Source of the DNA: an uncultured Candidatus Saccharibacteria bacterium
GTDB taxonomy: Bacteria; Patescibacteriota; Minisyncoccia; Phycocordibacterales; JABMNX01
DNA length: 64,000 nt
Direction: 5' to 3'
Assembly (NCBI GenBank): GCA_964575755.1
Contig: CAZNRH010000001.1
Span: forward strand, 17,100 to 81,099
Shown: one piece after another, positions 1-64,000 of the stretch
Layout: each line of letters starts with the position of its first letter
How positions within the stretch are numbered: position 1 is the stretch's first letter
Notes under the pieces: generated by a model
Database searches by the model: none
The model's input: only the letters and a program-made list of their open reading frames with translations
What the model was told of the DNA's origin: nothing
Translations under genes and position numbers: made by a program

Positions 1-1
1 T

Positions 2-376
2 AATAATAAAAATAAGAGATCAGGGGTTCTCTTCCAAGGACCTTTCAAAGCGATTCATATAGACTCAAATAAATACCTTTTACATTTAAGTGCATACGTG
101 AATCTCAACGATAAGGTTCATAAATTCGGCGGTCCGACTGCCGAATTAATAAAATCAAGTTGGAATGAATATGTTCAAGGAAGTAAAAGTAGTCAAAAGT
201 CAGATAAAAGAATATGCTCTACTGATATAATCCTTGAACAATTTAATAATTCCAAGGAATACGAATTATTTGCAAGGGATTCTCTTAAGGAAATTCTAAA
301 ACATAAAGAGGAAGACGATTCCTCTCAAGAAACTGAGTCCGCAGACCAGGAATTGAACCAAATGTTATTAGAATAG
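2..376 (+). CDS. IS200-like / REP-associated tyrosine (Y1, HUH) transposase, C-terminal fragment; the 5' end lies outside the window
   Basis: The reading frame is open from nt 2. Its translation NNKNKRSGVLFQGPFKAIHIDSNKYLLHLSAYVNLNDKVHKF... aligns with the C-terminal halves of the complete paralogs at 33639-34304 and 47358-48029 (shared YLLHLSAY(V/I) catalytic-Tyr region and SSWNEY motif). Confidence 0.55.
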   Translation, partial: NNKNKRSGVLFQGPFKAIHIDSNKYLLHLSAYVNLNDKVHKFGGPTAELIKSSWNEYVQGSKSSQKSDKRICSTDIILEQFNNSKEYELFARDSLKEILKHKEEDDSSQETESADQELNQMLLE

Positions 377-393
377 CCATATAATTATTACCA

Positions 394-1821
394 ATGACAA
401 CACAATTTAAAGTACAATTTTTAGCAACATTAACAATATCATTTCTCACGTTAGCTTCTACCGCCTCTGCAAAAATTATTTTTAGTGAAATAATGTACGA
501 CCTCGAAGAAGGTTCTGACAGTGGACGAGAATGGGTTGAAATATTTAACTCTAGCACGAGCGCAGTGTCGCTTTTAAGTTGGAAGTTCTATGAAGGAGAG
601 AGTAATCACGGGCTAGTGCTTGAGCAAGGAAGTGAATCTTTAGGCTCTGGAGAGTATGCACTTATTGTAAGTAACCCCAGCAAGTTTCTTTTAGATTGGC
701 CACAGTTTTCAGGAACACTTTTTGATAGTTCTTTTTCATTAAATAACACAGGGGAGACTTTCGTTATTAGAGACAGTGAGTTGGTGGATATCGATTCCGT
801 AACATATACATTAGAGTGGGGAGCATCAGGAGACGGCAATACACTTTATTACACAGGAGATTTTTGGTCTGCAGGAGTTCCAACCCCAGGCACTGGGACT
901 CTCTCAGCAGTTCAAATGGGTGATAACAGCGACCAAGGAAGTGGTCAAGAAACTCCACCACCAGTATCACCCACATCAAGTGCTGGTAACTTCACGGTAG
1001 AACAACAGATAGTCGCGTTAGCTGGAGAAGATCGAGTTGTAACCGTAGGCGCAGATTCCTTGTTTAAAGGAGAGGCTCTAGGGATTGCTGGAAAGAAGCT
1101 TGAAAATGCAAGATATATCTGGAACTTTGGCGACGGCACACGTAAAGAAGGACATAGTGTGCTTCATTATTATCGCTATCCAGGAGATTATGTAGTCACC
1201 CTAGATGTATCTTCTGGTGAATATTCTGCATCGGACCGTATAAATGTTTCAGCGAATGTTGCAAATGTTATTATTTCTCGCGGAACACAAGAGGTTATAA
1301 CAATTACAAATCTTGATGAAAATGAACTTAATCTTTCTTGGTGGAAAGTGGCAGTCGGCAGTGAGTCTTTCATGTTGCCAGAGCATACCATTATTTTGCC
1401 ACAACACGAGATACATCTTTCATCCGATATCACAGGTCTACGTCCAAATGATAGTAGCGCCGTCATATTACAATATCCAAACGGAGTTGCAGTAGAAATT
1501 AATTCGCCCGAGTACAGCAGGCCGCAGTTTGAAAGCGTGCCGATTCAATCTACTCCTCGCACGTCCTCAAGAGAGTCAATTGTCGGAACGGAAGTCTTTA
1601 AAGATAAAGTTCCTACAGAACAAGTAGGTGTATGGAACGAAATGCAGAGCAATGAAAATAATGATTATTCACAGACGTCTAGTGTTGCAAAGAGTACCCA
1701 AACAAAAGATAGTGGCTCGGCAATGTTTTGGCTAGCACTCGCCAGCATGGTTGTGCTTGGTAGTGTTTCTGCAATTGCGTTACGGCGAAAACACAAGGAC
1801 GAGATCACAATCATTGAATAA
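394..1821 (+). CDS. Secreted/surface protein with a lamin-tail-like domain and a PKD-like domain, plus a C-terminal TM anchor
   Basis: N-terminal signal peptide (LATLTISFLTLASTASA). IIFSEIMYD...EWVEIFNSS resembles the lamin-tail-domain signature. YIWNFGDGT...HYYRYPGDYVVTLDV resembles a PKD domain. C-terminal hydrophobic helix followed by RRKHKDE. Confidence 0.5.
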   Translation: MTTQFKVQFLATLTISFLTLASTASAKIIFSEIMYDLEEGSDSGREWVEIFNSSTSAVSLLSWKFYEGESNHGLVLEQGSESLGSGEYALIVSNPSKFLLDWPQFSGTLFDSSFSLNNTGETFVIRDSELVDIDSVTYTLEWGASGDGNTLYYTGDFWSAGVPTPGTGTLSAVQMGDNSDQGSGQETPPPVSPTSSAGNFTVEQQIVALAGEDRVVTVGADSLFKGEALGIAGKKLENARYIWNFGDGTRKEGHSVLHYYRYPGDYVVTLDVSSGEYSASDRINVSANVANVIISRGTQEVITITNLDENELNLSWWKVAVGSESFMLPEHTIILPQHEIHLSSDITGLRPNDSSAVILQYPNGVAVEINSPEYSRPQFESVPIQSTPRTSSRESIVGTEVFKDKVPTEQVGVWNEMQSNENNDYSQTSSVAKSTQTKDSGSAMFWLALASMVVLGSVSAIALRRKHKDEITIIE

Positions 1822-2019
1822 TCTATGGAGCACTACACGTTGATTTAGAGCCGTTTTTACAGTATAATCTGGTCTAATTAGGTATTAAATAATACCTGTC
1901 CCGTTAGAGATAATAAAAGTTAACATGCTTAAAAACAACCATTTAACAACCAATACACAAGATTCATTACTTACATTAATTTGCAATTGTTCGTCGCAAG
2001 CGAACAATCTCTAACTGGG

Positions 2020-3222
2020 ATGAAACGAGTACTTATTTTCTCAATGGCATACCACCCCTTTGTTGGCGGTGCTGAAGTAGCAGTTAAAGAAATCACTAAT
2101 CGTATCCCTCAGAAGGATGCTGAGTTCCATATGGTTACTTTGCGCTTCAATTCAGACCTACCGAAAAAACAAAAGATAGGAAACATATTAGTACATCGCG
2201 TAGGCTTACCAATACCAAGAACAAAAGATTCAATATTCTGCAAAGCACTACTTTTCTTCAATAAATTCTATTTTCAATTTGCGTCAGTATTAAAAGCACT
2301 TTCACTTCACAGAGAATATTCATATGACGCAGTATGGTCTGTCATGGCACATTCTTCAGGAGTCCCAGGAGGTTTGTTTAAAATGTTTAAACCGAAAGTG
2401 ACATATCTTCTGACACTACAAGAAGGCGATCCAATCACACATATTAAAAAGGTAATGTTCCCAGTGTATCCTTTGTTTATACAAGGTTTTAGAAAAGCAG
2501 ATCGCATGCAGACAATCTCTACATATCTGGCAAAATGGGGGACAGATATGGGGTTCAAAGGTAAACCAATAATTATACCAAACGGAGTTGATGTAAAATT
2601 ATTTTCAAAAGAATACCCAAGAAGAGAGCTTGAGACACTAAAGCAAGAATTAGAGAAAAAAGTAAATTCAGTATTTCTAGTAACCACAGGTCGGCTCGTG
2701 AAGAAAAATGGTATAGACAGCATTATTAGAGCCATGTCATATTTACCAGAACACATTTCTCTTGTTTCAGTTGGAGATGGCCCTGACGAAGGTGAACTTA
2801 AAGCACTCGCACTTGAAGAGGGTGTAATGAGCCGTGTTCATTTTATTAAAGAAATAGACAATAAAGAAATTCCAAAATATTTAAAGATCTCAGATATATT
2901 TATACGACCTTCCCGTTCAGAGGGTATGGGCAATTCATTTATAGAAGCTATGGCAGCTGGTGTACCTATCATAGGCACGCAAGAGGGCGGTATTTCAGAT
3001 TTTCTTTTTGACCCAGATAGAAACAGAGATGTGAAGCCAACAGGGCTAGCGGTAAACGTCGACGATCCAAAAGGGATTGCAGAGGCTGTACTTAGGTACA
3101 GCAGTGACGTGCTACTACGTCGCGAGGTAACTGACAATGCCAAAGCTCTAGTTGATGCTCGGTACGATTGGAAAGTCATAGTTCCTGCAATGCGTAAGAA
3201 GTTTTTTAAACTGAGTAATTAA
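2020..3222 (+). CDS. Glycosyltransferase family 4 (GT-B fold)
   Basis: C-terminal EGMGNSFIEAMAAGVPIIGT motif typical of GT4/GT1 enzymes. The ATG at 2020 (MKRVLIF) is preferred over the TTG at 1981, which lies inside a hairpin-like inverted repeat (tgttcgtcgcaagcgaaca). Confidence 0.8.
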   Translation: MKRVLIFSMAYHPFVGGAEVAVKEITNRIPQKDAEFHMVTLRFNSDLPKKQKIGNILVHRVGLPIPRTKDSIFCKALLFFNKFYFQFASVLKALSLHREYSYDAVWSVMAHSSGVPGGLFKMFKPKVTYLLTLQEGDPITHIKKVMFPVYPLFIQGFRKADRMQTISTYLAKWGTDMGFKGKPIIIPNGVDVKLFSKEYPRRELETLKQELEKKVNSVFLVTTGRLVKKNGIDSIIRAMSYLPEHISLVSVGDGPDEGELKALALEEGVMSRVHFIKEIDNKEIPKYLKISDIFIRPSRSEGMGNSFIEAMAAGVPIIGTQEGGISDFLFDPDRNRDVKPTGLAVNVDDPKGIAEAVLRYSSDVLLRREVTDNAKALVDARYDWKVIVPAMRKKFFKLSN

Positions 3223-3266
3223 TGCTTGTCCTGTTAGAGGTTATTGTATGAAATATAATTAAAAAT

Positions 3267-4442
3267 ATGAATAAAAATAAAACTGAAATCTACAAAACAT
3301 CGACCAAGAAGAGCTCTAGTGGGATGAAAATCTTAATAGCAACACCATTATATGGATCTCAAATAGGCGGTCCGTCGACTTATGTAAAAATTCTCGAAAA
3401 GATGTTGCCGAAGTATGATATTTCCGTCGTAGTAGTTCCATTTAGTACAGTTTCTAGATGGCCTAAGATAATCAGCCATATATTATTCGGATATTACATA
3501 TTTAGAGCCAGCAAGGGTGTGGACATAATATATGCACTAGATCCAATTAGTGTTGGTATACCATCAGTACTTGTTGCAAAAGTCCTAAAGAAAAAGTTTT
3601 TTGTGCGCATAGCAGGCGACTATGCATGGGAGCAAGGAGTACAACGATTTAAAGTCAAAGACCATTTAGATGTATTTTCAAAAAAGACAGACGACTATTT
3701 TGTACCAGTACTTATACTTAAGAAATTACAAAAGATGGTCGCAGAGTCAGCAGAGAAGGTGATAGTGCCAAGTAATTATTTTAAAAGAATAATCACAAAT
3801 TGGGGAGTAGATAGTAAGAAAGTCAAAGTAATTCATTCAGTTGCAGAAGATGTTCCTTTTCAGGGCAGAAAGTCAGACTTAAGAAGCATGCTCAGTTTTG
3901 ACGGCAAGATAGTCGTAAGCGCAGGGCGACTCGTACCATGGAAAGGGTTTGAGGCGCTCATAGACATCACACCCAAGTTAGTAGAGAAGTACGGCTCATT
4001 TAAGCTACTGATAGCAGGAGACGGCCCACAGATGAAAAGCCTAAGCAAGATGGTAGTAAAGAAAAAGCTAGACAACTATGTAGCCATAACAGGTTCTCTA
4101 GAGCGCGAAGTGTTGTTTAAATACATACGTGTTGCAGACGTATTTGTACTCAATACAAACTACGAAGGTCTTTCACATCAGTTACTTGAAACCATATCTA
4201 TTGGCACACCTGTTATCACGACGGATGTAGGCGGTAACCCGGAGTTAATAGATGACAAAATAAACGGGCTTCTTGTAAGTTTTAACAACAAAAAGGAGTT
4301 ATACGAAAGTATAGTATCAGTGCTCGATAGCCAAACTCTGTCCGAAAAGCTTGTACGCAACGCAAAAACAAAACTCAAAAAGTTCAACTCCGAAGATATG
4401 GTCACAAAACTCATTAAAGAGTTTAATAAGAAAAATCATTAA
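3267..4442 (+). CDS. Glycosyltransferase family 4
   Basis: NTNYEGLSHQLLETISIGTPVITTDVGGNPELI sugar-donor-binding motif. Alternative start at 3324 (MKILIATP). Confidence 0.8.
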   Translation: MNKNKTEIYKTSTKKSSSGMKILIATPLYGSQIGGPSTYVKILEKMLPKYDISVVVVPFSTVSRWPKIISHILFGYYIFRASKGVDIIYALDPISVGIPSVLVAKVLKKKFFVRIAGDYAWEQGVQRFKVKDHLDVFSKKTDDYFVPVLILKKLQKMVAESAEKVIVPSNYFKRIITNWGVDSKKVKVIHSVAEDVPFQGRKSDLRSMLSFDGKIVVSAGRLVPWKGFEALIDITPKLVEKYGSFKLLIAGDGPQMKSLSKMVVKKKLDNYVAITGSLEREVLFKYIRVADVFVLNTNYEGLSHQLLETISIGTPVITTDVGGNPELIDDKINGLLVSFNNKKELYESIVSVLDSQTLSEKLVRNAKTKLKKFNSEDMVTKLIKEFNKKNH

Positions 4443-4490
4443 TTAAACACCTTGTTGGATAGATGTTTTTTTGTGAGATAATTACGTGTA

Positions 4491-4904
4491 ATGAGTACCA
4501 TAAAATTATCAGATTTTAATAAATGGAATAAAATAAAGAAAGATGTTTCTATGAAATTAATTTCACCAAATTGCAAAGCCAGAGAAGTTTGGTGGTGTAC
4601 TATTGGTAAAAATATTGGAGTAGAACAAAGCTGTAAAGACGATACTTTCTCTCGTCCAGTTCTAGTAATTAAAGTATTTAATAGAGATATGTTTTGGGGG
4701 TTACCAATAACTTCAAGTAATTCAAATGACAAAAAAAGTAATAGTAAATTTCATTATGACGTAAGTGGTGTACCAAAATTAAAAGGTTATGTAACAATTT
4801 CACAATTACGGACTTTTGATAATAAGCGATTAATAAGAAAAATAGTAAAAATAGAAAAAGAAATGTTGGAAGAAATAAAAGAGAAAATTATAGACATTCT
4901 ATAG
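4491..4904 (+). CDS. PemK/MazF-like endoribonuclease toxin fold, with an N-terminal extension; no obvious cognate antitoxin
   Basis: REVWWCTIGKNIGVEQ...RPVLVIKVFN...GLPITSS...YVTISQLRTFDNKRLIRKIVKI matches the MazF/PemK pattern (G.EQ.G.RP.lVis, P.Ts, Q.Rt.Dk.Rl). Confidence 0.5.
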   Translation: MSTIKLSDFNKWNKIKKDVSMKLISPNCKAREVWWCTIGKNIGVEQSCKDDTFSRPVLVIKVFNRDMFWGLPITSSNSNDKKSNSKFHYDVSGVPKLKGYVTISQLRTFDNKRLIRKIVKIEKEMLEEIKEKIIDIL

Positions 4905-4920
4905 TCTGTATAAAAGATCG

Positions 4921-4945
4921 AAACCCCACCAATTGGTGGGGTTTC
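4921..4945 (+). terminator. Hairpin aaaccccacc-aattgg-tggggtttc downstream of the mazF-like gene
   Basis: Perfect 9-bp GC-rich stem 16 nt after the stop codon. No strong T-run follows, so intrinsic terminator function is uncertain. Confidence 0.4.
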
Positions 4946-5106
4946 TCGGATCCTCCGAAAAGGAATAGTGTATGTACATTATACTTGTATAACACTAAAA
5001 GTCAAATGGTAGTATGTTAATAAAAAAGCCCCCAACAGAGACAAAATTCCGTAAGGGTCTTCTTCGTGGTGATAAATACATTATACATGTACAATAAATC
5101 CAAACA

Positions 5107-6036
5107 ATGAATTCCAGCAACAATAAAAAAATCCTAATGATAACAGGGGACAAAAACCTATTTATACAGGGTACTCCACCTTATGAGCGCCTAGAGATAC
5201 AAAAGGAGCATGCCGACATAACACCCGTATTCTGGGGACATGGAGCGCTCCTGGCACCACTTAAAGAACGTGGAGCGTTTGATACGGTCACCGTACAAGA
5301 CCCATTTTGGCGCGGATTAGTAGGATTATACATTTCCACATACAAGCGAGCTCGGTTTAATGTTCAGCTACACACAGACTTAAGCTCACAAAGTTTTATG
5401 CGTAGAATTATCGCAAAAGTAGTATTACGACGAGCGCACTCAATACGTGTAGTATCATCCAAATTAAAGACTCAAGTTGAAAGTCTTGGAGTAAAAGCAT
5501 CAATTAAAGTGCTACCAATTTACTTAGATATAGAGCGATTTACTTCTGTGTTGAAAGATAAAGACACAAATACAAAGAAAACAATATTATGGGTAGGGCG
5601 TTTCGAAAAAGAAAAAGACCCATCACTAGCCATCAAAACATTAAAAGAAGTCCGTGCAAAAGACATAGACGCAGAGCTTATTATGCTTGGCGAAGGAAGT
5701 CTAAAAGATAAACTAGAAAAAGAGTCCGAAGGACAGCCAATAACATTTCACGGCTGGAGTGACCCACTGAAATACCTAGCTAAAGCAGACGTACTACTCA
5801 ATACTTCACATTACGAAGGATACGGTGCCACTATCGTAGAGGCACTCGCATCAGGAATACCAGTAGTATCACTCGATGTGGGGATAGCGCGTGAAGCAGG
5901 TGCAACTATCGCCACATATGAAGGGTTTACTAATAAAGTAGTTGAAACACTCAACTCAAACAAACCCGCTGAACTCAAGATCCAAATCCTCTCTAAAGCA
6001 CAGTGGGGAGCACAATGGAAAGAAACCCTAGCCTAA
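5107..6036 (+). CDS. Glycosyltransferase family 4
   Basis: WVGRFEKEKDP ... HYEGYGATIVEALASGIPVVSLDVG motifs. Confidence 0.75.
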   Translation: MNSSNNKKILMITGDKNLFIQGTPPYERLEIQKEHADITPVFWGHGALLAPLKERGAFDTVTVQDPFWRGLVGLYISTYKRARFNVQLHTDLSSQSFMRRIIAKVVLRRAHSIRVVSSKLKTQVESLGVKASIKVLPIYLDIERFTSVLKDKDTNTKKTILWVGRFEKEKDPSLAIKTLKEVRAKDIDAELIMLGEGSLKDKLEKESEGQPITFHGWSDPLKYLAKADVLLNTSHYEGYGATIVEALASGIPVVSLDVGIAREAGATIATYEGFTNKVVETLNSNKPAELKIQILSKAQWGAQWKETLA

Positions 6037-6141
6037 AACTTCATTAAAGCAGTATTGAAGTCAGACTTTAACGGACAAGCAGACCCAAGCAGTCATTACG
6101 TCACTTGACTAAAGATAATCTAGAGATTATCATATAAATAT

Positions 6142-6390
6142 ATGAAAAATATAATTGGGTTAAGAGAGCTAAGAGAAAATACAGAGAAATACGTTTCTCA
6201 AGTAGGGAAAGGAAAGACGTTCACAGTAGTGCGTCGTTCAAAACCTATTTTCAATATAACCCCAGTAGACGAATGGGGAGACGAAGGTGTGTGGGAAACA
6301 GTAGTGGATTTCACCAAGATAAATCCAAAAGGAGTTCCCGCTAAAGATGTGTTGAAAGCATTAAAGGAAATAAAGAAGGAAAGAAAATAA
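6142..6390 (+). CDS. Putative type II antitoxin (Phd/YefM-like), immediately upstream of a RelE/ParE-like toxin
   Basis: 82 aa. IGLRELRENTEKYVSQVGKGKTFTVVRRSKPIFNITPV resembles the Phd/YefM N-terminal pattern. There is a 5-nt gap to the downstream toxin-like ORF. Confidence 0.45.
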   Translation: MKNIIGLRELRENTEKYVSQVGKGKTFTVVRRSKPIFNITPVDEWGDEGVWETVVDFTKINPKGVPAKDVLKALKEIKKERK

Positions 6391-6395
6391 GTACC

Positions 6396-6638
6396 ATGGA
6401 TAAAGCTAAGAAATTTCTTAGAAAGTTGCCTTTTGTTAAGCAAGACCAGATTAATGAAGTAGTATCTAAAATAGTTGCAGGTAAGATCAAAAATCTTGAT
6501 ATCAAAAAACTCAAAGGTCATAAAAACTCATTTAGAGTCCGGGTTGGCGATATAAGAATAGTCTTCTCGCAAGATAAAGAGGTTACACAGATACTTTTTA
6601 TAGGCAACAGAGAAAGTTCAAAGTACGAGCCATATTAA
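6396..6638 (+). CDS. RelE/ParE-family type II toxin
   Basis: 80 aa. LKGHKNSFRVRVGDIRIVFSQDKEVTQILFIGNRESSKY matches the RelE/ParE core (L.G....yRiRvGdyRiiY......v.il.i.hR...Y). Confidence 0.6.
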   Translation: MDKAKKFLRKLPFVKQDQINEVVSKIVAGKIKNLDIKKLKGHKNSFRVRVGDIRIVFSQDKEVTQILFIGNRESSKYEPY

Positions 6639-6678
6639 AAAACCCATGATCTTTAAGCTAAAAACTAGCACCTAACCA

Positions 6679-7710
6679 ATGAAATTACTTATCCTCACAC
6701 AAAAGATAGACTCCAGTGACCCTATATTAGGTTTTTTTGTGAGATGGGCGTTGGAATTCGCAAAACATTGCGAGAGTATTGTTCTTATTTGCCTATACGA
6801 AGGCGAACATAATTTACCAGACAATGTCCGTGTACTATCGCTAGGGAAAGAAGAAGGAGTATCACGACTCACATACTTAATCAGATTCTATAAATACATT
6901 TATCAAGAACGCAAAAACTACGACTCAGTTTTTGTCCACATGAACCAAATCTACATAATCCTCGGTGGATTATTTTGGCGTTTATGGAGTAAAAAGATAA
7001 GTTTATGGTATGCACATGGTGGTGTATCAATGTCATTAAAGATAGCAGTCTTATTTACTCATAATATTTTTACATCAACAAAAAGTGGTTTCCGATTAGA
7101 GACCAATAAAACAAAAATAGTAGGGCAGGGTATAGATATAGATTTATTTAACCTGAAAAATAAAAGTAATAATGAAAGGTTTGAGATTGTTTCAATTGGA
7201 AGAATCTCTCCAGTAAAAGATTACGAGACTTTAATTGAAGCAGTTAAAATATTATCAGAAGAAAATATAAACGTGACCATTATTGGTGATGCTGGTTTGG
7301 GTGAACAAGAAAAATATCTTTCTAATTTGAAAAAGATGGTAGTTAATAAGAGTTTAGAAAATAGAGTTCATTTTATTGGAGGTATGCCAAATAATGATAT
7401 AGTAAAGTATCTACAGAGAAGCGATTTATTTGTAAATACAAGCCATACAGGAAGTCTAGATAAGGCTATTTTAGAGGCAATGTCGACAGGCACTCCTGTT
7501 TTAACCTGCAACGAAGCCGTATTAGGGGTTTTAGGAGGGTATAAAGATATTTTAATGTTTCCAAAGAAGAGCCCTAAAAGACTAGCAGAAAAAATAAAGA
7601 ATATAGTAAACATGGAGAACAAGAAAGAATTAGGAAAATCACTAAGAAATATAGTGGTAGAGAATCATAGTCTAAATAATTTCGTTAAAAAAATAATGCA
7701 ATATGTCTAA
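6679..7710 (+). CDS. Glycosyltransferase family 4
   Basis: VNTSHTGSLDKAILEAMSTGTPVLTCN motif and GT-B architecture. Confidence 0.75.
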   Translation: MKLLILTQKIDSSDPILGFFVRWALEFAKHCESIVLICLYEGEHNLPDNVRVLSLGKEEGVSRLTYLIRFYKYIYQERKNYDSVFVHMNQIYIILGGLFWRLWSKKISLWYAHGGVSMSLKIAVLFTHNIFTSTKSGFRLETNKTKIVGQGIDIDLFNLKNKSNNERFEIVSIGRISPVKDYETLIEAVKILSEENINVTIIGDAGLGEQEKYLSNLKKMVVNKSLENRVHFIGGMPNNDIVKYLQRSDLFVNTSHTGSLDKAILEAMSTGTPVLTCNEAVLGVLGGYKDILMFPKKSPKRLAEKIKNIVNMENKKELGKSLRNIVVENHSLNNFVKKIMQYV

Positions 7711-8314
7711 CAAACTTCTTATATTTAAAATGATCCTACTTAAAATTAGTAGGAAAGATCCAGTGTATGAACTTTTTATAAAAAATAAGAAGACTCTTGA
7801 TGTTGCGTGTGGGGAAGGTAATCTTCTTAAGAATGATAAAGAAAATATATACGGAATAGACATAAACAAAACACTTCTCGAACAGTTAAAAAACGAAGGA
7901 TTAAAAGTAAAATATTCAGATGTAACTAAAATTGATTTTGAAGATAGTGTATTTGATGTAGTACATTGCAGTAATATTATAGAGCACCTTGATCCAGAAT
8001 CTGCTCATAAAATGTTTCAAGAAATGAACAGGGTATTAAAACCAGAAGGAGTGATTATTCTTATAACTCCAACAGAAAAAACAATCTGGAATACCTTTGG
8101 ACATATAAAGCCGTATACACCCCAATCAATCAAAAAACTTTTACGTAAAGTAAGCCTAGAATCATTCGATTCCATACAAGGCCTTCGAATAGAGAATGTT
8201 GTGTATTATGGTTCATGGGGATGGAATAAGTTCACATTTCTTTACTCAAGCCTTATGGCAAACCTCACCCCATTTATGAGAGGTTTATATATAATGACAA
8301 TTAAAAAATATTAG
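7703..8314 (+). CDS. Class I SAM-dependent methyltransferase
   Basis: Motif I LDVACGEGNLL and post-I VVHCSNIIEHL...RVLKPEGVIIL. Confidence 0.7.
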   Translation: MSNKLLIFKMILLKISRKDPVYELFIKNKKTLDVACGEGNLLKNDKENIYGIDINKTLLEQLKNEGLKVKYSDVTKIDFEDSVFDVVHCSNIIEHLDPESAHKMFQEMNRVLKPEGVIILITPTEKTIWNTFGHIKPYTPQSIKKLLRKVSLESFDSIQGLRIENVVYYGSWGWNKFTFLYSSLMANLTPFMRGLYIMTIKKY

Positions 8315-8316
8315 GT

Positions 8317-9078
8317 ATGAATACAAAACACTCGTTTCCAAAAAACTATTTTAAAAGTGGGGTAAATACTAAAGTACAGAGCAAGGAAGAGTGTCTAGTT
8401 AATACTCCTGCGTTTCGAAGAACTTTTGTAGAGTTCATTGAGGCTTTGCCTAAAGACGCTGTTGTTCTTGACGCTGGGTGTGGCGGCGGAAAATTCTCTA
8501 GGAAGATTATTTCTTTGCGTCCAGATATCAAAATATATGCAATAGATATTAGTGATGTAGAAGATGTTTTGCCTAAGCAAATTACTTTTGTTCAAGGTTC
8601 TGTTGAAGATTTGAGAGATTATTACGAGGAGGGATTCTTTGATGCCGTTGTTTGTTTCCATGTATTAGAGCACTTGTTATATCCGATGTTAGCTATGAGT
8701 AGTTTTAAAAGCGTGTTAAAGAATGGCGGGAAAATTTATCTAGAAACTCCAAACTGGTCTCGGGGACTTGTTCCGTTTTTAGATACATATTTCTGGAATG
8801 ATTATACTCATATTAGAATTTTTACAAAAAAAACAATACGTAACTTATTTGAAGACTATGATTATAAAATACGCACCTTAATATCGGTCTCAAGTATGAC
8901 ACTTTTCACACGAAATGATTCGGTAAAAAAAATTAGTAATCTGTATAAAAAAGAAAAAGACAATAAAGGAAGTGTTTTTTCTTTCTTTAAAAGCTTTATT
9001 ACAAAGTCGCTTGCTCGAATAATTAGTGCTTTCTTGAAGGACGTCATTGTAATTATTGCTGATAGCGTTAAAAAATGA
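8317..9078 (+). CDS. Class I SAM-dependent methyltransferase
   Basis: VLDAGCGGGKFS motif I and DAVVCFHVLEHL motif. Confidence 0.7.
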   Translation: MNTKHSFPKNYFKSGVNTKVQSKEECLVNTPAFRRTFVEFIEALPKDAVVLDAGCGGGKFSRKIISLRPDIKIYAIDISDVEDVLPKQITFVQGSVEDLRDYYEEGFFDAVVCFHVLEHLLYPMLAMSSFKSVLKNGGKIYLETPNWSRGLVPFLDTYFWNDYTHIRIFTKKTIRNLFEDYDYKIRTLISVSSMTLFTRNDSVKKISNLYKKEKDNKGSVFSFFKSFITKSLARIISAFLKDVIVIIADSVKK

Positions 9079-10142
9079 AAAGAGAAGTAAAAAGGGTTAT
9101 ATATTTCAATAGTGGAGCAGTTGGAGAATTTCTTATGACGTTGTTTTTTATGATGAATATTAAGTCAGATCCTGCCAGCGACTCGCCAGAGTTCATAGTA
9201 TTTGTGCAGAAGAATAAAGGTGTTTTGATTGAACTAGCTGAGTTATTTTTCCCTTCTGTTAAAATAATCATTATAAATAAGAGGGATTTCATACATGGAG
9301 GGTTCAGTATTTTACGGTACATGTTTTCAAAAAACTGTATTGTGACACAGATGACCTTTGGGCAAGAGCGCACCATAGTAAAGGTTCTCGCACATCTCAT
9401 GGCTTTACGTAGTGGAAGTGTCTATATTGGTTGCAATGATGGTGTCAAGGTGAATAAGTATCTTTACTCACGTTTCTTTAACTTTAATCCAGATATATTA
9501 TTTTATGAGACTATGAATGAAATAGTAAAAGAGCTTGGTTTCATCCCTCATATTTCTTTCCCATATTTTAAGAGAGTTAAAGACCTTAGTAAGACAGAGC
9601 AGATAATATTAGAGAAATATGTTCTAAAAGAAAATAATTATCTCGTCCTGCATCCATTTGCGGCGAATTCACATCGTTCTTTCCCTGCTAGACGTTGGAA
9701 TGATATCATCAATAGTGTACTTAACGAACATAGTGACATAAAGATAGTTGTAACTGGTGCTCCTTCAGACGATAGCTTCGCTAGGGATATTTTATCAGGA
9801 ATCAATGATGAAAGAATTGTGAACCTTGTAGGAGTATTATCCATGGATGAACTTGTTTCTGTAATTAAACAGGCAAGTCTTTTTATAGGTGTTGATTCAG
9901 GAATTACGCACTTAGCTGGGGTACTACAAAAAAAGAGCGTGGTAATTGGTAATTATTCGAACCCTTGCTGGTTACCAGTATATAATAAACAAGCTGTCAT
10001 TCTTTTAAATCGCGACAGATGCGTTTGTAGTGGCAGAAAGACAGGGGATTGCTTCGTTCTCGATGGAGGTAATAAATATTACAGATGTATGATGGACATA
10101 AAAGATGAGAATATACTTAATTCTATACATCGGGTTTTGTAA
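9075..10142 (+). CDS. Glycosyltransferase family 9 (heptosyltransferase-like)
   Basis: LVLHPFAANSHRSFPARRWNDI...VGVLSMDELVSVIKQASLFIGVDSGITHLAGVL matches the GT9 signature (K.Wp...l.G...e...gk.sl.el.ali..a.l.vg.DSG.mHlAaA). Cys-rich C-terminus. Confidence 0.55.
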   Translation: MKREVKRVIYFNSGAVGEFLMTLFFMMNIKSDPASDSPEFIVFVQKNKGVLIELAELFFPSVKIIIINKRDFIHGGFSILRYMFSKNCIVTQMTFGQERTIVKVLAHLMALRSGSVYIGCNDGVKVNKYLYSRFFNFNPDILFYETMNEIVKELGFIPHISFPYFKRVKDLSKTEQIILEKYVLKENNYLVLHPFAANSHRSFPARRWNDIINSVLNEHSDIKIVVTGAPSDDSFARDILSGINDERIVNLVGVLSMDELVSVIKQASLFIGVDSGITHLAGVLQKKSVVIGNYSNPCWLPVYNKQAVILLNRDRCVCSGRKTGDCFVLDGGNKYYRCMMDIKDENILNSIHRVL

Positions 10143-10243
10143 TTAGTGCATGCTTTTTATGCTCGACCGTTGATACTTGTTACTTTTTCTTTCAAGTTCA
10201 TGTTTAAGAGGTTTATAGACTACTAAGTTAATCAAAGATATTT

Positions 10244-11344
10244 ATGAGTGACAGCAAAGAAAAGAATGTTATTTCATTATATATACCAAAATACTTGATT
10301 CAAGACGAAGGATATCATTACTCTATATTACTGTACCCTTTTTGGGGAGTGCAAAACATGAAAGACAGGTTTGCAAGTATTGAGACGTTTAAAAGACAAA
10401 ATTTTGATTCCTCGTATTACAGTCTTACTGAAGACAGTGATTCCGCAGATTATGTATTTCTGCCATACAGTTATTGGTATCTTATGAGACGTAACCCTAA
10501 ATTGATTTCGTTATACATGAAGGAAGCTAGGTTGCTAAACAAACCACTTTTGATAGATGCAATTGGAGATTCGATGAAAGAAATCACTATTCCAAATAGT
10601 GTAGTTTTACGATATGCGTCATATAGGAAAATTCTAAAGGATAACGATGTTATAGTACCAGTTTTTTCAGATGATTTGCTAGTAGCGCATAAAGGAGGAG
10701 AGCTTATAATAAAAGAAAAATCTAAGAAACCTATTATTGGGTTTAGCGGATGGGTTTCGTTTACCTTTTTAACGTTACCACGTTCGTATATTAGAAATGC
10801 GCACTTGCTTTTTTTAGGAATGTTTATACCATACTTTAGAGCACGTATAAAAGGAATTTTCCTTCGTAAGAAGGTCCTTAATATATTAAAGAAATCAAAA
10901 TTGATTGTACCTAACTTTCAAGAGAGAGAATCATACTCAGGAAATTCAAAAACAGCAAAAGGTGATGTAAATATATTACGCAGGGAATTTGTTCAAAATA
11001 TTCTAGAGTCAGATTATACATTATGTATACGAGGAGATTCTAATCAGTCCACTCGCTTTTTTGAAGTACTATCTTTGGGTAGGATTCCGATTTTTGTGGA
11101 CACTGACATACCACTACCTTTAGAAGATAAAATAAACTACAAAGAGTTTTGTATTTTTGTCGACTATCGAGATATCGACAGAATTGATAAAATTATTAAC
11201 GAGTTTCACAATTCTATTTCATTTAATGAATTTGAAAATATGCAGAGAAAAGCCCGTAAGGCTTATGAGATGTATTTAAGGATGGACGTATATACAAAAT
11301 ACCTCATGGAGATTCTAAAAGAAAAGTCTAAAAATAAGGCTTGA
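10244..11344 (+). CDS. Exostosin-like (GT47-like) glycosyltransferase, putative
   Basis: CIRGDSNQSTRFFEVLSLGRIPIFVDTDIPLPLEDKINYKEFCIFVD resembles the exostosin C-terminal motif (RL.EAL..GCIPVI..D...LPF...iDw..fsv.v). Confidence 0.4.
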   Translation: MSDSKEKNVISLYIPKYLIQDEGYHYSILLYPFWGVQNMKDRFASIETFKRQNFDSSYYSLTEDSDSADYVFLPYSYWYLMRRNPKLISLYMKEARLLNKPLLIDAIGDSMKEITIPNSVVLRYASYRKILKDNDVIVPVFSDDLLVAHKGGELIIKEKSKKPIIGFSGWVSFTFLTLPRSYIRNAHLLFLGMFIPYFRARIKGIFLRKKVLNILKKSKLIVPNFQERESYSGNSKTAKGDVNILRREFVQNILESDYTLCIRGDSNQSTRFFEVLSLGRIPIFVDTDIPLPLEDKINYKEFCIFVDYRDIDRIDKIINEFHNSISFNEFENMQRKARKAYEMYLRMDVYTKYLMEILKEKSKNKA

Positions 11345-11376
11345 TATAGTCTTTATTGACAGCTATACTCACTTCC

Positions 11377-13032
11377 ATGAACATACTCGCTATAAATCAG
11401 ATTCCAAGCCAAATTTCATGGCAGCACGATAGTGCGGCAGCTTTAGTTATGGATGGTAAATTTATAGCCACAGCTGAAGAAGAGCGTTTTAATCGCCTTC
11501 GTCATGCTAGGGGATATCCTAAATTAGCTGTTGAATATTGTTTAAAAGAGGGTGGTATTAAAATGAGAGATGTTGATATTATAGCCGTAGCATACGATCC
11601 ACTAGCTTTTGTTAAGACTGGAAGGATAAACTTATACCCAACAAACTTTATTAAAGATATAGTAAATTATATTTTCTTTGCTATATATCTACATGACTTA
11701 AAAAAGCAATGTGGAGCAAGGGTTGAGTATATAAATCACCATCTATCACATGCTGCGAGTGCATATCGTTGCTCTGGGTTTAAAGACGCAAATATATTAA
11801 CCATTGATGGATCAGGAGAAACAGAAAGTTTTGCTTTCTTTAAAGGGAAAGGAGGAAAATTAGAGAGAGTGTGGGACATACCTCTAGGTGGGAGATTTAC
11901 GGAGAAGAAGTGGGGTTCAATTGGTCTCGTATATTCTCGTCTTACTAACTTCTTGAATCTCGGAGTACACGGAGAAGGAAAAACAATGGGACTAGCAAGT
12001 TATGGGGAACCAAAATATGATTTTTCGACAATTTTAAATATTAAAGATCATAAACATTACAAAATAGATCGCAGAAACATAGAAAAGTTGTACGGAAATC
12101 TAGAAAGGAAAGATGGTGAAGAATTAACCCAAGAACATAAAGACTTAGCAGCGAGCCTACAAAAAGCACTAGAAGATTCAGTTGTGAATCTGGCTAGAGA
12201 GGCGTATGAAAAAACTGGTATTAGGAATTTTTGCTTGGCTGGTGGGGTCACGCTTAACTGTAATACTAATAGTAAGCTTTTGGAGCAGGATTTTTGTGAC
12301 AAGTTATTTATACAACCAGCAGCACATGATGGGGGAATATCACTTGGTGCAGCATTGGAAGTCTCTTATATAGTAGGGGACAACCCAGACTTTAATCTTA
12401 TTCATGCATATTGGGGGCCAGGGTTCTCAAATGAAGAAATAGAAGAGGTTCTTAAAAACGCAAAAGTAGAGTATAAATATCATAATAATATTGAAGAAAT
12501 TACTGCAAAATATGTAACAGACGGTAATATGGTCGGTTGGTTTCAAGGACGTATGGAAATGGGTCCAAGAGCTTTGGGTAACAGGACGATTCTTGCCGAT
12601 CCGACGATAAAAGATATAGCAGATAAGGTAAATGTCGAAATAAAACACAGAGAAGTATGGAGACCTTTCGCACCCTCTGTTGCTGAAGAAAGTGCGACAA
12701 AATTCTTTGAAGGAGTAGATAAGGCAAAAGACAGCCCTTTCATGCTACATACTTTTTATATAAAAGATAAATACAAAGATACTTTCCCTGCAATTACTCA
12801 TGTAGATGGCAGTAGTAGGATACAAACAGTGAGAAAAGAACAAAATGAAAAATATTATAAACTTCTAAAGGAAATAGAGAAGATTAATGGTTATCCAATG
12901 ACTTTGAATACCTCATTTAATGACAATGGTGAGCCAATTGTGTGTACTCCAAGAGACGCTCTTCGTTGTTTCTTCTCAACAGGCTTCGATGTTTTAGTAA
13001 TCGGGGATTATCTTGTAAAGAAAAATGGATAA
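11377..13032 (+). CDS. Carbamoyltransferase (NodU/CmcH/TobZ family)
   Basis: N-terminus MNILAINQ...HDSAAALV.DGK.IA.AEEERFNR.RHARGYP...HHLSHAASAY is the hallmark of the O-carbamoyltransferase kinase-like domain, followed by a large C-terminal domain. Start moved to the ATG at 11377. Confidence 0.8.
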   Translation: MNILAINQIPSQISWQHDSAAALVMDGKFIATAEEERFNRLRHARGYPKLAVEYCLKEGGIKMRDVDIIAVAYDPLAFVKTGRINLYPTNFIKDIVNYIFFAIYLHDLKKQCGARVEYINHHLSHAASAYRCSGFKDANILTIDGSGETESFAFFKGKGGKLERVWDIPLGGRFTEKKWGSIGLVYSRLTNFLNLGVHGEGKTMGLASYGEPKYDFSTILNIKDHKHYKIDRRNIEKLYGNLERKDGEELTQEHKDLAASLQKALEDSVVNLAREAYEKTGIRNFCLAGGVTLNCNTNSKLLEQDFCDKLFIQPAAHDGGISLGAALEVSYIVGDNPDFNLIHAYWGPGFSNEEIEEVLKNAKVEYKYHNNIEEITAKYVTDGNMVGWFQGRMEMGPRALGNRTILADPTIKDIADKVNVEIKHREVWRPFAPSVAEESATKFFEGVDKAKDSPFMLHTFYIKDKYKDTFPAITHVDGSSRIQTVRKEQNEKYYKLLKEIEKINGYPMTLNTSFNDNGEPIVCTPRDALRCFFSTGFDVLVIGDYLVKKNG

Positions 13033-13894
13033 AAATTTTAATATTGATTTTATAGGAGTTGGTTTTTCTCGTTGTGGCACTACGTGGATTGCTAAATGTT
13101 TACAGGAGCATCCAGAGATTTGCACGCCAGAATGGAAAGAGACTCATTTCTTTGATTTTGACTATAATTACAATAAAGGGCTAGATTTCTATAAATCTTT
13201 TTTTAAGGATTGTGAAGGAAAAGTCACAGGAGAATATTGCCCTGAATATATTTATGAAGAGAAAGCACTTCAAAGGATAAAGAAACATTTTCCTAATGCT
13301 AAAATTATCGTCTCTGTTCGTAATCCAACTGATCGTGCATTCTCTCATTTTTTATACGGTAAAAGAAAAAATAAATACGCAAATGAATTCAGTGAATTAT
13401 TTAAAACAGATCCTCGTGAAGTAATTGATAGAAGTAAGTATGCAGAATATATAACTACGGCGTATAAATATTTTGCTCCGAAGAACGTACTCATAGTTGT
13501 TCACGATGACTATAAAAATAATCCGAAAGAATTTATACAAAACATGTATAAGTTTCTTGAAGTAGATGGTGAATTTATACCACCATCGCTATTAATTGAG
13601 ATGAATAAATCAAAAGATTTACGGTATAAATTTAATTGGTTTGAACAATTATTTACAGATAGAATGAGAAAAAAGAAGCGCTTATTTTGGAGAATTATAA
13701 TAGGAGTTTTGAAGTTCTTTAAGATTAGCTCACTTCTTATTTTTTTAAGAGGGGAAAATAAAAACACTAATTCTTCTAACGAAGATGAGTTTATTTCAAA
13801 TAACGACAGAAATAGATTAAGAAAAATATATAAAAATGATATCGAAAGCCTAGAAAAAATATTAAAAAGAGACTTAAGTGTATGGAAAAATTAA
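13025..13894 (+). CDS. Sulfotransferase family protein
   Basis: 5'-PSB motif GVGFSRCGTTWIAKCL and 3'-PB motif VRNPTDRAFSHF. Confidence 0.7.
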   Translation: MDKNFNIDFIGVGFSRCGTTWIAKCLQEHPEICTPEWKETHFFDFDYNYNKGLDFYKSFFKDCEGKVTGEYCPEYIYEEKALQRIKKHFPNAKIIVSVRNPTDRAFSHFLYGKRKNKYANEFSELFKTDPREVIDRSKYAEYITTAYKYFAPKNVLIVVHDDYKNNPKEFIQNMYKFLEVDGEFIPPSLLIEMNKSKDLRYKFNWFEQLFTDRMRKKKRLFWRIIIGVLKFFKISSLLIFLRGENKNTNSSNEDEFISNNDRNRLRKIYKNDIESLEKILKRDLSVWKN

Positions 13895-15039
13895 AAAATC
13901 CAAACAGAAATATCTTTCTTATATATCAAGGACGTTTTCCTAGTGAAATGGCCGCAGCCCTGTTTGCTGCAAAAAGTTGCGAGTCCTTTGCTGAAGTTGA
14001 CAATAAAGTAACAATGTTAGTTCCACGCAGATTAGGTAGAGTTAAAGATGATCCTTTTAAATACTATAAAATTAAGAATAATTTTAAAGTAGTACATCTC
14101 CCAGTTATTGATTTATTCAAAGTTCCATTCTTAAATTATGTAGCATTTGTTTTGAATCACATTACGTTCGCGGTATCGTGTCTAGTTTACTTGCTTTTGC
14201 GTGCCAATAAAGAAGATGTTATTTATTCAAATGAAACGTTACCACTACTTCTCCCTGCTTATTTTTTTAAGAATTCATTATATGAAGTACATAATTATCC
14301 AGAAAGAAATCTCTTCATGTATAAAAGACTTTTTGCACACATGAGATGGATTCTGGTAACTAATAGGTGGAAATTAGAAAAATTAGTAGAGCAATTTAAT
14401 TTACCACAAGGGAAATCATTTTATGAGCCAAATGCTGTTGAAATAGAGGAATTCGATATCCCAGTTTTTAAAGAGGAAGCCCGTAGGAAACTCAACCTCT
14501 CAATTAATAAAAAACTCGTAGTCTATACAGGGCATCTATATAGCTGGAAGGGAGCTGATACACTTGCGCATGCCGCTACATTACTTACAGATGACTACTC
14601 AGTACTCTTTGTGGGCGGAACGAAACATGACCTTAAAAGGTTTAAAGATGAATTTGGCAGTATAACGAATGTACAGTTTATTGGACATCGTCCACATCCA
14701 GAGGTTCCATTATGGCAAAAAGCAGCAGATGTATTAGTTCTTCCAAACACTGCAAAAGAAGATATTTCAAAATACTACACTTCTCCAATGAAGCTTTTTG
14801 AATATATGGCGAGTAAGCGTCCAATAGTTGCTTCGCGTATACCCTCTATTGTTGAAATCCTTAATGATGAGAATGCTGTTTTGGTTGAGCCAGATAACCA
14901 CAAAGCACTTTCTGATGGTATTATGAAGGTGTTAAACGATGGATCATTGTCAAAACGTCTTAATAGTAAAGCTTTTAAGGACATACAGTTTCACTCGTGG
15001 CACGCACGCGCCTTGCGCATAATGAAGGAAATAAATTAA
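13882..15039 (+). CDS. Glycosyltransferase family 4
   Basis: VVYTGHLYSWKGADTL ... EYMASKRPIVASRIPSIVEIL. Confidence 0.75.
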   Translation: MEKLKNPNRNIFLIYQGRFPSEMAAALFAAKSCESFAEVDNKVTMLVPRRLGRVKDDPFKYYKIKNNFKVVHLPVIDLFKVPFLNYVAFVLNHITFAVSCLVYLLLRANKEDVIYSNETLPLLLPAYFFKNSLYEVHNYPERNLFMYKRLFAHMRWILVTNRWKLEKLVEQFNLPQGKSFYEPNAVEIEEFDIPVFKEEARRKLNLSINKKLVVYTGHLYSWKGADTLAHAATLLTDDYSVLFVGGTKHDLKRFKDEFGSITNVQFIGHRPHPEVPLWQKAADVLVLPNTAKEDISKYYTSPMKLFEYMASKRPIVASRIPSIVEILNDENAVLVEPDNHKALSDGIMKVLNDGSLSKRLNSKAFKDIQFHSWHARALRIMKEIN

Positions 15040-15047
15040 TTACATAT

Positions 15048-15701
15048 ATGCACAAAGAAGATTCTCAATTCATACTAAAACGCTTCGATGATGTAAACAA
15101 ATCAAAGACGTTTACTCATATACTAAAAGAACTTGATCTAGGAAATAAATCAGTTCTAGATATAGGATGCTCCCATGGCGAGTTCCTTGCCCGTTTTGGC
15201 ACTGGGAGTGTTGGGTTGACAATTTCCCCTGAAGAAGTAGATTATGGAAAAGGGAAAGGTCTAGATATACGAGTTGGAAACATTGAGTCTAGTGATGTTC
15301 CGGTGAGTGAAACATTCGATGTAATTTTTGCAAATAACATACTTGAACACCTATATTCTCCTCACGGATTCCTAGTTGATATTAAGAAATATTTGAAGGA
15401 AGATGGGGTCTTGATACTAGGAGTTCCAATAATTCCAAAAGTCACTAGTTTACTTCGTTTGAAGAAATTCAGAGGAAGTCTTGCGGTGAGTCATATTAAT
15501 TTTTTTACTACCAAGACTCTCGAGAAGACTATTGAACGTGGAGGATGGAATATACTTCAATCCCGCAGTTTTAGGTTCTTTATTCGTATTTTTGACAGAA
15601 TCCTATATAGTATAACTCCACACATATACGTAGTTGCTACACTAAATAAAGACTTTAAATATCATGAGAAGCGATTAAAAGAGCTGGAGGGGTATAAATA
15701 A
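15048..15701 (+). CDS. Class I SAM-dependent methyltransferase
   Basis: VLDIGCSHGEFL motif I and DVIFANNILEHLYSPHGFL. ATG at 15048 chosen to avoid overlap with the upstream gene. Confidence 0.7.
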   Translation: MHKEDSQFILKRFDDVNKSKTFTHILKELDLGNKSVLDIGCSHGEFLARFGTGSVGLTISPEEVDYGKGKGLDIRVGNIESSDVPVSETFDVIFANNILEHLYSPHGFLVDIKKYLKEDGVLILGVPIIPKVTSLLRLKKFRGSLAVSHINFFTTKTLEKTIERGGWNILQSRSFRFFIRIFDRILYSITPHIYVVATLNKDFKYHEKRLKELEGYK

Positions 15702-15707
15702 GATTCT

Positions 15708-16541
15708 ATGTTTAAAAGGCTTTCAATTACATTTTCCGATATATCAAAGATTTTTTCAAAAAGATATCTGACTATTAGCGGAAAGATCAAGCTACTACAC
15801 ACGTATTGCTTAATCACGTTTAAAAGATTTATTGATGGTAGGTTATTAAAGGTAAAAAAACAAAAATTCCTTTCTTTTGTCGTAGAGTTCGAAAACTTTT
15901 CTGATTTCTATTGGACATTTAAAGAGATATTTATTGACGATGAATATTATTTTAAGTCTGAAAAAGAAGACCCTTTTATTATTGACTGCGGGGGAAATAT
16001 TGGACTAGCAACTCTGTATTTTAAATACTTATATCCAAAGGCTAAGATCCTTGTATTTGAAGCATTTCCAGAAAATGCTAAAATCCTTGGAAAAAATATT
16101 ACACTTAATAACTTAAACGGTGTTGAATTAGTTCAAAAAGCTGTTGGTGATGATGTTGGTGAATTAGAGATGTATGGAGATAATAGAGCTGCAACTATAT
16201 GTAAAGACATGGCAAGTACTCATGATAAAATTAGTAGTGTGAAGGTTCCCATAGTTAAATTATCTGAATATATTAAAGATGATGTGGATTTTCTAAAAAT
16301 GGATATAGAGGGTGCTGAGGGTGATGTGATTATGGAATTATCAGGAAATAATGTACTACATAAAATTAAACAGATAACGATGGAGTACCATACAATTTCT
16401 GGAGGTAACGTATTATCGGATCTTTTATCTTACTTGGAAGATAATAATTTCAAGGTATCGTTTATAAGTAATGTAAACAGGGTTACTGATCTGAATATGA
16501 GAAGTTTTTCTCATATGATGCTTGTGGCTGTGCGTAATTAG
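15708..16541 (+). CDS. FkbM-family methyltransferase
   Basis: IIDCGGNIGLATLYFKYLYPKAKILVFEAFPEN (Methyltransf_21 / FkbM motif). Confidence 0.7.
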   Translation: MFKRLSITFSDISKIFSKRYLTISGKIKLLHTYCLITFKRFIDGRLLKVKKQKFLSFVVEFENFSDFYWTFKEIFIDDEYYFKSEKEDPFIIDCGGNIGLATLYFKYLYPKAKILVFEAFPENAKILGKNITLNNLNGVELVQKAVGDDVGELEMYGDNRAATICKDMASTHDKISSVKVPIVKLSEYIKDDVDFLKMDIEGAEGDVIMELSGNNVLHKIKQITMEYHTISGGNVLSDLLSYLEDNNFKVSFISNVNRVTDLNMRSFSHMMLVAVRN

Positions 16542-16548
16542 TAAATAT

Positions 16549-17382
16549 ATGAAAAATATAATCCATAGGGTAGAAAGGTATTTCTCGGACAGCATACGAA
16601 TCGTTAAAGGTAAAAATTTAAATATATATAAGAAAGTTATACTTTTTTACTACTACACAAAAGTATCTATCGTTAATTTTTTAAATGGAAGAATAATAAA
16701 TTTAAAATCTATTAAGTTTTTGTCATTTCAGATATATTTCGACTCGATTTCAGAACTAGATATGTTGGTAGGGGAAGTGTTTGTCCACGAACCATATCAT
16801 TTTGAATCTACAAAAGATAACCCAGTTATATATGATTGTGGAGGAAATATAGGGATATCTGTTCTATATTTCAAATATTTATATCCCAAGGCTGAAATTA
16901 AAGTTTTTGAACCATCGCCCGAAGTATTTTCTACTCTTCAAAAAAATATAACAAATAATAATTTAGAAAAAGTAGAGGCATATAGTGTTGCTTTATCTGA
17001 TTCCGATGGAATTATTGATATATTTGTTCGCCAAGAAATGTCTCTAGCTACGACGACTGCGGATGAAGAAAGGCATGGTGGAATTAGAGTAAGTGTAGAG
17101 AAAAATAAATTATCGAATTTTATAGAAGGAGATGTGGATTTATTGAAAATGGATGTGCAGTTGTCTGAGGTTGCAGTATTTAATGACTTAGATGTATCGA
17201 GCACTATGAGAAATATCTCTCAGGTAATAATGGAATTTCATTACTCTCCAAGTAGTGAAAAAAATAAACTTTCTGCCATAATTAAAAATTTCGAGAAACA
17301 TAATTTTGATTACAAAATTGAATTCAACGCTGAAAAACTAGATGGTTTCAAAACATATATTATAAATGCTGTTAAAAAATAG
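16549..17382 (+). CDS. FkbM-family methyltransferase (tandem paralog)
   Basis: IYDCGGNIGISVLYFKYLYPKAEIKVFEPSPE. Paralogous to the upstream gene. Confidence 0.7.
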   Translation: MKNIIHRVERYFSDSIRIVKGKNLNIYKKVILFYYYTKVSIVNFLNGRIINLKSIKFLSFQIYFDSISELDMLVGEVFVHEPYHFESTKDNPVIYDCGGNIGISVLYFKYLYPKAEIKVFEPSPEVFSTLQKNITNNNLEKVEAYSVALSDSDGIIDIFVRQEMSLATTTADEERHGGIRVSVEKNKLSNFIEGDVDLLKMDVQLSEVAVFNDLDVSSTMRNISQVIMEFHYSPSSEKNKLSAIIKNFEKHNFDYKIEFNAEKLDGFKTYIINAVKK

Positions 17383-17384
17383 AT

Positions 17385-18752
17385 ATGAAAACAATCCTAA
17401 TAGTCATATCAAAAGACATTATTATAAGAAATATTTTCGACACCGATTTTTGGCCATCTCTAGTAAAAAATATTCTAAATACTCGTATTGTACTTCTTGT
17501 TGAAAAAGAAAAAGTAGAATATTTCCGAGAACGTTTTCGAGATGCGGACGACATTATAGGATATAAGAGAGAATCATATAGTGGATACAACAAGTTCTTA
17601 ATGTTTCTTGTTCGCACAGGAATTCGTTCACATAGCACTACTACATATAGGTGGCGTGCATATAAGCGAGGTCATACAGGTTTGCTGATTACATTGATAA
17701 AGAGCTTGATCTCCCAGACACTCGGTCGTATGCGTTTGTATAAGTATTTTATTCGTATACTCGTGATCCATATGCATATTTCAGATGAAATTAAGAATAT
17801 ATATAATGAAATAAATCCTGATATTATTTTCACTCCTTCTCTTATTGACACTGACTTTGATGTTCCGATTGCAGTTGAAGCGAGAAGGCTAGGAATTCAT
17901 GTGGTTGGTATGGTTCGCAGTTGGGATAATTTGAATAATCACGGATTACTTGCGTTTGTACCAGACAGATTTATTGTACAGAACGCATGGCTTAAAGGAT
18001 CCGCAGAAAAGTTCCAAGCTATACCGAAAGGTTTTATTAAGGATGTTGTTGGACTTCCTCACTATGATTTATATAAAGACACTTCACGATATATAAAATC
18101 TCGAGAAGAATTTTTTACACAATATGGACTTGATCTTAACAAAAAACTTATTCTATTAGGTGGTTCAGATTTTTATTATACAGAGGATGTTTTACCAAAA
18201 GTTATCAATAAGCTTATAGAATCTAAGCAGATTACGGAACCAGTTCAGGTCATATTTCGACCACATCCAGTATCACTTTTTAACATAAAAGAGTATAAAC
18301 TCAACGAGCTCAAGCACATTGCTCTAGACCCAACATTTGTTGATACAGGGACAGCAAAGTTTTCTAATGAAGAAAAATTTGTAAATTTAATGACACACTC
18401 AGATATTATTATAAATATCGCATCAACATTATCTATTGACGGGGCAGTATTCGATACCCCAGTAATTTGTATTAATTTTGACGATTCAGCTAGGAAACTT
18501 TCGAGATGGGAATCAGTTCATCGGTTATATGATACATTTGATCACTATGAACAGCTTGTAAAGACAGGAGGAGTTAGAACACCACAGTCTCACCAAGAGC
18601 TAGCAAAAGATATTAATGATTATTTAAAAGATCCATCAATAGATAAAGAAGGGCGAAAACAAATCCTAGAAAACTTCGTTGAGCCTTTTGATGGTAAAAC
18701 AAGCGAACGTTTAGCTACTATCCTTGTGAAAGAAACTAGTAATATTGTCTAG
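17385..18752 (+). CDS. Putative capsule/teichoic-acid-type polysaccharide biosynthesis transferase (KpsS/KpsC- or TagF-like); family assignment uncertain
   Basis: 455 aa soluble protein in the glycan locus next to nonulosonate genes. Contains an FRPHP motif reminiscent of the Capsule_synth/TagF HP motif. Weak similarity only. Confidence 0.3.
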   Translation: MKTILIVISKDIIIRNIFDTDFWPSLVKNILNTRIVLLVEKEKVEYFRERFRDADDIIGYKRESYSGYNKFLMFLVRTGIRSHSTTTYRWRAYKRGHTGLLITLIKSLISQTLGRMRLYKYFIRILVIHMHISDEIKNIYNEINPDIIFTPSLIDTDFDVPIAVEARRLGIHVVGMVRSWDNLNNHGLLAFVPDRFIVQNAWLKGSAEKFQAIPKGFIKDVVGLPHYDLYKDTSRYIKSREEFFTQYGLDLNKKLILLGGSDFYYTEDVLPKVINKLIESKQITEPVQVIFRPHPVSLFNIKEYKLNELKHIALDPTFVDTGTAKFSNEEKFVNLMTHSDIIINIASTLSIDGAVFDTPVICINFDDSARKLSRWESVHRLYDTFDHYEQLVKTGGVRTPQSHQELAKDINDYLKDPSIDKEGRKQILENFVEPFDGKTSERLATILVKETSNIV

Positions 18753-18834
18753 TTTGCAGATATGTAACCGTTTGATATCATTGAGTGTTATAAGTACTAA
18801 TAATTATGGATAAAAATCAACACACATACGTAAT

Positions 18835-19911
18835 ATGAATAATGAGTTATTTCAAGATTTATTTGTACTAGAGATAGCAAATAATCACTGGGGAGATATA
18901 AACAGAGGACTTCGTATCGTTCGCGAGTATGCACATATAGTAAAGAAGAACGATATTAAAGCAGCTATAAAGCTGCAGATTCGTGACGTGGAGTCTTTTA
19001 TACATAAAGATTATCTTCCAAGCGTAGAAGTTGATAGGGAAAAAGATAAAGAAATTACAAATGCTCCTGGGTCAAGTTCTAGGTATATTAAAAAAACACT
19101 TACTACAAAGCTTTCTAAAGAGAAATTTCAAAAACTAGTCGATGAAATAAAAACACACAACATGATTGTTATAGCAACTCCGTTTGACGAGAAATCAGTT
19201 GATTTATGTGTTGAGCTTGGTGTTGAGATTTTAAAGATAGCGAGTCAAGATGCAAACGACTGGACACTTATAGAAAAAATGGTTTCTGTACATATACCGA
19301 CCATAATATCCAATGGGGGAACTGGAATAAAGGACCTAGATCGCGTTGTTGGTATTTTTAAAGACGAGGACATACCACTTGCAGTTAATCATTGTGTATC
19401 ATTATATCCATCTGAAGACAACGAACTAGACCTTCATCAAATAGATTTTCTTAAAAAGCGTTATCCTAATCATGTTATTGGGTTTTCTACGCATGAATAC
19501 AATGACTGGTACTCATCGGTAATGATGGCATATGCTAAAGGTGCACGCACATTTGAGCGACATGTTGATATAGAGGCAGACGGGATTCCTGTGTCAAAAT
19601 ACTGTTCAATACCACGACAGGTAGATGAGTGGTTTAAGGCGTATCTTAAAGCAAAGGAAATGTGTGGCAGGGAAGGAATGGGTGAGCGTATTATTCCTGA
19701 AAAGGAGCAAGAATATGTTAAAAGTGTTTCCAGAGGAGTTTATGCGTTGAGAGATTTACCTAAAGGGTATACGATAAATAAAGAAGGAATCGATAAAGAT
19801 TTCTATTTTGCGATCCCTCTTCTTAGTAATCAGTATTCTTCACGTGAGATGGGTGATGCAATCGTACTACAAGACCAAGTAAGGGAAAACTCTCCTGTTT
19901 TAAAAAAATAA
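18835..19911 (+). CDS. Nonulosonic (sialic/pseudaminic/legionaminic) acid synthase, NeuB family
   Basis: LEIANNHWGDINRGLRIVREYA...IKLQ, ILKIASQD and a C-terminal SAF-like region. NeuB TIM-barrel signature. Confidence 0.7.
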   Translation: MNNELFQDLFVLEIANNHWGDINRGLRIVREYAHIVKKNDIKAAIKLQIRDVESFIHKDYLPSVEVDREKDKEITNAPGSSSRYIKKTLTTKLSKEKFQKLVDEIKTHNMIVIATPFDEKSVDLCVELGVEILKIASQDANDWTLIEKMVSVHIPTIISNGGTGIKDLDRVVGIFKDEDIPLAVNHCVSLYPSEDNELDLHQIDFLKKRYPNHVIGFSTHEYNDWYSSVMMAYAKGARTFERHVDIEADGIPVSKYCSIPRQVDEWFKAYLKAKEMCGREGMGERIIPEKEQEYVKSVSRGVYALRDLPKGYTINKEGIDKDFYFAIPLLSNQYSSREMGDAIVLQDQVRENSPVLKK

Positions 19912-19915
19912 TTAT

Positions 19916-20821
19916 ATGTTTGATACAGAGAAAAAAATATTTAAAAATGTTCACTGGTCTATTTTTGTACTAGCCGGAGGATTCCTATGGGCCTTGTATA
20001 TTTTTCTAATGAATACTATTGGCTCTACAATTTCTATACTAGGAACGATATTCCTAGTGGTGCTTATTGTTAGTTTAGTACAAGTTGTAGTGGGAGTGCT
20101 ATTTACGGCTCGTTCAGGTTTTCTATTTTTCCCAGGGCAACGTCCGGTGATTGGTTCTATATTACTTGGGATATTAAATGCTTATTCAGTAGTTGTCATA
20201 TTATATCTTTTCGGAATATATGAGCTTTCTGTTGTTACTGTAGCATTCTTTGTTGCACTTACTCTGTTTCCACAGGTGATGATTGAACGTATTTTATCTA
20301 GGAAAACTGGTAATGTAATAACTGCCTTTATTCTTATATTTGTAGGGCTATATGCAATTGTTATGGAAGTTGGCGGCGGATTCCCTAATCTTAATTGGCT
20401 TTGGTTAGCTCTTACACTACCCATTGCGTCAATCGTAGGTGAGGTTATAAATCGTAAAATAGGCTCATCTGCGAGTTTTTCACAATGGGTACACCATCTA
20501 TGGTCTGGTATCCCTGCTTTTTTGATCGCATCCATGTTTTTACTATATTCTTATAGACTTTCTATTGCAGAAGTACTTAGAACCATTGATTCGTCACTAC
20601 TACTACTTTCTGCTACAGCGGGCATTTCTATCGTTGTGTTTATGTTTGTAAGAGGGCGTGCATATATGGCAGGTGGAGATATTGTTCAAAAGAAATTTTT
20701 CATACTCATTCTTTTTTTAACATTACTTCTGGTCTCTAGTGTGATATCAGGCAGTCTAGCAATAGGAGGGTTTATAGCTACCGTGTCGTTACTATTTTCA
20801 TTTCTAGTGTTGTTAAAGTAG
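19916..20821 (+). CDS. Polytopic membrane protein (~10 TM), possible DMT/EamA-like transporter
   Basis: Ten hydrophobic segments. Located between neuB-like and CMP-sugar synthetase genes. No diagnostic motif. Confidence 0.35.
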   Translation: MFDTEKKIFKNVHWSIFVLAGGFLWALYIFLMNTIGSTISILGTIFLVVLIVSLVQVVVGVLFTARSGFLFFPGQRPVIGSILLGILNAYSVVVILYLFGIYELSVVTVAFFVALTLFPQVMIERILSRKTGNVITAFILIFVGLYAIVMEVGGGFPNLNWLWLALTLPIASIVGEVINRKIGSSASFSQWVHHLWSGIPAFLIASMFLLYSYRLSIAEVLRTIDSSLLLLSATAGISIVVFMFVRGRAYMAGGDIVQKKFFILILFLTLLLVSSVISGSLAIGGFIATVSLLFSFLVLLK

Positions 20822-20835
20822 AGTTTGTAAGCATT

Positions 20836-21558
20836 ATGAATACATTTACCTGCGTTATACCAGCTCGATACAAATCAACTCGATTTGAGGGAAAATCACT
20901 TGCAGTGATACATGGTAAATCTATGGTTGTGTGGGTTGCAGAGCATGCCAGTAATGCGTCTAGAGTCTCACTGGCTATAGTGGCCACTGACGATGAACGT
21001 ATTGCTGATGTTGTAGAGGATGCTGGATACAAGGCTGTAAAAACTCCTGATTGTCCTGATGGATCATCTAGGGTTGCTTATGTAGCAAAAAACATTGATG
21101 ATGAGTGGATTTTTGAAATGCAGGGAGACCAGCCTATGGTTACCCCAGAAATCATTGATGATTTTATCCATAGAGCTTGTGTAGCCATAGAAAAGAACCC
21201 AGAAATTGATGTAGTAATTCCATACGCTCCGGCAACTAAAGAGCATACAGATTCTTTAGATGTTTTGAAAGTTGTAAAGACAGAAAGTGACAGGCTTGTA
21301 TTTCAGACACGTCAGCCGATTCATACAGGGTGGCGTACCCTTGGATTATATCTATGGAAAAAGGAAGCACTTTTGAAGTTTGCTGAGTTACCAGTTTCTG
21401 ATATTGAACGCATAGAAGATAGTCACCCAATTCGTTTATATATAAATGATTTCTATGTCCATGGTCTGCTCATTGAAGACACTGCATGGGTTGAAGTCGA
21501 TAGAGAGAGTCAAGTAGTTGAGGTGGAAGAAATAATGAAGAAAAAAGGAATTGTGTAA
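20836..21558 (+). CDS. CMP-nonulosonate / CMP-Kdo cytidylyltransferase (NeuA/KdsB family)
   Basis: CVIPARYKSTRFEGKSLAVIHGKSMVVWV matches the KdsB/NeuA N-terminal motif (IPAR..S.R.P.K.L..I.GK.M). Confidence 0.7.
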   Translation: MNTFTCVIPARYKSTRFEGKSLAVIHGKSMVVWVAEHASNASRVSLAIVATDDERIADVVEDAGYKAVKTPDCPDGSSRVAYVAKNIDDEWIFEMQGDQPMVTPEIIDDFIHRACVAIEKNPEIDVVIPYAPATKEHTDSLDVLKVVKTESDRLVFQTRQPIHTGWRTLGLYLWKKEALLKFAELPVSDIERIEDSHPIRLYINDFYVHGLLIEDTAWVEVDRESQVVEVEEIMKKKGIV

Positions 21559-21599
21559 CTAGCTATAAGTAAACCACTCACTATTTAAGTCTGTAGAAC

Positions 21600-22853
21600 C
21601 TATTTAAGTCTGTAGAACAAATATATAGATACAAATAAATTAGTAAATCGTGTAAGTAGGATACTTGCTATTGCTCCCCATATTCCATAAAGAGGTAATA
21701 AGACCAGAAGTAATCCTATTCTAGTTATTGGGATGATAGTGTTTAGAATGTATAGTTCTCGCTTTTTTGCATGCGCAATAAGGGTTTGTCCAAACAAAGA
21801 TGCTGGAAAGGAAAGAATAATTATTGCAAAAACTTGAGAATACAGCACAGAGTCAATGTATCTTGGAAATATAAATTTATATAAATACGGAGCAATAATA
21901 ATATAAAAAATAAAAAGCAAAACAGAGAAGAAGAATACTATTAGTGCTTTTCTCGGAATTGATGACTTCAACTCTTTGATATCTCTAGTACTAAACTTAG
22001 GTAAAGCAAGACTTTGAAGTATTCCATTAAATACCCCAAATTCCCTTGGTGGGGCCAAAGCAAAGGAGTATATTGCCAAAAGAGCAGGTCCTAAATAGTG
22101 AAACATAAGAAGGTTATCAATATTGTTTCCAATATTGCCAATAAACTTCATTACGCTTAAGTGTTTTGCATACGGTATAGTATGTAAGTCCTCGTTGGTA
22201 TTAGAGACAGGGCGGGTTTTTTTTACGAGAATATGTAAGGATATGCCTATAACAGCACTCGAAAGGAAAAAGATAAGAACAATTATGACTGGATTATTCG
22301 TTAAAAATACCGTGACGATAAGTGCTATTGTAGAAATTACACCACTAATCACTCCATATATAGCACTTGTTTTAAAATCTTTTCTTCCGCGCAGATATGA
22401 ATCAAAAAGAAAAAAGCTTTTTTGTAATGGTAAAAGTACAGCTATAATTAAAAGAATGATAGCTAGTGTATTATTTTCATTTATAAAATAATAAATAGAC
22501 CCAGCTAAACCTATGAAAAACAATAGGATATTCCACTTAAGTAAAGTCTTGAAGCCTGAAAGAAATGAACCTTCGTATCCTTGTGATACAGCACGCACTA
22601 CAACAGACCCCATTCCTGTTAGTGAAAATGCTCCGATGATACCCGCTATTGAGATGGCGAACTTATACGCACCATACGTTTCTTTAGATAAAAGTTTTGC
22701 AAACACCACAGTTAGTGTGATGGCTAAAAGAGAGTTTATTATCTGAGTTGCAGAAAGTACAGAACCGCTCTTGGCAAGGTAGAGCATGTCTGTTTTAGTA
22801 TATTTCTCGCTCCAACGCATGAGTCGGTATAGTTTATTTTTAGCTGTTTTCAT
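21600..22853 (-). CDS. Polysaccharide flippase (Wzx-like, MOP superfamily)
   Basis: 417 aa, about 12 TM helices, charged N-terminus. Confidence 0.6.
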   Translation of the reverse strand: MKTAKNKLYRLMRWSEKYTKTDMLYLAKSGSVLSATQIINSLLAITLTVVFAKLLSKETYGAYKFAISIAGIIGAFSLTGMGSVVVRAVSQGYEGSFLSGFKTLLKWNILLFFIGLAGSIYYFINENNTLAIILLIIAVLLPLQKSFFLFDSYLRGRKDFKTSAIYGVISGVISTIALIVTVFLTNNPVIIVLIFFLSSAVIGISLHILVKKTRPVSNTNEDLHTIPYAKHLSVMKFIGNIGNNIDNLLMFHYLGPALLAIYSFALAPPREFGVFNGILQSLALPKFSTRDIKELKSSIPRKALIVFFFSVLLFIFYIIIAPYLYKFIFPRYIDSVLYSQVFAIIILSFPASLFGQTLIAHAKKRELYILNTIIPITRIGLLLVLLPLYGIWGAIASILLTRFTNLFVSIYLFYRLK

Positions 22854-23478
22854 TAAGTTTATATATTAAGGTGACACCGATAGAGGCTTCTAATTTATAT
22901 CCATATCGAGAAAGAAAGGAGTCTATGCCTTCTTTGTTTGAATTTTCGACGGATATTACAGTTGGTTTTATAGACCAGTTGTGTGATTTTAATACTTCTA
23001 GGTCTAAACCTTCCACATCAATGTTCATGTAGTCTATATGTGATATCTTATACTTTTTTATAATATCCCCAAGGGGAAGAGATTGTATTTCTTTTGTGCC
23101 AAGAAAGGTTGGATATTTTTTACTCATTAAGTCTTTTGCAACATTTTCGTTTAGAGTATTGTACGCTCCGTCTGAGAACATAAAATACTTATTTTTTCCA
23201 ATGTCTCCTGTCGCAAAGTTTGCAAAAGCATCTCTTTTTCGAAAGATTCTATATAGTATTTTCAGGTTAGGATTTGGGTCGATAGAAAGTCCATTCCATC
23301 CTTTTAAATAAAGAGCATGTGTGTTTGAGTACAAGATGGGTTGATAGGCACCAACATCAACATAAATCCCTTCCTTTTTACCTTTAAAGAGTGATTGGAT
23401 AACAACATCTTCGCCAAACTGACTAAATGACTTGTTGTATCTAAATCGCCTAAAAAACGTCTTTATAATATCTTTCAT
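22840..23478 (-). CDS. FkbM-family methyltransferase
   Basis: SQFGEDVVIQSLFKGKKEGIYVDVGAYQPILYSNTHALYLKGWNGLSIDPNP (FkbM N-terminal motif sqfGqD...fvDvGAn). Confidence 0.55.
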   Translation of the reverse strand: MKDIIKTFFRRFRYNKSFSQFGEDVVIQSLFKGKKEGIYVDVGAYQPILYSNTHALYLKGWNGLSIDPNPNLKILYRIFRKRDAFANFATGDIGKNKYFMFSDGAYNTLNENVAKDLMSKKYPTFLGTKEIQSLPLGDIIKKYKISHIDYMNIDVEGLDLEVLKSHNWSIKPTVISVENSNKEGIDSFLSRYGYKLEASIGVTLIYKLNENS

Positions 23479-23512
23479 ATATTGTCATTAATATAACATC
23501 TAAGTAGCCTTT

Positions 23513-25750
23513 ATGTTACAGTTATATCTAATGCAAATTGAGAAAATATTACGAAAGTTCGTGACGTGGGGCATATTCCTCGTGCCGTTTATACCTCTTA
23601 TAGTCTCATCCTTCTTATTCTTCCCATTTATCACAGGAAAGAATTTTGCGTTTCGTATTATAGTCGAATTACTATTTGGTGGCTGGCTCGCACTCATACT
23701 TTATAACAGGTCTTATCGCCCTAAATTCTCATGGCTTCTAGCATCAATAGCCATATTTGTAGGTATTATAGCTGTCGCTGATATAACAGGAGAGAATCCC
23801 CTTAAGAGTATTTGGAGCAATTTCGAGCGCATGGAAGGTCTTGTCACACTCGTACACCTCTTTATGTATTTCCTTGTAGCGGGATCTGTTCTTAATACTG
23901 AAAAGCTATGGACAAGGTTCTTAAACACGTCCGTTTTTGTAAGTGGTCTACTCGGTATCTATGGTCTTTTCCAACTTCTGGGACGTTTTGATATTCATCA
24001 AGGGAGTGTGAGACTAGACGCAACACTAGGTAATGCTACATATTTTGCCATCTACATGTTCTTCCATGTATTTATAACTACGTTCTTATTACTTCGCTGG
24101 AAGGGAAGTCGTTATGTCTCATATATATATGGTGGACTTATCGCACTTCAGGTCGCAATGATATATTTCACTGCAACACGAGGTACCATCCTCGGACTTC
24201 TTGGTGGGGTAACTCTCTCTGGTCTACTCATCGCCATTTTCGGTGGCCGGACCGCTGGAAACACAGGAGAGGTTGGAGAAAATAATAACAAGCTTAGAAA
24301 AATAGCCATCGGTGCAATTATTGGTGTCTTAGTAATAGTCAGCGGATTCTTTTTAATAAAAGACACAGACTTTGCAAAAGATAGCCCAGTACTTAGCAGG
24401 TTTACTGGCATATCTCTTTCAGAGGGGACTGTACAAGCACGGTTCTTAATTTGGAGCGTTGCAATGAAGGGAGTAAAAGAGCGACCTATTCTAGGTTGGG
24501 GTCAAGAAAACTTCAATTTTGTATTTAATAAATACTACAAGTCAGAGCTGTATGCTCAAGAGCAGTGGTTCGACAGGGTACACAACTTCGTATTCGATTG
24601 GCTTATAGCCGGAGGTGTTCTTGGTTTACTCGCTTACGTATCAATGTTCCTAGCCACACTCTTTTATTTATGGAGAAAGAAAAACACGTTCTTTTCAATT
24701 AATGAAAAAAGTATTTTCACTGGACTTCTTGCCGGCTACACGTTTCACAATCTTTTTGTATTCGATAATATAGTAAGCAGTATTCTTTTCTTTACCATAA
24801 TGGCTTTTGTGTATTGGACGTATAAAGAAAGTACGAGGGTGTTGTATATGGAAGATATAGAAGACAATTTAGATAAGAGTATGATCTCACGTATCTACGT
24901 ACCTATAATAATAATTCTTACCATTTTTTCAGTATATGTAGTCAATAGTAAAGGCATATTAACTGCAAAAACATTACTAAATGCAATTTCAATACCTGCG
25001 GGTCATCCAGACCAAATACCTTTACTTAAAAAAGCACTTTCATATAATTCATATGGAGATCAAGAAATACGTGAACAGTTAGGAATGCTTTCTACACGTA
25101 TTGCTGGGAGTCAACTTGATATAACAATAAAACAAGAATACCTTACTCTTTCTGTTACAGAGATGCAGAAGCAGATTGAAAAAGTAGATAATGACGCACG
25201 TACACAAATATTTACAGGGACACTTTTAGATTCGTTTGGGCAATATGATACAGCAAGAGTGTATATTAATAGAGCAAACGAACTTTCTCCTAACAAACCA
25301 ACTATATTATTTCAGCTAGGACTCAACACACTTAATAGGGGAGACATAGCTGGAGCACTTGAAGTATTCAAGCATGCATATGACATAGCACCACAATATG
25401 AACAAGCACAAATCTTTTATGCAATAGGGGCTATTTATGCAAGGGACGAAAAGTTACTTGAGGAAATTCTTGTACCAGTGTACGGGTCTGTAATAGTTGA
25501 TAACGACAGATTACTTCAGGCGTATTTCAATACCAAACAGTTAGATAAAGCTCTTGGTATATGGCAACTTCGTGTAGAGAGTAAGCCTAATGATCCACAA
25601 TCACACGTAGGGCTTGCTGCAGTGTACTTAGAGCTCAATAGACGGGTAGAAGCAGAACAAGAAATACAAAAAGCGATAGATCTAGACCCAAACTTCAAAG
25701 AACAAGGCGAATATTACATTAGTGAAATAAAAGCTGGCAGGAATCCATAA
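23513..25750 (+). CDS. O-antigen ligase/polymerase-like membrane protein with C-terminal TPR repeats
   Basis: N-terminal ~430 aa polytopic region with a Wzy_C-like segment (ATRGTILGLLGG). C-terminal ~250 aa TPR-like repeats. Confidence 0.55.
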   Translation: MLQLYLMQIEKILRKFVTWGIFLVPFIPLIVSSFLFFPFITGKNFAFRIIVELLFGGWLALILYNRSYRPKFSWLLASIAIFVGIIAVADITGENPLKSIWSNFERMEGLVTLVHLFMYFLVAGSVLNTEKLWTRFLNTSVFVSGLLGIYGLFQLLGRFDIHQGSVRLDATLGNATYFAIYMFFHVFITTFLLLRWKGSRYVSYIYGGLIALQVAMIYFTATRGTILGLLGGVTLSGLLIAIFGGRTAGNTGEVGENNNKLRKIAIGAIIGVLVIVSGFFLIKDTDFAKDSPVLSRFTGISLSEGTVQARFLIWSVAMKGVKERPILGWGQENFNFVFNKYYKSELYAQEQWFDRVHNFVFDWLIAGGVLGLLAYVSMFLATLFYLWRKKNTFFSINEKSIFTGLLAGYTFHNLFVFDNIVSSILFFTIMAFVYWTYKESTRVLYMEDIEDNLDKSMISRIYVPIIIILTIFSVYVVNSKGILTAKTLLNAISIPAGHPDQIPLLKKALSYNSYGDQEIREQLGMLSTRIAGSQLDITIKQEYLTLSVTEMQKQIEKVDNDARTQIFTGTLLDSFGQYDTARVYINRANELSPNKPTILFQLGLNTLNRGDIAGALEVFKHAYDIAPQYEQAQIFYAIGAIYARDEKLLEEILVPVYGSVIVDNDRLLQAYFNTKQLDKALGIWQLRVESKPNDPQSHVGLAAVYLELNRRVEAEQEIQKAIDLDPNFKEQGEYYISEIKAGRNP

Positions 25751-25777
25751 ACCAATTTTTGGTAAAATAAAAAATAA

Positions 25778-25811
25778 AAGCGGGCGTTGCCTACAGCAAT
25801 GCCCGCTTTCA
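25778..25811 (+). terminator. Rho-independent terminator (aaagcgggcgttgc-ctacagc-aatgcccgcttt)
   Basis: GC-rich hairpin gcgggc...gcccgc followed by ttt, 28 nt after the stop of the 23513 gene. Confidence 0.6.
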
Positions 25812-26089
25812 CAGCCCAAAAACTTGCATCTTTATAGATATATGCTATACTATTTCCTGTGAGTGTCACTTAAGTTGTGACTCTACCGAAAATCTACGTA
25901 AGATCCGTCCTTGTGGCGGATTTTGCGTCTCTAGTGCTTTTTTACACTTAGTTACTGTATACTTATACTCATATTCAGATTGTCCCAATATACGGGGGGC
26001 GGCGGCACTCACATCAGATTTTTGTTTGGAGCTCGCACCCGCTCCCCATATATCGGGGGAATTTAAAGTTTTAAGCATAGAATACGTTT

Positions 26090-27103
26090 ATGGAAATCCA
26101 AAAAGACGTTTCTTTAAAAGAATTTACGACATTTCGTATCGGCGGTTCTGCCGATTTTTTTGTTTGTGTACAAAGCGTCAGTGAGTTAAAAAAGGCTATT
26201 ACCTATGCACAAGAACATACATTAAAAGTTTTCATACTAGGTAGTGGTTCAAATATAGTTTTTAAAGACGAAGGATTTAGAGGACTTGTTATAAAAATAG
26301 AAATAAAAGGAGTAGTGTGCAACAACACAAAAGGTGACGGTGTTATTTTAGAAGTTGGAGGAGGTGAGGTATTTGATGAACTCATTTCATATTGTGTTAA
26401 GAATAATTATTATGGACTCGAAAACCTTTCTGCAATACCAGGAACTGTTGGCGCATCTCCAGTCCAAAATATTGGAGCATATGGAGTAGAAGTAAAAGAT
26501 TTAATAAAATACGTAGACACGATTAACATACATACATGCAAAACAAAAAGATTTACAAAAAGTGAATGTAAGTTTGTATATAGAGACAGTTTCTTTAAAA
26601 CAGAAAAAGGTAAAGAGTACGTGATTATTCATGTGTGTTTCAAATTAAAAAAACAAAATAAATTAAATCTCTCATACTCTGATCTAGCAAAATATTTTAG
26701 AGAGAATAAAGCCACCTCATTAACTGAGGTACGAGAAGCCATTATTAATATCAGAAGAAACAAGTTTCCAGATCTAGACAAAGTAGGAACTGCAGGCTCA
26801 TTCTTTAAGAACCCCATTGTTACAGATATAGAATACAGTGCACTACAAGGGCAATTTGAGTCTATTCCATCGTATAGAAGCAGTGTTGGGTATGTGAAGA
26901 TACCTCTTGGTTTTATCCTTGAAAAGTTAGGATGGAAAGGTAGAGAGTACAAACAATTATGTATTTATGATAAACAAGCTTTAGTTATTGTTAATAAAAA
27001 AAATGCCACAGCGAAACAATTAAATGAATTATCAAACATGATAGAAAAAGACGTTATGGAAAAGACGGGAATTAAAATTGAGAAAGAAGTTACTTTTGTA
27101 TAA
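26090..27103 (+). CDS. murB: UDP-N-acetylenolpyruvoylglucosamine reductase
   Basis: FTTFRIGGSADFF, ILGSGSNIVF and LSAIPGTVGASPVQNIGAYGVEV are MurB FAD-binding motifs. Confidence 0.85.
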   Translation: MEIQKDVSLKEFTTFRIGGSADFFVCVQSVSELKKAITYAQEHTLKVFILGSGSNIVFKDEGFRGLVIKIEIKGVVCNNTKGDGVILEVGGGEVFDELISYCVKNNYYGLENLSAIPGTVGASPVQNIGAYGVEVKDLIKYVDTINIHTCKTKRFTKSECKFVYRDSFFKTEKGKEYVIIHVCFKLKKQNKLNLSYSDLAKYFRENKATSLTEVREAIINIRRNKFPDLDKVGTAGSFFKNPIVTDIEYSALQGQFESIPSYRSSVGYVKIPLGFILEKLGWKGREYKQLCIYDKQALVIVNKKNATAKQLNELSNMIEKDVMEKTGIKIEKEVTFV

Positions 27104-27112
27104 ATAGTTATC

Positions 27113-27229
27113 GAAATAACTTTTAAAAAAATAATTATTTTAATTCTGAAATAACTTTCAAAATTTTAAGACTTTTTGTTTTAAAATAATTTTGAAATAA
27201 CTTTCTAAATATTTATTTAGAAAGTTATC
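27113..27229 (+). promoter_or_regulatory. Three direct copies of GAAATAACTTT plus an inverted copy, upstream of the H1-like gene
   Basis: cgaaataacttt (27113), gaaataactttc (27148), gaaataactttc (27194), inverted gaaagttatcc (27219), in an AT-rich spacer. Confidence 0.3.
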
Positions 27230-27371
27230 CACAAAAATATTTTATAATGAATTGTGTTTGCATACTTCGCGTTCGATAATATAAGTAACTTCTCTAACGC
27301 GTTACAACTATTTCTTTTGTACAAAAGGGAAGACGTGGTCGTTATTACTCAAACTATTTAAATCAAACTTC

Positions 27372-27560
27372 ATGGCAGCAAAAAAACGAAAAGTTGCAAA
27401 ACGAAAAGTTGCAAAGCGAAAGCCAGCAAAACGTAAAGCAGCAAAGAGGAAGCCTGCAAAGCGTAAAGCAGCTAAACGAAAGCCTGCAAAGCGTAAGGCA
27501 GCAAAAAGGAAGCCTGCAAAGCGTAAGGCAGCAAAAAGGACCACCCGACGACGACGATAG
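27372..27560 (+). CDS. Lysine/alanine-rich histone H1-like (Hc1/AlgP-tail-like) DNA-binding protein
   Basis: 62 aa of KRK(P/V)AK(R)KAA decapeptide repeats. Built from ~30-nt tandem DNA repeats. The two antisense ORFs are low complexity and are rejected. Confidence 0.55.
   Translation: MAAKKRKVAKRKVAKRKPAKRKAAKRKPAKRKAAKRKPAKRKAAKRKPAKRKAAKRTTRRRR
27399..27545 (+). repeat. Tandem ~30-nt repeats (aaacg[a/t]aagc[c/a]gcaaagcg...) encoding the KRKPAKRKAA units
   Basis: Visible periodicity: gcaaaacgtaaagcagcaaagaggaagcct / gcaaagcgtaaagcagctaaacgaaagcct / gcaaagcgtaaggcagcaaaaaggaagcct. Confidence 0.6.
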
Positions 27561-27751
27561 ATAGTCCTTTTGCAAGACTATTTTTAACAGAAACTCCCCA
27601 AAAGGTCAAATAAGAATCATATTGGTACTGATTTGACCTAATTGTAGGAGTTTTTGTTGTCTATGGGTGTATTATTAACAGCCACTTATGCAAGTAATTT
27701 TTTACATAAAAACAGGCTCTTGGGGCGTATCTATGATATTATTGTCATCGT

Positions 27752-30286
27752 ATGATTTTTCTAAAAAAACTGTTTACAGTAGACGAACACAAGAAAGAGC
27801 TCAAAAAGCTTAGTCCTATTGTTGAAAAAATTAATGGACTTGAGGAGTCTTTTAGTGTTCTTTCTGATTCAGATTTAAAAAACAAAACGGAAGAGTTTAA
27901 AAAGCGCCTTATGGAGGGTGAGTCATTAGACGACATACTTCCAGAAGCATTTGCCGCAGTAAGAGAAGCCGCTAAGAGAACACTTGATCAAAGACATTTC
28001 GATGTACAACTTCTTGGGGGTATTACCTTACATAAGGGAAATATTTCAGAAATGAGAACAGGAGAAGGAAAGACTCTTGTAGCAACACTCCCTGCATATT
28101 TGAACGCATTGTCAGGCCTTGGGGTGCATGTAGTTACAGTAAACGACTACCTTTCAAGACGTGACGGCGTTTGGATGGGACAGATTTATACATTTCTAGG
28201 TTTGTCGGTTGGTGTAATAAACCAAGAATCTTCTTTCCTGTATGACAAGACAATCACACAGGATACAAAAGAAGACGAAGAGCGTGACGAATTAGGTTCA
28301 TTTAAAGTCGTGCATGAGTTTTTACGTCCAAGTACAAGGAGAGAGTCATATGAGGCAGACATAACATACGGCACAAACAACGAATTTGGTTTTGATTATC
28401 TTCGCGACAATATCGAATACGAAACAAGTTCACTACGACAACGTGGACACAATTTCGTAGTAGTAGATGAAATAGACTCTATTTTAATAGACGAAGCGCG
28501 GACACCTTTAATCATCTCAGCACCTACAGCAGATCCAGAAAACCTGTATGCAATGTTTGCAGGAATAGTAGCTAATCTTAAAATAGAAGAAGACTTTGTT
28601 GTAGATGAGAAACAAAAGGCTATTTCACTAACAGATACAGGAATAGAAAAAACAGAAAAGATATTAGGTATAGATAATATTTACACAGATAAAGGAGTGA
28701 AGTATGTACACCACCTAGAAACTGCAGTTCGAGCTAAGGCACTATTTGATAAAGATAAAGAATATGTCGTAAAAGACGATGAGGTCGTTATTGTAGATGA
28801 GTTTACAGGGCGGCTTCAGCCAGGACGTCGTTGGTCTGAGGGCCTCCATCAGGCGATAGAAGCAAAAGAAGGCGTGTCAGTTCAAAAAGAATCACGTACA
28901 TTCGCATCTATTACATACCAAAACTATTTCAGACTATACAACAAGCTTGCAGGTATGACAGGTACAGCGCTCACATCTTCAGAAGAGTTTTATAAAGTGT
29001 ACGGTCTTACAGTGGTATCAATACCAACCAATGTAGATCCAAAGAGATTAGACCAAGAAGATCTAATCTATCAGAGTGAAGTAGGAAAGTTTAAAGCAAT
29101 AGCCAAGAAAGTAAAAGAGCTCAACAAAGAAGGTCAACCAGTACTTATAGGTACAGTATCAATAGAGAAAAATGAATTACTCAGTTCTTTTCTTAAAAAA
29201 GAAGGAGTACAGCATAAAACATTAAATGCAAAGAACCACGAAAACGAAGGAGAAATCATCGCGCAGTCAGGAAGTAAGGGTAATGTAACCATAGCCACAA
29301 ACATGGCAGGGCGCGGAGTCGATATCAAACTTGGTGGAAACCCAGGTGGAGAAGAAGAATATGAGGAAGTAAAAAAGCTCGGCGGGCTCTTTGTACTCGG
29401 CACAGAGCGCCATGAAGCACGGCGTATAGACAACCAATTACGTGGACGTTCAGGAAGACAGGGTGACCCAGGAGAAACTCAGTTTTTTGTTTCCCTAGAA
29501 GACTCACTTATGCGAGTGTTCGCTTCAGATATGATTAAGCGTATGATGGGGCGTTTTGGCATACCAGAAGATCAACCAATAGAAAATAAAATGATTACGC
29601 GTTCGCTTGAGTCAGCACAGACAAAGATAGAAGGTTTTCATTTTGATTCACGAAAACACGTACTGCAGTATGACGACATTTTAAATCAACAAAGAACAAT
29701 TATATATAAAAGAAGAAGGGGAATATTACAAGGAGAAAAAAACGATGTATTACTTGCTATAGACAGTGTTATAGGGGGAGATACACACCTACTTAAAACA
29801 GTTGGAGATAAAAAAGAGTTGTTAGGGGAAGACGAGTTTGTTTCTACAGTACGAAGAATGCTGCTGCAAACAATCGATATGCTGTGGGTAGAGCATCTTG
29901 AGATGATGGATTACATGCGTTCAAGTGTAAATCTACGTGCATATGGTCAGCGCGACCCACTTGTAGAATACAAAAAGGAGGGATTGCGTATGTTTAAAGA
30001 GATGGAAGAGTCATACAAACATCAAATCAGAAGCGTATTACCGAATATCGGTGTAAACGCATTCGTAAAAGAAGAACAGAAAATGAAAGAAGTCCACGAT
30101 AGTGCAAAACTAATCAGTAGTAACGTACAAAAGAACGGCCCAACTGATCCTTTAAAGAATACAAATAAAATAGGTAGAAACGACATGGTTACAATTACAG
30201 ACGGTAAAGATACAAAAGAAATGAAGTACAAAAAAGCACAACATCTTATAGAAAGTGGCGAGTGGAGTATAAAAAATGAAGAGTGA
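27752..30286 (+). CDS. secA: Preprotein translocase ATPase SecA
   Basis: MRTGEGKTLVATLPAYLNAL Walker A, DEAD-like helicase motifs, LGGLFVLGTERHEARRIDNQLRGRSGRQGDPG. No C-terminal zinc finger. Confidence 0.95.
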   Translation: MIFLKKLFTVDEHKKELKKLSPIVEKINGLEESFSVLSDSDLKNKTEEFKKRLMEGESLDDILPEAFAAVREAAKRTLDQRHFDVQLLGGITLHKGNISEMRTGEGKTLVATLPAYLNALSGLGVHVVTVNDYLSRRDGVWMGQIYTFLGLSVGVINQESSFLYDKTITQDTKEDEERDELGSFKVVHEFLRPSTRRESYEADITYGTNNEFGFDYLRDNIEYETSSLRQRGHNFVVVDEIDSILIDEARTPLIISAPTADPENLYAMFAGIVANLKIEEDFVVDEKQKAISLTDTGIEKTEKILGIDNIYTDKGVKYVHHLETAVRAKALFDKDKEYVVKDDEVVIVDEFTGRLQPGRRWSEGLHQAIEAKEGVSVQKESRTFASITYQNYFRLYNKLAGMTGTALTSSEEFYKVYGLTVVSIPTNVDPKRLDQEDLIYQSEVGKFKAIAKKVKELNKEGQPVLIGTVSIEKNELLSSFLKKEGVQHKTLNAKNHENEGEIIAQSGSKGNVTIATNMAGRGVDIKLGGNPGGEEEYEEVKKLGGLFVLGTERHEARRIDNQLRGRSGRQGDPGETQFFVSLEDSLMRVFASDMIKRMMGRFGIPEDQPIENKMITRSLESAQTKIEGFHFDSRKHVLQYDDILNQQRTIIYKRRRGILQGEKNDVLLAIDSVIGGDTHLLKTVGDKKELLGEDEFVSTVRRMLLQTIDMLWVEHLEMMDYMRSSVNLRAYGQRDPLVEYKKEGLRMFKEMEESYKHQIRSVLPNIGVNAFVKEEQKMKEVHDSAKLISSNVQKNGPTDPLKNTNKIGRNDMVTITDGKDTKEMKYKKAQHLIESGEWSIKNEE

Positions 30287-30312
30287 ATGTTCGAAGCTAA
30301 GCTTCGAACATT
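30286..30312 (+). repeat. REP-like palindrome aatgttcgaagct-a-agcttcgaacatt
   Basis: Perfect 13-bp arms. Overlaps the last base of the secA stop codon. Confidence 0.6.
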
Positions 30313-30412
30313 TTAAACAAACAAGGACATTCGATGTTCATAAATCAAAAAAATATGAGATCAAAAGAAGAATTGCATCATTTTAATTGCAAAGAGTGCG
30401 GTAAATGGTAGA

Positions 30413-30435
30413 TGTTCGAAGCTTAGCTTCGAACA
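30413..30435 (+). repeat. REP-like palindrome tgttcgaagct-t-agcttcgaaca (inverted partner of 30286)
   Basis: Same family. Its centre is the reverse complement of the first copy. The pair brackets a 100-nt spacer. Confidence 0.6.
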
Positions 30436-30477
30436 CTCTGAACAAGATTGTTCGTTTTCTGTTATACTGCTTTATAT

Positions 30478-30960
30478 ATGGCAGAAGACGTTTCAGACAA
30501 ACTCCACGAAATTCCTGTTACAGCGATTATTACTAAGGACGGCAAGTACCTAATTATACGTCGTGCGAAAACCAAGAAGAAATTCCCAGGTATGTGGTGT
30601 GTTCCAGGCGGACGCTTGGAAGTTTCAGATTATAAAGATTTACCAAAAGATACTAACCATCACTGGTTTAACATTGTAGAAAAAACACTCCGAAGAGAGG
30701 TAGAAGAAGAAGTTGGTCTTCAGATTGATAACATAGATTATCTAACAAGTCTTGCAATGATTGTTGGAGAGTATCCTTCATTAATTCTTTCTTTCACGGC
30801 AGATTATAAAAGTGGAGAAGTAACACTCCAAGAAGAAGAGCTTGATAAAGCGCAGTGGGTAACACTCGAAGAAGCTAAAGAATACAATCTGATAGAAGGT
30901 ATTTATGATCAGCTTGTGATGGCTAATGATCAAGTGAAGAGGATTAAAAGTGATTTATAA
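30478..30960 (+). CDS. NUDIX hydrolase
   Basis: Nudix box GGRLEVSDYKD...TLRREVEEEVGL. ATG at 30478 (MAEDVSDKL) preferred. Confidence 0.7.
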   Translation: MAEDVSDKLHEIPVTAIITKDGKYLIIRRAKTKKKFPGMWCVPGGRLEVSDYKDLPKDTNHHWFNIVEKTLRREVEEEVGLQIDNIDYLTSLAMIVGEYPSLILSFTADYKSGEVTLQEEELDKAQWVTLEEAKEYNLIEGIYDQLVMANDQVKRIKSDL

Positions 30961-30981
30961 ATAATAATAATTAAAGATTAT

Positions 30982-31542
30982 ATGGAGAAAATATCTATAC
31001 CAGTATTACTTGGAACAGGGCGTGTTGATAACTCATCGAAGCTAGTAGCAGACTTTGTCACACAACAAGTAGAAAAGAACGAAAAGATAGAAACACAACT
31101 AGTTCAAGTAGAAGATTTTAAATACACAGAGACAACACCACCGTGGGGAAGTGGCGGTACAGATGAATCACCAACCAAATGGAAAGAAATAATGACAAAA
31201 GCAGATGGACTTATTATTGTTGTACCAGAATACAATCACGGATATCCTGGAGAGCTCAAGTTAGTATTAGATTCACTATATAAAGAATACGAAAAGAAGC
31301 CAGTATTACTATGTGGAGTTTCAGCTGGTGGTCTAGGAGGGGCACGTGTCGTTGAGAATATGTTACCAGTAATGATAGGACTTAAAATGGTACCGATTCC
31401 AAGTACATTATATTTCTCTGGAGTAGGTAAACTCTTTAATAAAGACGGGTTAATTCAAGAAGAAGGACATGAAGAGCGTATAGCAAAAGCGCTCACGGAG
31501 CTTATATCGTACGCAGACACTCTAAAGAAAGCCCGTTCCTAG
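30982..31542 (+). CDS. NADPH-dependent FMN reductase / flavodoxin-like fold protein
   Basis: IIVVPEYNHGYPGELKLVLD matches the NADPH-dependent FMN reductase motif. Confidence 0.65.
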   Translation: MEKISIPVLLGTGRVDNSSKLVADFVTQQVEKNEKIETQLVQVEDFKYTETTPPWGSGGTDESPTKWKEIMTKADGLIIVVPEYNHGYPGELKLVLDSLYKEYEKKPVLLCGVSAGGLGGARVVENMLPVMIGLKMVPIPSTLYFSGVGKLFNKDGLIQEEGHEERIAKALTELISYADTLKKARS

Positions 31543-31581
31543 AGATGATATAAAGTTAGATATAAGGTAATATAAATACAA

Positions 31582-31917
31582 ATGGGGATAATCACAAAAC
31601 TACTTATAACAGTACTAGCACTACTTCTGGTATCACAATACGTACCGGGTATTACTGTTGCGAGCTTCTATATTGCGCTTATTGTTGCAGTGGTGCTCGG
31701 ATTAGTTAATCTTATATTAAAGCCAATCCTTGTTATTTTAACGTTGCCAATAACACTTCTAACATTAGGTTTGTTCACATTTGTCATAAATGCACTTTTG
31801 TTTTGGTTCGTTTCTACTTTTATAGATGGATTTGTTGTAGATGGATTTATCTCAGCATTCATTGGAGCATTCTTTGTTGCAGGAGCGCACTACCTTGCTG
31901 AGAAGTTTGTAGACTAA
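31582..31917 (+). CDS. DUF360 / phage-holin-4-2 family membrane protein
   Basis: LPGITVASFYIALIVAVVLGLVNLILKPILVILTLPITLLTLGLFTFVINALLFW...GFVVDGF matches the PF04020 pattern (LPG..v......al.lgllN...rPil..lTLP.t.lTlGlf..viNal). Confidence 0.7.
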   Translation: MGIITKLLITVLALLLVSQYVPGITVASFYIALIVAVVLGLVNLILKPILVILTLPITLLTLGLFTFVINALLFWFVSTFIDGFVVDGFISAFIGAFFVAGAHYLAEKFVD

Positions 31918-31922
31918 ATATT

Positions 31923-32588
31923 ATGTCTAAAAATAGAGATACAATGATAGAAGTAAGTCTTTTTCTGATACTTATAGCTTTTGTACTCGCATTCTTTTTT
32001 AATGATGTAGCAGTATCATTTGTCAGTGGATATATAGGAGAGAATTATATTCTGAGTATATTTTTGTTTATATTTATAATATTCAGTGCCACAGTTGTTG
32101 CACCACTCACCACAATCCCGTTTATTGCACCAATAGGCGTTTTATTTTTTGGTCCATTTTGGACTGCAGTATTTGCAATCATAGGGTGGGCAACAGGCGC
32201 TGTTGTAGCATTTCAAATTTCACGACATGTCGGACGTAATATACTTTCTCGCTTTGTAAGTCTTGATAAATTAGACGCATATCAAAAATATATACCGGAG
32301 AACACAGAGTTTGTGTCCCTCGTATGTTTACGCCTTTTTTTGTCGGTAGACATCCTCAGTTACGCAGTGGGTTTATTTAGTCGCATTTCTCTGGTAAAGT
32401 ACACCATTGCTACGATTATCGGAATAACACCATTCTCATTCATTATTTCTTATGGGGTGAGTGCTGTACTAGTAAAAGACACTAAGATTATGATTTATAG
32501 TGCGGTTGCAGGTATTGTATTATTAGTATCAGTATTTATATATTATTCTAGAAATATAGCGAAAAAAGAGGAAATAATGGACAAATAA
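31923..32588 (+). CDS. DedA/TVP38/TMEM64-family membrane protein
   Basis: PLTTIPFIAPIGVLFFGPFW...IGWATGAVVAFQISRHVGRNIL matches the SNARE-associated/DedA core. Confidence 0.6.
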   Translation: MSKNRDTMIEVSLFLILIAFVLAFFFNDVAVSFVSGYIGENYILSIFLFIFIIFSATVVAPLTTIPFIAPIGVLFFGPFWTAVFAIIGWATGAVVAFQISRHVGRNILSRFVSLDKLDAYQKYIPENTEFVSLVCLRLFLSVDILSYAVGLFSRISLVKYTIATIIGITPFSFIISYGVSAVLVKDTKIMIYSAVAGIVLLVSVFIYYSRNIAKKEEIMDK

Positions 32589-32589
32589 C

Positions 32590-33570
32590 ATGAAATTTAT
32601 AGACGAAATAACATTAACAGTAAAAGCAGGAAACGGCGGCAGCGGCGTCGTTAGATGGCTCCAACAAAGAGGAAATCCTCGAGGTGGTCCTGTTGGTGGA
32701 GACGGTGGCAGTGGTGCAGACGTGTACGCGAAAGCAGTACGCGACATAAACATACTTTCCAAATACAGAGGAGATACGGATTTCGTCGCAGAAAACGGAG
32801 GAGACGGTGGCAGGTTAAGTAGACATGGAAAGAACGGAGACACGTTGTACATAAAGTTGCCAATAGGATCAATTATAAAAAATACCGAGACAGGGGAGAC
32901 GTTTGAGTTGCTAGAAGACGGGCAAGAAACGATAATGCTCTCAGGGGGGCGTGGGGGGCTCGGTAACGAGCATTTTAAGAGCTCAGTAAATGTAGTACCA
33001 AAACAAAGCACGAAGGGTAAGCAAGGTGGCTACGCAAAGTTTGAAATAGAGCTATCTTTAATAGCTGATGCAGGTTTTATAGGATTACCAAATGCAGGTA
33101 AATCTAGTCTACTAAACACAATAACCAAAGCAGATGCAAAAGTCGGTAGTTATCAATTCACAACTCTAGACCCAAACCTGGGAGATTTTTACGGGTTTAT
33201 TCTCGCAGACATACCAGGGATAATCGAAGGAGCATCAGAGGGTAAAGGTCTAGGACATAAGTTTCTTAAGCACATAACACGAACGAAAATACTTGTTCAT
33301 TGTATATCACTTGAAAGTGAAGATGTGGTAGAAGACTATCAAACTATTCGTAATGAACTAATTTCATATAACAAAGAGCTCGGAGATAAGAAAGAAATAA
33401 TAATACTCACCAAGAGTGATTTAGTTTCAGATGAAAAATTAAAAAGCGTACAAGACACTCTATCTAAAGAAACACAGAGCAACATCGTCCATATGTCTAT
33501 TCTGGATGACGAGTTAGTTAAAAGTTTTTCAGACACACTCACCTTGTTACTTCAAAAGGGAAGCGAATAA
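32590..33570 (+). CDS. obg: GTPase Obg/CgtA
   Basis: MKFIDEITLTVKAGNGGSGVV Obg fold N-terminus, glycine-rich repeats, G1 ADAGFIGLPNAGKSSLL, G3 DIPG. Confidence 0.95.
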   Translation: MKFIDEITLTVKAGNGGSGVVRWLQQRGNPRGGPVGGDGGSGADVYAKAVRDINILSKYRGDTDFVAENGGDGGRLSRHGKNGDTLYIKLPIGSIIKNTETGETFELLEDGQETIMLSGGRGGLGNEHFKSSVNVVPKQSTKGKQGGYAKFEIELSLIADAGFIGLPNAGKSSLLNTITKADAKVGSYQFTTLDPNLGDFYGFILADIPGIIEGASEGKGLGHKFLKHITRTKILVHCISLESEDVVEDYQTIRNELISYNKELGDKKEIIILTKSDLVSDEKLKSVQDTLSKETQSNIVHMSILDDELVKSFSDTLTLLLQKGSE

Positions 33571-33573
33571 ACC

Positions 33574-33612
33574 CATCATAATGTGCGAAGCTTAGCTTCG
33601 CACATTATGATG
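33574..33612 (+). repeat. 39-nt perfect palindrome catcataatgtgcgaagct-t-agcttcgcacattatgatg
   Basis: 19-bp arms. Starts 4 nt after the obg stop codon. Confidence 0.65.
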
Positions 33613-33638
33613 ATAATTACATGGTAGTATAAATCTAT

Positions 33639-34304
33639 ATGAGGAAGATTATTTTTGCACAAGGTGAATATTACCACCTCTTTTGTCGAGGAAATAACAA
33701 ACAAACCATATTTCGAGATAATCGTGATAAGATACGTTTTTTATTTCTTATTTTAAATTTCCAATCTCCGATGACACATAATAACTTAGGGCGTTATGTC
33801 AATAATTATGTTAAAGATTCAACTTTTAATATAAAAGACGAGGATATTGATACCATGATTGAAGATAGATATGTTGAATTAGTTAGCTTTGCGTTAATGC
33901 CTAATCACTTTCATCTTATTGTTAAAGAAGTCGAAGATAAAGGAGTATCTCAATACATGCATAGAGTATTGACTTCATACACTAAGTATTTTAATGCCAA
34001 ACATGAGCATACAGGACATTTATTTCAAGGCTCATATGGAGCTGTACATGTCAGCGATAATGAACAACTGCTTTATTTGTCAGCATACATACATAGAAAT
34101 CCTCGAGATATAAAAAAGTGGTTTAATAAAGAAAGAGAGTACTACTGGTCAAGCTATCAAGATTATATTAATAAAAATCGTTGGGGTAAATTACTTGAGA
34201 ACAGCATAATAATAGATCAATTTAAAGACGGTAAAGATTACGATGGGGAAGTACAACAAAGCGGAGCAAAAGAATTACTTGATGAGAAACACACAATAAT
34301 TTAA
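33639..34304 (+). CDS. IS200-like / REP-associated tyrosine transposase (RAYT-like, HUH Y1)
   Basis: GEYYHLFCRGNNKQTIF N-terminus, HuH motif MPNHFHLIV, catalytic-Tyr region QLLYLSAYIHRNP. Paralog of 47358-48029. Confidence 0.6.
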   Translation: MRKIIFAQGEYYHLFCRGNNKQTIFRDNRDKIRFLFLILNFQSPMTHNNLGRYVNNYVKDSTFNIKDEDIDTMIEDRYVELVSFALMPNHFHLIVKEVEDKGVSQYMHRVLTSYTKYFNAKHEHTGHLFQGSYGAVHVSDNEQLLYLSAYIHRNPRDIKKWFNKEREYYWSSYQDYINKNRWGKLLENSIIIDQFKDGKDYDGEVQQSGAKELLDEKHTII

Positions 34305-34309
34305 CTATC

Positions 34310-34340
34310 AAAATGTGCGAAGCTTAGCTTCGCACATTTT
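34310..34340 (+). repeat. 31-nt palindrome aaaatgtgcgaagct-t-agcttcgcacatttt
   Basis: Same core as the left palindrome. Starts 6 nt after the transposase stop. Confidence 0.65.
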
Positions 34341-34434
34341 GATCAAAGTACACTTTGTTTTTTGATAGAGGGAATAGAGTCGTAATAGTGAAGTAGTGGA
34401 AGAGGATGGGAGTATTTGTTATAGTATTCCTACA

Positions 34435-35850
34435 ATGGAATCTAAATATACACCAACCATAGGTCTTGAAATACACGCAGAGCTCAAAACAAAGACAAAG
34501 ATGTTTTGTAATTCAAAGAACGATCCAGATGAAAAACGTCCTAATGTAAATGTGTGTTCGGTGTGTATGGCGCACCCAGGAACACTTCCGGTTATAAATA
34601 AAGAAGCTGTTAAGCATGTGCTTAAAGTTGGTCTAGCGCTTGGTGGAGAGTTGGCAGACTTCACAGAGTTCGATAGAAAAAATTATTTCTATCCAGACAT
34701 CCCTAAAGGCTATCAAATCAGTCAGTACAAGTACCCACTTATATCAGGTGGAAGTATTAATGGTATAGAGATTACACGGATTCATCTAGAAGAAGATACT
34801 GCACGTTCAACTCACGACAAAGGAGAAAAAAGTCTAGTAGATTTCAACCGTGCAGGCATCCCACTTATGGAGCTGGTTACAGAGCCAGTCATCACAAATG
34901 CAAAAGATGCTAGTGACTTTGCTAAAGAGTTGCAATTACTTTTACGATATCTCGGGGCAGGAGACGCAAATATGGAAAAGGGCGAGATGCGAGTAGAAGC
35001 AAATATCTCAGTGAGTAGTACAGGCAAAATGGGTACCAAAGTCGAGATTAAGAACTTAAACTCCTTTAAAGTAGTAGAGAAATCAGTCGAATACGAGATA
35101 TCTCGGCAGATTAAGGTATTAGAAGAGGATGGAGAAGTAGTTCAGGAAACACGAGGGTGGGATGAAAACAAACAAATAACCTTTTCTCAAAGAATTAAAG
35201 AGGAGTCACATGACTATCGCTATATGCCTGACCCAGATTTACCTAAGTTAAAAATCTCGGAGTTACAGGATTTCGATAAAAATGAGTTAAAAAGAGAAAT
35301 ACCAGAACTTCCGTGGAAGAAGAGAAATTATTATATGAACGATCTCGGTATTAAAAAACAGGACGCTGATCTGTTTGTAAACAATAAAGCATACAGAACT
35401 CTTTTAGATGAGTATGTAATCCCTTCTTTTAAAGAAAATAGTAAAAGATTTAGCTTAGCAGTTAACTATATCGCTTCTGATGTTGTTGGGATGACTTCTC
35501 GACTTGGCGAGAATAGCGTACCTCTTGGTTCTAATTTTACTGAATTAATAGAGATGATCAGTGCTAATGAGGTCTCGTCTCGTGGAGGAAAAGACATACT
35601 TCAAATACTTTTGTCAGAAGGAGGCGACCCGAGAAAAGTTGCAGAGTCGGGCGGACTACTTCAGGAAAATGACAAAGACAAATTACAAAAACTTATAGAC
35701 GAAATAATATCCGAGAATAGAGAAGTTGTAGAAGATTACAAAAAAGGGAAGGAAGCATCTCTACAATTCTTAATAGGGCAAGGGATGAAAAAGAGCAAAG
35801 GCTCGGCTAACCCAGAATTATTAAAAACTATTTTACTTAAATCTATTTAA
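34435..35850 (+). CDS. gatB: Asp-tRNA(Asn)/Glu-tRNA(Gln) amidotransferase subunit B
   Basis: MESKYTPTIGLEIHAELKTKTKMFC N-terminus, GatB catalytic core and C-terminal GatB/YqeY domain. The ORF-track start at 34396 adds 13 non-conserved residues. Confidence 0.9.
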   Translation: MESKYTPTIGLEIHAELKTKTKMFCNSKNDPDEKRPNVNVCSVCMAHPGTLPVINKEAVKHVLKVGLALGGELADFTEFDRKNYFYPDIPKGYQISQYKYPLISGGSINGIEITRIHLEEDTARSTHDKGEKSLVDFNRAGIPLMELVTEPVITNAKDASDFAKELQLLLRYLGAGDANMEKGEMRVEANISVSSTGKMGTKVEIKNLNSFKVVEKSVEYEISRQIKVLEEDGEVVQETRGWDENKQITFSQRIKEESHDYRYMPDPDLPKLKISELQDFDKNELKREIPELPWKKRNYYMNDLGIKKQDADLFVNNKAYRTLLDEYVIPSFKENSKRFSLAVNYIASDVVGMTSRLGENSVPLGSNFTELIEMISANEVSSRGGKDILQILLSEGGDPRKVAESGGLLQENDKDKLQKLIDEIISENREVVEDYKKGKEASLQFLIGQGMKKSKGSANPELLKTILLKSI

Positions 35851-35957
35851 CTTAAAAGTTTATATAAATCAAAGCCAGTTCGCCTATACGGAGTCTGTTT
35901 ATTGTTATTATTTACAATCCCCACACACAATCTTTTTTACGTTGTTGTATCGTTTAT

Positions 35958-37232
35958 GTGGAGTATAATATGTATATGAAAAGTTTAACTATAGAAGGAA
36001 AGAAATTTATCTCGTCAAAACAAGCTGCCGAGATTATGGGGTACACCCAAGACTACATCGGCCAGCTTGCGCGTAGTGGTAAAATCTCGGCACAACGCGT
36101 AGGAGGAGTTTGGTATATAGACGAGTCAGAACTTTCTGGACAATCTTCTAATATCTCTAAAGAAAACATAAAAAAAGGAAAATTTATAGATAATTTATTT
36201 TACAAAAATAAAAACGATATAGTTAGTGAGATAGACGTTAAAAATCTATTGGATGCCAATAAAAGTAAAAAAGAAAACATAACCTTCGAAGGTGTGGATT
36301 ATATCTCGTCAAAACAAGCTGCCGAGATTATGGGGTACACCCAAGACTACATCGGCCAGCTTGCGCGTAGTGGTAAAATCTCGGCTAGGCAAATAGGAAG
36401 GGGTTGGTATATACCACGATCAGTAGTGGATAAGAAAACCACTGAAAACAAAAATAATCCAATAACTTCATTCCAAGTAAATGAACAGGAAGAAATAGTG
36501 GAGACTCTTACTATTAACAAAGAAGTTAATAACGCTAACATAAGTACAAAATCAAAAGAGCAACAGAGTATAGTAGCTATCAGTAAGCCAAAAACCCCTC
36601 AAAAAGAGGTGTTTAATGACATGGTTACATTTCATGACAATAAAGATAGTAGAGGCGTAGAAAAAGAGTTACATGGATCTACTAAGATACATATAAACAA
36701 GAGAGAACAGCCCTTAATAAGCAAGAGGAACAAAGACGACTATTACTACCCATCTTTTTTAAGTGCTTCATATTCTTTAGATGATACACCGTTGGTTCCT
36801 ACACCAATGCGTTCACGAGAACCTGTACTTCATAAAATAGTAACAGGAGAGAGGAATGAAGTAGAAAAACATATAAAAGAAAGACAGCTGAACAGAGAAG
36901 ATAATAGTTTGTATTCAAAAAAAGTAATAAAAGATACCCTAAAACCCAAAAGACAGTCGTTGATGCAAAAATCACCAATGTCACTCATAAAAATCGCTTC
37001 ACTGGCGACTACTGTGGTTGTTGTTGCCTCAATCGTTACATTTATACCCCATACATCTGTATTTAGCTCTAGTACAAGCACTCTAAAGACGGTTTTCTTA
37101 TTTAAGACACCAGATAGTGGTAGTACTTTAAAGGCTGAAGTTACTCAATCTATACCAGATTCATTAATGGAGAGAATGATAGGTGTATTCAGTAGCTTTA
37201 CTGAAGAGAAAATAGAATATAATTCTAAATAA
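35958..37232 (+). CDS. Protein with two tandem excisionase-type HTH (HTH_17-like) domains, a low-complexity linker and a C-terminal TM anchor
   Basis: FISSKQAAEIMGYTQDYIGQLARSGKISA(Q/R)(R/Q)(V/I)G(G/R)(V/G)WYI occurs twice. A hydrophobic segment MSLIKIASLATTVVVVASIVTFIP lies near the C-terminus. Confidence 0.45.
   Translation: MEYNMYMKSLTIEGKKFISSKQAAEIMGYTQDYIGQLARSGKISAQRVGGVWYIDESELSGQSSNISKENIKKGKFIDNLFYKNKNDIVSEIDVKNLLDANKSKKENITFEGVDYISSKQAAEIMGYTQDYIGQLARSGKISARQIGRGWYIPRSVVDKKTTENKNNPITSFQVNEQEEIVETLTINKEVNNANISTKSKEQQSIVAISKPKTPQKEVFNDMVTFHDNKDSRGVEKELHGSTKIHINKREQPLISKRNKDDYYYPSFLSASYSLDDTPLVPTPMRSREPVLHKIVTGERNEVEKHIKERQLNREDNSLYSKKVIKDTLKPKRQSLMQKSPMSLIKIASLATTVVVVASIVTFIPHTSVFSSSTSTLKTVFLFKTPDSGSTLKAEVTQSIPDSLMERMIGVFSSFTEEKIEYNSK
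36008..36091 (+). repeat. 84-nt direct repeat, copy 1 (identical copy at 36302-36385), inside the 35958 gene
   Basis: tatctcgtcaaaacaagctgccgagattatggggtacacccaagactacatcggccagcttgcgcgtagtggtaaaatctcggc appears twice, 294 nt apart and in frame. Confidence 0.8.
36302..36385 (+). repeat. 84-nt direct repeat, copy 2
   Basis: Identical to 36008-36091. Confidence 0.8.
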
Positions 37233-37518
37233 TATATAATTATCGTATTTAAACGCCATCTCGTTAAAACGAGGTGGTGTTTTGTATCAGTATAAGAAGA
37301 TTATCCAATACTACTAACTTTATACATGTTAGTACGACCTAGTTTGTAGTTCGTCAGTCCAGACTATCTTTACTTTAAAACATTTTTTATTATTTTAATT
37401 TTCTTGTTCTCTTAATATTTATTAAAAGACAAATCTAAAAGACTTTTCCACAAACAAAAAGACATGTCCTTAAGAAAATGTTGTAGAATGTAGTTAAATC
37501 GTGTTAGCGACCATAGGT

Positions 37519-40500
37519 ATGAGTAAAGAAGTTTTTTTCAATAACAAAAAATATTTATCTTCTAAAGATGCCGGCAATCAGGCTGGTTATACTCACGACT
37601 ATATTTCTAGATTATGTCGAGAGAGGAGAATCCCAGGTGAGAAAGTGGGTGGATCTTGGTATGTAGAGGCTGAACCTTTCTTCATTTTTTTGGATGAACA
37701 AAAAAATAAAAAAAGTGAAAGTAATAAGAACTTATCAAAAGAGTGTAAGCAGAATTATAAAAAGACAACTGAAGAATATGAGGAACAAGTAATGTCACGT
37801 TTAGAATTACCAGAATTCCCAAAATATCTTTTACAAGAAGTAACAGCTGTAGTAATTTCTATTGTTTTAGTTTTTGGTGTGTACTTCGCAAAAGATTCTT
37901 TGTATGTTCGAGATGTAATTGATTCATCACAATCAAACATTTCTAGAATTTATGAAGACACAAATGATTCCGTAAATACATTCAGAGAATTATTTACATA
38001 TAAAAATATTGCAAATAGCACATTGAAAGTTGTTACATCAGGAAGCAATATTATCGAACAAGGGTTAGTTCGTTATTATTCTTTTATTAATACTTCTGGA
38101 GAAGTAGTTGTGGCAACTTCACACAAAGTAAAAGAAATAAAAAGACAAGTTACTGTTGAGAATATTAAAACTACCACCACAAATAAGGTTACTAAAATCG
38201 TTGCCCTTGTTTCTGAAAGGGTAAAAAAATTAAACCAAGATATAAAAAACGTAGCGCATAAAATCAAATATACATTTACAAAAGAAAATACATTGACTTT
38301 AGTATCTTCTACTAAAAATTACATAGTGTCATCTGCGAGCTCTGCGGTATTTAACACACAGTTAGCTATGACAAGCGCCCAAGGAGCACTTATAAGTGCC
38401 CCAGAGTTTATCGGACGATTTATCGAGGGTATCAGGGTGCGTTTAGTTAGTTGGCTTAACGTCAATGATGTTAAAACACCTTTTGCCACTGTTACTGAAA
38501 AAGACGATACCGCAGTATTAATAACCCAACCAACTATAAAAAGAGTAATAGAGACACAGCATGTAGTAGTACAGTCAGGTATAACGGAGTCGTTTGTATT
38601 AACTAAGCTAGAACAGTTAAACAACAAGCTAAAGTCAGAAATCTATAAACTCTCTTCAATAAACGCAGGTAATATCGTCAACAACTACAATGTAATCTCT
38701 CAAACTAACAAGATAGATAAACTTAAAGGGGTTGCAATCACAGGGTCTACGTTTACTGACGGTACTATTAGTGGAAGTACATCATTTTCTGGTACAACAG
38801 GCTCTTTCAGTGGAGCGGTATCAGTAGCATCACTTACCGTAACAGGAGATACAACCTTGAGTGGAAGCCTTTCATTAGGTGGACTTACTGTAGATACCGC
38901 AGGGCTTGTATATCTCTCCTCCTCATCAAATGTTGGAATTGGTACATCGACACCATACGCAAAACTTTCGGTTGTGGGTCCAGTAGTAGGAGAGTATTTT
39001 CACGCCACATCAACCACCGCCACCTCAACCTTTGCAGGAGCTCTCCTAGTAACTCGTGCACCAACAGTAGCCCACACATTTTCGTCATGGGTTACGGGCG
39101 CTTCAAACTCAGCACTCTTTGACGCTTCTCTTGTCATTAATCCAACTACAGCTACAGCAGACTCTAACTTAATTTCTGCAGCAGTGGGTGGCTCCGTACG
39201 TTTCTTAGTAGACGCAGAAGGTGACGTATTCGTGAAAAATCTTACTTCAGTTGGTTCTGTAACATTGTCCACCACATCTGCATCCTCTTTTACTGTTGAG
39301 GGTAATACAACATTGGGGGATGCAATCACAGACACCACAACAATCAATGGAACACTCACGGTTACTGGTGCGACAAGTGTATCAACAGTTGATGGAAACT
39401 TCGGAGTCGGAACTACGTCCCCGTGGGCACGCCTTTCAGTATCTGGTGTTGCAGGTGCAAGTACACCTCTGTTTTCAATCTCTACCACAACAGCAGGCAA
39501 CGCAACAAGTACTGCCATCTTTGTTGATGAAAACGGAAAATTTGGTATCGGTACTACATCACCATTCGCACAGCTCTCGGTGGCGGGCAACGGACTCTTT
39601 AGTGGTACACTCACGACTACCAATCTAATAGCAAGCAGTATTTCTACATTGAACTCACTTTCTTTAACTGGTCTCGCTACATTTACAAATGGATTTATTT
39701 CACAAGCTTCCTCAACCATCTCAAGTGGTGGACTCACAACAGTTGGTTACTCCACAACAACCAAAGCACTTGTTGTACAAGGTGCCTCGGCAACTTCAAC
39801 ATTCGCAGGCGGTCTTGCAGTAGAAACCTCAGGATTTGTGTACGATTACAGTACGAATAGAGTTGGAATTGGTACCACTTCACCACTAGCCAAGCTCGAT
39901 ATATACGGCGACATAATTTTGTCAGGGACAGACAGACACTTAAACTTTGGTGATACATCAGGAACAAATGGTTACGGTTTCCGTGACAACTCAGGCACAA
40001 TGCAATTCAAAGACTCAGCAGGAGCATGGGCTGCTTTTGGTTCAGGAGGAGGTTCAGACATTTTTTCTCTAACAGACGCAACAACAGTAGAAGCAACCAC
40101 AACAAATGCAGGCATCAGTCTTAAATTAGATTACTTCACTGCCACTTCAACAACCGCAACTTCAACCTTTGCCGGCGGTCTTGCAATTGAAACATCAGGA
40201 TTAGTCTATGATTATTCTACTGGAAATGTTGGTATAGGTACTGCGAGTCCAACACAAGCTCTTGATGTTGGAAGCGGTAACATAACCACTACAGGCACAC
40301 TAGCGGCTGGTGCGACGACACTTAATGGTCAGACAATAGTTGGTGGGACAGGTTCTGTATCTGTAGGTAGTTTGGTTGGTGAATTACAGGTTCAAAAAAC
40401 TGGGACAAATGTAGCCGCATTTTCTGCTTATGAAAACTTTACTAGTGGCGCAGGTCTTGTTCTCGGCCATTCTCGTGGGACATCTATAGGTGCATTTAAT

Positions 40501-41451
40501 ACCGTTATTACAGGAGATGGAGTTGGACATATTGATTTTGCAGCAGCTGACGGAACAGACTTAAATAATCTAGCTGCAAGTATCCTTGTATCTGTTGAGG
40601 GTACAATAGCAGGGAACAGGACTCCAGGTAAGATTGAGTTCCAAACAGGAGCTGATGCTGCTGGCTCCGCACTTACCACCGCCCTCACCCTAGACTCCAG
40701 TCAGAACTCTACGTTTGCTGGTACCATAGGTTCTGACATAATAACTATTACATCAGCAAGTGACCAAAAACTTATACTTGCTGGTTCAGCTTCTCCTAGG
40801 TTAACTCTGACACCAACTAGCGGGGATGAATTTAGCATTCAAAACAACACAGGAGTCTTAAAATTCACAAATAATACAGATAGCGACAGGGTTGATTTAA
40901 CGATAGATGGAGATGGCAATGTTGGCATTGGAACTTCAACCCCATGGGGCAAGCTTTCAGTTGAGATGGACACAGTAAACCCTTCATTTGTAGTATCAAA
41001 TCAAGGCTCATCAACTCCAGCACTATACATAAGTGGAGTAAACCAAGATGGAGTTATTGGTATTGGTACAAAAGGAGGCTCAGGCAGGCGACTTGATGTA
41101 TTTGACGCTGGGAATCCTCAGCTTCGTCTATCGCAGACGAGCAGTATCTTCACGAACTTCCAAGTCGCCGCATCAACAGGAGACCTCACGATTGACCTTA
41201 ATCCAAACACAAGCGCGACAGATATATACATGACGCAAACAGGCGGTACTACTGGCGCAAACCTGCGTGTATGTGAAGGAACAGCATGTCCAAGTGTAGT
41301 AATCAATAACGGTGGTAATGTGCTTGTAGAAAACGCAGTCTATTTTGGCAACGGCTTCCGCATAGACCAAGTAGTAGGCACAACCACAGAGATAGCGGTC
41401 TACGGTGTAACATCAACCACAACCCCAATCATCATTTTTGATGAGTTCTAG
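37519..41451 (+). CDS. Giant membrane-anchored protein: N-terminal excisionase-type HTH, single TM, ~1180-aa extracytoplasmic Thr/Ser/Gly-rich region with tail-fibre-like (V/I)GIGT(T/S)SP.AKL.V repeats
   Basis: KKYLSSKDAGNQAGYTHDYISRLCRERRIPGEKVGGSWYV (HTH_17-like), TM LLQEVTAVVISIVLVFGVYFA, then at least seven copies of the GIGTTSP(W/F/L)A(K/R/Q)L(S/D)V motif and duplicated FAGGLA(V/I)ETSG(F/L)VYDYST blocks. Start may be the TTG/GTG at 37501. Confidence 0.5.
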   Translation: MSKEVFFNNKKYLSSKDAGNQAGYTHDYISRLCRERRIPGEKVGGSWYVEAEPFFIFLDEQKNKKSESNKNLSKECKQNYKKTTEEYEEQVMSRLELPEFPKYLLQEVTAVVISIVLVFGVYFAKDSLYVRDVIDSSQSNISRIYEDTNDSVNTFRELFTYKNIANSTLKVVTSGSNIIEQGLVRYYSFINTSGEVVVATSHKVKEIKRQVTVENIKTTTTNKVTKIVALVSERVKKLNQDIKNVAHKIKYTFTKENTLTLVSSTKNYIVSSASSAVFNTQLAMTSAQGALISAPEFIGRFIEGIRVRLVSWLNVNDVKTPFATVTEKDDTAVLITQPTIKRVIETQHVVVQSGITESFVLTKLEQLNNKLKSEIYKLSSINAGNIVNNYNVISQTNKIDKLKGVAITGSTFTDGTISGSTSFSGTTGSFSGAVSVASLTVTGDTTLSGSLSLGGLTVDTAGLVYLSSSSNVGIGTSTPYAKLSVVGPVVGEYFHATSTTATSTFAGALLVTRAPTVAHTFSSWVTGASNSALFDASLVINPTTATADSNLISAAVGGSVRFLVDAEGDVFVKNLTSVGSVTLSTTSASSFTVEGNTTLGDAITDTTTINGTLTVTGATSVSTVDGNFGVGTTSPWARLSVSGVAGASTPLFSISTTTAGNATSTAIFVDENGKFGIGTTSPFAQLSVAGNGLFSGTLTTTNLIASSISTLNSLSLTGLATFTNGFISQASSTISSGGLTTVGYSTTTKALVVQGASATSTFAGGLAVETSGFVYDYSTNRVGIGTTSPLAKLDIYGDIILSGTDRHLNFGDTSGTNGYGFRDNSGTMQFKDSAGAWAAFGSGGGSDIFSLTDATTVEATTTNAGISLKLDYFTATSTTATSTFAGGLAIETSGLVYDYSTGNVGIGTASPTQALDVGSGNITTTGTLAAGATTLNGQTIVGGTGSVSVGSLVGELQVQKTGTNVAAFSAYENFTSGAGLVLGHSRGTSIGAFNTVITGDGVGHIDFAAADGTDLNNLAASILVSVEGTIAGNRTPGKIEFQTGADAAGSALTTALTLDSSQNSTFAGTIGSDIITITSASDQKLILAGSASPRLTLTPTSGDEFSIQNNTGVLKFTNNTDSDRVDLTIDGDGNVGIGTSTPWGKLSVEMDTVNPSFVVSNQGSSTPALYISGVNQDGVIGIGTKGGSGRRLDVFDAGNPQLRLSQTSSIFTNFQVAASTGDLTIDLNPNTSATDIYMTQTGGTTGANLRVCEGTACPSVVINNGGNVLVENAVYFGNGFRIDQVVGTTTEIAVYGVTSTTTPIIIFDEF

Positions 41452-41535
41452 CTAGCCATCTTCGACAAATCCTAACGACTGTTGAAGTCAGACTTCAACA
41501 GTCAACAATACTCAAATCAAAAAATAAATTACAGC

Positions 41536-42333
41536 ATGTTATCGCAATACATAAACGAATTACGACTTTTTATACAAAATTTCACCAGGTGGATACTCTC
41601 ACTGCTTGTATTAACCATTTTCTTTTTTAGCTTTGGATTAAAAGAAGTTGTGTTGATGGGTAAAACTTTAGTACTCCCTCTTCCGGTCAGTGCATCATTT
41701 GCAACACAACTTTTTAATTACATGACGACGGACCTAATACCCGAAGGAGTTACACTTATTGTCACCAATCCTCTTACAGCATTTATTGCACAAATTAAAA
41801 TTGCACTACTTTTGGCATTTATTTTCACATTACCGTTTCTTTTATATAGACTCATTCAATATTTCTCTCCAGCACTGTACATGAAAGAAAAAGTTTCAGT
41901 ACTTAAGGTCGCACTTCCGTCTGCACTATTGTTTACACTTGGAGTAGCATTTTCATATTTAGTTCTCATTCCGCCAACATTCACTCTCTTGTATGCCTAC
42001 ACAGATAACATTAGCGCTGTACCATTTTTTACTGTGAATGAATTTATTGGTATTGTATTAGCGCTTGTTTTCGCGACTGGGATAATGTTTTTACTACCAG
42101 TATCTATGGTATTACTGAGTCGTCTTGGTTTAGTGCCACCTAATTTTTGGCGGGCGCAATGGCGTTATGCACTACTATTCTTCCTCATTGTTTCTGCTAT
42201 AATTACACCAGATGGAAGTGGTGTTACTATGACGCTACTTTCTATTCCGATGGCAGGACTTTATGGAGTTGGCTTAGTGATAAGTCAAAAGAGTACTGTA
42301 AACAGTCGGAAAACAAAAATTAATTATTTATAA
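41536..42333 (+). CDS. tatC: Twin-arginine translocase subunit TatC
   Basis: Six TM segments. EL-R-like N-terminus (INELRLFI). C-terminal SAIITPDGSGVTMTLLSIPMAGLYGVGLVIS matches the TatC motif (aiiTPpD......la.Pm..LYE). An alternative TTG start at 41482 adds 18 aa. Confidence 0.75.
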   Translation: MLSQYINELRLFIQNFTRWILSLLVLTIFFFSFGLKEVVLMGKTLVLPLPVSASFATQLFNYMTTDLIPEGVTLIVTNPLTAFIAQIKIALLLAFIFTLPFLLYRLIQYFSPALYMKEKVSVLKVALPSALLFTLGVAFSYLVLIPPTFTLLYAYTDNISAVPFFTVNEFIGIVLALVFATGIMFLLPVSMVLLSRLGLVPPNFWRAQWRYALLFFLIVSAIITPDGSGVTMTLLSIPMAGLYGVGLVISQKSTVNSRKTKINYL

Positions 42334-42386
42334 ATCATTAACCAGGTTGCAGGTTTTAGCAAATCAGGTTTTGGGTCTAAGTTACC

Positions 42387-42415
42387 CTAATTCCTAATTC
42401 CTAATTCCTAATTCC
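42387..42415 (+). repeat. Four tandem copies of the heptamer CTAATTC immediately upstream of tatA
   Basis: ctaattcctaattcctaattcctaattcc ends 9 nt before the tatA ATG. Related TAATTCCTAATTC motifs precede the ORFs at 42962 and 43465. Confidence 0.7.
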
Positions 42416-42424
42416 TTTTAAATT

Positions 42425-42655
42425 ATGTTCGGACTAGGAATACCAGAGATTATAATAATATTACTAGCGATAGGGATTCTATTGTTTGGTAGTAAGAAGA
42501 TCATAGAACTTGCTCGTTCAATGGGGCGTTTTACTGGGGAGTTTAAAAAAGGCAAGAGTGATATAGAAGCAGAAATGAAAAAGTCAGAAACTGACGCTAT
42601 ACAAGAAGCACCAGTAGATACAGCTGCAAGTAACGAAGGCGACAATAATAAATAA
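42425..42655 (+). CDS. tatA: Twin-arginine translocase subunit TatA/E
   Basis: MFGLGIPEIIIILLAIGILLFGSKKIIELARSMGRFTGEFKKGK matches the TatA consensus (TM helix, FG.KK hinge, amphipathic helix). Confidence 0.8.
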   Translation: MFGLGIPEIIIILLAIGILLFGSKKIIELARSMGRFTGEFKKGKSDIEAEMKKSETDAIQEAPVDTAASNEGDNNK

Positions 42656-42664
42656 TCATAGTAG

Positions 42665-42928
42665 ATGAAAGAGACTCAAACAAAAAACAAAGAAGTAGTT
42701 TTTAACAGGCACAGAAGGACATTTCTTACTGTTGCTGGTACGGGTGTCATAGCTTTTATTTTAGGGAAGATATTTGGGCCAAGCATTAACCTTTTCTCGA
42801 AAGATCATGCTATTAGCGAGAAAGAGTTTCGTAATTTTCGTATCGTCGAGACAAATAAAGAGATGAAGTTCTACGACCGTGGAGGAAACGAAATATTTAT
42901 TGTAGATAAAGAAAGTTTTGCACAATAA
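42665..42928 (+). CDS. Small protein with a twin-arginine-like signal/anchor (NRHRRTFLTVAGTGVIAFILG); possible Tat substrate
   Basis: RRTFL fits the S/T-R-R-x-F-L Tat motif. An h-region follows. The mature part is about 55 aa. Located 9 nt after tatA. Confidence 0.4.
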   Translation: MKETQTKNKEVVFNRHRRTFLTVAGTGVIAFILGKIFGPSINLFSKDHAISEKEFRNFRIVETNKEMKFYDRGGNEIFIVDKESFAQ

Positions 42929-42961
42929 ATAGATTTAATCACTAATTCCTAATTCACTATC

Positions 42962-43366
42962 ATGACAATGCGCATCTCAGCAACCCGAATAGATATGGAT
43001 GATAAAATCCTTCAAAAACCAGTTTTGAAGGATTATGGAGAGACTCTTACGAGTGCTAATAGTAGTACTACGTACACAATAGACCTAACCCTTGGCAACA
43101 CGTTTAAAATCACAATGACGGGTAATTGTACATTTACGTTTTCAAATCCACCTGTTACAGGAACAACAGGAAGCTTTACTCTTATTTTAATTCAAGACGG
43201 TACAGGTACACGTACGGCAACATGGCCTGCGTCAGTTGATTGGGCTGGAGGCACAGCTCCAACTCTTACTACAACTGCAACTACAGGTACGGACATCATA
43301 ACTTTTATAACAACTGACGGCGGAACAATTTGGTGGGGTTTTGCAGCTGGTATTAATATGAGCTAA
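42962..43366 (+). CDS. Hypothetical small Thr/Gly-rich beta-type protein
   Basis: 134 aa with no motif recognised. Preceded by a TAATTCCTAATTC motif. Same strand, tight spacing with neighbours. Confidence 0.35.
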   Translation: MTMRISATRIDMDDKILQKPVLKDYGETLTSANSSTTYTIDLTLGNTFKITMTGNCTFTFSNPPVTGTTGSFTLILIQDGTGTRTATWPASVDWAGGTAPTLTTTATTGTDIITFITTDGGTIWWGFAAGINMS

Positions 43367-43464
43367 AGGTGAGTTATAAATGTCTTAATTACACTTAATT
43401 CTTGATTATTAATCTACACTTACTCTATGTTTAATTCTTTATTCATAATTCCTAATTCTTTTCT

Positions 43465-46400
43465 ATGCCATTAGGAGCAGAATTCAGAGGACTACTTGGA
43501 ACTGCTGGAACCTCCAGTAGCTCTTTCGTGATTCCACAATCAATCCGCTTTAACGACAACGACTTAGCATATATGTCCAGGACACCTTCAGTGGCCGGTA
43601 ACCGCAAGACATGGACTTGGAGTGGTTGGGTTAAACGTGGGAGTTTAGGAGGTTCCCAAGTAATATTTGGTGCTGGTGCGAACAGTTCTGATAGAGCTTT
43701 ATTTTATTTCAGTGGGGACAATCCTACATTTATTATAAGTGCTGCGTCAGTTAATATAGGGTTTATAAAGACTACACAAGTATTACGAGATCCTTCAGCG
43801 TGGTATCATCTTGTTCTTGTTGTTGATACAACTCAAGCTACAGCGGCTAATAGATTAAAGATGTATATAAACGGGGAGCAAGTAACATCGCTTTCTACTG
43901 CAACATATCCAGCTCAGAATACAGATACTTATATCAATTACACAGAAATTCATAGGATAGGTAGTGATTCCGCAACCATCTCAAGTCTTATGGATGGCTA
44001 CCTCGCAGACGTACACTTCATTGATGGTTCTGCACTAGCCGCTTCCGACTTTGGTGAAACAGACGCTAACGGTAGTTGGGTTCCTATTGAGTTTGACAGT
44101 AGTGCTATCGCCGCAGAAACAGTCACCTCTAGTTACTGTACCAGTGCCGTTGATGCTACAGATAGCGCCTCTTACACATTCTCTAGCCAGTCTATTGGCA
44201 CAGCGACATCAGACAGAATAGTCGTAGTCACCACCGCGCAAGGTAACGTCGGTATGACTGTGGGTTCTCTGACCGTTGGAGGCATCAGTGCGACTGAGGC
44301 TATTGAAATAACTGAAAGCACTGGGTACGCCACTTCTGGGCAATGGTATGTACCAGTTCCAACAGGAACAACTGCTGACATAGTTGTTAATATTTCAGGT
44401 GGTACTGCATCAAGATGTGGTATCACAGTTCACGCAATATATGGCTCTAGTGGAAAGCCCTACGCAACAGCTTACGCTGAACAGGACTACCCTCTTATTC
44501 AATCCATCCAAGTTCCCGATAATGGGGTGATCATCGGCGCGTCAATGGTTAATTCCGGTGCGCCAACTGTCACTTGGACTAACCTCACTGAACGAGTTGA
44601 CGAAGTAATTGAGAGCGCCTCATCCTCACAATCTGTGGCTTCGGATGCATTTGCTACGGGCGGGTCAATAACTGTTACCTGCTCCCCTGCGTCAGATAAC
44701 CGTGAAGTGCTAACCCTAACTTCATGGGGCGCGGTAGGAGGCTACGGCACCAACGGCTTTTATATTGATGGGGCTGACAGTGCTAATCTTGGTTTAGATG
44801 TGAATGCAGTAACTAGCACGGCTTTAACAGTTACATTCACAGATAGCTCGGTAGATACATCAAACAGTACAGCCTACACATTTTCTTCTCAGGCAATCGG
44901 CGCAGCAGGAAGTGATCGTACTATTGTCGTTGCTACAAATGGTGAGGGTGGAGGCGCAAGTCGCTATGTCAGCACACTGACCATTGGCGGCGTAAGTGCA
45001 ACAAAAATAGTTTCTAGCTTATCAGAAAACCTCTATTGGCCTTGTGAGATGTGGAAAGCTGTCGTCCCAACAGGCACTACGGCGGATATTATCGTTACTT
45101 GGGATAGTAACATGTCTGAGTGTGGCTTAGGGGTGTGGGATGTTCGTAATATGGGGGGGGTGTTTTCTTCTGGTACAGATAGTACAGACCCCGGAAATAC
45201 CACCCTGTGGATACCTGCTGGTGGCGTTGGGATTGGTTCTATGAAAAGCGGTGGCGGGGTTGCATCGTACACTTGGACAGGATTAACCAAAGACTATGAT
45301 GAACTTGTTGACAGTGCGAACAATGGGTATCATTCAGGAGCCAGTATAACAAACGCAACGGCACAGTCTCTTGCTATTGAGGCCAACCCTTCCGGTGGTT
45401 CACAGTTTGCATTTTGTGCCGTGTCCTTTGTGATGGCAAATGATAATTCATTTGCCCCTTCCGGCCTGACAACTGCCGATCAAATGCTCGACAGCCCGAC
45501 CGATGATGCGGCGAATGGGATTGGCAATTACTGCACTTGGAACGTACTTAATAACTCGGGTCCAGGATACACATGGTCAAATGGCAATCTAAAGTCAACT
45601 TCGGATGCTCAAGGTCAGGACGGCGCATCTGGAACACTCCATGCTTCTTCTGGTAAATATTATTTTGAGTACACTGTCGACGCTATCGTAACTGGTGGAA
45701 CTGTATATGGAGTATGTACTGATGGTTGTGCGGCCTCTAGTGATATGGTTGACGGCACGGTCGCGGGTGGTATGGATCTTTATGGCGGTGGCGAAGTTTA
45801 TGGATACAGAGGAACCGGAGGAAAAGTTGATATTTCCTCCGACACAGCTTACGGGACTTCGTTCGTCGCTACTGATGTAATTGGCGTAGCTCTAGATTTA
45901 GATAATGGAATTATTTGGTTCAGTAAGAACGGCGCTTGGCAAGAATCTGCGACGCAGGGCGAGATCGAAGCAGGGACTACGACCAACGCAGCATTTACAT
46001 GGACCCCAGCTGGTCAGTTCTGGACTATTTGGATGCACGATTTTGGTGCAAATTCATCTGGCACTTTTAATGGGGGTCAATCAGGTTTTACGTATACCCC
46101 TCCAACAGGTTTCAAAGCTCTTTGTACCGCCAACCTCCCAGCCCCTACTATTACAGACCCTAGCGCCTACAATCAGACAGAACTCTTTACAGGTAATTCA
46201 GCCACAAATGTTATTACGTTTAGTGGTAACTCCACAATGCAACCAGACTTAGTATGGATTAAGCGACGGGATTGGTTAGGAAGTAACCATGTTATTACTG
46301 ATAGTGTTCGTGGTGTTACCAAGGAGATTAACTCGGACCTTACTAATGCAGAGTCCACGGAAGCTACTGGCTTAACTTCTTTTGATACAAATGGATTTAC

Positions 46401-47175
46401 TATTGGATCACATGGTGATTATAATACTAGTGGGAAGCTACAAGTAGCGTGGTGTTGGAAGGCAGGTGGCGCTGGCGTTTCAAACACTGACGGCTCCGTT
46501 ACATCAACTGTCAGTGCCGATACAACAAGTGGTTTCTCGATTGCCAAGTATACTGGGCTAGATGCTGCCATAACGGTCGGGCATGGACTATCAAGTGCTC
46601 CAGAATTCATAATAGTCCGTAATCTTTCGGCTGTTGCCAGTTGGGCTGTGTATCATAAAGATATGACAGGCGCAACCTACTACTTGACGCTTGACACAAC
46701 CGTAGCACAAGCTGGACCTGATGCTAGTATTTTTTCAGCCGCACCAACTGCTACTATCCTTAATATTGGGAACAGTATCAGAACAAGTCGCGCATCAGAG
46801 AACTTTATTGCTTATTCTTGGCACTCAGTTTCTGGCTTCTCCGCTTTTGGCACATACACAGGCAACGGTTTAGCAGATGGGCCTTTTGTTCATTGTGGTT
46901 TTAGGCCAGCGTTTATTATGATTAAAAACATAACTTCTGCTGGAAGTTGGAATTTGATAGATGTTAAAAGAGATAACTATAACGTTGTGTCAAGACGTTT
47001 ATTAGCACAAGCCCCTGATGTGGAAGTTACCGGGGGAACTTATATGGATATCACCTCAAATGGTTTCAAACGGCGTTCAACAAACTTCAACACGGACACA
47101 GAAATATATCTTTACGCAGCATTCGCAGAACACCCGTTCGGTGGTGATGGTGTCTCTCAAGCACGAGCACGGTAG
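43465..47175 (+). CDS. Giant (1236 aa) protein with an N-terminal LamG/concanavalin-A-like lectin domain and a long Thr/Ser/Gly/Ala-rich beta-repeat region
   Basis: FYFSGDNPTFIISAASVNIGF...WYHLVLVVDTTQATAANRLKMYINGEQV matches the LamG-like jelly-roll signature (W.HLv.v.d......lYvnG). No classical signal peptide. Preceded by a cataattcctaattc motif. GC visibly higher than the surrounding genes. Confidence 0.5.
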   Translation: MPLGAEFRGLLGTAGTSSSSFVIPQSIRFNDNDLAYMSRTPSVAGNRKTWTWSGWVKRGSLGGSQVIFGAGANSSDRALFYFSGDNPTFIISAASVNIGFIKTTQVLRDPSAWYHLVLVVDTTQATAANRLKMYINGEQVTSLSTATYPAQNTDTYINYTEIHRIGSDSATISSLMDGYLADVHFIDGSALAASDFGETDANGSWVPIEFDSSAIAAETVTSSYCTSAVDATDSASYTFSSQSIGTATSDRIVVVTTAQGNVGMTVGSLTVGGISATEAIEITESTGYATSGQWYVPVPTGTTADIVVNISGGTASRCGITVHAIYGSSGKPYATAYAEQDYPLIQSIQVPDNGVIIGASMVNSGAPTVTWTNLTERVDEVIESASSSQSVASDAFATGGSITVTCSPASDNREVLTLTSWGAVGGYGTNGFYIDGADSANLGLDVNAVTSTALTVTFTDSSVDTSNSTAYTFSSQAIGAAGSDRTIVVATNGEGGGASRYVSTLTIGGVSATKIVSSLSENLYWPCEMWKAVVPTGTTADIIVTWDSNMSECGLGVWDVRNMGGVFSSGTDSTDPGNTTLWIPAGGVGIGSMKSGGGVASYTWTGLTKDYDELVDSANNGYHSGASITNATAQSLAIEANPSGGSQFAFCAVSFVMANDNSFAPSGLTTADQMLDSPTDDAANGIGNYCTWNVLNNSGPGYTWSNGNLKSTSDAQGQDGASGTLHASSGKYYFEYTVDAIVTGGTVYGVCTDGCAASSDMVDGTVAGGMDLYGGGEVYGYRGTGGKVDISSDTAYGTSFVATDVIGVALDLDNGIIWFSKNGAWQESATQGEIEAGTTTNAAFTWTPAGQFWTIWMHDFGANSSGTFNGGQSGFTYTPPTGFKALCTANLPAPTITDPSAYNQTELFTGNSATNVITFSGNSTMQPDLVWIKRRDWLGSNHVITDSVRGVTKEINSDLTNAESTEATGLTSFDTNGFTIGSHGDYNTSGKLQVAWCWKAGGAGVSNTDGSVTSTVSADTTSGFSIAKYTGLDAAITVGHGLSSAPEFIIVRNLSAVASWAVYHKDMTGATYYLTLDTTVAQAGPDASIFSAAPTATILNIGNSIRTSRASENFIAYSWHSVSGFSAFGTYTGNGLADGPFVHCGFRPAFIMIKNITSAGSWNLIDVKRDNYNVVSRRLLAQAPDVEVTGGTYMDITSNGFKRRSTNFNTDTEIYLYAAFAEHPFGGDGVSQARAR

Positions 47176-47311
47176 ACTTCGATTTGGCGCATCTTTGTTG
47201 CGCCAGGCAACATACATTTCTCGTTCAAATATGCGACGTCCAACATCGCATATTTGAACAGAGCGTAACACCTACTCAAGAATAATATTTTGAATATCTC
47301 CAATATAGAAA

Positions 47312-47352
47312 CATCATATCACTTGGAGGTTCGACCTCCAAGTGATATGATG
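47312..47352 (+). repeat. 41-nt palindrome catcatatcacttggaggt-tcg-acctccaagtgatatgatg
   Basis: 19-bp perfect arms. Its outer catcata...tatgatg arms are shared with the 33574 palindrome. Confidence 0.65.
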
Positions 47353-47357
47353 TTTCT

Positions 47358-48029
47358 ATGCGTAAAACACCTTTTATAAACGGAGAGTTTTATCATCTTT
47401 ACAATCGTGGTGTAGACAAAAGAAATACTTTTGAGGACCAAGAAGATGTTAATAGATTTTTTCAAAGTATGGAAGAATTTAATGTAGTCGAGCCAGTGGG
47501 GAGTATTTATGAAAATTCATTCAGAAAAAAGAACAAACTTGGAGGTCGAACCTCCAAGTTAGATAAGTTAGTAGAATTTGTTTGTTATTGTATTAATCCT
47601 AATCATTATCATTTTATAGTGTCGCAAACTAGAGACAACGGCATTAGTGAATTTATGAAAAGACTGTCAGGGGGATATACATATTATTTTAATAATAAAA
47701 ACAAAAGATCAGGATCCCTTTTTCAAGGTACATTTAAATCTGTTCACATAGACTCAAATGAGTACCTACTACATTTAAGTGCTTATGTAAATTTAAATAA
47801 CAAAGTACATAAACTTAATAGTTCATCCTATAAGTTAGTGAGATCAAGTTGGAATGAATATATAGAGAGGAATAAAAAAAGACAAGCTGATTTTTGCGAG
47901 AAAAGTATTGTTTTAGGTCAATTTAAAAACCCCTCAGAATATAAAGTTTTTGCAGAAAATTCTTTGAATGATATTTTATACCACAAGTCTCAGAAGGAAA
48001 TAGGGTCTCTAATTATAGAAAAATTATAA
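47358..48029 (+). CDS. IS200-like / REP-associated tyrosine transposase (RAYT-like, HUH Y1)
   Basis: GEFYHLYNRGVDKRNTF, HuH INPNHYHFIV, catalytic-Tyr region YLLHLSAYVNLN. Paralog of 33639-34304 and of the 5' fragment at 2-376. Confidence 0.6.
   Translation: MRKTPFINGEFYHLYNRGVDKRNTFEDQEDVNRFFQSMEEFNVVEPVGSIYENSFRKKNKLGGRTSKLDKLVEFVCYCINPNHYHFIVSQTRDNGISEFMKRLSGGYTYYFNNKNKRSGSLFQGTFKSVHIDSNEYLLHLSAYVNLNNKVHKLNSSSYKLVRSSWNEYIERNKKRQADFCEKSIVLGQFKNPSEYKVFAENSLNDILYHKSQKEIGSLIIEKL
47536..47560 (+). repeat. REP palindrome aacttggaggt-cga-acctccaagtt inside the transposase ORF (encodes KLGGRTSKL)
   Basis: Same family as the flanking palindromes. Lies in-frame within the CDS at a position where the paralog 33639 has unrelated sequence. 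Confidence 0.6.
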
Positions 48030-48052
48030 TTTTCAAATAAAAATCCAATAGT

Positions 48053-48079
48053 CTACTTGGAGGTTCGACCTCCAAGTAG
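48053..48079 (+). repeat. 27-nt palindrome ctacttggaggt-tcg-acctccaagtag
   Basis: 12-bp arms. Starts 24 nt after the transposase stop. Confidence 0.65.
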
Positions 48080-48142
48080 TAAATAATCCACGGCCTGTGC
48101 TGTATTTTAAGGTGATAATATTGATATAATAGTAGTAATAGT

Positions 48143-49534
48143 ATGTTTCAGAAACTTACACATTTTATTAAATACCATAACGCGCTACCTATAGTGCTAT
48201 CACTTATTCTGCTTAGTTCAGGCGCTGTGTTTGCTGCGAGTCCCCAGGCACGAGAAGCTATTATTTCAGAAGAGACAACAGTTCGTTCAGTTGATAACAG
48301 TTATATTATTAGTGTTAATTTAGAAACTCATAATCCACAACTCCAGATTACTTTAGTTGAAGAAGATGACGCAAATTATTATGTGTCATATGAATACGAC
48401 ACTATCTCCATAGATGACTATATATGGAAGGGATTTCGAATTAGTGAAACACTCACTGTATCAAAAGGCTCTTTGAACAGTCGTGACTTAGGTCTGTATG
48501 TTGCAGAAGAAATTAGCGAGATAATAGACAGTGAGGACGATTATCTTAATAAAGTACAGTCAATAGAAAAGAAAACAGGAGTCACTAATAAAGTTGTAAC
48601 GACAGAATATTCGGGTCTTATCGGTAAAATGTTGAGCTCGAAAGACGAAGAGTTTGAGGGATATGTGCCAATTATTCCAGACAAGAAACCAATTGTTAAT
48701 TCTGTTGGCGAAAGGAAGGTTAGTGCACAAATTGCTACTTTGAATGAGGTTTCAGCACAAGTTGCTGTTGCATTACCAAGTGAAGAAGAAATCAAACAAA
48801 TTATTCGCGACAGAGTTGAAGAACTTATCGCTGAAGGTGTTACAACGATAACAACATCGTCCAATACTTCGACTGACACAAGTACGTCAGAGGGTTCAGA
48901 TACTGCAGCTCCTATTATTAGTATTAACGGAAACAACCCAGCTAATATTGCGCTTAACTCATCATATTCAGACCTCGGTGCAACTGTGACTGATAACGTA
49001 AGTGAGAATCTTGGTATAAGTTATGCGGTGGATGGAGTTATTGTTTCTACTATTAATTTAGACACTTCATCTGACATAACATACACAATTACATATAGTG
49101 CGACAGACCAGGTTGGTAACATAGGCACTGCTACACGTACTGTAATTGTAGGTACAGGAATAGTAGATACAACTGAAACCACTGCAACAACTACTCCTGA
49201 AGTAGTAGTTATACTTGACATCACAGCACCTATTATTACTATAGTAGGTAACAATACAGAGAATATTGAGCAAGGCATAGTCTATATAGATCAAGGAGCA
49301 ATCGCTACTGACGATACAGATGGAGATATAACCCTGAATATAATTACTGTAAATCCAGTGGACACTACCAAAGTAGGTACATACACTGTGACTTACAATG
49401 TTGCTGATAAAGTAGGAAACAGTGCGCTTGAGGTAGCTAGAGAGATAGTGGTAGTTACGCCTGAAGCAGTTATTCCACCAGAAGAGACAACATCTTCAAC
49501 TACTCCTAAAACAGCAACTTCTACGAGTGAGTAG
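48143..49534 (+). CDS. Secreted protein with two Ig-like (DUF5011/BIG-type) domains
   Basis: Signal peptide (LSLILLSSGAVFAAS). Two repeats of D(T/I)(A/T)APII(S/T)I.GNN...Y.D.GA.(V/A)TD......(I/V)...V(D)T...GTYTVTY.A.D..GN.....R.(V/I)VV match the DUF5011 Ig-like pattern. Confidence 0.45.
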   Translation: MFQKLTHFIKYHNALPIVLSLILLSSGAVFAASPQAREAIISEETTVRSVDNSYIISVNLETHNPQLQITLVEEDDANYYVSYEYDTISIDDYIWKGFRISETLTVSKGSLNSRDLGLYVAEEISEIIDSEDDYLNKVQSIEKKTGVTNKVVTTEYSGLIGKMLSSKDEEFEGYVPIIPDKKPIVNSVGERKVSAQIATLNEVSAQVAVALPSEEEIKQIIRDRVEELIAEGVTTITTSSNTSTDTSTSEGSDTAAPIISINGNNPANIALNSSYSDLGATVTDNVSENLGISYAVDGVIVSTINLDTSSDITYTITYSATDQVGNIGTATRTVIVGTGIVDTTETTATTTPEVVVILDITAPIITIVGNNTENIEQGIVYIDQGAIATDDTDGDITLNIITVNPVDTTKVGTYTVTYNVADKVGNSALEVAREIVVVTPEAVIPPEETTSSTTPKTATSTSE

Positions 49535-49597
49535 TATACAAGCTTTTCAAACAATATTTCTGTATAATACGTATGAACAACACGTAATAATATTTTT

Positions 49598-50626
49598 ATG
49601 ACAAAAACACGAGTAGCAATCAACGGATTTGGCAGGATAGGGCGAGCATTCCTAAAGCTTTCAGAGAACAACGACCAGTTTGAAGTCGTTGCAATTAATG
49701 ACCTTGGCGACCTAGAGAACCTTGCATATCTCCTTAAGTACGATTCTGTATATGGAGCAAGTGGTTTTAATATTGAAACAAAAGGCGATGCTCTTGTGAT
49801 AGGTGGGCGCGAGGTAACATTTTTGTCTGAACCAGACCCTAAAAAACTTCCATGGAAAGACATGGATATAGACATGGTGCTCGAGTCTACGGGAGTTTTC
49901 GCAAGTTATGAAAAGTCACGTGTACACCTTGATGCAGGAGCAAAACGCGTCGTTATTTCCGCACCTGTAAAAGATGCGCCTCCATCTGGTATTAACGGAG
50001 CTACAGTGCTTATGGGTATTAATGAAGACAAACTTCAGACATGCGATATTAGCTCTAATGCATCGTGTACAACAAATGCAGGTTCTCCGATCATACAAAT
50101 TCTTAAAGAAGAAGTTGGGATTGAAAAAGCATTACTTAACACTGTACATGGATACACATCAACACAATCTATTGTCGATAGTCCAAACAAAAAAGATTTC
50201 AGAAAAGGTCGTGCAGCAGCACAGAATATTATTCCGTCGACAACAGGTGCTGCAATCGCAACAACTAAAGCAATAACTTCGCTTGATGGAAAGTTCGATG
50301 GCATAGCACTTCGTGTGCCAGTAGTAGCTGGCTCTATTGTTGACATTACCTTTATAGCCAAGAGAGACGTAACTGCAGAGGAGATTAACAACATACTTAC
50401 AGAAGCATCAAAGAAAGATAGGTGGAAGGGTATATTTACAGTTACTAATGAACCTATCGTATCAACAGATATCTTAGAGAATACACACACTTCAATAGCA
50501 GACTTATCATTCACTCGTGTTGTTGGTGGCAATCTTGTAAAGGTTCTTTCTTGGTATGACAACGAAATAGGGTATACAAATGCACTTGTTATGCATATGG
50601 CTAAATCCGCATCATACTTATCTTAA
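49598..50626 (+). CDS. gap: Glyceraldehyde-3-phosphate dehydrogenase
   Basis: NGFGRIGR NAD-binding motif. Active-site SNASCTTN. Confidence 0.9.
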   Translation: MTKTRVAINGFGRIGRAFLKLSENNDQFEVVAINDLGDLENLAYLLKYDSVYGASGFNIETKGDALVIGGREVTFLSEPDPKKLPWKDMDIDMVLESTGVFASYEKSRVHLDAGAKRVVISAPVKDAPPSGINGATVLMGINEDKLQTCDISSNASCTTNAGSPIIQILKEEVGIEKALLNTVHGYTSTQSIVDSPNKKDFRKGRAAAQNIIPSTTGAAIATTKAITSLDGKFDGIALRVPVVAGSIVDITFIAKRDVTAEEINNILTEASKKDRWKGIFTVTNEPIVSTDILENTHTSIADLSFTRVVGGNLVKVLSWYDNEIGYTNALVMHMAKSASYLS

Positions 50627-50647
50627 ATTATTTTTATATAGATATTC

Positions 50648-51088
50648 ATGAAAATATACATAGCAACTGATCACGCAGGATTTGAATTAAAAAACAAACT
50701 AGTTCCGTTTATTGAAGGTCTTGGTCATGATGTTGTTGATTTTGGTGCTAGTGTATATGACGAAGATGATGACTATCCTGACTTCATCTCAAAAGTTTCC
50801 GCAGAGGTTTCAAAAGACGAAGACAGTAATCGCGGCATTGTATTGGGAGGCTCTGGACAAGGAGAAGCAATAGTTGCTAATCGTACACGTGGAGTTAGAG
50901 CGGTAGTGTATTACGGTGGAAATACAGAAATTGTTCGACTAGGAAGAAACCACAATAATGCAAACATTCTTTCTTTGGGGGCTCGATTTATATCAGATGA
51001 AGAAGCGCAGAGCGCAGTACGAATTTTTCTTGAGACTGCATTTTCAGGAGACGAAAGACATGTCCGTCGTATCAAAAAAATAATTTAA
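50648..51088 (+). CDS. rpiB: Ribose-5-phosphate isomerase B
   Basis: MKIYIATDHAGFELKNKLVPFIEGLGHDVVDFG is the RpiB/LacAB family N-terminus. Confidence 0.85.
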   Translation: MKIYIATDHAGFELKNKLVPFIEGLGHDVVDFGASVYDEDDDYPDFISKVSAEVSKDEDSNRGIVLGGSGQGEAIVANRTRGVRAVVYYGGNTEIVRLGRNHNNANILSLGARFISDEEAQSAVRIFLETAFSGDERHVRRIKKII

Positions 51089-51094
51089 ATCTTT

Positions 51095-51799
51095 ATGGTC
51101 GAAATTATCCCTGCAATAATGCCAGATAATTATGATGACCTCCTCCTAAAAGCAGGTCGTGTTAAGGGTTTTGTTTCGTGCGCGCAGATAGATGTTATGG
51201 ATGGAAAGTTCGTGCCATCTGTAAGTTGGCCATATGACAAACAAGGTAAAGAGCAGTTTAAAGAAATGGTAAAAGACGACAAGATGTTGCCGTTTTGGGA
51301 GGATATATCTTACGAGATAGATCTTATGGTTGAGCACCCAGAGGAGGTCATTTTAGATTGGGTGTCACTTGGAGCTCGCAGAATACTCGTACATATAGAG
51401 AGTGTAAATAATCCCAAAGAGATCATTTCTTTAATAGACGACATGTTATCTAACGAGAAAGATCTTGAAGGCAGGAGTCCAGTTGAGTTTGGTATAGCTA
51501 TTGGCGCACAGACTTCGATAAATGTGATAGCTCCTTATATACATGATATAGAGGTTGTACAGCTGATGGGAATTAAAAAGATTGGATATCAAGGAGAAAA
51601 GTTTGATGAACATGTAATTGATAGAATAAAAGATTTGCAGAGAGAATACCCGCATCTTATAATAAGTATTGACGGAGGAGTAAATTTTGACAGCGCTCCT
51701 GAGTTAATTAAAGCAGGTGCCACCAGATTAGTTTCTGGTTCCACTATATTTAATAGTGAAGATATACAAGAGGCAATATATAAACTTAAACAAAAGTAG
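51095..51799 (+). CDS. rpe: Ribulose-phosphate 3-epimerase
   Basis: IIPAIMPDN...DVMDGKFVP, ISIDGGVN and TRLVSGSTIF match the Rpe TIM-barrel motifs. Confidence 0.7.
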   Translation: MVEIIPAIMPDNYDDLLLKAGRVKGFVSCAQIDVMDGKFVPSVSWPYDKQGKEQFKEMVKDDKMLPFWEDISYEIDLMVEHPEEVILDWVSLGARRILVHIESVNNPKEIISLIDDMLSNEKDLEGRSPVEFGIAIGAQTSINVIAPYIHDIEVVQLMGIKKIGYQGEKFDEHVIDRIKDLQREYPHLIISIDGGVNFDSAPELIKAGATRLVSGSTIFNSEDIQEAIYKLKQK

Positions 51800-51818
51800 A
51801 CTTAATTTTTAATACACA

Positions 51819-52682
51819 ATGACAAGTATAGATGAAACAAAAGTATGTGAGTTAGACACAAAGGCAAATGAGATTCGCCAGACAATAATAGAGATGCTTT
51901 ATGAGGCTGGATCAGGACACACTGCAGGCCCACTTGGTATGGCAGATATTTTTACTGCTTTTTACTTCCATATTCTTGACCACAAGCCAGATGACCCAAC
52001 ATGGGAAGATCGCGATCGTTTAATACTTTCAAATGGACACATAGTACCTGTGAGGTACGCTACCATGGCACACGCTGGGTACTTTTCTATTGAAGAAGTA
52101 AAGACTCTACGAAAGTTTGGTTCACGTATGCAAGGACACCCAGAGCTAGAAAAGATTCCCGCACTTGAAACAACGTCGGGACCACTAGGGTCAGGATTAG
52201 GGCAAGCAGCTGGAATAGCTTATGGCGCACGCATGGATCAGAAAAAGTTCAGAGTATATTGCTTATTATCTGATGCAGAGCATCAAGCTGGTAACTTATG
52301 GGAGTCAGCAATGTTTGCAGGAGTAAACAAACTCTCAAATATTACAGGAGTAATCGACAGAAACAATATCCAAATCAATGGCATGACAGAAGATGTGATG
52401 CCACTTGAGCCACTACGAGAGAAATATGAAGCATTTGGGTGGCATGTTATCGATGTAGATGGGCACAACATAGAGGCATTTGTAGATGCAGTAGAAGAGT
52501 CGAAAGCAATTTATGAAAAGCCAACCATGATTATTGCGCACACAATCCCAGGCAAGGGTATTGAAGGCATAGAGTTTGACTACACATGGCACGGCAAGCC
52601 ACCTAAAGAGGGTGAAGCAGAAGAGTTTCTTAGGGAGTTACGTATACTTAAAGGAAAGATAAAATGTGGAGGTCATGATTAA
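51819..52682 (+). CDS. Transketolase, N-terminal (TPP-binding) subunit of a split enzyme
   Basis: GSGHTAGPLGMADIFTAFYF, GHPE and TTSGPLGSGLGQAAGIA. Confidence 0.9.
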   Translation: MTSIDETKVCELDTKANEIRQTIIEMLYEAGSGHTAGPLGMADIFTAFYFHILDHKPDDPTWEDRDRLILSNGHIVPVRYATMAHAGYFSIEEVKTLRKFGSRMQGHPELEKIPALETTSGPLGSGLGQAAGIAYGARMDQKKFRVYCLLSDAEHQAGNLWESAMFAGVNKLSNITGVIDRNNIQINGMTEDVMPLEPLREKYEAFGWHVIDVDGHNIEAFVDAVEESKAIYEKPTMIIAHTIPGKGIEGIEFDYTWHGKPPKEGEAEEFLRELRILKGKIKCGGHD

Positions 52683-52687
52683 AATAT

Positions 52688-53683
52688 ATGATTAATAAAG
52701 ACGCGAAATTAGTAAAACAAATATTTGAAACAGAAACTCTTGAACAGGGCTCAACTCGTGATGGTTTTGGAAGTGGGGTAGTTGAAGCAGGTGAAACAGA
52801 CGAAAATGTTGTGGTGCTCTGTGCTGACCTCGCAGAAAGTACTCGCTCACACTTGTTTAAAGAGAAATTTCCAGATAGGTATATTGAGATGGGTGTTGCA
52901 GAGCAAAATATGGCAACAATAGCATCAGGTCTCGCAAATTATGGCAAGATTCCATTTATTACAAGCTACGCAGCTTTTTCTCCGGGGCGAAACAACGAGC
53001 AAATACGCACAACAATTTCACTTAACAATGTACCAGTAAAAATATGCGGTATGCACGCAGGTGTTTCTGTTGGTCCAGACGGAGCTACACACCAACAGCT
53101 CGAGGACATGGCGCTTATGAGGGTTCAGCCAAACATGACGGTTGTGTACCCGTGTGATGTAGAAGAAGCACGTAAAGCAACAATAGTGGCAGCAAAGACA
53201 GGTAAGCCGATGTATCTTCGATTTTCACGTTCAAACACTCCAATATTTACCACAAAAGATTCACCATTTGAAATAGGGAAGGCAGAGTTGTTGTGGAAGG
53301 CAGAGAAACCACAAGCAACAATAATTGCATGTGGGCCGTTACTATACAAAGCACTTGTTGTAGCAAAAGAGCTCTCTGAAGAAGGAGTTAATCTTTTAGT
53401 ATTAAATAACCACACTATTAAACCAATGGACACAAAAGCTGTGCTTCGGTGTGCAAAGGCAAGTGGCGCAGTAGTTACTGTAGAAGAACACCAAGTCGCT
53501 GGGGGTATGGGTTCTGCTGTAGCAGAGGTCTTAGCAAAAGAATATCCAGTGCCGATGGAATTTATTGGAGTACACGACAAGTTTGGACAATCTGGAGAAC
53601 CAGAAGAATTAATTGAACACTATGGTATGGGAGTCTCTGCAATCAAAAAAGCTGTTTTAAAAGTTATAGAAAGGAAGAATTAA
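52688..53683 (+). CDS. Transketolase, C-terminal (pyrimidine-binding) subunit
   Basis: RDGFGSGVVEAGE and IEMGVAEQNMATIASGLA. Adjacent to the N-terminal subunit. Confidence 0.9.
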   Translation: MINKDAKLVKQIFETETLEQGSTRDGFGSGVVEAGETDENVVVLCADLAESTRSHLFKEKFPDRYIEMGVAEQNMATIASGLANYGKIPFITSYAAFSPGRNNEQIRTTISLNNVPVKICGMHAGVSVGPDGATHQQLEDMALMRVQPNMTVVYPCDVEEARKATIVAAKTGKPMYLRFSRSNTPIFTTKDSPFEIGKAELLWKAEKPQATIIACGPLLYKALVVAKELSEEGVNLLVLNNHTIKPMDTKAVLRCAKASGAVVTVEEHQVAGGMGSAVAEVLAKEYPVPMEFIGVHDKFGQSGEPEELIEHYGMGVSAIKKAVLKVIERKN

Positions 53684-53737
53684 ACAGCAAAACTAGTCTT
53701 GCTGTTTGAATGGCTTTACAGAGCCACGTATTATATA

Positions 53738-53762
53738 AATGCCCCAGACATGTGGGGCATTT
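53738..53762. terminator. Bidirectional hairpin aatgcccca-gacatg-tggggcatt between convergent tkt and pfkB-like genes
   Basis: 9-bp stem with AT-rich flanks on both strands. A second hairpin acagcaa...ttgctgt at 53685-53707 follows the tkt stop. Confidence 0.5.
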
Positions 53763-53765
53763 AAT

Positions 53766-54767
53766 TTATAATTTTGAGACCTCGTAGCCTTCTGGAGCAT
53801 CTTTGAGATACTGCTCTAACTTTTCTTTTGTAACGAGGCCAGCTTGCGCGCCGATGTGTTGCACAACCTGCATAGAATTAATAGGTCCTCTAGTAAGTGC
53901 CTCGGGGAGCGTCATGCCGAGCGCAAGCATTGAAGTTACTGTTGAAGAAAAAGAATCTCCCGCTCCAGTTCTATCAGTTGGTGGAGCTGGGTCTGGATAC
54001 ATTGGCATTTGCCACGTATTGTTTCCGTCATATGCAAATGCTCCACGTGGTCCGTCTGTAATTATGACAGTTTTTGGACCAAGAGCGTGCATCTCCTTCA
54101 TTAATTCTTTAATATCGTCCGAGTCATTTTTAAGTATAGATTGTGCTTCTTGTTTGTTACAGAAGAAAAGTGCAGTAACTTTGTAAATATCTTTCAAAGT
54201 CTCTGCACCAAGTTTAATTTGGAATGTTCCTGGTTGGAAAGCGAGGTTTACCTCAGGGTTATCTTTTATATATTGGGCAATCTCATGATGGTATGGAAGT
54301 GAGTTTTCTCCAACAGAAGAAAAGTACATCCATTTTGGTGGTACTTCAAATTTAGGAAGATTGTATTCATAGTCATGATGTTTGATTAGAATTGTACGCT
54401 CTGCATCATAAAGCAACACATAGTGGTAGTTGGATTTTTTCCCTTTTTCTACTGATACAAATTGAGTGTCAACACCTTCTTTTTTTAGTTGTTCAAGTAT
54501 TTCTTCTCCATTTTTATCGTTCCCCAGATTAGTTACAATAGCTGATTTTAATCCAAGTCTGTGTGCTGAGACTGCTGCATTTGGACTATTTCCAACAGCT
54601 GGCACTACGGTAACTTTTTCGTATGGTAGTTTAGCTCCAAAGTCCATACATAATTTACAGTTATCCTTATCAACATCGCAATTAACACTGGCGTTCTTGA
54701 GTTGTATAAAAGCGTCAGTAACAATGTCACCAACAGCTACAAAATCTAATTGTTCCATATGCTTCAT
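53766..54767 (-). CDS. PfkB-family carbohydrate kinase (ribokinase/fructokinase-like)
   Basis: DFVAVGDIVTDAF N-terminal motif. PfkB signature-2 DRTGAGDSFSSTV. Confidence 0.7.
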   Translation of the reverse strand: MKHMEQLDFVAVGDIVTDAFIQLKNASVNCDVDKDNCKLCMDFGAKLPYEKVTVVPAVGNSPNAAVSAHRLGLKSAIVTNLGNDKNGEEILEQLKKEGVDTQFVSVEKGKKSNYHYVLLYDAERTILIKHHDYEYNLPKFEVPPKWMYFSSVGENSLPYHHEIAQYIKDNPEVNLAFQPGTFQIKLGAETLKDIYKVTALFFCNKQEAQSILKNDSDDIKELMKEMHALGPKTVIITDGPRGAFAYDGNNTWQMPMYPDPAPPTDRTGAGDSFSSTVTSMLALGMTLPEALTRGPINSMQVVQHIGAQAGLVTKEKLEQYLKDAPEGYEVSKL

Positions 54768-55130
54768 ATAGTAGCATATTTGACTGATAGCTATGTTTCC
54801 TATATATTAGTTTTAATATTAAGTGCACAAATTTGGAGGTATAGTACAGTGGAACTGAAATCAAAAAGGCTCGACGAACTTAAAACAGGAGACGTCTTTA
54901 TAATTCCTAACATAGAATATCAAGATGAAACCATTGTATATCAACATAATGGTTTTGGAGGAGATTCTTCAATGTGTGGAGTGGCTGAAAAATATTCTAT
55001 TTTAAAAAGAGTACCTCTTGACGGGCTTTGTTGTGTGGCTCCAAATGCAAAAGATTTCAAAGAGACTTTAAAAGACCCCTCAACAATGGTTCATGTTCTT
55101 TACTTCAGCATTCCGCCTCATAGGCGGTAA
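54750..55130 (+). CDS. Hypothetical protein
   Basis: 126-aa ORF filling an otherwise empty 360-nt gap. Followed by a + strand hairpin and T-run terminator. No recognisable motif. True start may be internal. Confidence 0.3.
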   Translation: MFHMLHIVAYLTDSYVSYILVLILSAQIWRYSTVELKSKRLDELKTGDVFIIPNIEYQDETIVYQHNGFGGDSSMCGVAEKYSILKRVPLDGLCCVAPNAKDFKETLKDPSTMVHVLYFSIPPHRR

Positions 55131-55152
55131 GATAATATAAAGCCATTATAAT

Positions 55153-55187
55153 AAGCGACGCCTACAGCGTCGCTTTTCTTTTTTTTA
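55153..55187 (+). terminator. Rho-independent terminator aagcgacgc-ctacag-cgtcgctt + T9
   Basis: 8-bp GC-rich stem followed by ttcttttttttt. Confidence 0.65.
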
Positions 55188-55206
55188 ATATGCTACAATA
55201 GTTTTA

Positions 55207-56070
55207 ATGAAATCACTACGAGAGTATGTAGCAGAAGCTGAGGTAAATAAGGTTGCAATTGGGCACTTTAATATTTCTGATACTGAGCAATTACATGCGA
55301 TTTTTAATACAGCTAAAAAGCTTAATCTGCCCATTATAATAGGTACATCAGAAGGAGAGCGTGATTTCGTAGGGGTTAAACAAGCGGTAGCTCTTGTAAA
55401 AAGTCTTCGTGAGGAACACAACTACCCTATTTTCTTAAATGCAGACCACACTTATTCACTAGAGAGAGTGAAAGAAGTCGTAGACGCAGGGTATGATGCT
55501 GTTATTTTCGACGGCACCAAGCTCCCCTTTGAAGAAAATATTGCAGAAACTAAGAAAGCGGTCGAGTATGCACGGAGTGTCGATGCAAACATTATTGTAG
55601 AGGGAGAGATAGGGTACATTGGCACATCTTCAAAAGTACTTGATGAATTACCTAAGGGTGTTGATCCAGAAGGCGCTGTAACAACTGAAGAGGAGGTATC
55701 AAGGTATGTTAAAGAAACAGGAGTTGATTTAGCTGCACCTGCAGTAGGCAATCTGCATGGCATGCTTAAGGGAGGCAAAAATCCAATGTTAAACATAGAA
55801 CAAATCGTTAAGTTAAGAAAAGCTGGTGGCGTACCAATAGTACTTCATGGAGGTTCCGGTATTTCTGACGAAGACTTTAGGTCTGCAATAGAGGCTGGAG
55901 TTTCGACCATACATATCAATACAGAAATCCGCATTGCATACCGAGAAGGAATAGAAGAAGCACTTAAAGAAAACCCTGATGAAATAGCACCATACAGGTT
56001 TATGAAAAAAGGGGCTGAGAATGTCGCTAAGGTAGTTGAGAAACGACTACGTCTATTCAATAATATTTAA
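55207..56070 (+). CDS. fba: Class II fructose-1,6-bisphosphate aldolase
   Basis: KVAIGHFNISD, LHGGSGISDEDF and STIHINTE are class II aldolase motifs. Confidence 0.85.
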   Translation: MKSLREYVAEAEVNKVAIGHFNISDTEQLHAIFNTAKKLNLPIIIGTSEGERDFVGVKQAVALVKSLREEHNYPIFLNADHTYSLERVKEVVDAGYDAVIFDGTKLPFEENIAETKKAVEYARSVDANIIVEGEIGYIGTSSKVLDELPKGVDPEGAVTTEEEVSRYVKETGVDLAAPAVGNLHGMLKGGKNPMLNIEQIVKLRKAGGVPIVLHGGSGISDEDFRSAIEAGVSTIHINTEIRIAYREGIEEALKENPDEIAPYRFMKKGAENVAKVVEKRLRLFNNI

Positions 56071-56150
56071 ATCAGGTTAATAATCTTTAAACCAAGTTAA
56101 TAATCTATAAATAAGTTACGAATTGGGTAAGACTACATCTCATATAAAAC

Positions 56151-56168
56151 CTTACGATATATCGTAAG
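56151..56168. repeat. Palindrome cttacgatatatcgtaag (copy 1 of 3)
   Basis: Perfect 18-nt palindrome preceded by aaac. Confidence 0.6.
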
Positions 56169-56214
56169 AAATCAAAGAAAAAAATAACCAAAGAAAAAAA
56201 TAACAGCAAAAACA

Positions 56215-56240
56215 AAACCTCACGATATATCGTAAGGTTT
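56215..56240. repeat. Palindrome aaacctcacgatatatcgtaaggttt (copy 2); probable bidirectional terminator
   Basis: One mismatch in the arms. Lies 7 nt beyond the stop of the minus-strand gene. T-runs on both strands. Confidence 0.6.
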
Positions 56241-56246
56241 TGGAAT

Positions 56247-56648
56247 TTACAATTCGTCAATAAACTTTTTAAAGGATTTTTTCTTGCCAGTGAAAGCTAG
56301 AGCGACAATAGATTCAAGAAGAGCATCTAAAGACCCTTCTTTGCTATTCTTCCAAACCCAATCTGTAGTGTGTTTGTATTTACCAAACTCAACAGCTAAC
56401 GAGAAACGTTTAGCAGTTGAAGGACTTACTCCTAATAATTCACTTATTTTATATAAAGAAACTCCTTTTCTTATAAGAAGTAACATCCCAATACGTTTAG
56501 CAAGCATTATAGTTTCTGTTTCGGTTAATAATTCCTCAAGAACCAGAGCACGTTTTTTAGATCCAGTATCTCTAAGTAATGTGTAAAAATGTTTTTCTAG
56601 ACCCTTCTTTATATCGGCATCGAGTTTCTTTTGTGAAATATGTGGCAT
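56247..56648 (-). CDS. Small HTH DNA-binding protein (TrpR-like YerC/YecD-type), putative
   Basis: 133 aa. LYKISELLGVSPSTAKRFS is an HTH-like segment. It is the only minus-strand gene here, flanked on both sides by the same palindrome. Confidence 0.4.
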   Translation of the reverse strand: MPHISQKKLDADIKKGLEKHFYTLLRDTGSKKRALVLEELLTETETIMLAKRIGMLLLIRKGVSLYKISELLGVSPSTAKRFSLAVEFGKYKHTTDWVWKNSKEGSLDALLESIVALAFTGKKKSFKKFIDEL

Positions 56649-56652
56649 ATAT

Positions 56653-56678
56653 AAACCTTACGATATATCGTAAGGTTT
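56653..56678. repeat. Palindrome aaaccttacgatatatcgtaaggttt (copy 3), in the 5' region of the minus-strand HTH gene
   Basis: Perfect 26-nt palindrome 5 nt upstream of the start codon. Followed by the same ggttttggaat tail as copy 2. Confidence 0.6.
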
Positions 56679-56749
56679 TGGAATAGTACAGATAGTCTAA
56701 GTTGTGTATAATTATTTAAATAAAGATAAAATATAATATAAAACTTATT

Positions 56750-57715
56750 ATGAAAGTATACGTAACACGAGCTATTCCAGAAAGCGGAATTAATTTATTA
56801 AAGGAAGCTGGGCACGAGATTGTAGTCAGTGAGAAAGATGGCGTACTTACTAAAGAAGAGCTTATAGCGGAGCTAAAAAAAGCAGAGTACGATGCAGTTA
56901 TACCGCTTCTAACAGACACTATTGATGCAGATATATTTGATGCAGTACCGAGTGCTAAAATTTTTGCTAATTACGCTGTCGGGTATAACAATATAGATGT
57001 AGAAGAAGCTAAGAAGCGTGGAGTTACAATCACAAACACCCCAGGCGTACTCACAAATACAGTAGCTGAGCACACTATTGCGCTTATGCTCTCTATTACG
57101 TCACGTATTGCAGAAGCAGATAGATTTACAAGAGCGGGCAAATACGATGGTTGGGCACCAATGCTTTTCTTAGGAACAGACCTTAAATATAAAACTCTTG
57201 GAATACTTGGAGCTGGGCGGATTGGACAGAGGGTCGCGCATATAGCGTCGCGCGGGCTTGGTATGAAGGTATGCTATTACGATATTAAACAAAACGAAAA
57301 GTTTGAAAAGGAGTACGATGCGCAGTTTAAATCAACAGTTGACGAAGTCCTCGAGGTAGCTGATGTTGTGACAACTCACGTTCCACTTCTTGATTCCACA
57401 CGACACCTTATAAACAAAGAAAGTCTTTCTAAAATGAAGCCAACTGCGTACCTAGTAAACTCATCTCGCGGTCCTGTTATTGACGAGAGTGCGCTGGTAG
57501 AAGCGCTTAAGGGTGGTGTAATTAAGGGCGCAGCACTAGATGTATTTGAAGATGAGCCAGCTCTCGCTGACGGCTTACAGGAGCTCGATAACGTGGTTAT
57601 CACTCCACACATAGCCTCAGCTACTGAAGGTACTCGTGGCAAAATGTCAGAAATAGCCGCCCAAAATATTATTAATTTCTTAGAAGGAAAAACTCCAGAA
57701 AACATAGTTGGATAA
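56750..57715 (+). CDS. D-isomer-specific 2-hydroxyacid dehydrogenase (glyoxylate/hydroxypyruvate reductase-like)
   Basis: NAD motif LGILGAGRIGQRVA. Catalytic-region VNSSRGPVIDE...ALD. Confidence 0.8.
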   Translation: MKVYVTRAIPESGINLLKEAGHEIVVSEKDGVLTKEELIAELKKAEYDAVIPLLTDTIDADIFDAVPSAKIFANYAVGYNNIDVEEAKKRGVTITNTPGVLTNTVAEHTIALMLSITSRIAEADRFTRAGKYDGWAPMLFLGTDLKYKTLGILGAGRIGQRVAHIASRGLGMKVCYYDIKQNEKFEKEYDAQFKSTVDEVLEVADVVTTHVPLLDSTRHLINKESLSKMKPTAYLVNSSRGPVIDESALVEALKGGVIKGAALDVFEDEPALADGLQELDNVVITPHIASATEGTRGKMSEIAAQNIINFLEGKTPENIVG

Positions 57716-57769
57716 TATCAATTTCTTTACTTGATTTTAAGGGCAAAGTCCGTATACTAGATACTCAAT

Positions 57770-58447
57770 ATGACAGAAACACTTCAAGTTAGAAAACGAG
57801 AGGGAAAAAAGTCCCTAAAGCAATTGCGAGGAGGCAGTGAAATGCCAGCAGTTTTTTATGGACCTAAGGAAGAAACCACATCAATCGCTATTAATAAAGA
57901 CACATTTAATAAACTCTGGAGAGAAGCAGGAGAGTCAACAGTGATTGAACTTAAAGGAGATGGAATTGAAAACGAGGTCCTTATACACAAGGTTGATGTA
58001 CATCCAGTTACTGGAGAGCCTAGACACGCTGACTTTTATGTTATGGAGAAAGGTAAGAAGGTTACCATTAAGGTTCCACTTGAATTCGTAGGAGTTTCTC
58101 CTGCTGTAAAAGAGCTTGGAGGAGTCTTGGTTAAAGTAATGCACGAAATTGAAATCGAGGTACTTCCAAAAGATTTACCACAGAATATTGAAGTAAGTAT
58201 TGAATCACTAGAAAATTTTGAAAGTCACATACTAGCAAAAGATATTGCAATTCCAGAAAGCGCAGAATTGATTATAGATGGAGAAGAAACAGTTGCCCTT
58301 GTAAACGAAGCAAAGGAAGAAGAAGAGCCAGAAGTAGAAGCTTCAATTGACGACATAGAAGTAGAAGAGAAAGGTAAGAAAGAGGATGACGATTCCTCGG
58401 AAGGAATCGCGTCCAAAGACGTTAAACAAGAATCTACTGACGCCTAA
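57770..58447 (+). CDS. rplY: 50S ribosomal protein L25 / general stress protein Ctc, with an acidic C-terminal extension
   Basis: L25 N-terminal domain (LQVRKREGKKSLKQLRGGSEMPAVFYG) and Ctc-type beta-barrel. The last ~16 codons derive from a repeated palindromic element. Confidence 0.8.
   Translation: MTETLQVRKREGKKSLKQLRGGSEMPAVFYGPKEETTSIAINKDTFNKLWREAGESTVIELKGDGIENEVLIHKVDVHPVTGEPRHADFYVMEKGKKVTIKVPLEFVGVSPAVKELGGVLVKVMHEIEIEVLPKDLPQNIEVSIESLENFESHILAKDIAIPESAELIIDGEETVALVNEAKEEEEPEVEASIDDIEVEEKGKKEDDDSSEGIASKDVKQESTDA
58385..58429 (+). repeat. 45-nt element gatgacgattcctcggaaggaatcgcgtccaaagacgttaaacaa inside the rplY 3' end
   Basis: Near-identical to 62712-62756 in rpsB (2 substitutions). 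Contains the inverted repeat cgattcc/ggaatcg. Confidence 0.75.
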
Positions 58448-58475
58448 TCTAAATTAAAAAGAATAATCTCAATAT

Positions 58476-58505
58476 AAAAATACTCCAGTATACTGGAGTA
58501 TTTTT
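58476..58505 (+). terminator. Rho-independent terminator (tactccagta-tactggagta + T5)
   Basis: 10-bp perfect stem followed by ttttt, 29 nt after the rplY stop. Confidence 0.65.
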
Positions 58506-58601
58506 ATATTGTTGAGTGGATAGTATGGTTAATAATTTTACAAAAGTTTTACCACTACGTATTTCGACAAATGTACTATATTGGTATAATAACTATTAAT
58601 C

Positions 58602-59978
58602 ATGACTTCTGCGCGCAAACCCACTAATATATATTATTTTGTATGGTTCATACTGTCATGCGTTTTTTTGTTAAGTACGTATGTGGCAACTACATCTGCT
58701 CAAGTTGCAGATCAGCAAGTAGAACAGCGCAAAGCAGAGCTTGAAGCAGAGCTCGCAGAAATCGAAAAAGAAATAGAGGGACAACAAGTGCTACTGGATG
58801 ACAAACAAGAAGAAAGAGTTTCACTGGAGCGAGACGTAGCTATTTTAGATGCAAAGATAGATAAAGCTAAACTTTCCATCAGAGCACGTGATTTGGAAAT
58901 TAGAGGTATCACTCAAAATATTTCAGGTAAGCAAAAAACAATAGGAACACTCAATGACAAATTACAGCGAGAGAAAGAGTCCCTTGCTCAATTAATTCGA
59001 AAGACAAATGAAATAGATGACTACTCACTTGCTGAGATAGTATTAGGGAACCAAGACTTTTCTGCTTTTTTCGAAGACCTTGATAATTTTGATGCTATAA
59101 AGGCTGGACTTTCTGAGTCTTTTAAAGAAATAGCAGCGACGAAAGACGATACATACACACAAAAGGAGGCATTAGAGACACGGCGCGCTTCAGAGCAGGA
59201 ATTGCGTGGTATTCAAAACCTAGAGAAAAAGAAGATAGAAGTTCAAGAAAGGGAGCGACAGAAAATTCTTGATATAACAAAAGGTGAAGAGGCTGCATAC
59301 CAAACGCTTATCACGGTTAGTTTAAAATCAGCTGCAGAGATAAAAGCAGAGCTCTTTACACTTCGTGGTTCAGCCCCAATACCATTTGCAGACGCTTATC
59401 AATATGCGCTCGATGCGTCACGTGCCACTGGAGTACGTCCAGCACTTATACTTGGTGTAATCGCTCAAGAGTCTAATTTAGGTGAAAATGTAGGGCAATG
59501 TCTCTTAACTAATAGTCCTAAAAAGGGAGATGGTAAGGGCGTAAACACAGGAAGGTTCTTTGATGGAGTGATGAAACCAAACCGTGATGTGGATCCATTT
59601 TTAGCTATTGTAACTGAGCTTGGTATTAATCCGTACGGACAAGTTGTATCGTGCCCCCCTTCATATGGTTATGGTGGAGCTATGGGGCCTGCGCAATTTA
59701 TACCCTCTACGTGGGATTTATATAAAGTGCGTATCGCAAAGGCTGCTAAACAAAACCCTCCAAACCCATGGGATCCACGTACAGCATTTACAGCATCAGC
59801 GCTCTTAATGATGGACAACGGAGCAGATAAAGGTACCCGAGCATCAGAGAAGCTAGCCGCTCTAAGATACTTTGCTGGCTGGAAGAACGCACGAAATCCA
59901 AGATACGATTTTTATGGAGAGGGGGTTTTGGAGTTGGCTGATCATTATCAGGAACTCATAGACGTCCTAGAGAGCTAG
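58602..59978 (+). CDS. Coiled-coil protein with a C-terminal MltB-like lytic transglycosylase domain
   Basis: N-terminal signal anchor, ~230 aa heptad-rich coiled coil, then ILGVIAQESNLG...GAMGPAQFIPSTW...DPRTAFTASALLM matching the lytic transglycosylase family 3 motifs (ES..., GAMGQtQFmPsT, D...SaAnyL). Confidence 0.55.
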   Translation: MTSARKPTNIYYFVWFILSCVFLLSTYVATTSAQVADQQVEQRKAELEAELAEIEKEIEGQQVLLDDKQEERVSLERDVAILDAKIDKAKLSIRARDLEIRGITQNISGKQKTIGTLNDKLQREKESLAQLIRKTNEIDDYSLAEIVLGNQDFSAFFEDLDNFDAIKAGLSESFKEIAATKDDTYTQKEALETRRASEQELRGIQNLEKKKIEVQERERQKILDITKGEEAAYQTLITVSLKSAAEIKAELFTLRGSAPIPFADAYQYALDASRATGVRPALILGVIAQESNLGENVGQCLLTNSPKKGDGKGVNTGRFFDGVMKPNRDVDPFLAIVTELGINPYGQVVSCPPSYGYGGAMGPAQFIPSTWDLYKVRIAKAAKQNPPNPWDPRTAFTASALLMMDNGADKGTRASEKLAALRYFAGWKNARNPRYDFYGEGVLELADHYQELIDVLES

Positions 59979-60168
59979 AGCTTTCATAGTTGGTGAATTT
60001 CTTTGTCGTTTCATAAAAAATGTCATTCGTCGTACCCTAGGTACGCCTATTTCCATTTTTACCTCACTCCTCGAACTGTATTCAACTAATGAAAACTCTA
60101 GGTGGTTATTGTAGATATAAATTATAAAAAAACTTAACCCTGTTCGACTACGTCGGACATGGTTTAAA

Positions 60169-60450
60169 TTATGGACGATTGTGGTCCATAAGTTCTTCAA
60201 GTGTATACCAAGCTGCGAAGCTCAAACACATTTGTACTGCTGTAAGGTGACTGCCGGTTTTTCTTAGTTTTGCTGGATCTTTTGCATACTCTTTAACGCC
60301 TTCACAAAGGTAATGAGCGTGTTTTAATAGTTCAAAGTCACTAAGGGCATAAAACGTCCTTTTAGGGTCCATACGCTCTTTTGGTACGTCGGCGGCACGA
60401 AGTCTTTTTTCGTACATCTTAATAACCGAAATAATTTTCTCAGGTGTCAT
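60169..60450 (-). CDS. Hypothetical protein
   Basis: 93-aa ORF alone on the minus strand, with no overlap with other genes. No motif recognised. Confidence 0.3.
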   Translation of the reverse strand: MTPEKIISVIKMYEKRLRAADVPKERMDPKRTFYALSDFELLKHAHYLCEGVKEYAKDPAKLRKTGSHLTAVQMCLSFAAWYTLEELMDHNRP

Positions 60451-60548
60451 GTCACGTACTCCATAAGGTTATTTGATTTCTGTTGTGAGTGTACTCGTCC
60501 ATGTATAGTATTGCAAGCAGCTCATTTTTTTGGTATTCTGTGTGAACT

Positions 60549-60812
60549 ATGAAAAAGGATATTCATCCAGAGAATTACAGACAAGTCATCTTCCACGACA
60601 ACTCAAGTGGAGAGCAGTTTCTTATTGGTTCAACAGTTGATACATCAGAGACAGCTAAATGGACAGACGGTAAAGAATATCCAGTCTACAATGTAGAAAT
60701 CTCAAGTGCATCACACCCATTTTATACAGGTAAAGAAAAGATGCTTGATACAGCAGGACGAGTAGAGAAGTTCAAGGCTCGAGAAGCAGCAGCAAAGAAA
60801 GCTAAAAAATAA
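60549..60812 (+). CDS. rpmE: 50S ribosomal protein L31
   Basis: [10 protein letters not shown]...HPFYTGK signature. Confidence 0.85.
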
Positions 60813-60880
60813 CTACGTAAAAGAAAGCCCTGCATGTGTTCATGATGGGGTTTTTCTTATTTTTGTACTAAAATTAAGTT

Positions 60881-61858
60881 ATGGATAAAGAAACACTAAA
60901 AAACTACCGTGAAAACCACAAGACGGCTTTTCTGGTGGAACAATATGACAAGCTAGTAAAGCAAGAAGAAGAGACAAAAGAGATGTCAAAAGATCCTGAG
61001 GTTATGGAGTTAGCGACTGATGAGCTTAATGCAATAAAAGTGCAACAAGACGAGCTTGTTAAACAAATGGAGCTTATAACAAAATCAGATGAGGAAGAAG
61101 AGAAGTTTCCAAATGAATTAATTCTTGAGGTGCGTGCAGGGGCAGGAGGCGAAGAAGCCGCCATCTTTGCTGAACAATTGGCATTTATGTATGAGAGATA
61201 TTCAGAGAAGCAGGGGTGGCAGTACAGGGTAATAAATGAATCAAAGAGCTCTCTTGGTGGATACAAAGAGGTGGTGGTTGAAATTCGCGGTAAAGATTCT
61301 TATAAAAAACTTAGACACGAGACAGGGGTGCATCGAGTACAACGTATCCCATCGACTGAAAAACAAGGTCGTATACACACCTCAACTGCTTCAGTAGCCA
61401 TATTACCTATTCGTAAGAAGGCAAAAGTTGAACTTAATCCCGCTGACCTAGAAATTGAGTTTTCTCGTTCTGGTGGAGCGGGTGGGCAAAATGTGAATAA
61501 GGTCGAGACAGCTGTTAGGGTTATACATAAGCCCACTAGTATTGATGTCCGTAGCACATCAGAGAGAAGTCAACAGAAAAACCGCGAGCAAGCAATGAGT
61601 ATACTACAAGCGAAATTACAACTCTTAGCAGAAGAAGAGCAAGCTCAGAAAATAGCAAAAGAGCGTAAAGAGCAAGTAAAAACAGCAGATCGCTCAGAAA
61701 AGATAAGGACGTATAACTTCTCGCAAGACCGTATAACCGACCACAGAATAAAGAAATCTTGGTCGAATATAGTTGGTGTTATGGGAGGTGAGCTTAATGA
61801 CATAATTGAGTCATTTGACGATTATGATACCTCGCAAGGTATCATGTCCACAGACTAA
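60881..61858 (+). CDS. prfA: Peptide chain release factor 1
   Basis: GGQ motif ([18 protein letters not shown]). P(S/A)T tripeptide region [14 protein letters not shown] is typical of RF1. No RF2-type frameshift site. Confidence 0.8.
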
Positions 61859-61991
61859 GCAAAAATCGCGTCTGATATTTCGCAAAATATCATGTCCACA
61901 GACCGGAGACGTGTTAAAAGATACGTAAGACTATGATACTATACATATTGCGAAAGTACCCTTTATTTGCTAGACTCTTCAAGTATTAACT

Positions 61992-62798
61992 ATGGAAGAA
62001 ACAAAAACTAAAACAACAACAGGAGATATAATCGGTTCAATGTTTGAAGTTGGTGCTCATTTTGCGTACAGCAAATCCCGTCGACATCCGACGGTAAGTT
62101 CGTATATATTTGGGACAAAGGACAAGGTAGAGATTTTTGACCTAGAAAAGACAAAAGGTCTCCTTGATAATGCCCTAGAGTTTGTTGAGAAGCTTTCAAA
62201 AGAGGGTAAAACTGTACTATTTGTAGCTGGCAAGAACGAGGCTCGTAATATAATAAAAAGCACAGCTCTTTCTCTAGATATGCCTTATGTAACTGGACGA
62301 TGGATTGGCGGGACTCTTACTAATTTCGAACAAATCAAAAAACAAATATTACGTCTTGAAGAATTAACCTCTGAAAAAGAAAAAGGCGAGCTAGCAAAGA
62401 AATACAATAAAAAGGAGTTAGTCATGCTTAATCGCGAAATGGAATCTCTAGAGAATATATTTGGCGGACTTATTTCAATGAAATCATTGCCGTCTGCACT
62501 TATTGTTATAGACACCAAGCGTGAATACATCGCAGTGGAAGAAGCAAAAAAGAAGGGGATACCAGTTATTGCATTAATGAACTCAGACTGCAGTCTCTTG
62601 AGTGCGGATTATCCAATTTTGGCAAACGACGCTTCAATGAAGAGCATTGTATTTTTTGTTAATCTAATCTCAGATACATACAAAAAGAATAAATTTGCTG
62701 GTAAGGCTGTTGATGACGATTCCTCGCAAGGAATCGCGTCCGAAGACGTTAAACAAAAGACCATAGAACTCAAGGAGTCAGGGAGTGTATCGAAATAG
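61992..62798 (+). CDS. rpsB: 30S ribosomal protein S2, with a C-terminal extension
   Basis: S2 core (FEVGAHFAYSKSRRHP, VLFVAGK). The C-terminal DDDSSQGIASEDVKQ is encoded by the repeated 45-nt element. Confidence 0.85.
   Translation: MEETKTKTTTGDIIGSMFEVGAHFAYSKSRRHPTVSSYIFGTKDKVEIFDLEKTKGLLDNALEFVEKLSKEGKTVLFVAGKNEARNIIKSTALSLDMPYVTGRWIGGTLTNFEQIKKQILRLEELTSEKEKGELAKKYNKKELVMLNREMESLENIFGGLISMKSLPSALIVIDTKREYIAVEEAKKKGIPVIALMNSDCSLLSADYPILANDASMKSIVFFVNLISDTYKKNKFAGKAVDDDSSQGIASEDVKQKTIELKESGSVSK
62712..62756 (+). repeat. 45-nt element gatgacgattcctcgcaaggaatcgcgtccgaagacgttaaacaa inside the rpsB 3' end
   Basis: Near-identical to 58385-58429 in rplY. A third, partial copy lies at 311-334 in the RAYT fragment. 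Confidence 0.75.
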
Positions 62799-62836
62799 AC
62801 CGTCTGATCACGTATTAATACATAAATATATAAACC

Positions 62837-63427
62837 ATGGTAACAATGGACCAAATTAAAGAGCTGAGAGAACTGACTGGTATATCAGTTATGCAATGCA
62901 AGAAAGCTCTTGAGGAAGCTGATGGTGATATTGAAAAGGCTAAAGTTATACTCCGAAAGCAGAGTGGAGATATTGCAGCCAAGAAATCAAGTCGAAATCT
63001 CGGTTCAGGAGTTGTTGAGTCATATATTCACAGCACAAAGCAGGTTGGAGCTATTGTGGTTCTTTCTTGCGAGACTGATTTTGTTGCCAAAAACGAAGGT
63101 TTTGTACAACTAGCTAAAGATATAGCTATGCATATAACTGCTTCATATCCACAATTCATAAAGAAAGAAGATGTTACAGAAGGAGATACCAAAGCAGCTC
63201 GTGCAGTATTTCAAAAAGAGATTAAAGATCAGTCTGGAGACAAGCCAGAAGAAATGCAAGAAAAGATTTTACAAGGTAAGATGGATTCATTTTTGAAAGA
63301 TAAAGTTTTACTTGATCAAAGTTATATAAAAGATCCAAGTCTTACTATTGGCAATCTTGTTGAGGCTGCTACTCAAAAATTTGGAGAGAATATAGTAATA
63401 TCTAACTTTACACGACACTCAATATAG
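62837..63427 (+). CDS. tsf: Elongation factor Ts (short form)
   Basis: UBA-like N-terminus IKELRELTGISVMQCKKALEEADGDIEKA and dimerisation core. Confidence 0.85.
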   Translation: MVTMDQIKELRELTGISVMQCKKALEEADGDIEKAKVILRKQSGDIAAKKSSRNLGSGVVESYIHSTKQVGAIVVLSCETDFVAKNEGFVQLAKDIAMHITASYPQFIKKEDVTEGDTKAARAVFQKEIKDQSGDKPEEMQEKILQGKMDSFLKDKVLLDQSYIKDPSLTIGNLVEAATQKFGENIVISNFTRHSI

Positions 63428-63450
63428 ATTGGTGTTAGTGTAATATTATT

Positions 63451-63843
63451 ATGATAAGTATAAGCGCATTTGTCATCTCATTATTTGGAATCATATCGCT
63501 TTTGTATTTTCGCTCATGGGAAATACGTCGTGGCGAGAGGTTCTTCAGTGACGAAAGAGAAAAGCTGGACGAAAAGGTGATTTCTTTTGGTGAGTATATA
63601 AACAAATTTTCCGTGATATTTGATCGCTCTATAATTCTTCGTATATATCACACCACTGCTCACTATTTTGCACTTATTGTTCTTGGTACAATAAAAATCA
63701 TTGAGAGGAGAATGGTATATTTACTTGAACATATAAGAGGGAAGCGCGAAATAAAGAGAGGGGTTACTCAGTCAGAGTTTCTTAAGCGGGTTGCAGATCA
63801 CAAGCAAAGCCTTGAAAAACCACCAGTAAATAAGGTAGAATAG
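63451..63843 (+). CDS. Hypothetical small membrane protein
   Basis: 130 aa with an N-terminal TM helix. No motif recognised. Confidence 0.3.
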   Translation: MISISAFVISLFGIISLLYFRSWEIRRGERFFSDEREKLDEKVISFGEYINKFSVIFDRSIILRIYHTTAHYFALIVLGTIKIIERRMVYLLEHIRGKREIKRGVTQSEFLKRVADHKQSLEKPPVNKVE

Positions 63844-63867
63844 GAAAACTTAAACATAAGTAAATAA

Positions 63868-63940
63868 GCCACCTTAGCTCAGTTGGTAGAGCAACTCACT
63901 TGTAATGAGTAGGTCGTGGGTTCGAATCCCTCAGGTGGCT
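63868..63940 (+). tRNA. tRNA-Thr (anticodon UGU)
   Basis: Cloverleaf: acceptor gccacct/aggtggc, D-arm tagctcagttggtagagca, anticodon stem-loop actca-cttgtaa-tgagt (anticodon TGT), T-arm gtgggttcgaatccctc. No encoded CCA. Confidence 0.85.
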
Positions 63941-64000
63941 CAGAGTGTTTTACGAGGAGGCACACTGAGAAGTGTGCCTGCGCACACTTCGTAGGGATTC

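Follow-up and report, generated by a model that had tools for sequence, protein, structure and literature searches.

A probable REPtron-like module of Patescibacteria whose flanking and in-frame hairpins appear to evolve in concert

Introduction

In a stretch of 64 kb from an uncultured Candidatus Saccharibacteria bacterium (hereafter, the window), a gene for a RAYT-like HUH/Y1 protein carries one palindrome on both flanks and again inside its coding sequence. This arrangement raises the question of how the internal copy came to be there and what keeps it identical to the copies outside. An earlier note on this DNA had proposed that a REP inserted into the very gene that mobilises it, without breaking the frame. 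A RAYT (TnpA_REP) gene flanked by cognate REP hairpins is called a REPtron, an example being E. coli yafM (4ER8; Nunvar 2010; Ton-Hoang 2012; Bertels & Rainey 2011). We analysed the palindromes, the encoded protein and the paralogues in the window, and surveyed 73 homologous Patescibacteria loci with 3-kb flanks.

Results

Palindrome copies in the window

The 21-nt core CTTGGAGGTTCGACCTCCAAG had exact matches upstream (UP) and downstream (DN) of the ORF 47358-48029, and its exact reverse complement, centred on CGA instead of TCG, lay in frame within the ORF at internal site 1 (IN1; Table 1). No further copy with up to three mismatches was found in the 64 kb, where the chance expectation was 0.00. 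These exact matches, with the reading KLGGRTSKL, confirmed the earlier description of the same palindrome on both flanks and in frame inside the transposase ORF. The internal palindrome was present where it had been placed; its inversion relative to the flanking copies had gone unmentioned. The right palindrome has the 27 nt ascribed to it, and the left one, given as 41 nt, is actually longer, a perfect palindrome of 55 nt.

The second internal site (IN2), located after the catalytic-Tyr helix, is decayed: the outer AACTT/AAGTT is retained and the GGAGG/CCTCC inner stem is gone. Reading of the sequence after DN revealed no T-run. Among the window copies, GTAG occurs solely at the 3' end of DN, where it is paired with 5' CTAC. 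The module, with UP, IN1 and DN intact, spans 47305-48079 (~775 bp).

Table 1. Coordinates of the module, its sites and its paralogues in the window
Feature	Position	Strand	Description
Upstream palindrome (UP)	47305-47359	.	55 nt, perfect (26+3+26), extends into the ATG; dG -27.3 kcal/mol, z -15.2
UP core	47322-47342	+	Exact CTTGGAGGTTCGACCTCCAAG, loop TCG
Putative promoter in UP	47323-47351	+	-35-like TTGGAG (47323-47328, left arm), 17-nt spacer, TG (47343-47344), -10 TATGAT (47346-47351)
RAYT-like HUH/Y1 protein, 223 aa	47358-48029	+	Pfam Y1_Tnp, E 1.5e-7
Internal site 1 (IN1)	47536-47560	.	25-nt perfect palindrome AACTTGGAGGTCGAACCTCCAAGTT; residues 60-68, K-L-G-G-R-T-S-K-L; dG -10.4, z -6.4
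IN1 core	47538-47558		Reverse complement of CTTGGAGGTTCGACCTCCAAG, loop CGA; opposite in orientation to UP and DN
HUH motif	47601-47615		NHYHF (H83, H85)
Catalytic Tyr143	47778-47798		Inside SAYVNLN
Internal site 2 (IN2), decayed	47812-47836	.	AACTTAATAGTTCATCCTATAAGTT, translated KLNSSSYKL; dG only -1.6, z -1.9
SSW tail motif	47844-47852
Downstream (DN) palindrome	48053-48079	.	27 nt, CTACTTGGAGGTTCGACCTCCAAGTAG; dG -11.3, z -7.5
DN core	48056-48076	+	Exact CTTGGAGGTTCGACCTCCAAG, loop TCG; 24 nt past the stop codon
Distant paralogue module	33574-34343	+	ORF 33639-34304, 39% identical, NHFH, YIHRNP
Palindromes of this paralogue	33574-33612; 34307-34343		ATGTGCGAAGCTTAGCTTCGCACAT
Third paralogue, C-terminal part	2-376	+	Truncated by the window start, 56% identical
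IN2 hairpin of this paralogue	123-147		AATTCGGCGGTCCGACTGCCGAATT, in frame, read KFGGPTAEL; dG -9.2, z -4.2

The encoded protein

In an alignment of 45 sequences, H83, H85 and Y143 were invariant. The spacing from H83 to Y143 is 60 aa, with IN1 N-terminal to the HuH motif and IN2 C-terminal to the Tyr. More than 4,100 homologues of the protein were found; it scored 28.4 bits against NCBIfam REP_Tyr_transpos (NF047646), under the 80-bit cut-off. A PDB search with the family profile gave only marginal matches to ISDra2 TnpA (E 0.2), so that a fold search was needed to reveal the structural kinship with Y1 enzymes; the complex of the E. coli RAYT with a REP hairpin, 4ER8, came out best (E 4.3e-6). 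The AF2 model had a pLDDT of 81.6, and its only internal segment with pLDDT below 50, residues 59-67, coincided with the IN1 peptide. According to this model, IN1 codes for a predicted disordered surface loop between helix alphaB and strand beta2. PADLOC gave no matches, and membership in a defence system is without support.

Four fixed sites among relatives

Of the 73 loci, 69 had a cognate hairpin upstream, 48 had one at IN1, 40 at IN2, and 61 at the stop codon or downstream of it. Of 111 close protein homologues, 100 carried a peptide matching IN1, and its reading frame never varied. Extra solo copies of the hairpin within 3 kb were seen at 12 of the 73 loci. The outer stem ACTTGG/CCAAGT is conserved family-wide (consensus ACTTgG../..CcAAGT, the conserved bases being paired within the stem), and the inner stem and loop are locus-specific.

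We compared the segments between conserved anchors in alleles with and without a hairpin. At IN1 the median length was 30 residues with the hairpin vs 26.5 without, and at IN2 it was 15 vs 14; the anchor-to-anchor lengths contained no clean step of 7-8 codons, which rules out simple insertion or deletion of the hairpin. The closest homologue (L083) has an intact IN2 hairpin equal in length to the decayed site of the window, and an IN1 copy too. The closest relative occupies a different genomic neighbourhood, and its homology to the module is bounded by the UP hairpin at one end and the DN hairpin at the other. These comparisons show that the internal copy is not a new insertion but one of the family's old, conserved features. 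The proposal that a REP inserted into this gene thus does not hold up against a fixed site without a clean indel. That the internal palindrome might instead be ancestral coding sequence, the alternative named with that proposal, is what we found within the subfamily, but not for the distant paralogue 33639-34304.

Paralogues and neighbours

The distant paralogue is flanked by its own palindrome and has no internal hairpin copy. As the earlier note had said, its sequence at the place equivalent to IN1 is unrelated; there is no length gap there. It scored 36.6 bits against the NF047646 cut-off of 80, and its hairpin also occurs as two variant solo copies and a REPIN-like inverted pair. The third paralogue has a hairpin of a third type at IN2, and no DN hairpin was found for it. 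The window therefore holds three Y1 paralogues, each with a different cognate palindrome, in agreement with the earlier view that each transposase carries its own. To call the palindrome of 47358-48029 a REP family is generous: the module has three copies, but none is dispersed in the 64 kb. A separate gene in the window, for an HTH protein (56247-56648, minus strand), likewise has palindromes of its own on both sides.

In search of an empty site, we looked up relatives of the Ig-like gene that lies downstream. In L086, the module lies at the same locus although the neighbouring gene is only 54% identical; in L085, L087 and L088, the gene is missing at this locus. No exact empty-site junction could be defined among these relatives because the upstream context differs in the three that lack the module.

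A putative promoter within the upstream palindrome

The UP palindrome contains promoter-like elements (Table 1). The pattern TGnTAnnAT follows the -35-like element, and the -10 element lies only 6 nt before the A of the ATG (47358), implying a leaderless mRNA. TAnnnT was found within 12 nt past the hairpin at 47 of 65 UP sites, 31 of these 47 with TGn, compared with 5 of 57 DN sites, none with TGn. The most frequent distance from the -10 element to the ATG was 6 nt (26/61), and TTGG in the left arm at 17-nt spacing was present at 30 loci. The proposed promoter matches the consensus at only 8 of 12 positions and was therefore missed by a generic promoter scan. From the sequence pattern, we infer that the UP copy overlaps an extended -10 promoter of a leaderless mRNA. 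The generic scan also labelled the palindromes terminator-like on the minus strand; this call weighs little, since Lys-rich coding sequence has T-runs on its complementary strand.

Concerted evolution of the hairpins

Inner 7-nt arms were identical in 65.7% of pairs of copies within a locus vs 1.5% between loci. The loops of 161 pairs were the same in 86 and exact reverse complements in 70, with only 5 pairs of any other kind; orientation was random between sites (UP vs DN, 20 same and 19 inverted). Among 81 proteins with both internal peptides, the stem-coded residues matched 4/4 in 62% of comparisons within a protein vs 7.6% between proteins. Within a locus, the hairpins thus stay alike because they are repeatedly copied, in one orientation or the other, by concerted evolution or cassette replacement.

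Comparison of close relatives gave the same picture. In the syntenic orthologue L086, a compensated change from GGAGGT..ACCTCC to GGGGGT..ACCCCC is found at UP, IN1 and DN, and its decayed IN2 retains the older GGAGG arm. Once its palindrome is lost, a copy no longer takes part in the homogenisation. We also compared hypervariable cassettes with their flanks, which were matched without gaps. Clear cassette replacement was confined to one clean case, the pair L014 and L017 (80% aa identity), in which 8 of 11 inner nucleotides differ at each of UP, IN1 and IN2, with 62 of 68 flanking nucleotides identical at IN1 and 41 of 68 at IN2; three other close pairs retained the cassette.

The stems were ~98% Watson-Crick paired, with 12 G:T vs 14 A:C mismatches. 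At 21 loci, a flipped cassette would give an in-frame stop; here, all internal copies (28/28) were in the sense orientation, and the UP and DN copies were divided between sense (18) and stop (26) orientations. These patterns show that the ORF is read through the hairpins, and that the target of selection is perfect pairing of the DNA on both strands and not an RNA fold or a peptide.

Discussion

A probable REPtron-like module

We propose that 47305-48079 is probably a REPtron-like module with hairpins in concerted evolution, and that it represents a Patescibacteria-wide clade of RAYT-like HUH/Y1 proteins. REP hairpins are the sites of the E. coli RAYT (4ER8) and are our model for the nuclease action here. 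By this analogy, the encoded nuclease would bind the palindromes as hairpins or cruciforms, and would probably cut and rejoin them; we infer this action by homology to solved Y1 enzymes, to which the identity is only 12-18%. Protein bound at UP, over the -35 element and spacer of the putative extended -10 promoter, would repress its own gene. The nuclease itself, or short-tract gene conversion, may keep the copies identical. Internal copies would be tolerated because they are located in surface loops, and might conceivably serve as additional binding sites in cis.

The likeness to REPtrons lies in the HUH/Y1 protein, whose best structural match is a RAYT-REP complex, in the bracketing of the gene by cognate palindromic hairpins with a type for each paralogue, and in the solo copies of some genomes and the REPIN-like inverted pair of the 33639 paralogue. 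On stable inheritance at one locus the picture is mixed: the gene keeps its place in L086, is missing there from L085, L087 and L088, and has its closest homologue in another context, and the window contains three diverged paralogues. Several properties set it apart from REPtrons. The protein falls under the NCBIfam RAYT cut-off. The classical 5' GTAG/GTGG foot (GT[AG]G) is absent, and the paired outer stem ACTTGG/CCAAGT is conserved instead. The hairpins are short, perfect palindromes with random flanking orientation; they do not form a dispersed family of high copy number (0 extra copies in 64 kb); two in-frame copies are conserved, and the upstream copy is built into the putative promoter.

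REPs in frame within a tnpA_REP gene have been described in subclass 2.4 (RAYT Group 4), where an 8-aa insertion is listed at the end of alphaB (Quentin 2018, PMC6006769). Here, too, the gene contains its cognate REP in peripheral loops with the frame intact, and the modelled position of IN1 is the end of alphaB. The two differ, however, in that the HuH-Y spacing here is the standard 60 aa with copies before HuH and after Y, in motifs (NHYH/FQ/YVNLN here vs NH[IFV]H/WQ/YIxNNP) and in hosts (Patescibacteria here vs Cyanobacteria and Bacteroidetes). In-frame REPs in RAYT genes have thus been known since 2018, and our results extend this biology and do not overturn it. In the RAYT literature compared, we met with neither a concerted evolution of four sites nor a hairpin embedded in the promoter, and literature searches pairing RAYT/COG1943 with Patescibacteria/CPR did not find the architecture of this clade.

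By motif comparison only, the signature of the window protein (NHYH, LFQG, SSW) is closest to subclass 2.1 TnpA_Y1 (RAYT Group 1, TIRYT-TIRtron). Members of this subclass are flanked by terminal inverted repeats (TIRs), some of them self-complementary (Di Nocera 2013, PMC3733652; Bertels 2017; Quentin 2018); they are described as lacking REP-like hairpins, occur as several diverged copies per genome, and have NH[YF]H, FQ (or W[EQ]), Y[IV]HLN(P), an SS tail and ~220-240 aa. The Tyr motif of the window protein, YVNLN, has no Pro; that of paralogue 33639 is YIHRNP. Unlike the subclass as described, nearly every member of the present family is flanked by identical perfect hairpins, which are also intragenic. 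Identical palindromes at the two ends are direct and inverted repeats of each other at once.

The HUH replication initiators phiX174 gene A and pT181 repC have their nick site inside their own gene; these single sites are origins of rolling-circle replicons. Our gene resembles them in carrying the putative recognition site of an HUH enzyme within its own coding sequence, but it is chromosomal, has up to four copies and is without replicon features.

Alternative explanations

In the view that the transposase 47358-48029 mobilised a REP that recently inserted into its own gene, in frame by luck, the identity of the internal and flanking copies and their opposite orientation find a ready explanation, in-frame REP insertions are on record for host genes as well as for tnpA_REP genes of subclass 2.4 (PMC3733652; PMC6006769), and the solo copies at 12 of 73 loci indicate that hairpins can spread. 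We consider this highly improbable, and sequence comparison suggests that it is largely refuted for this locus: IN1 is filled in a constant frame in most loci and proteins, a second internal site is similarly conserved, segment lengths are nearly equal with and without the hairpin, the IN1 copy is shared with the same-context orthologue L086 and the closest homologue L083, and the 64 kb contain no dispersed source copies. The Y1 fold of the protein also brings to mind IS200/IS605 elements such as IS608 and ISDra2 (TnpA), in which case the module would be autonomous, with UP and DN as left and right ends and incidental internal copies. End hairpins of a ~0.7-kb unit do bound the homology of close relatives exactly in different contexts, the module is present or absent at the same locus among relatives, and there are several copies per genome (three in the window). 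Nevertheless, this reading is distinctly unlikely. The ends are identical perfect palindromes instead of distinct imperfect LE/RE hairpins, and their relative orientation is random; the window paralogues are only 39-56% identical, with different hairpins and no sign of recent transposition, and neither near-identical copies nor tnpB were found in the 64 kb. Instead of Y[IV]ENQ (Table 1 of PMC6006769), the Tyr motif reads YVNLN; the locus is retained in a relative despite just 54% identity in the neighbouring gene, and the two conserved in-frame copies would be left unexplained. Least credible of all, with a chance close to nil, is that LGGxTxK serves a function as a protein motif, with the DNA palindromy as its by-product. 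The peptide is indeed conserved at two positions in most family members; yet the same nucleotide sequence stands in the non-coding flanks, and these copies refute the motif as sole explanation. Residue pairs moreover obey codon complementarity (G-S, G-A, G-P, S-T, N-V), identity extends to synonymous positions, and the peptide is predicted to be disordered and is replaced wholesale or lost with its length unchanged.

Two further readings assign the palindromes a role in expression. They could be double-stranded operators of a dimeric protein or another regulator, autoregulatory, with auxiliary operators within and after the gene (cf. lac O2) and with hairpin formation irrelevant. The random loop orientation is unexpected for a strand-specific hairpin whose loop is read by sequence, and a double-stranded palindromic operator would fit it equally well. 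UP spans the -35 element and spacer of the putative promoter, the perfect stem symmetry and the free flipping of the centre at non-coding sites fit a dyad-symmetric duplex, and the HTH gene 56247-56648 is also bracketed by palindromes. We still regard this as unlikely: the HUH/Tyr nuclease centre is intact, the nearest structural relatives bind single-stranded hairpins, and, inversion apart, the loop bases differ in only 5 of 161 pairs, a conservation for which a mere spacer would have no need in the absence of copying. Operators alone do not explain concerted cassette replacement. It is very unlikely that the copies are RNA stem-loops that act in mRNA stability, RNase III processing, or translation pausing or termination, even though IN1, IN2 and DN would be transcribed, DN lies right at the stop codon and the hairpins are stable. 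UP is kept identical although it would lie upstream of the transcription start, if the promoter is as proposed; G:U-compatible mismatches are not in excess; loop inversion alters the RNA loop and is freely tolerated; and DN lacks a following T-run. An Rfam search gave no family, only microRNA-precursor matches far under threshold that are generic for long hairpins.

Significance

The standout features of the REPtron-like module are its fixed four-site layout, two translated copies and concerted evolution. Few transposase-derived genes persist in the tiny genomes of Patescibacteria, RAYT-like genes among them, and the question is raised of whether the enzyme itself copies the hairpin cassettes. 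An unlikely but more far-reaching version would treat the four palindromes as cassettes open to exchange, with the HUH nuclease of the module itself cutting at the ACTTGG/CCAAGT feet and swapping the inner stem-loop in either orientation. If this were true, the promoter operator, the two in-frame copies and the 3' copy would stay identical, and the whole module could change its hairpin specificity in one step. Every swap would recode a surface loop of the enzyme, giving a self-rewriting recognition system in ultra-small bacteria, with a possible use in copy control or in avoiding cross-talk between paralogues.

For annotation, the recurring LGGxTxK peptides are best read as DNA-level features and not as protein motifs. 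The layout predicts a simple autoregulatory circuit for a leaderless gene, whose extended -10 promoter would contain an operator. It also offers matched pairs of enzyme and hairpin for testing the determinants of hairpin specificity, and the concerted copies would be a natural record of an HUH enzyme and its DNA hairpin staying matched.

The Y1 gene product resembles REP-associated tyrosine transposases

The gene of the focal module encodes a 223-aa protein that matched Pfam Y1_Tnp (E 1.5e-7) and scored 28 bits on the NCBIfam RAYT model, under the curated cut-off of 80. A database search with this protein returned 4,112 homologues, the named ones being Patescibacteria, Paceibacterota or Parcubacteria. 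Alignment of 45 sequences indicated that H83 and H85 (HUH) and Tyr143 were invariant. An AlphaFold model built from this alignment (mean pLDDT 81.6) found its best solved-structure match in 4ER8, the E. coli REP-associated tyrosine transposase with a REP hairpin (E 4e-6), followed by ISDra2 and IS608 TnpA. The motif signature (NHYH / LFQG / YVNLN / SSW) was nearest, by motifs only, to that of subclass 2.1 (RAYT Group 1; Quentin et al. 2018, Table 1). The surrounding genes, gap, rpiB, rpe, tkt, fba and L25, indicated a bacterial chromosome and not a phage. Almost every long ORF of the window (1-64000) was plus-strand, and cumulative GC skew climbed steadily throughout, indicating that the window lies within one replichore and that the three Y1 genes have the lagging-strand template as their sense strand.

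Palindromes occupy four fixed sites

The 21-nt palindrome CTTGGAGGTTCGACCTCCAAG occurred as exact copies upstream (UP) and downstream (DN) of the gene, and the first internal site (IN1) carried its exact reverse complement, which differed in the three central bases only (CGA vs TCG). No further copy was found in the 64 kb with up to 3 mismatches permitted; the chance expectation was also none. The earlier note had reported the flanking and in-frame copies correctly, to within a base or two; its left palindrome of 41 nt was longer when measured, and the inversion of the internal copy was absent from its account.

Palindromes and associated features of the window (cognate hairpins counted in 73 loci)
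Feature	Position	Sequence or extent	ssDNA fold	Place in the family	Cognate hairpin
UP	47305-47359	Perfect, 55 nt, extends to start codon; CTTGGAGGTTCGACCTCCAAG at centre (47322-47342)	-27.3 kcal/mol, z -15	About 15-55 nt 5' of ATG	69/73
IN1	47536-47560	25 nt, within ORF 47358-48029, translated KLGGRTSKL; reverse complement of CTTGGAGGTTCGACCTCCAAG at 47538-47558	-10.4 kcal/mol, z -6.4	nt +170 to +210	48/73
IN2, decayed	47812-47836	AACTTAATAGTTCATCCTATAAGTT, translated KLNSSSYKL	dG -1.6	nt +440 to +490, directly past catalytic-Tyr helix	40/73
DN	48053-48079	27 nt; CTTGGAGGTTCGACCTCCAAG at 48056-48076	-11.3 kcal/mol, z -7.5	At stop codon or just 3'	61/73
IN2 hairpin of third type, intact	123-147	In truncated paralogue 2-376			
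REPIN-like doublet	30287-30311, 30412-30436	ATGTTCGAAGCT[A/T]AGCTTCGAACA[T/C]			
AAACCTTACGATATATCGTAAGGTTT family	56151-56168, 56213-56242, 56653-56678	Three copies			
42-nt palindrome	58470-58511	Perfect, loopless, CAATATAAAAATACTCCAGTA/TACTGGAGTATTTTTATATTG			
LamG/SPRY/DUF7483 protein	43465-47175 (and 37501-41451)	1,236 aa			

We retrieved 80 homologous loci and scanned each gene with 200 nt on each side for hairpins; 73 loci, window included, were counted. A locus-specific perfect palindrome was found at four fixed places, two of them internal (IN1 and IN2). Most homologues in the protein alignment carried the peptide L-G-G-x-T-x-K at two sites, and the two copies in any one protein were alike. 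Of 111 close protein homologues, the IN1 peptide was present in 100 and the IN2 peptide in 89; 81 proteins had both.

The earlier note had proposed that a REP inserted into the gene that mobilises it. A fresh insertion proved wrong, as the IN1 site is fixed family-wide. The anchor-to-anchor segment had a median of 30 residues with a hairpin and 26.5 without at IN1, and of 15 and 14 residues, respectively, at IN2. These near-equal lengths ruled out a simple insertion of 7-8 extra codons and indicated that copies were gained, lost or altered in place. The decayed IN2 of the window had the same length as the intact hairpin in its closest homologue. In the structural model, pLDDT fell below 50 internally only at residues 59-67, exactly the IN1 peptide, and confidence was also reduced around IN2; judging from the model, both sites presumably lie in loops able to take arbitrary sequence.

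Many outer hairpins had a duplicated half-hairpin beside them, e.g. ...CCTCCAAGTAAAACCTCCAAGTAG in L083, the closest homologue (5880-5930); others were on the DN side (L077, L009, L076) or the 5' side (L042, L057, L012, L005). They may have been left by cleavage and rejoining of hairpins or by slippage during replication.

The hairpins are translated and constrained at the DNA level

The stems were about 98% Watson-Crick, and G:T mismatches (12) were no commoner than A:C (14). This pattern argues for a constraint symmetric on both DNA strands and not for selection of an RNA fold. In 21 loci, flipping the cassette (inner stem and loop) would create an in-frame stop (e.g. TTA to TAA). All internal copies of these loci were in the sense orientation (28/28), whereas the UP and DN copies were mixed (18 sense, 26 stop); ORFs were intact in 81/81 loci. 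These results indicated that the hairpins are translated in frame, as the earlier note had stated for KLGGRTSKL, and that orientation is free only where the protein is unaffected.

Read on the minus strand (47536-47570), the IN1 hairpin precedes TGTTCTTTTT, which is complementary to the Lys-rich codons before IN1; a scan tool scored this site as intrinsic-terminator-like. It could halt antisense transcription or could have arisen by chance from Lys-rich coding sequence.

The copies within a locus evolve in concert

The part conserved family-wide was the outer stem, ACTTGG/CCAAGT; each locus had its own inner 4-5 bp and loop. Within loci, 65.7% of hairpin pairs agreed in all 7 loop-proximal nt of the arm, compared with 1.5% of pairs between loci, and the four stem-coded residues matched 4/4 in 62% of comparisons within a protein but 7.6% between proteins. 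Stem-coded residue pairs obeyed codon complementarity (G-S, G-A, G-P, S-T, N-V). Where arms matched, 86 pairs had identical loops and 70 had loops that were exact reverse complements; only 5 had anything else, and no pair of sites had an orientation preference.

L086 is a syntenic orthologue with the gene order of the window (LamG-like, Y1, Ig-like, gap-rpiB-rpe-tkt). It has GGGGGTCCGACCCCC where the window has GGAGGTTCGACCTCC, a compensated base-pair change at UP, IN1 and DN, with one additional mismatch in the right arm of DN; its decayed IN2 retains the older GGAGG arm. L083 (78% aa identity; beside dnaE in another genome) has the same stem at all four sites, and its loop is flipped relative to the window at all three sites intact in both (UP, IN1, DN). 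Between L014 and L017 (80% aa identity), 8/11 inner nucleotides differed at each of UP, IN1 and IN2, and 62/68 flanking nucleotides were identical at IN1 and 41/68 at IN2. L017, L001 and L004 were mosaics with two or three cassette types. The L086, L083 and L014/L017 comparisons indicated that copies are overwritten as blocks, with the conserved outer stem as their boundary. Once its palindrome is lost, a copy drops out of this process.

The UP palindrome contains a predicted promoter

UP of the window contains TTGGAG (47323-47328), a 17-nt spacer, TG-A-TATGAT (47343-47351) and 6 nt before ATG. From these elements we infer an extended -10 promoter, with its -35 and spacer formed by the palindrome itself; transcription is predicted to start at the A of the start codon, giving a leaderless mRNA. 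TAnnnT was present at most 12 nt past the hairpin at 47/65 UP sites, 31 of them with TGn, compared with 5/57 DN sites, none with TGn. The -10-to-ATG distance had a mode of 6 nt (26/61), and 30 loci had TTGG in the left arm at 17-nt spacing. A generic promoter scan did not call the UP promoter, because TTGGAG fits only 3/6 -35 consensus positions. A protein on the palindrome would block RNA polymerase, and such occlusion suggests autoregulation.

In the window, L046, L060 and L025, the UP palindrome stretches far past the core, and its left arm repeats the -10-to-ATG segment in inverse orientation; for the window the outcome is the perfect 55-nt palindrome and a mirror-image promoter pointing left. 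These extensions could be products of fold-back synthesis.

The module moved or was lost over long times

Homology between the window and L083 began at the UP hairpin and stopped at the DN hairpin, and the flanks were unrelated; L014/L017 and L042/L048 showed this pattern too. At the window's locus, L086 has the module and L085, L087 and L088 lack it. An exact empty site was not definable among these relatives, because the upstream LamG-like gene varies too. The three window paralogues were just 39-56% identical, each with its own hairpin, as the earlier note had proposed, and showed no sign of recent IS-like proliferation. The homology limits, patchy presence and diverged paralogues indicated a unit that moved or was lost over long times.

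Solo copies of the cognate hairpin occurred within 3 kb in 12/73 loci. Variant palindromes of the type belonging to paralogue 33639-34304 formed a REPIN-like inverted pair with about 100 nt between them; the G>T / C>A changes in their stem compensate each other, and their loops are in inverted orientation. The doublet occupies the intergenic gap that separates ORF 27752-30286 from ORF 30448-30960, at about 3.2 kb from the RAYT presumed to be its own; its spacer contains an 18-codon ORF (MRSKEELHHFNCKECGKW). L087, without the Y1 module, has intergenic GGCGCACATTACGTCGCACATTAGG 5' of the Ig-like gene (3700-3760); this repeats CGCACATTA, the right-arm end of the 33639-type palindrome, and may be a REP remnant.

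The LamG/SPRY/DUF7483 gene directly 5' of the module has 44-49% G+C, compared with about 35% in the remaining window; it was 960 aa in L086 and absent in L087. The small protein encoded before it had no Pfam family in our scan, and for it the identical contig L081 has a precomputed annotation with a weak phage phiTE_241 C-terminal match. This stretch next to the Y1 gene seems to be a variable surface-protein region that may have been acquired. Elsewhere, the AAACCTTACGATATATCGTAAGGTTT copies flank a 133-aa HTH protein (56247-56648, minus strand; HTH_23 / Trp-repressor-like) and look like operators on both sides of their own regulator gene. The L25 gene (57770-58447) and an SLT-domain gene (58602-59978) flank the 42-nt palindrome.

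Relation to published systems

REPtrons (a RAYT gene with flanking REPs), TIRtrons and in-frame REPs within host genes have been described (Di Nocera et al. 2013, PMC3733652). Cognate REPs in frame within tnpA_REP genes are known from subclass 2.4, for which an 8-aa insertion at the alphaB end is listed as well (Quentin et al. 2018, PMC6006769). The principle of a REP in frame in a RAYT gene is thus already published. The present clade differs in several respects. It is patescibacterial with subclass 2.1-like motifs, whereas subclass 2.1 was described as without REPs; its intragenic copies, unlike those of Quentin et al., are at two fixed positions outside the HuH-Y interval. Its palindromes are short and perfect, without the GTAG foot of published REPs. 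Compared with published REPtrons, it has a four-site layout, the first site inside the promoter, and clear concerted evolution. A literature search on RAYT or COG1943 in Patescibacteria or CPR found nothing relevant, and no paper on this architecture.

The evidence best supports a REPtron-like module in which up to four cognate palindromes evolve in concert. In such a module, the palindromes would be substrates of the encoded nuclease, the UP palindrome would mediate autorepression, and the nuclease itself would homogenise the palindrome copies.

Follow-up and report, generated by a model that had tools for sequence, protein, structure and literature searches.

The locus described here raises the question of what a palindrome repeated on both sides of a small helix-turn-helix (HTH) gene is for, and whether it serves the gene as an operator, as a terminator, or as the border of a cassette. 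The gene lies in a 64,000-nt stretch of DNA, referred to below as the window, where it occupies positions 56247–56648 on the minus strand and encodes a protein of 133 aa starting MPHIS, with a Lys-rich N-terminal arm. A class II fructose-bisphosphate aldolase gene (fba) is convergent to it, and a D-2-hydroxyacid/glycerate dehydrogenase gene (HADH) is divergent from it. An earlier note on this DNA had called it the only minus-strand gene, which is correct for about 55–64 kb, but the pfkB kinase gene at 53766–54767 is also encoded on that strand.

The HTH gene and its palindromes

A pattern search allowing up to three mismatches recovered three copies of AAACCTTACGATATATCGTAAGGTTT around the gene, with 0, 1, and 3 mismatches, and no fourth match in the 64-kb window, which bears out the bracketing by three copies that had been described from the letters alone. 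No match was found in 100 dinucleotide shuffles. The upstream copy (56653–56678), the predicted operator, is a perfect 26-nt zero-loop palindrome whose dyad falls between 56665 and 56666, at a distance of 17.5 nt from the A of the start codon. The downstream copy matches AAACCTTACGATATATCGTAAGGTTT at 56215–56240 with a single mismatch (C at 56221) and is part of a 30-nt palindrome at 56213–56242 with one C.A mismatch, which becomes a G.U pair on the strand of the gene. The third, partial copy (match at 56147–56172, element at 56146–56172) has three mismatches, is perfectly palindromic only over the 18 nt at 56151–56168, and reads on the minus strand as a weak, terminator-like hairpin. The distances given previously needed small corrections: the upstream copy is 4 nt rather than 5 nt from the ATG, the downstream copy starts 6 nt rather than 7 nt past the stop, and the third copy lies 68 nt from the second, start to start, rather than 65 nt further on. 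An A-rich spacer, 42 nt long between the two matches and running from 56173 to 56212 up to the downstream palindrome span, holds a 16-nt tandem duplication (AATCAAAGAAAAAAAT / AACCAAAGAAAAAAAT). Repeat analysis showed that the two full copies share a direct repeat of 32 nt, tail GGTTTTGGAAT included, in agreement with the shared ggttttggaat tail noticed before; in the ortholog L194, the downstream copy does not have this tail. The palindromes have no match in Rfam.

The protein had been read as TrpR/YerC-like, and this assignment survives in part: weak TrpR and HTH_23 matches were confirmed, but they remain under the Pfam and NCBIfam cut-offs. The Trp_repressor domain PF01371 reaches 21.3 bits (cut-off 27), the YerC/YecD model TIGR02531 reaches 13.2 (cut-off 42.2), and the HTH_23 match in Pfam is likewise sub-threshold; many homologs of the protein have precomputed PF01371 matches. 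A profile built from 18 homologs finds PDB entry 3kor, a YerC-like “possible Trp repressor”, with E=3.3e-5, along with 3frw and 3g1c. In an hhalign comparison, residues 32–89 align with residues 34–92 of E. coli TrpR, so that LTETE is paired with LTPDE and LGVSPSTAKRF with LGAGIATITRG of TrpR. The AlphaFold (AF2) monomer model, with a pLDDT of 77, contains eight helices, in which helices 65–72 and 76–87 form the HTH and two further C-terminal helices fall outside the TrpR core. Foldseek ranks 1–9 are all TrpR-like, although these hits are weak (E>1, TM to target about 0.6); TrpR forms an intertwined dimer, an arrangement beyond the reach of a monomer model. Pfam gave no Y1_Tnp match for the protein, and no catalytic domain was seen. 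The 133-aa protein is best read as a distant HTH protein of the TrpR/YerC(HisR) type with two extra C-terminal helices.

The hhalign comparison also aligns T42, R52, and R81 of the protein to T44, R54, and R84 of TrpR, residues that line the tryptophan (corepressor) pocket. Since all three are invariant in an alignment of 18 sequences (A1), a small-molecule corepressor is possible, and the protein may be under the control of such a ligand.

Pairing of protein and palindrome across related genomes

Homologs of the protein form 817 clusters at 50% identity (E<=1e-10), all about 130–145 aa in length. Where named, they are annotated from Paceibacteria/Parcubacteria metagenome-assembled genomes (MAGs), and the family appears to be restricted to Paceibacteria and the candidate phyla radiation (CPR). 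Viral contigs contained no family member and only 2 palindrome matches, and no PHROG matched the family; a phage or plasmid origin was rejected on these grounds. We found no description of the HTH family or of the palindrome sequence in the literature. The gene-plus-palindrome unit recurs over hundreds of related genomes, and its regulator family is previously undescribed.

In order to assess how regularly the palindrome accompanies the gene, we scored 79 loci (the window and 78 loci of GTDB species representatives, at 30–80% protein identity) for zero-loop palindromes with arms of at least 8 nt just before the ATG or just past the stop. Palindromes flank the gene on both sides at 52/79 loci, upstream only at 6/79, and downstream only at 10/79; the 11/79 loci scored as having none nonetheless carry a quasi-palindrome upstream. 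Palindrome density beside the gene is 1.76/kb against 0.16/kb in the 3-kb flanks, about a tenfold difference. The upstream dyad has its mode at -17.5 from the ATG, where it is located in the window, at 10 further loci, and also in L190 and L194; additional loci deviate by +/-1. For the downstream dyad the mode is 16.5 nt beyond the stop. In almost all loci the centre of the palindrome is TATA, around which the sites fall into discrete core types (CGATATATCG, TGATATATCA, CAATATATTG, TCATATATGA, and CAGTATACTG). Several genomes encode pairs of paralogs that have different palindromes (L001/L003, L006/L012, L041/L056, L024/L037, and L049/L078).

These core types follow the first two residues of the recognition helix. 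The CGA (CGATA) core occurs with S77 at 32/32 loci, the TGA (TGATA) core with Q77 at 10/11, and the CAA (CAATA) core with T77 at 5/6. Among CGA sites, an A at half-site position 6 is matched by P76 in 21/22 cases, and any other base (G, T, or C) by S, A, T, or I at residue 76 in 10/10. On a tree built without the recognition-helix columns, lineages lacking P76 are scattered among those that have it, corresponding to about 7–8 independent switches. By hhalign, residues 76 and 77 align to I79 and A80 of TrpR, two residues that reach into the major groove when TrpR is bound to its operator. A plain mutual-information analysis of alignment columns versus site positions was dominated by subfamily structure and was therefore dropped; contingency tables restricted to a single core type and tree-ordered contrasts took its place. 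Phylogeny partly confounds the covariation, as position 4 correlates with many columns of the alignment. Because helix residues and core covary, we take the palindrome to be the operator of the protein, and the pairing is strong comparative evidence for a cognate site that would be bound as duplex DNA. The suggestion in the earlier note that the palindrome is an operator used in autoregulation thus gains support from the palindrome at the start site, from its dyad at -17.5, from the usual second copy past the stop over the 79 loci, and from the covariation of the core with residues 76 and 77.

The position of the upstream copy also points to how the gene might be controlled. At loci with the dyad at -17.5, half-site positions 6–11 coincide with -12 to -7, and the hexamer there fits TAnnnT in 9/10: TAAGGT in the window, predicted as the -10 hexamer at 56655–56660 on the minus strand inside the right half-site, and TATGAT, TATACT, or TATAGT elsewhere. 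TAnnnT has its positional peak at -12 among family loci. A second candidate, TATCGT, is located in the palindrome core at -17, and either hexamer fits. A sigma-70 -35/-10 promoter was rejected for this gene, as a consensus scan found none and there is no clear -35 element. SD-like motifs were detected for only 4/79 family genes and 2/48 genes of the window, many of which have a -10-like box 7–12 nt ahead of their ATG. The mRNA is probably leaderless, in which case it would start at the ATG, or has a very short leader. An operator lying over the probable -10 box and leaderless start is the classical layout of autorepression, which the overlap implies, and binding at this site would be expected to repress the gene.

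Terminator-like copies and a variable slot

The copies away from the start codon also look like terminators. On the minus strand, a terminator scan reads the downstream copy as a 13-pair hairpin followed by TTTTTGCTGT and scores the third copy as weaker. The 56 nt between 56200 and 56255 fold, as minus-strand RNA, with -20.3 kcal/mol (z=-7.5), and the succession of A-tract, stem, and T-tract is like that of a bidirectional intrinsic terminator.

A metagenome scan for CCTTRCGATATATCGYAAGG returned 103 stretches. Among the 80 loci listed, 26/94 sites are within 150 nt of a family gene, and after deduplication 60/83 sites among the loci listed are orphans that do not adjoin one. Since most copies lie away from family genes, autoregulation alone is insufficient to explain the element. 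The 60 orphan sites include 18 in convergent, 2 in divergent, and 17 in tandem settings; the distance to an adjacent gene is mostly that to its end, often 13–60 nt from the dyad, and in 42/60 orphans the core is preceded by an A-tract and followed by a T-tract. Their number is low, about 4–5 per gene locus. Although the outer arms differ between sites, their palindromy is perfect, up to 27 nt, which a 20-bp operator does not account for. One MAG has the gene with its site type on contig L001, while a second contig of that MAG, L003, carries an orphan of this type. The genes next to the 60 sites are unrelated housekeeping genes (for example TsaD, GatB, RecR, L21, and RF2) without a common function, so a metabolic regulon is unsupported and a pathway regulon was rejected.

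Located mostly at unrelated 3′ ends and in most cases framed by A and T tracts, the orphans resemble bidirectional terminators, as does the downstream copy, and transcription would be expected to end at both. The terminator role proposed from the window alone is supported in this respect, with downstream copies that score as intrinsic terminators and fold strongly. It had further been argued that an association of the palindrome with many unrelated terminators across the genome, and none with the gene, would speak for a generic element. Many unrelated terminator-like sites do occur in related genomes, but none was found elsewhere in the window, and the tie to the gene family is specific and strong. 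The window does contain an orphan of another specificity type at 58470–58511, past the L25 stop and ahead of the next gene, with a CTCCAGTATACTGGAG core and 21-nt arms. Over the central 22 nt it matches the operator of the family member in L048 exactly, its RNA folds with -24.8 kcal/mol, and no cognate paralog is encoded within the window.

In related genomes the HTH gene sits in a slot of a conserved block, pfkB-fba-(slot)-HADH-L25-SLT. The slot is empty in L191 (HADH 89% identical to that of the window), L187 (88%), L192 and L193 (86%), and L189 (80%), where fba and HADH are 4–33 nt apart and no palindrome is left. It is occupied on the minus strand in the window, L188 (HADH 84%), L001/L110 (80%), and L194 (78%). 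In L190 (78%) the module is inverted onto the plus strand, with four upstream copies and one downstream, and it keeps its dyad at -17.5 and a -10 box of TATACT. The slot of L188 has a different site type and an HTH protein just 60% identical to that of the window. In a tree of fba and HADH, the empty L191 is the sister of the window (fba 92% identical) and the occupied L001 and L194 are basal, a placement that implies either several clean losses or an exchange of presence and absence alleles via the conserved flanks. Individual palindromes turn over as well: L191 carries an orphan of the window type behind pfkB, a position taken by an ordinary hairpin in the window, and at the L25 terminator the window, L191, and L195 have different, unrelated palindromes. 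Synteny is stable in other subfamilies, such as ThrRS-HTH-GyrB in 13 loci.

A module that is present, absent, or inverted within a fixed gene order is cassette-like, and the synteny of fba and the dehydrogenase in relatives, with a slot that can be filled, lost without trace, or reversed, thereby backs the inserted cassette that had been offered as an alternative to autoregulation. No recombinase or transposase gene adjoins the module, whose neighbors are housekeeping genes. A cassette with oriented ends was rejected, as comparing the flanks of the upstream copies with those of the downstream copies gave no greater similarity in direct than in inverted orientation (p=0.48), and the TGGAAT tail is missing from the downstream copy of L194. 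Target-site duplication of the fba 3′ end was also rejected: the only exact match is 9 nt long, AT-rich, and near chance by a rough estimate, and similar duplications are found in the empty site of L192. Elsewhere in the window, two IS200-like Y1_Tnp genes (33639–34304 and 47358–48029) are bracketed by palindromes of their own, with orphan copies. In L124, an HTH module lies between Obg and GatB, the position of one of these Y1 transposase genes in the window.

Proposed model and its alternatives

We propose that the gene encodes a dimeric HTH protein of the TrpR family, whose cognate site would be the TATA-centered palindrome of 20–26 bp. Bound at the upstream copy, the dimer would shut off its own promoter, the gene-proximal half-site holding the -10 box. 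The second copy past the stop, together with the partial third copy, would form a bidirectional intrinsic terminator serving both the gene and the convergent fba, and the downstream copy may also serve as a second operator. Having operators and terminators at both ends, the unit would be self-contained, insulated, and self-regulated. The same architecture would apply family-wide in Paceibacteria, often with several paralogs per genome that each have a palindrome type of their own, and with a few terminator-like orphan palindromes per genome, mostly 3′ of unrelated genes. At these orphans the protein might act as a roadblock, control read-through, or do nothing. Over evolution the unit would behave as an accessory cassette, gained, lost, and inverted as a block within conserved synteny. 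Comparative evidence from sequences supports the proposal through the pairing of protein and site, the conserved spacing, the distribution of orphans, and the presence, absence, and inversion of the module. We assign the model as a whole a probability of roughly 0.65.

A serious rival is suggested by the two Y1 transposase genes of the window, which share the bracketed layout and have orphans. As in REP/RAYT systems, the palindromes could be dispersed mobile elements that colonize terminator positions, with the HTH protein a cognate and possibly selfish partner that recruits or controls their copying or recombination, and with autoregulation a side effect. Consistent with such mobility are the several orphans per gene locus in unrelated contexts, their site-specific yet perfectly palindromic outer arms, the turnover of palindromes at orthologous terminators (after pfkB in L191, and at L25 in the window, L191, and L195), the module that comes and goes or turns around in a fixed block, and its occurrence in L124 at the Obg-GatB position taken by a transposase gene in the window. 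However, the HTH protein has no catalytic domain, the copy number is low, the flanks show neither a target-site duplication nor a bias between direct and inverted orientation, viral contigs have no family member, and some subfamilies have long-stable synteny (ThrRS-HTH-GyrB, 13 loci). Homologous exchange via conserved flanks could also produce the patchy distribution, and we regard this explanation as unlikely.

Two further readings, both disfavored, would detach the palindrome from duplex-DNA recognition. The protein might instead bind palindrome hairpins in RNA, those at both ends of its own mRNA as well as those at the 3′ ends of other mRNAs, and so control termination, read-through, or stability. 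The hairpins are stable, with a UAUA loop, and stand at 3′ ends with U-tracts; the conserved core would then correspond to the loop and the top of the stem, and the single mismatch of the downstream copy in the window is compatible with G.U pairing on the strand of the gene. Against this, the relatives TrpR and HisR/YerC bind duplex DNA, the dyads are exact and zero-loop, the dyad rather than the base of the stem is fixed relative to the ATG, and the covarying residues are equivalent to TrpR residues of the major groove. G.U-compatible mismatches are distributed without strand bias (33 sense versus 38 antisense), which led us to reject RNA-level selection on one strand, and RNA binding seems to us very improbable. 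Still harder to sustain is the idea that these are ordinary bidirectional terminators or REPs unlinked to the HTH gene, bracketing it by coincidence or shared descent. Orphans at many unrelated 3′ ends are what it would predict, but the bracketing and the -17.5 spacing are kept over 79 loci at 30–80% protein identity, and the core types match recognition-helix residues through repeated independent switches, a covariation by which this idea is already contradicted. Conservation is also highest in the center, the part in which an ordinary terminator could vary freely, and in the window the upstream copy, 4 nt from the ATG and facing a divergent neighbor, would have no role as a terminator.

If the model of a self-regulated TrpR-family unit holds, it would give the CPR a large family of regulators with sequence-defined operators, a readable code (residues 76/77 versus half-site positions 4–6), and a predicted leaderless promoter layout. 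To our knowledge, almost nothing is known of gene regulation in CPR/Patescibacteria, which are not culturable alone and encode few transcription factors. A subset of the terminators in these genomes would carry a protein-recognition sequence, and a regulator exchanged together with its sites as a cassette would bear on how transcription units are insulated and controlled in streamlined genomes and on the origin of REP-like elements. A bolder and tentative extension, which we consider possible but doubtful, is that the palindromes are protein-addressed terminators specific to the CPR: either dispersed, evolutionarily mobile palindromes working as bidirectional terminators, of which each type is read by the HTH paralog encoded between two copies, an HTH counterpart of REP/RAYT, or ligand-switchable terminators and roadblocks for modular control of read-through. 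If true, ligand-switchable terminators would offer such control cheaply in tiny genomes.

Comparison with known systems

Small dimeric DNA-binding proteins that act at about 5–10 chromosomal sites, some of them next to their own gene and autoregulating it, are known from RTP/Ter of B. subtilis and from ParB/parS. Both differ from the family described here in fold, and here the sites are symmetric (non-polar), with nothing to tie them to replication or segregation. With intrinsic (Rho-independent) bidirectional terminators, the palindromes share an A-tract, a stem-loop, and a T-tract after convergent or tandem genes; unlike in those, the stem-loop sequence is conserved in discrete types and one copy is located at the promoter and start of the family gene. 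As in REP/RAYT systems with their IS200-like Y1 proteins, a single-copy gene lies between cognate palindromes, more copies occupy extragenic 3′ regions, and several gene/palindrome pairs may occur in one genome. The HTH protein, in contrast, has no HUH/Y1 domain, the dyads are perfect and zero-loop, and there are few copies per genome.

The closest likeness is to TrpR, which represses its own gene, and to HisR (YerC of B. subtilis, from Firmicutes), with which the protein shares a predicted all-helical HTH, an LTxxE motif, and a recognition helix of the form G-x-S/G-x-x-T-x-x-R. Members of the TrpR family, including HisR, recognize 20-bp palindromic operators (PMC9413887), and the sites described here are likewise palindromes of roughly 20 bp with an AT-rich center. 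TrpR and HisR are both shorter than 110 aa, whereas the protein of the window has 133 aa, an MPHIS N-terminus, and two added C-terminal helices. In addition, the family differs from both in having a predicted operator at both ends of the gene and several paralogs of distinct specificity per genome, and its sites are terminator-like, mostly following unrelated genes at their 3′ ends and not gathered at the promoters of one pathway. Relative to a plain TrpR-type autoregulator, the apparent novelty would lie in a predicted operator at each end of the gene, in operators that would double as dispersed terminators, and in the cassette-like behavior of the unit.

Palindromes of the HTH family and other palindrome types

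A perfect 42-nt palindrome (core CTCCAGTATACTGGAG) lies 3′ of the L25 gene at window positions 58470-58511, and its type is identical to that of the predicted operators on either side of the HTH family member in L048, a related locus, implying that a second paralog is encoded elsewhere in the window's genome. In L190, the related locus in which the HTH module is inverted, three tandem 51-nt repeats (1650-1895) upstream of the family gene each contain one predicted operator copy (TCATACGATATATCGTATGA), and jointly constitute a predicted operator array. Related genomes also contain further families of long zero-loop palindromes, found in L001 (5366-5401), L003 (2766-2793, 3843-3870, and 3969-4012), and L191 (4409-4450), with the sequences TTTGCGAC..GTCGCAAA; CCCAGCACCTAACGCGTTAGGTGCTGGG (two copies); and GCACTTCGACTAGTCGAAGTGC. 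These palindromes may represent REP families or the binding sites of different proteins.

RAYT-like genes and intergenic slots

Two window genes (33639-34304 and 47358-48029) match the Pfam domain Y1_Tnp and encode IS200-like Y1 transposases resembling REP-associated tyrosine transposases (RAYT-like). Each has a separate long palindrome on both sides of the gene, with core CGAAGCTTAGCTTCG for the first (bracketed unit 33574-34343) and CTTGGAGGTTCGACCTCCAAG for the second (47305-48079), and orphan copies of the first type are found 3′ of a secA-like gene (30286-30312 and 30413-30435). The Obg-GatB intergenic slot holds the first RAYT-like gene and its own palindromes in the window (33570-34396), whereas in the related locus L124 it holds the HTH module (510-992). 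This slot may be an insertion hot spot common to both, and the coincidence is not significant by a rough estimate (p ~0.1).

The intergenic slot that holds a family gene in the related locus L002 is occupied in the window (61822-61995) by two tandem ~30-nt units, GATAcctCGCAAggTATCATGTCCACAGAC and GATAtttCGCAAaaTATCATGTCCACAGAC. These units fold into hairpins whose stems differ by compensatory changes, and a conserved tail comes after the hairpins. Directly 3′ of the fba stop codon lies a tandem repeat of the gene's final ~20 nt (AATAATATTTAAATCAGGTT; 56059-56100); a similar duplication is present in the related locus L194 and in L192, where the fba-dehydrogenase slot lacks the module. In three metagenome loci (L081, L101, and L128), a more distant family member likewise adjoins a homolog of the window's 2-hydroxyacid dehydrogenase (31% identity), here in tandem orientation; the repeated pairing may reflect chance or recurrent association.

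Translation starts across the window

Among 48 long ORFs spanning the whole window, Shine-Dalgarno-like motifs are nearly missing (2/48 genes), and many genes have a TATAAT-like box 7–17 nt upstream of the ATG. Together these sequence features suggest that leaderless or very short-leader mRNAs are widespread among the window's genes.

Follow-up and report, generated by a model that had tools for sequence, protein, structure and literature searches.

Short palindromic repeat cassettes in ribosomal protein, release factor and other housekeeping genes of an uncultured Candidatus Saccharibacteria bacterium and its relatives

Genes and cassette copies in the window

The stretch analysed here, which we call the window, comprises 64,000 nucleotides from an uncultured Candidatus Saccharibacteria bacterium (GCA_964575755.1 CAZNRH010000001.1:17100-81099). 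Among its genes are those of ribosomal proteins L25 and S2, release factor 1 (RF1) and two Y1_Tnp proteins (Table 1). The Pfam domains of L25 stop at residue 181 of 225, and that of S2 at residue 231 of 268. Near their 3′ ends, the L25 and S2 genes carry two + strand segments (58385-58429 and 62712-62756) that are identical at 43 of 45 nucleotides. No such match arose in 100 shuffles (2 matches seen, 0 expected). Both segments are in frame and encode DDDSSEGIASKDVKQ in L25 and DDDSSQGIASEDVKQ in S2. This near-identity had been pointed out in a first-pass annotation of the same DNA, together with an inverted repeat inside the segment. Both observations are confirmed, with hosts verified by Pfam and the inverted repeat resolved into an 8-bp stem and a 4-nt loop (CGATTCCT/AGGAATCG).

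Table 1 Genes, cassette copies and other palindromes in the window
Feature	Position	Strand	Details
Y1_Tnp gene #1, 3′ part	2..376	+	IS200-like HUH transposase; full gene at L001:5836-6561
Decayed full-length cassette, C-terminal tail of Y1_Tnp gene #1	311..361	+	nhmmer E 0.013
Palindrome flanking Y1_Tnp gene #2	47321-47343		Family different from the cassette
Y1_Tnp gene #2	47358..48029	+	Pfam Y1_Tnp
Internal copy of the flanking palindrome	47537-47559		
Palindrome flanking Y1_Tnp gene #2	48055-48077		Family different from the cassette
Ribosomal protein L25 gene	57770-58447		Pfam
L25 C-terminal tail cassette	58385..58438	+	Hairpin 58390-58409
Terminator-like palindrome downstream of L25	58470-58511	-	19-pair call
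RF1 gene	60881-61858		Pfam
RF1 cassette unit	61817..61858	+	Hairpin 61824-61845; last 13 RF1 codons and stop
Non-coding continuation of the RF1 array	61859..61925	+	Sequence
Ribosomal protein S2 gene	61992-62798		Pfam
S2 C-terminal tail cassette	62712..62765	+	Hairpin 62717-62736

Repeat finding and a profile search retrieved exactly five copies in the window, all of them on the + strand. These lie in L25, in S2, over the last codons of RF1, in non-coding DNA 3′ of RF1 and, in decayed form, in the tail of Y1_Tnp #1. The earlier count of three had missed the two copies at RF1 (61817-61858 and 61874-61903), and the partial copy that it placed at 311-334 exists, although it is in reality a decayed cassette of full length. 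Likewise, the original extent of 45 nt holds for the core of the element but not for its end, as the conserved tail continues to approximately 58438 (L25) and 62765 (S2).

In codon register, the L25 cassette consists of GAT GAC, then GAT TCC TCG GAA GGA ATC GCG TCC AAA GAC, then GTT AAA CAA GAA TCT ACT, and encodes DDDSSEGIASKDVKQEST. Its counterpart in S2, a tail that independent assemblies reproduce exactly, consists of GAT GAC, then GAT TCC TCG CAA GGA ATC GCG TCC GAA GAC, then GTT AAA CAA AAG ACC ATA. The RF1 unit reads GAC GAT TAT GAT ACC TCG CAA GGT ATC ATG TCC ACA GAC TAA, and its stop codon occupies the position of a CAA in the same type of unit elsewhere. The array then goes on beyond the gene, with a half unit (GCA AAA ATC GCG TCT), a full unit (61874-61903) and a stretch resembling the tail of the other cassettes (CGGAGACGTGTTAAAAGATACG). 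This non-coding unit lies 48 nt beyond the coding one, in a register that matches the RF1 frame. The stems of the two RF1 copies, GATACC/GGTATC in the coding one and GATATT/AATATC in the non-coding one, are fully compensated relative to the GATTCC/GGAATC of L25 and S2. Meanwhile, the copy at 311-361 (GAA GAC GAT TCC TCT CAA GAA ACT GAG TCC GCA GAC CAG GAA TTG AAC CAA) has a broken hairpin and folds no better than shuffled sequence.

Only the 3′ part of Y1_Tnp #1 falls in the window; completed by contig L001, the protein has 241 amino acids and a Pfam Y1_Tnp match. The match agrees in part with the first-pass annotation, which had named this gene a RAYT, but the 21.7 bits that the protein scores fall below the cut-off of 80 that NCBIfam sets for RAYTs. 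The paralogue, Y1_Tnp #2, lacks the C-terminal cassette tail of #1. No cassette copy flanks either of the two genes, and the palindromes that do flank them (TTTGGAGACCAGGTCTCCAAA and ACTTGGAGGTTCGACCTCCAAGT) belong to other families.

Anatomy of the cassette and covariation of its stem

All arrays listed in codon register share one architecture, made of a lead-in, at least one unit and a non-palindromic tail, for an overall length of about 54-100 nt. The lead-in is GAC GAT, often GAC GAT TCT. The unit is an 18-nt palindrome, GAT NNN TCG CAA N′N′N′ ATC, followed by RYG TCY, which makes 24 nt; a longer unit adds NNN GAC SGA TCA and reaches 33 nt. Units are arranged head-to-tail with a period of 24 or 33 nt, and their lengths are always multiples of three, non-coding arrays included. 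As these units amount to 8 or 11 codons, the frames of the host genes stay intact. The tail module, (CAA GAC CAG) GAC GTT AAA CAA GAA WCN ACN, encodes DVKQE[ST]T and follows the cassettes of S2, L25, DnaK, S1, DacX, S16, FtsH, UvrD and ScpB. Because the module follows so many other cassettes, GTTAAACAA, common to L25 and S2, belongs to the cassette, and we rejected the idea that it is an S2-specific tail from which the L25 tail was copied.

Some copies have a palindrome extended to 13-14 bp (GGACAYGAT...ATCRTGTCC). The stem is immediately preceded by CGTCT or TGTCT in non-coding and tandem copies, the L25 and S2 copies instead have GATGAC on its 5′ side and GCGTCC on its 3′ side, and the motif RYGTCY occurs on both sides of each hairpin. 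The hairpin folds with a free energy of -11.1 kcal/mol as DNA (z -4.7 and -3.4) and of -14.8 kcal/mol as RNA (z about -3).

The conservation of the stem was assessed on 52 distinct units from the fetched loci, which were picked by their loop and 3′ flank, leaving the stem unused. Pairing was found in 88.7% of the stem cells, against only 36-58% in controls in which the partner was slid by 1-3 columns. Double-sided changes at the three inner pairs occurred in 17, 23 and 12 sequences; these 52 cells compare with 16.5 in shuffles, and none of 500 shuffles reached the observed value. Among the resulting translations are S/G, I/N, V/D, T/G and S/R. A further variant, TCA/TGA, brings an in-frame stop and was found in intergenic DNA, and in the RF1 array of two related loci (L019 and L020) its TGA is the stop codon itself. 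Hence, it is the palindrome rather than the peptide that is conserved, with compensatory changes kept at a cost in amino acids. The serine codon of the loop occurs in all four forms (TCG, TCT, TCC and TCA), with the S-Q pair kept. In the tail module, differences fall on the three codon positions in the proportion 18/17/25, which gives no clear sign of purifying selection on the tail peptide. Homogenisation of stem variants within genomes was not evident either, as both of the better-sampled genomes carry several variants.

Hosts, relatives and the single reading frame

We scanned for the cassette with the pattern GAYNNNTCGSAANNNATCNNGTCCNNAGAC, which leaves the NNN positions free to pair or not. 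Across 185,579 species-representative genomes it matched 15 loci, 13 of which come from a single MAG, CAZVBS01; this MAG has 14 strict matches, and hence at least that many copies. The first-pass annotation had proposed a search for further genomic copies, and this MAG supplies them. A metagenome scan added 26 further loci. All matches in which the NNN positions are palindromic lie on low-GC contigs of the same kind, several of them identical to contigs of the MAG. Seven metagenome loci and two genome loci that fit the strict pattern were dropped as chance matches, since they lack a palindromic stem and, in some cases, are rich in GC. Viral contigs, scanned both with the strict pattern and with a TCTCAA-loop variant, returned no matches, and a phage origin is unsupported. 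No candidates emerged from a database comparison with a 48-aa composite of the encoded peptide. The closest S2 and L25 homologues that have a name are labelled Kaiserbacteria, Paceibacterota or Parcubacteria, while the MAG itself is labelled Saccharibacteria.

Within the fetched fragments, which set the scope of our host census, 18 gene families of the window and its relatives carry the cassette in frame. The window contributes L25, S2, RF1 and Y1_Tnp #1. The relatives contribute PBP2, FtsK (in a linker and in the tail), IF3, LepA, FtsH, S1, ScpB, DnaK, L21, S16, a KH-domain protein, a DacX-like protein, SecD and UvrD; for S1, L21 and DacX, whose cassettes are N-terminal, translation might in fact start 3′ of the cassette. 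The hosts belong to different cell compartments, and the cassette enters them at unrelated positions. In FtsH the cassette sits between the two membrane helices, and in LepA it forms a 34-aa insertion in the G domain, which comparison with the solved structure of EF4 places between residues 71 and 72. The initial description of a palindromic repeat in unrelated genes, tolerated as translated sequence, thus stands, but its restriction to gene ends does not, given the copies in LepA, FtsH, SecD, PBP2 and the FtsK linker.

About ten further copies are intergenic. Seven of them are in sense orientation, 20-160 nt after a stop codon; one is antisense; and one locus (L047) has the only inverted pair of units that we found, between convergent genes. 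A function or a strand-specific process would explain this sense bias no less well than an origin as former tails.

Comparison with syntenic loci of relatives (L019, from the MAG, with an S2 82% identical; L021, 76%; L022, 72%) revealed differences in the presence and size of the arrays. At RF1 there are no units in L021 and L022, which are empty sites, two in the window and at least eight in L019 and L020, where the array runs into the RF1-S2 spacer and, in L019, into an assembly gap (N-run). S2 carries one unit in the window, two in L019 and one with a GATGTC/GACATC stem in L021; the S2 of L022 has a form that is 12 nt shorter and hairpin-less (DDSASADVKQ). Among the 120 S2 homologues listed, the motif is present in 3 and absent from 117, and the hairpin-less form occurs in P0005. 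L25 holds 0, 1 or 3 units at the compared loci. Its cassette was found in 2 of about 45 close homologues, namely those of the window and of the more distant L021, and is absent from the 91%-identical orthologue of the MAG (P0122, in L019) and from about 43 others. Between the window and that orthologue, the L25 sequence cannot be aligned beyond GATGAC, and the boundaries of the insertion are approximate. The arrays of FtsH and ScpB also differ between orthologues. Where near-identical assemblies could be compared over about 5 kb, and with three differences at the end of a contig set aside, the mismatches (2 of 2 and 1 of 1) fell inside cassettes.

Stops also arise inside units, by a change of CAA to TAA in the loop of the L021 L25, as TAA in place of CAA in the RF1 of the window and as TGA in L019, and in this manner translated units become 3′ non-coding DNA. 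Since orthologues share the S2 cassette, this copy is ancestral to a small clade and, judging from the compared genomes, appears to predate their split. In contrast, the lack of a cassette in the 91%-identical L25 orthologue suggests that the L25 copy of the window was either acquired recently or that L25 has been targeted repeatedly.

The same comparison bears on whether the tails are simply low-complexity protein sequence of ancestral or convergent origin, or else an artefact of assembly. The first-pass annotation had named, as what would speak against a mobile element, tails shared among orthologues together with a lack of additional copies. Orthologues in the small clade do share the S2 tail, but the 91%-identical orthologue lacks that of L25, and additional copies are decisively present. 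It is true that acidic tails of low complexity are the rule for these ribosomal proteins, and that the repeat breaks short-read assemblies, as seen in the N-run of L019 and in Logan contigs that begin at window position 61958. Nevertheless, the 43/45 identity of the DNA extends over synonymous sites, the S2 tail is identical in independent assemblies, dozens more copies exist in coding and non-coding DNA, and nearly all homologues lack this tail. We regard this explanation as effectively refuted.

All coding copies are in sense orientation and share a single frame, frame 1, in which GAT is read as Asp. This applies to all 18 of the 18 host families, even though typical cassettes have 2 to 4 of the 6 frames open; the other frames would encode basic peptides or ones rich in Cys, Pro or hydrophobic residues. 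We asked whether a preference for in-frame GAYGAY targets could be the sole cause. In the genes of the window, 47 of 84 such hexamers are in sense orientation and in frame, so that this preference predicts about 56%, which is insufficient. As one frame in 18 of 18 families exceeds what random insertion with a GAYGAY preference would give, part of the effect may come from selection on the peptide or from a phase-aware mechanism. It is conceivable, though we consider it doubtful, that propagation is itself phase-aware, with copying aimed at in-frame acidic codon runs of the coding strand, or with the acidic, Ser-rich peptide (DSSQGIxS...DVKQETT) as a selected portable module carried by a mobile palindrome. 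In the latter version the peptide could provide essential proteins with, for instance, a linker, a site of modification or a tag for recognition. Either version would account for 18 families in one frame and orientation despite the open alternatives.

A related proposal takes the peptide itself as the unit of selection, a protein module (linker, modification site or tag) that recombination has spread and to which the palindrome is secondary. The single frame and strand in 18 host families with other frames open would agree with this, as would the synonymous variation of the loop Ser codon next to a constant S-Q and the multiples of three that persist in non-coding arrays. Against it, the stem is preserved while the residues that it encodes vary (G/N/D/R and S/I/V/T), and non-coding copies share the loop and flanks, among them the variant with an in-frame TGA. 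Furthermore, the codon positions of the tail module show no clear excess at the third, the hosts occupy different compartments with unrelated insertion positions, and orthologues that lack the segment are common. We give this proposal only a slim chance.

The hairpin could also be a functional nucleic-acid element of gene 3′ ends, such as a REP-like mRNA stabiliser or a processing or protein-binding site, with its translation incidental. The stable RNA fold, the covariation that keeps the stem and the seven of ten intergenic copies in sense just 3′ of a stop are what such an element would display, and known REPs, which lie mainly just 3′ of ORFs, are believed to function at the RNA level (PMC3733652). 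Yet many copies are far from 3′ ends, as in the internal positions described above, and a hairpin on its own should act in any frame or orientation, whereas the copies use a single frame. A strong putative terminator already follows L25 at a distance of 30 nt, and close orthologues thrive in the absence of a cassette. No cassette matched Rfam 15 up to an E-value of 1, and only a tRNA-Thr passed the gathering score. We consider a 3′-end function improbable. The more specific candidate of an intrinsic terminator was rejected, as the cassettes have no sense-strand T-tract and received no terminator-like call on the + strand; the single 19-pair hairpin called shortly after L25 is assigned to the minus strand.

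Dispersal and relation to known palindromic repeats

The cassette is dispersed over unrelated loci, is present or absent at orthologous sites, and expands and contracts by whole units. From these observations, we consider it likely that the cassettes form a lineage-restricted family of short hairpin-forming DNA repeats, tolerated as translated tails and loops, rather than conserved protein sequence. A dispersed palindromic minisatellite similar to REPs and Rickettsia palindromic elements (RPEs) is the best reading of the cassette. The core interpretation of the first-pass annotation is thereby supported and, with the refinements given above, essentially right. The term "mobile", which it used, stands here for a putative mobility that we infer from the distribution.

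How such a family could spread may be outlined as follows. New copies would derive from copying of the whole cassette at the DNA level. Candidates for this step are a hairpin-recognising single-strand enzyme (Y1/HUH) and, at runs of acidic, GAY-rich codons, template switching or gene conversion. Array length would then change through replication slippage. Copies would survive only where the sense frame-1 peptide (DSSQGIxS..DVKQETT), which is acidic, polar and probably disordered, is harmless, that is, in C-terminal tails, linkers and surface loops. A preference for in-frame runs of Asp codons would bias frame and strand, to which selection or phase-awareness would have to add. Y1_Tnp #1 is no more than a candidate mobiliser of the hairpins, and Y1_Tnp #2 is given as context only.

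The structure of the cassette narrows the range of comparable elements. Neither terminal inverted repeats nor variable target-site duplications were found at cassettes. Non-coding copies are flanked by ACGTCT...ACGTCC repeats that do not vary from site to site, and these are therefore not target-site duplications. We rejected a MITE because the ends are asymmetric (the GAC GAT lead-in and the GTT AAA CAA GAA tail). Non-autonomous elements derived from IS200/IS605 (PATE-like) have subterminal hairpins but neither terminal inverted repeats nor target-site duplications, and a Y1 transposase inserts them strand-specifically beside a fixed short target. Such an element would be compatible with the architecture, given the hairpin, the asymmetric ends, the orientation bias and the presence of Y1_Tnp genes. 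A REP/RAYT system, in which the RAYT gene is flanked by its own REP family, does not fit, as other palindromes flank both Y1_Tnp genes and the only cassette at either is the decayed one in the tail of #1. A CRISPR or TIGR array was also rejected, as units abut without spacers, their variable positions are self-complementary stem bases, and they lie inside housekeeping ORFs.

The closest parallel is found in Rickettsia. RPEs are palindromic insertions that occur in frame in many housekeeping genes and also in non-coding DNA (PMC10969869, PMC1166351 and PMC3733652, which summarise the work of Ogata et al. from 2000 and 2002); they are single insertions, of about 100-150 bp in the RPE-1 type. The cassette resembles RPEs in that it occurs in frame and, as we infer here, translated, at tolerated positions in unrelated housekeeping genes of a reduced genome. 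It also has non-coding copies, is lineage-specific and has no dedicated transposase identified. The defining trait of an in-frame palindrome in many unrelated genes is present, in 18 families and with an insertion in the LepA G domain. Unlike RPEs, which measure about 100-150 bp and belong to Rickettsia (Alphaproteobacteria), the cassette consists of units of 24 or 33 nt in head-to-tail arrays with a tail module, in CPR/Parcubacteria-like hosts. Compared by description, it thus falls outside RPE families 1-10 on size and host.

REPs are palindromes of 20-40 nt, and in its 8-bp stem, 4-nt loop and many dispersed copies the cassette agrees with them. The CGTC-tagged REPs (Di Nocera et al. 2013, PMC3733652) have a stem of 8-9 bp, a loop of 4-5 nt and an unpaired CGTC, TGTC or CCTC head, and include dRS3 of Neisseria and RPE-4 and RPE-6 of R. 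conorii. Intragenic copies that add residues are documented among them, and they have no known dedicated transposase (PMC3733652). The tandem and non-coding copies of the cassette have CGTC or TGTC directly 5′ of the stem, whereas those of L25 and S2 have GATGAC there; like CGTC-tagged REPs, cassettes often lie just 3′ of ORFs. The differences are that in the published consensus of CGTC-tagged REPs the stem opens with AT and a CCA tail follows, whereas the cassette stem starts with (T)GAT and ends in a RYGTCC(A) tail; that they are mostly intergenic, head-to-head dimers, whereas cassettes are mostly intragenic or in tails, and head-to-tail; and that RYGTCY flanks the cassette hairpin on both sides.

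The arrays in RF1, S2, FtsH and ScpB, with head-to-tail units that vary between relatives, also qualify as minisatellites (VNTRs). Mycobacterial interspersed repetitive units (MIRUs) are repeats of 46-101 bp, intergenic in operons and not centred on a hairpin. Similar to MIRUs and VNTRs, the cassettes are short tandem units at many loci, gene-oriented, variable in copy number and of frame-compatible length. Unlike MIRUs, their units are palindromic and mostly inside ORFs. PARCELs are comparable as tandem coding repeats with dyad symmetry in the DNA, apparently shuffled within genomes. However, those repeats encode 25 amphipathic residues and fill entire ORFs of unknown function, often for membrane proteins, whereas the cassette adds polar units of 8 or 11 residues to conserved housekeeping proteins.

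Collectively, the cassette is a new family of a known type of element, in a phylum different from those of RPEs and CGTC-tagged REPs. CPR (Patescibacteria) genomes are small and usually regarded as repeat-poor. Here, a tiny palindrome has colonised genes of translation, division, secretion and chaperones, including the GTPase domain of LepA, as an independent parallel to the protein-coding palindromes of Rickettsia. The family accounts for odd C-terminal tails and insertions in the host proteins, and for assembly breaks in related MAGs, and it offers a fast-evolving strain marker. With its units of 24 or 33 nt and its empty and filled sites, it is also a compact system for studying how such elements spread and are tolerated in essential proteins.

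Palindromes of the transposase genes

The two IS200-like HUH transposase genes of this genome, Y1_Tnp #1 and Y1_Tnp #2, are paralogues sharing 57% identity. Each is flanked by a perfect palindrome of its own (TTTGGAGACCAGGTCTCCAAA or ACTTGGAGGTTCGACCTCCAAGT), and an in-frame copy of that same palindrome lies inside each ORF, at an equal protein position in the two paralogues, just N-terminal to the HUH motif. Similar palindromes were also present in loci L004, L047 and L031/L046.

Palindrome copies of the transposase genes and of families D6 and D8
Feature	Located on	Positions of copies
Y1_Tnp #1 palindrome	L001 (contig completing the gene)	5782-5805, 6036-6059
Y1_Tnp #2 (gene 47358-48029) palindrome	window	47321-47343, 47537-47559, 48055-48077
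D6 palindrome	window	30287-30320, 30412-30445, 33581-33614, 34313-34346
D8 palindrome	window	56147-56178, 56215-56246, 56653-56684

Other palindromes and repeats of the window

Another palindrome family in the window, D6 (ATGTKCGAAGCTWAGCTTCGMACAT), is a 25-nt perfect palindrome with four copies, all adjoining plus-strand genes, either immediately 3' of stop codons or 5' of start codons. The 26-nt palindrome of family D8 (AAACCTTACGATATATCGTAAGGTTT) is found on both sides of a minus-strand gene of 133 aa (56247-56648), with a partial third copy nearby; it may serve as an operator or mark the boundary of a cassette. At the edge of the window, directly 3' of tRNA-Thr (63868-63941), lies a REP-like structure (63958-63990) in which two 9-bp hairpins overlap and are tagged by a GTAG that follows them. 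The tandem repeat family D1 (27362-27541; 15-nt unit, about 9-12 copies) sits upstream of an 844-aa ORF (27752-30286), and by our reading of the sequence its product would consist of basic (A/P)AKRK-type repeats.

Variation in the cassettes

The array of cassette units between RF1 and S2 breaks short-read assemblies: a run of Ns falls within it in a related MAG (L019:9634-9733), and the Logan contigs L002 and L003, independent of each other, both start just past it, at window position 61958. With three contig-end differences left aside, the mismatches between near-identical assemblies (2 of 2 and 1 of 1 over about 5 kb) were confined to cassettes (L020:662-663 versus L019; L045:938 versus L011), in a hairpin arm and a tail module. 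This suggests either higher variability in the cassettes or assembly noise at repeats.

In a more distant relative (L021:6650-6720, downstream of L25), L25 terminates at a TAA that occupies the loop of a cassette unit in place of the CAA found in other units, and the non-coding DNA 3' of this stop contains an intact unit. Here a nonsense change has clearly truncated the cassette tail of L25.
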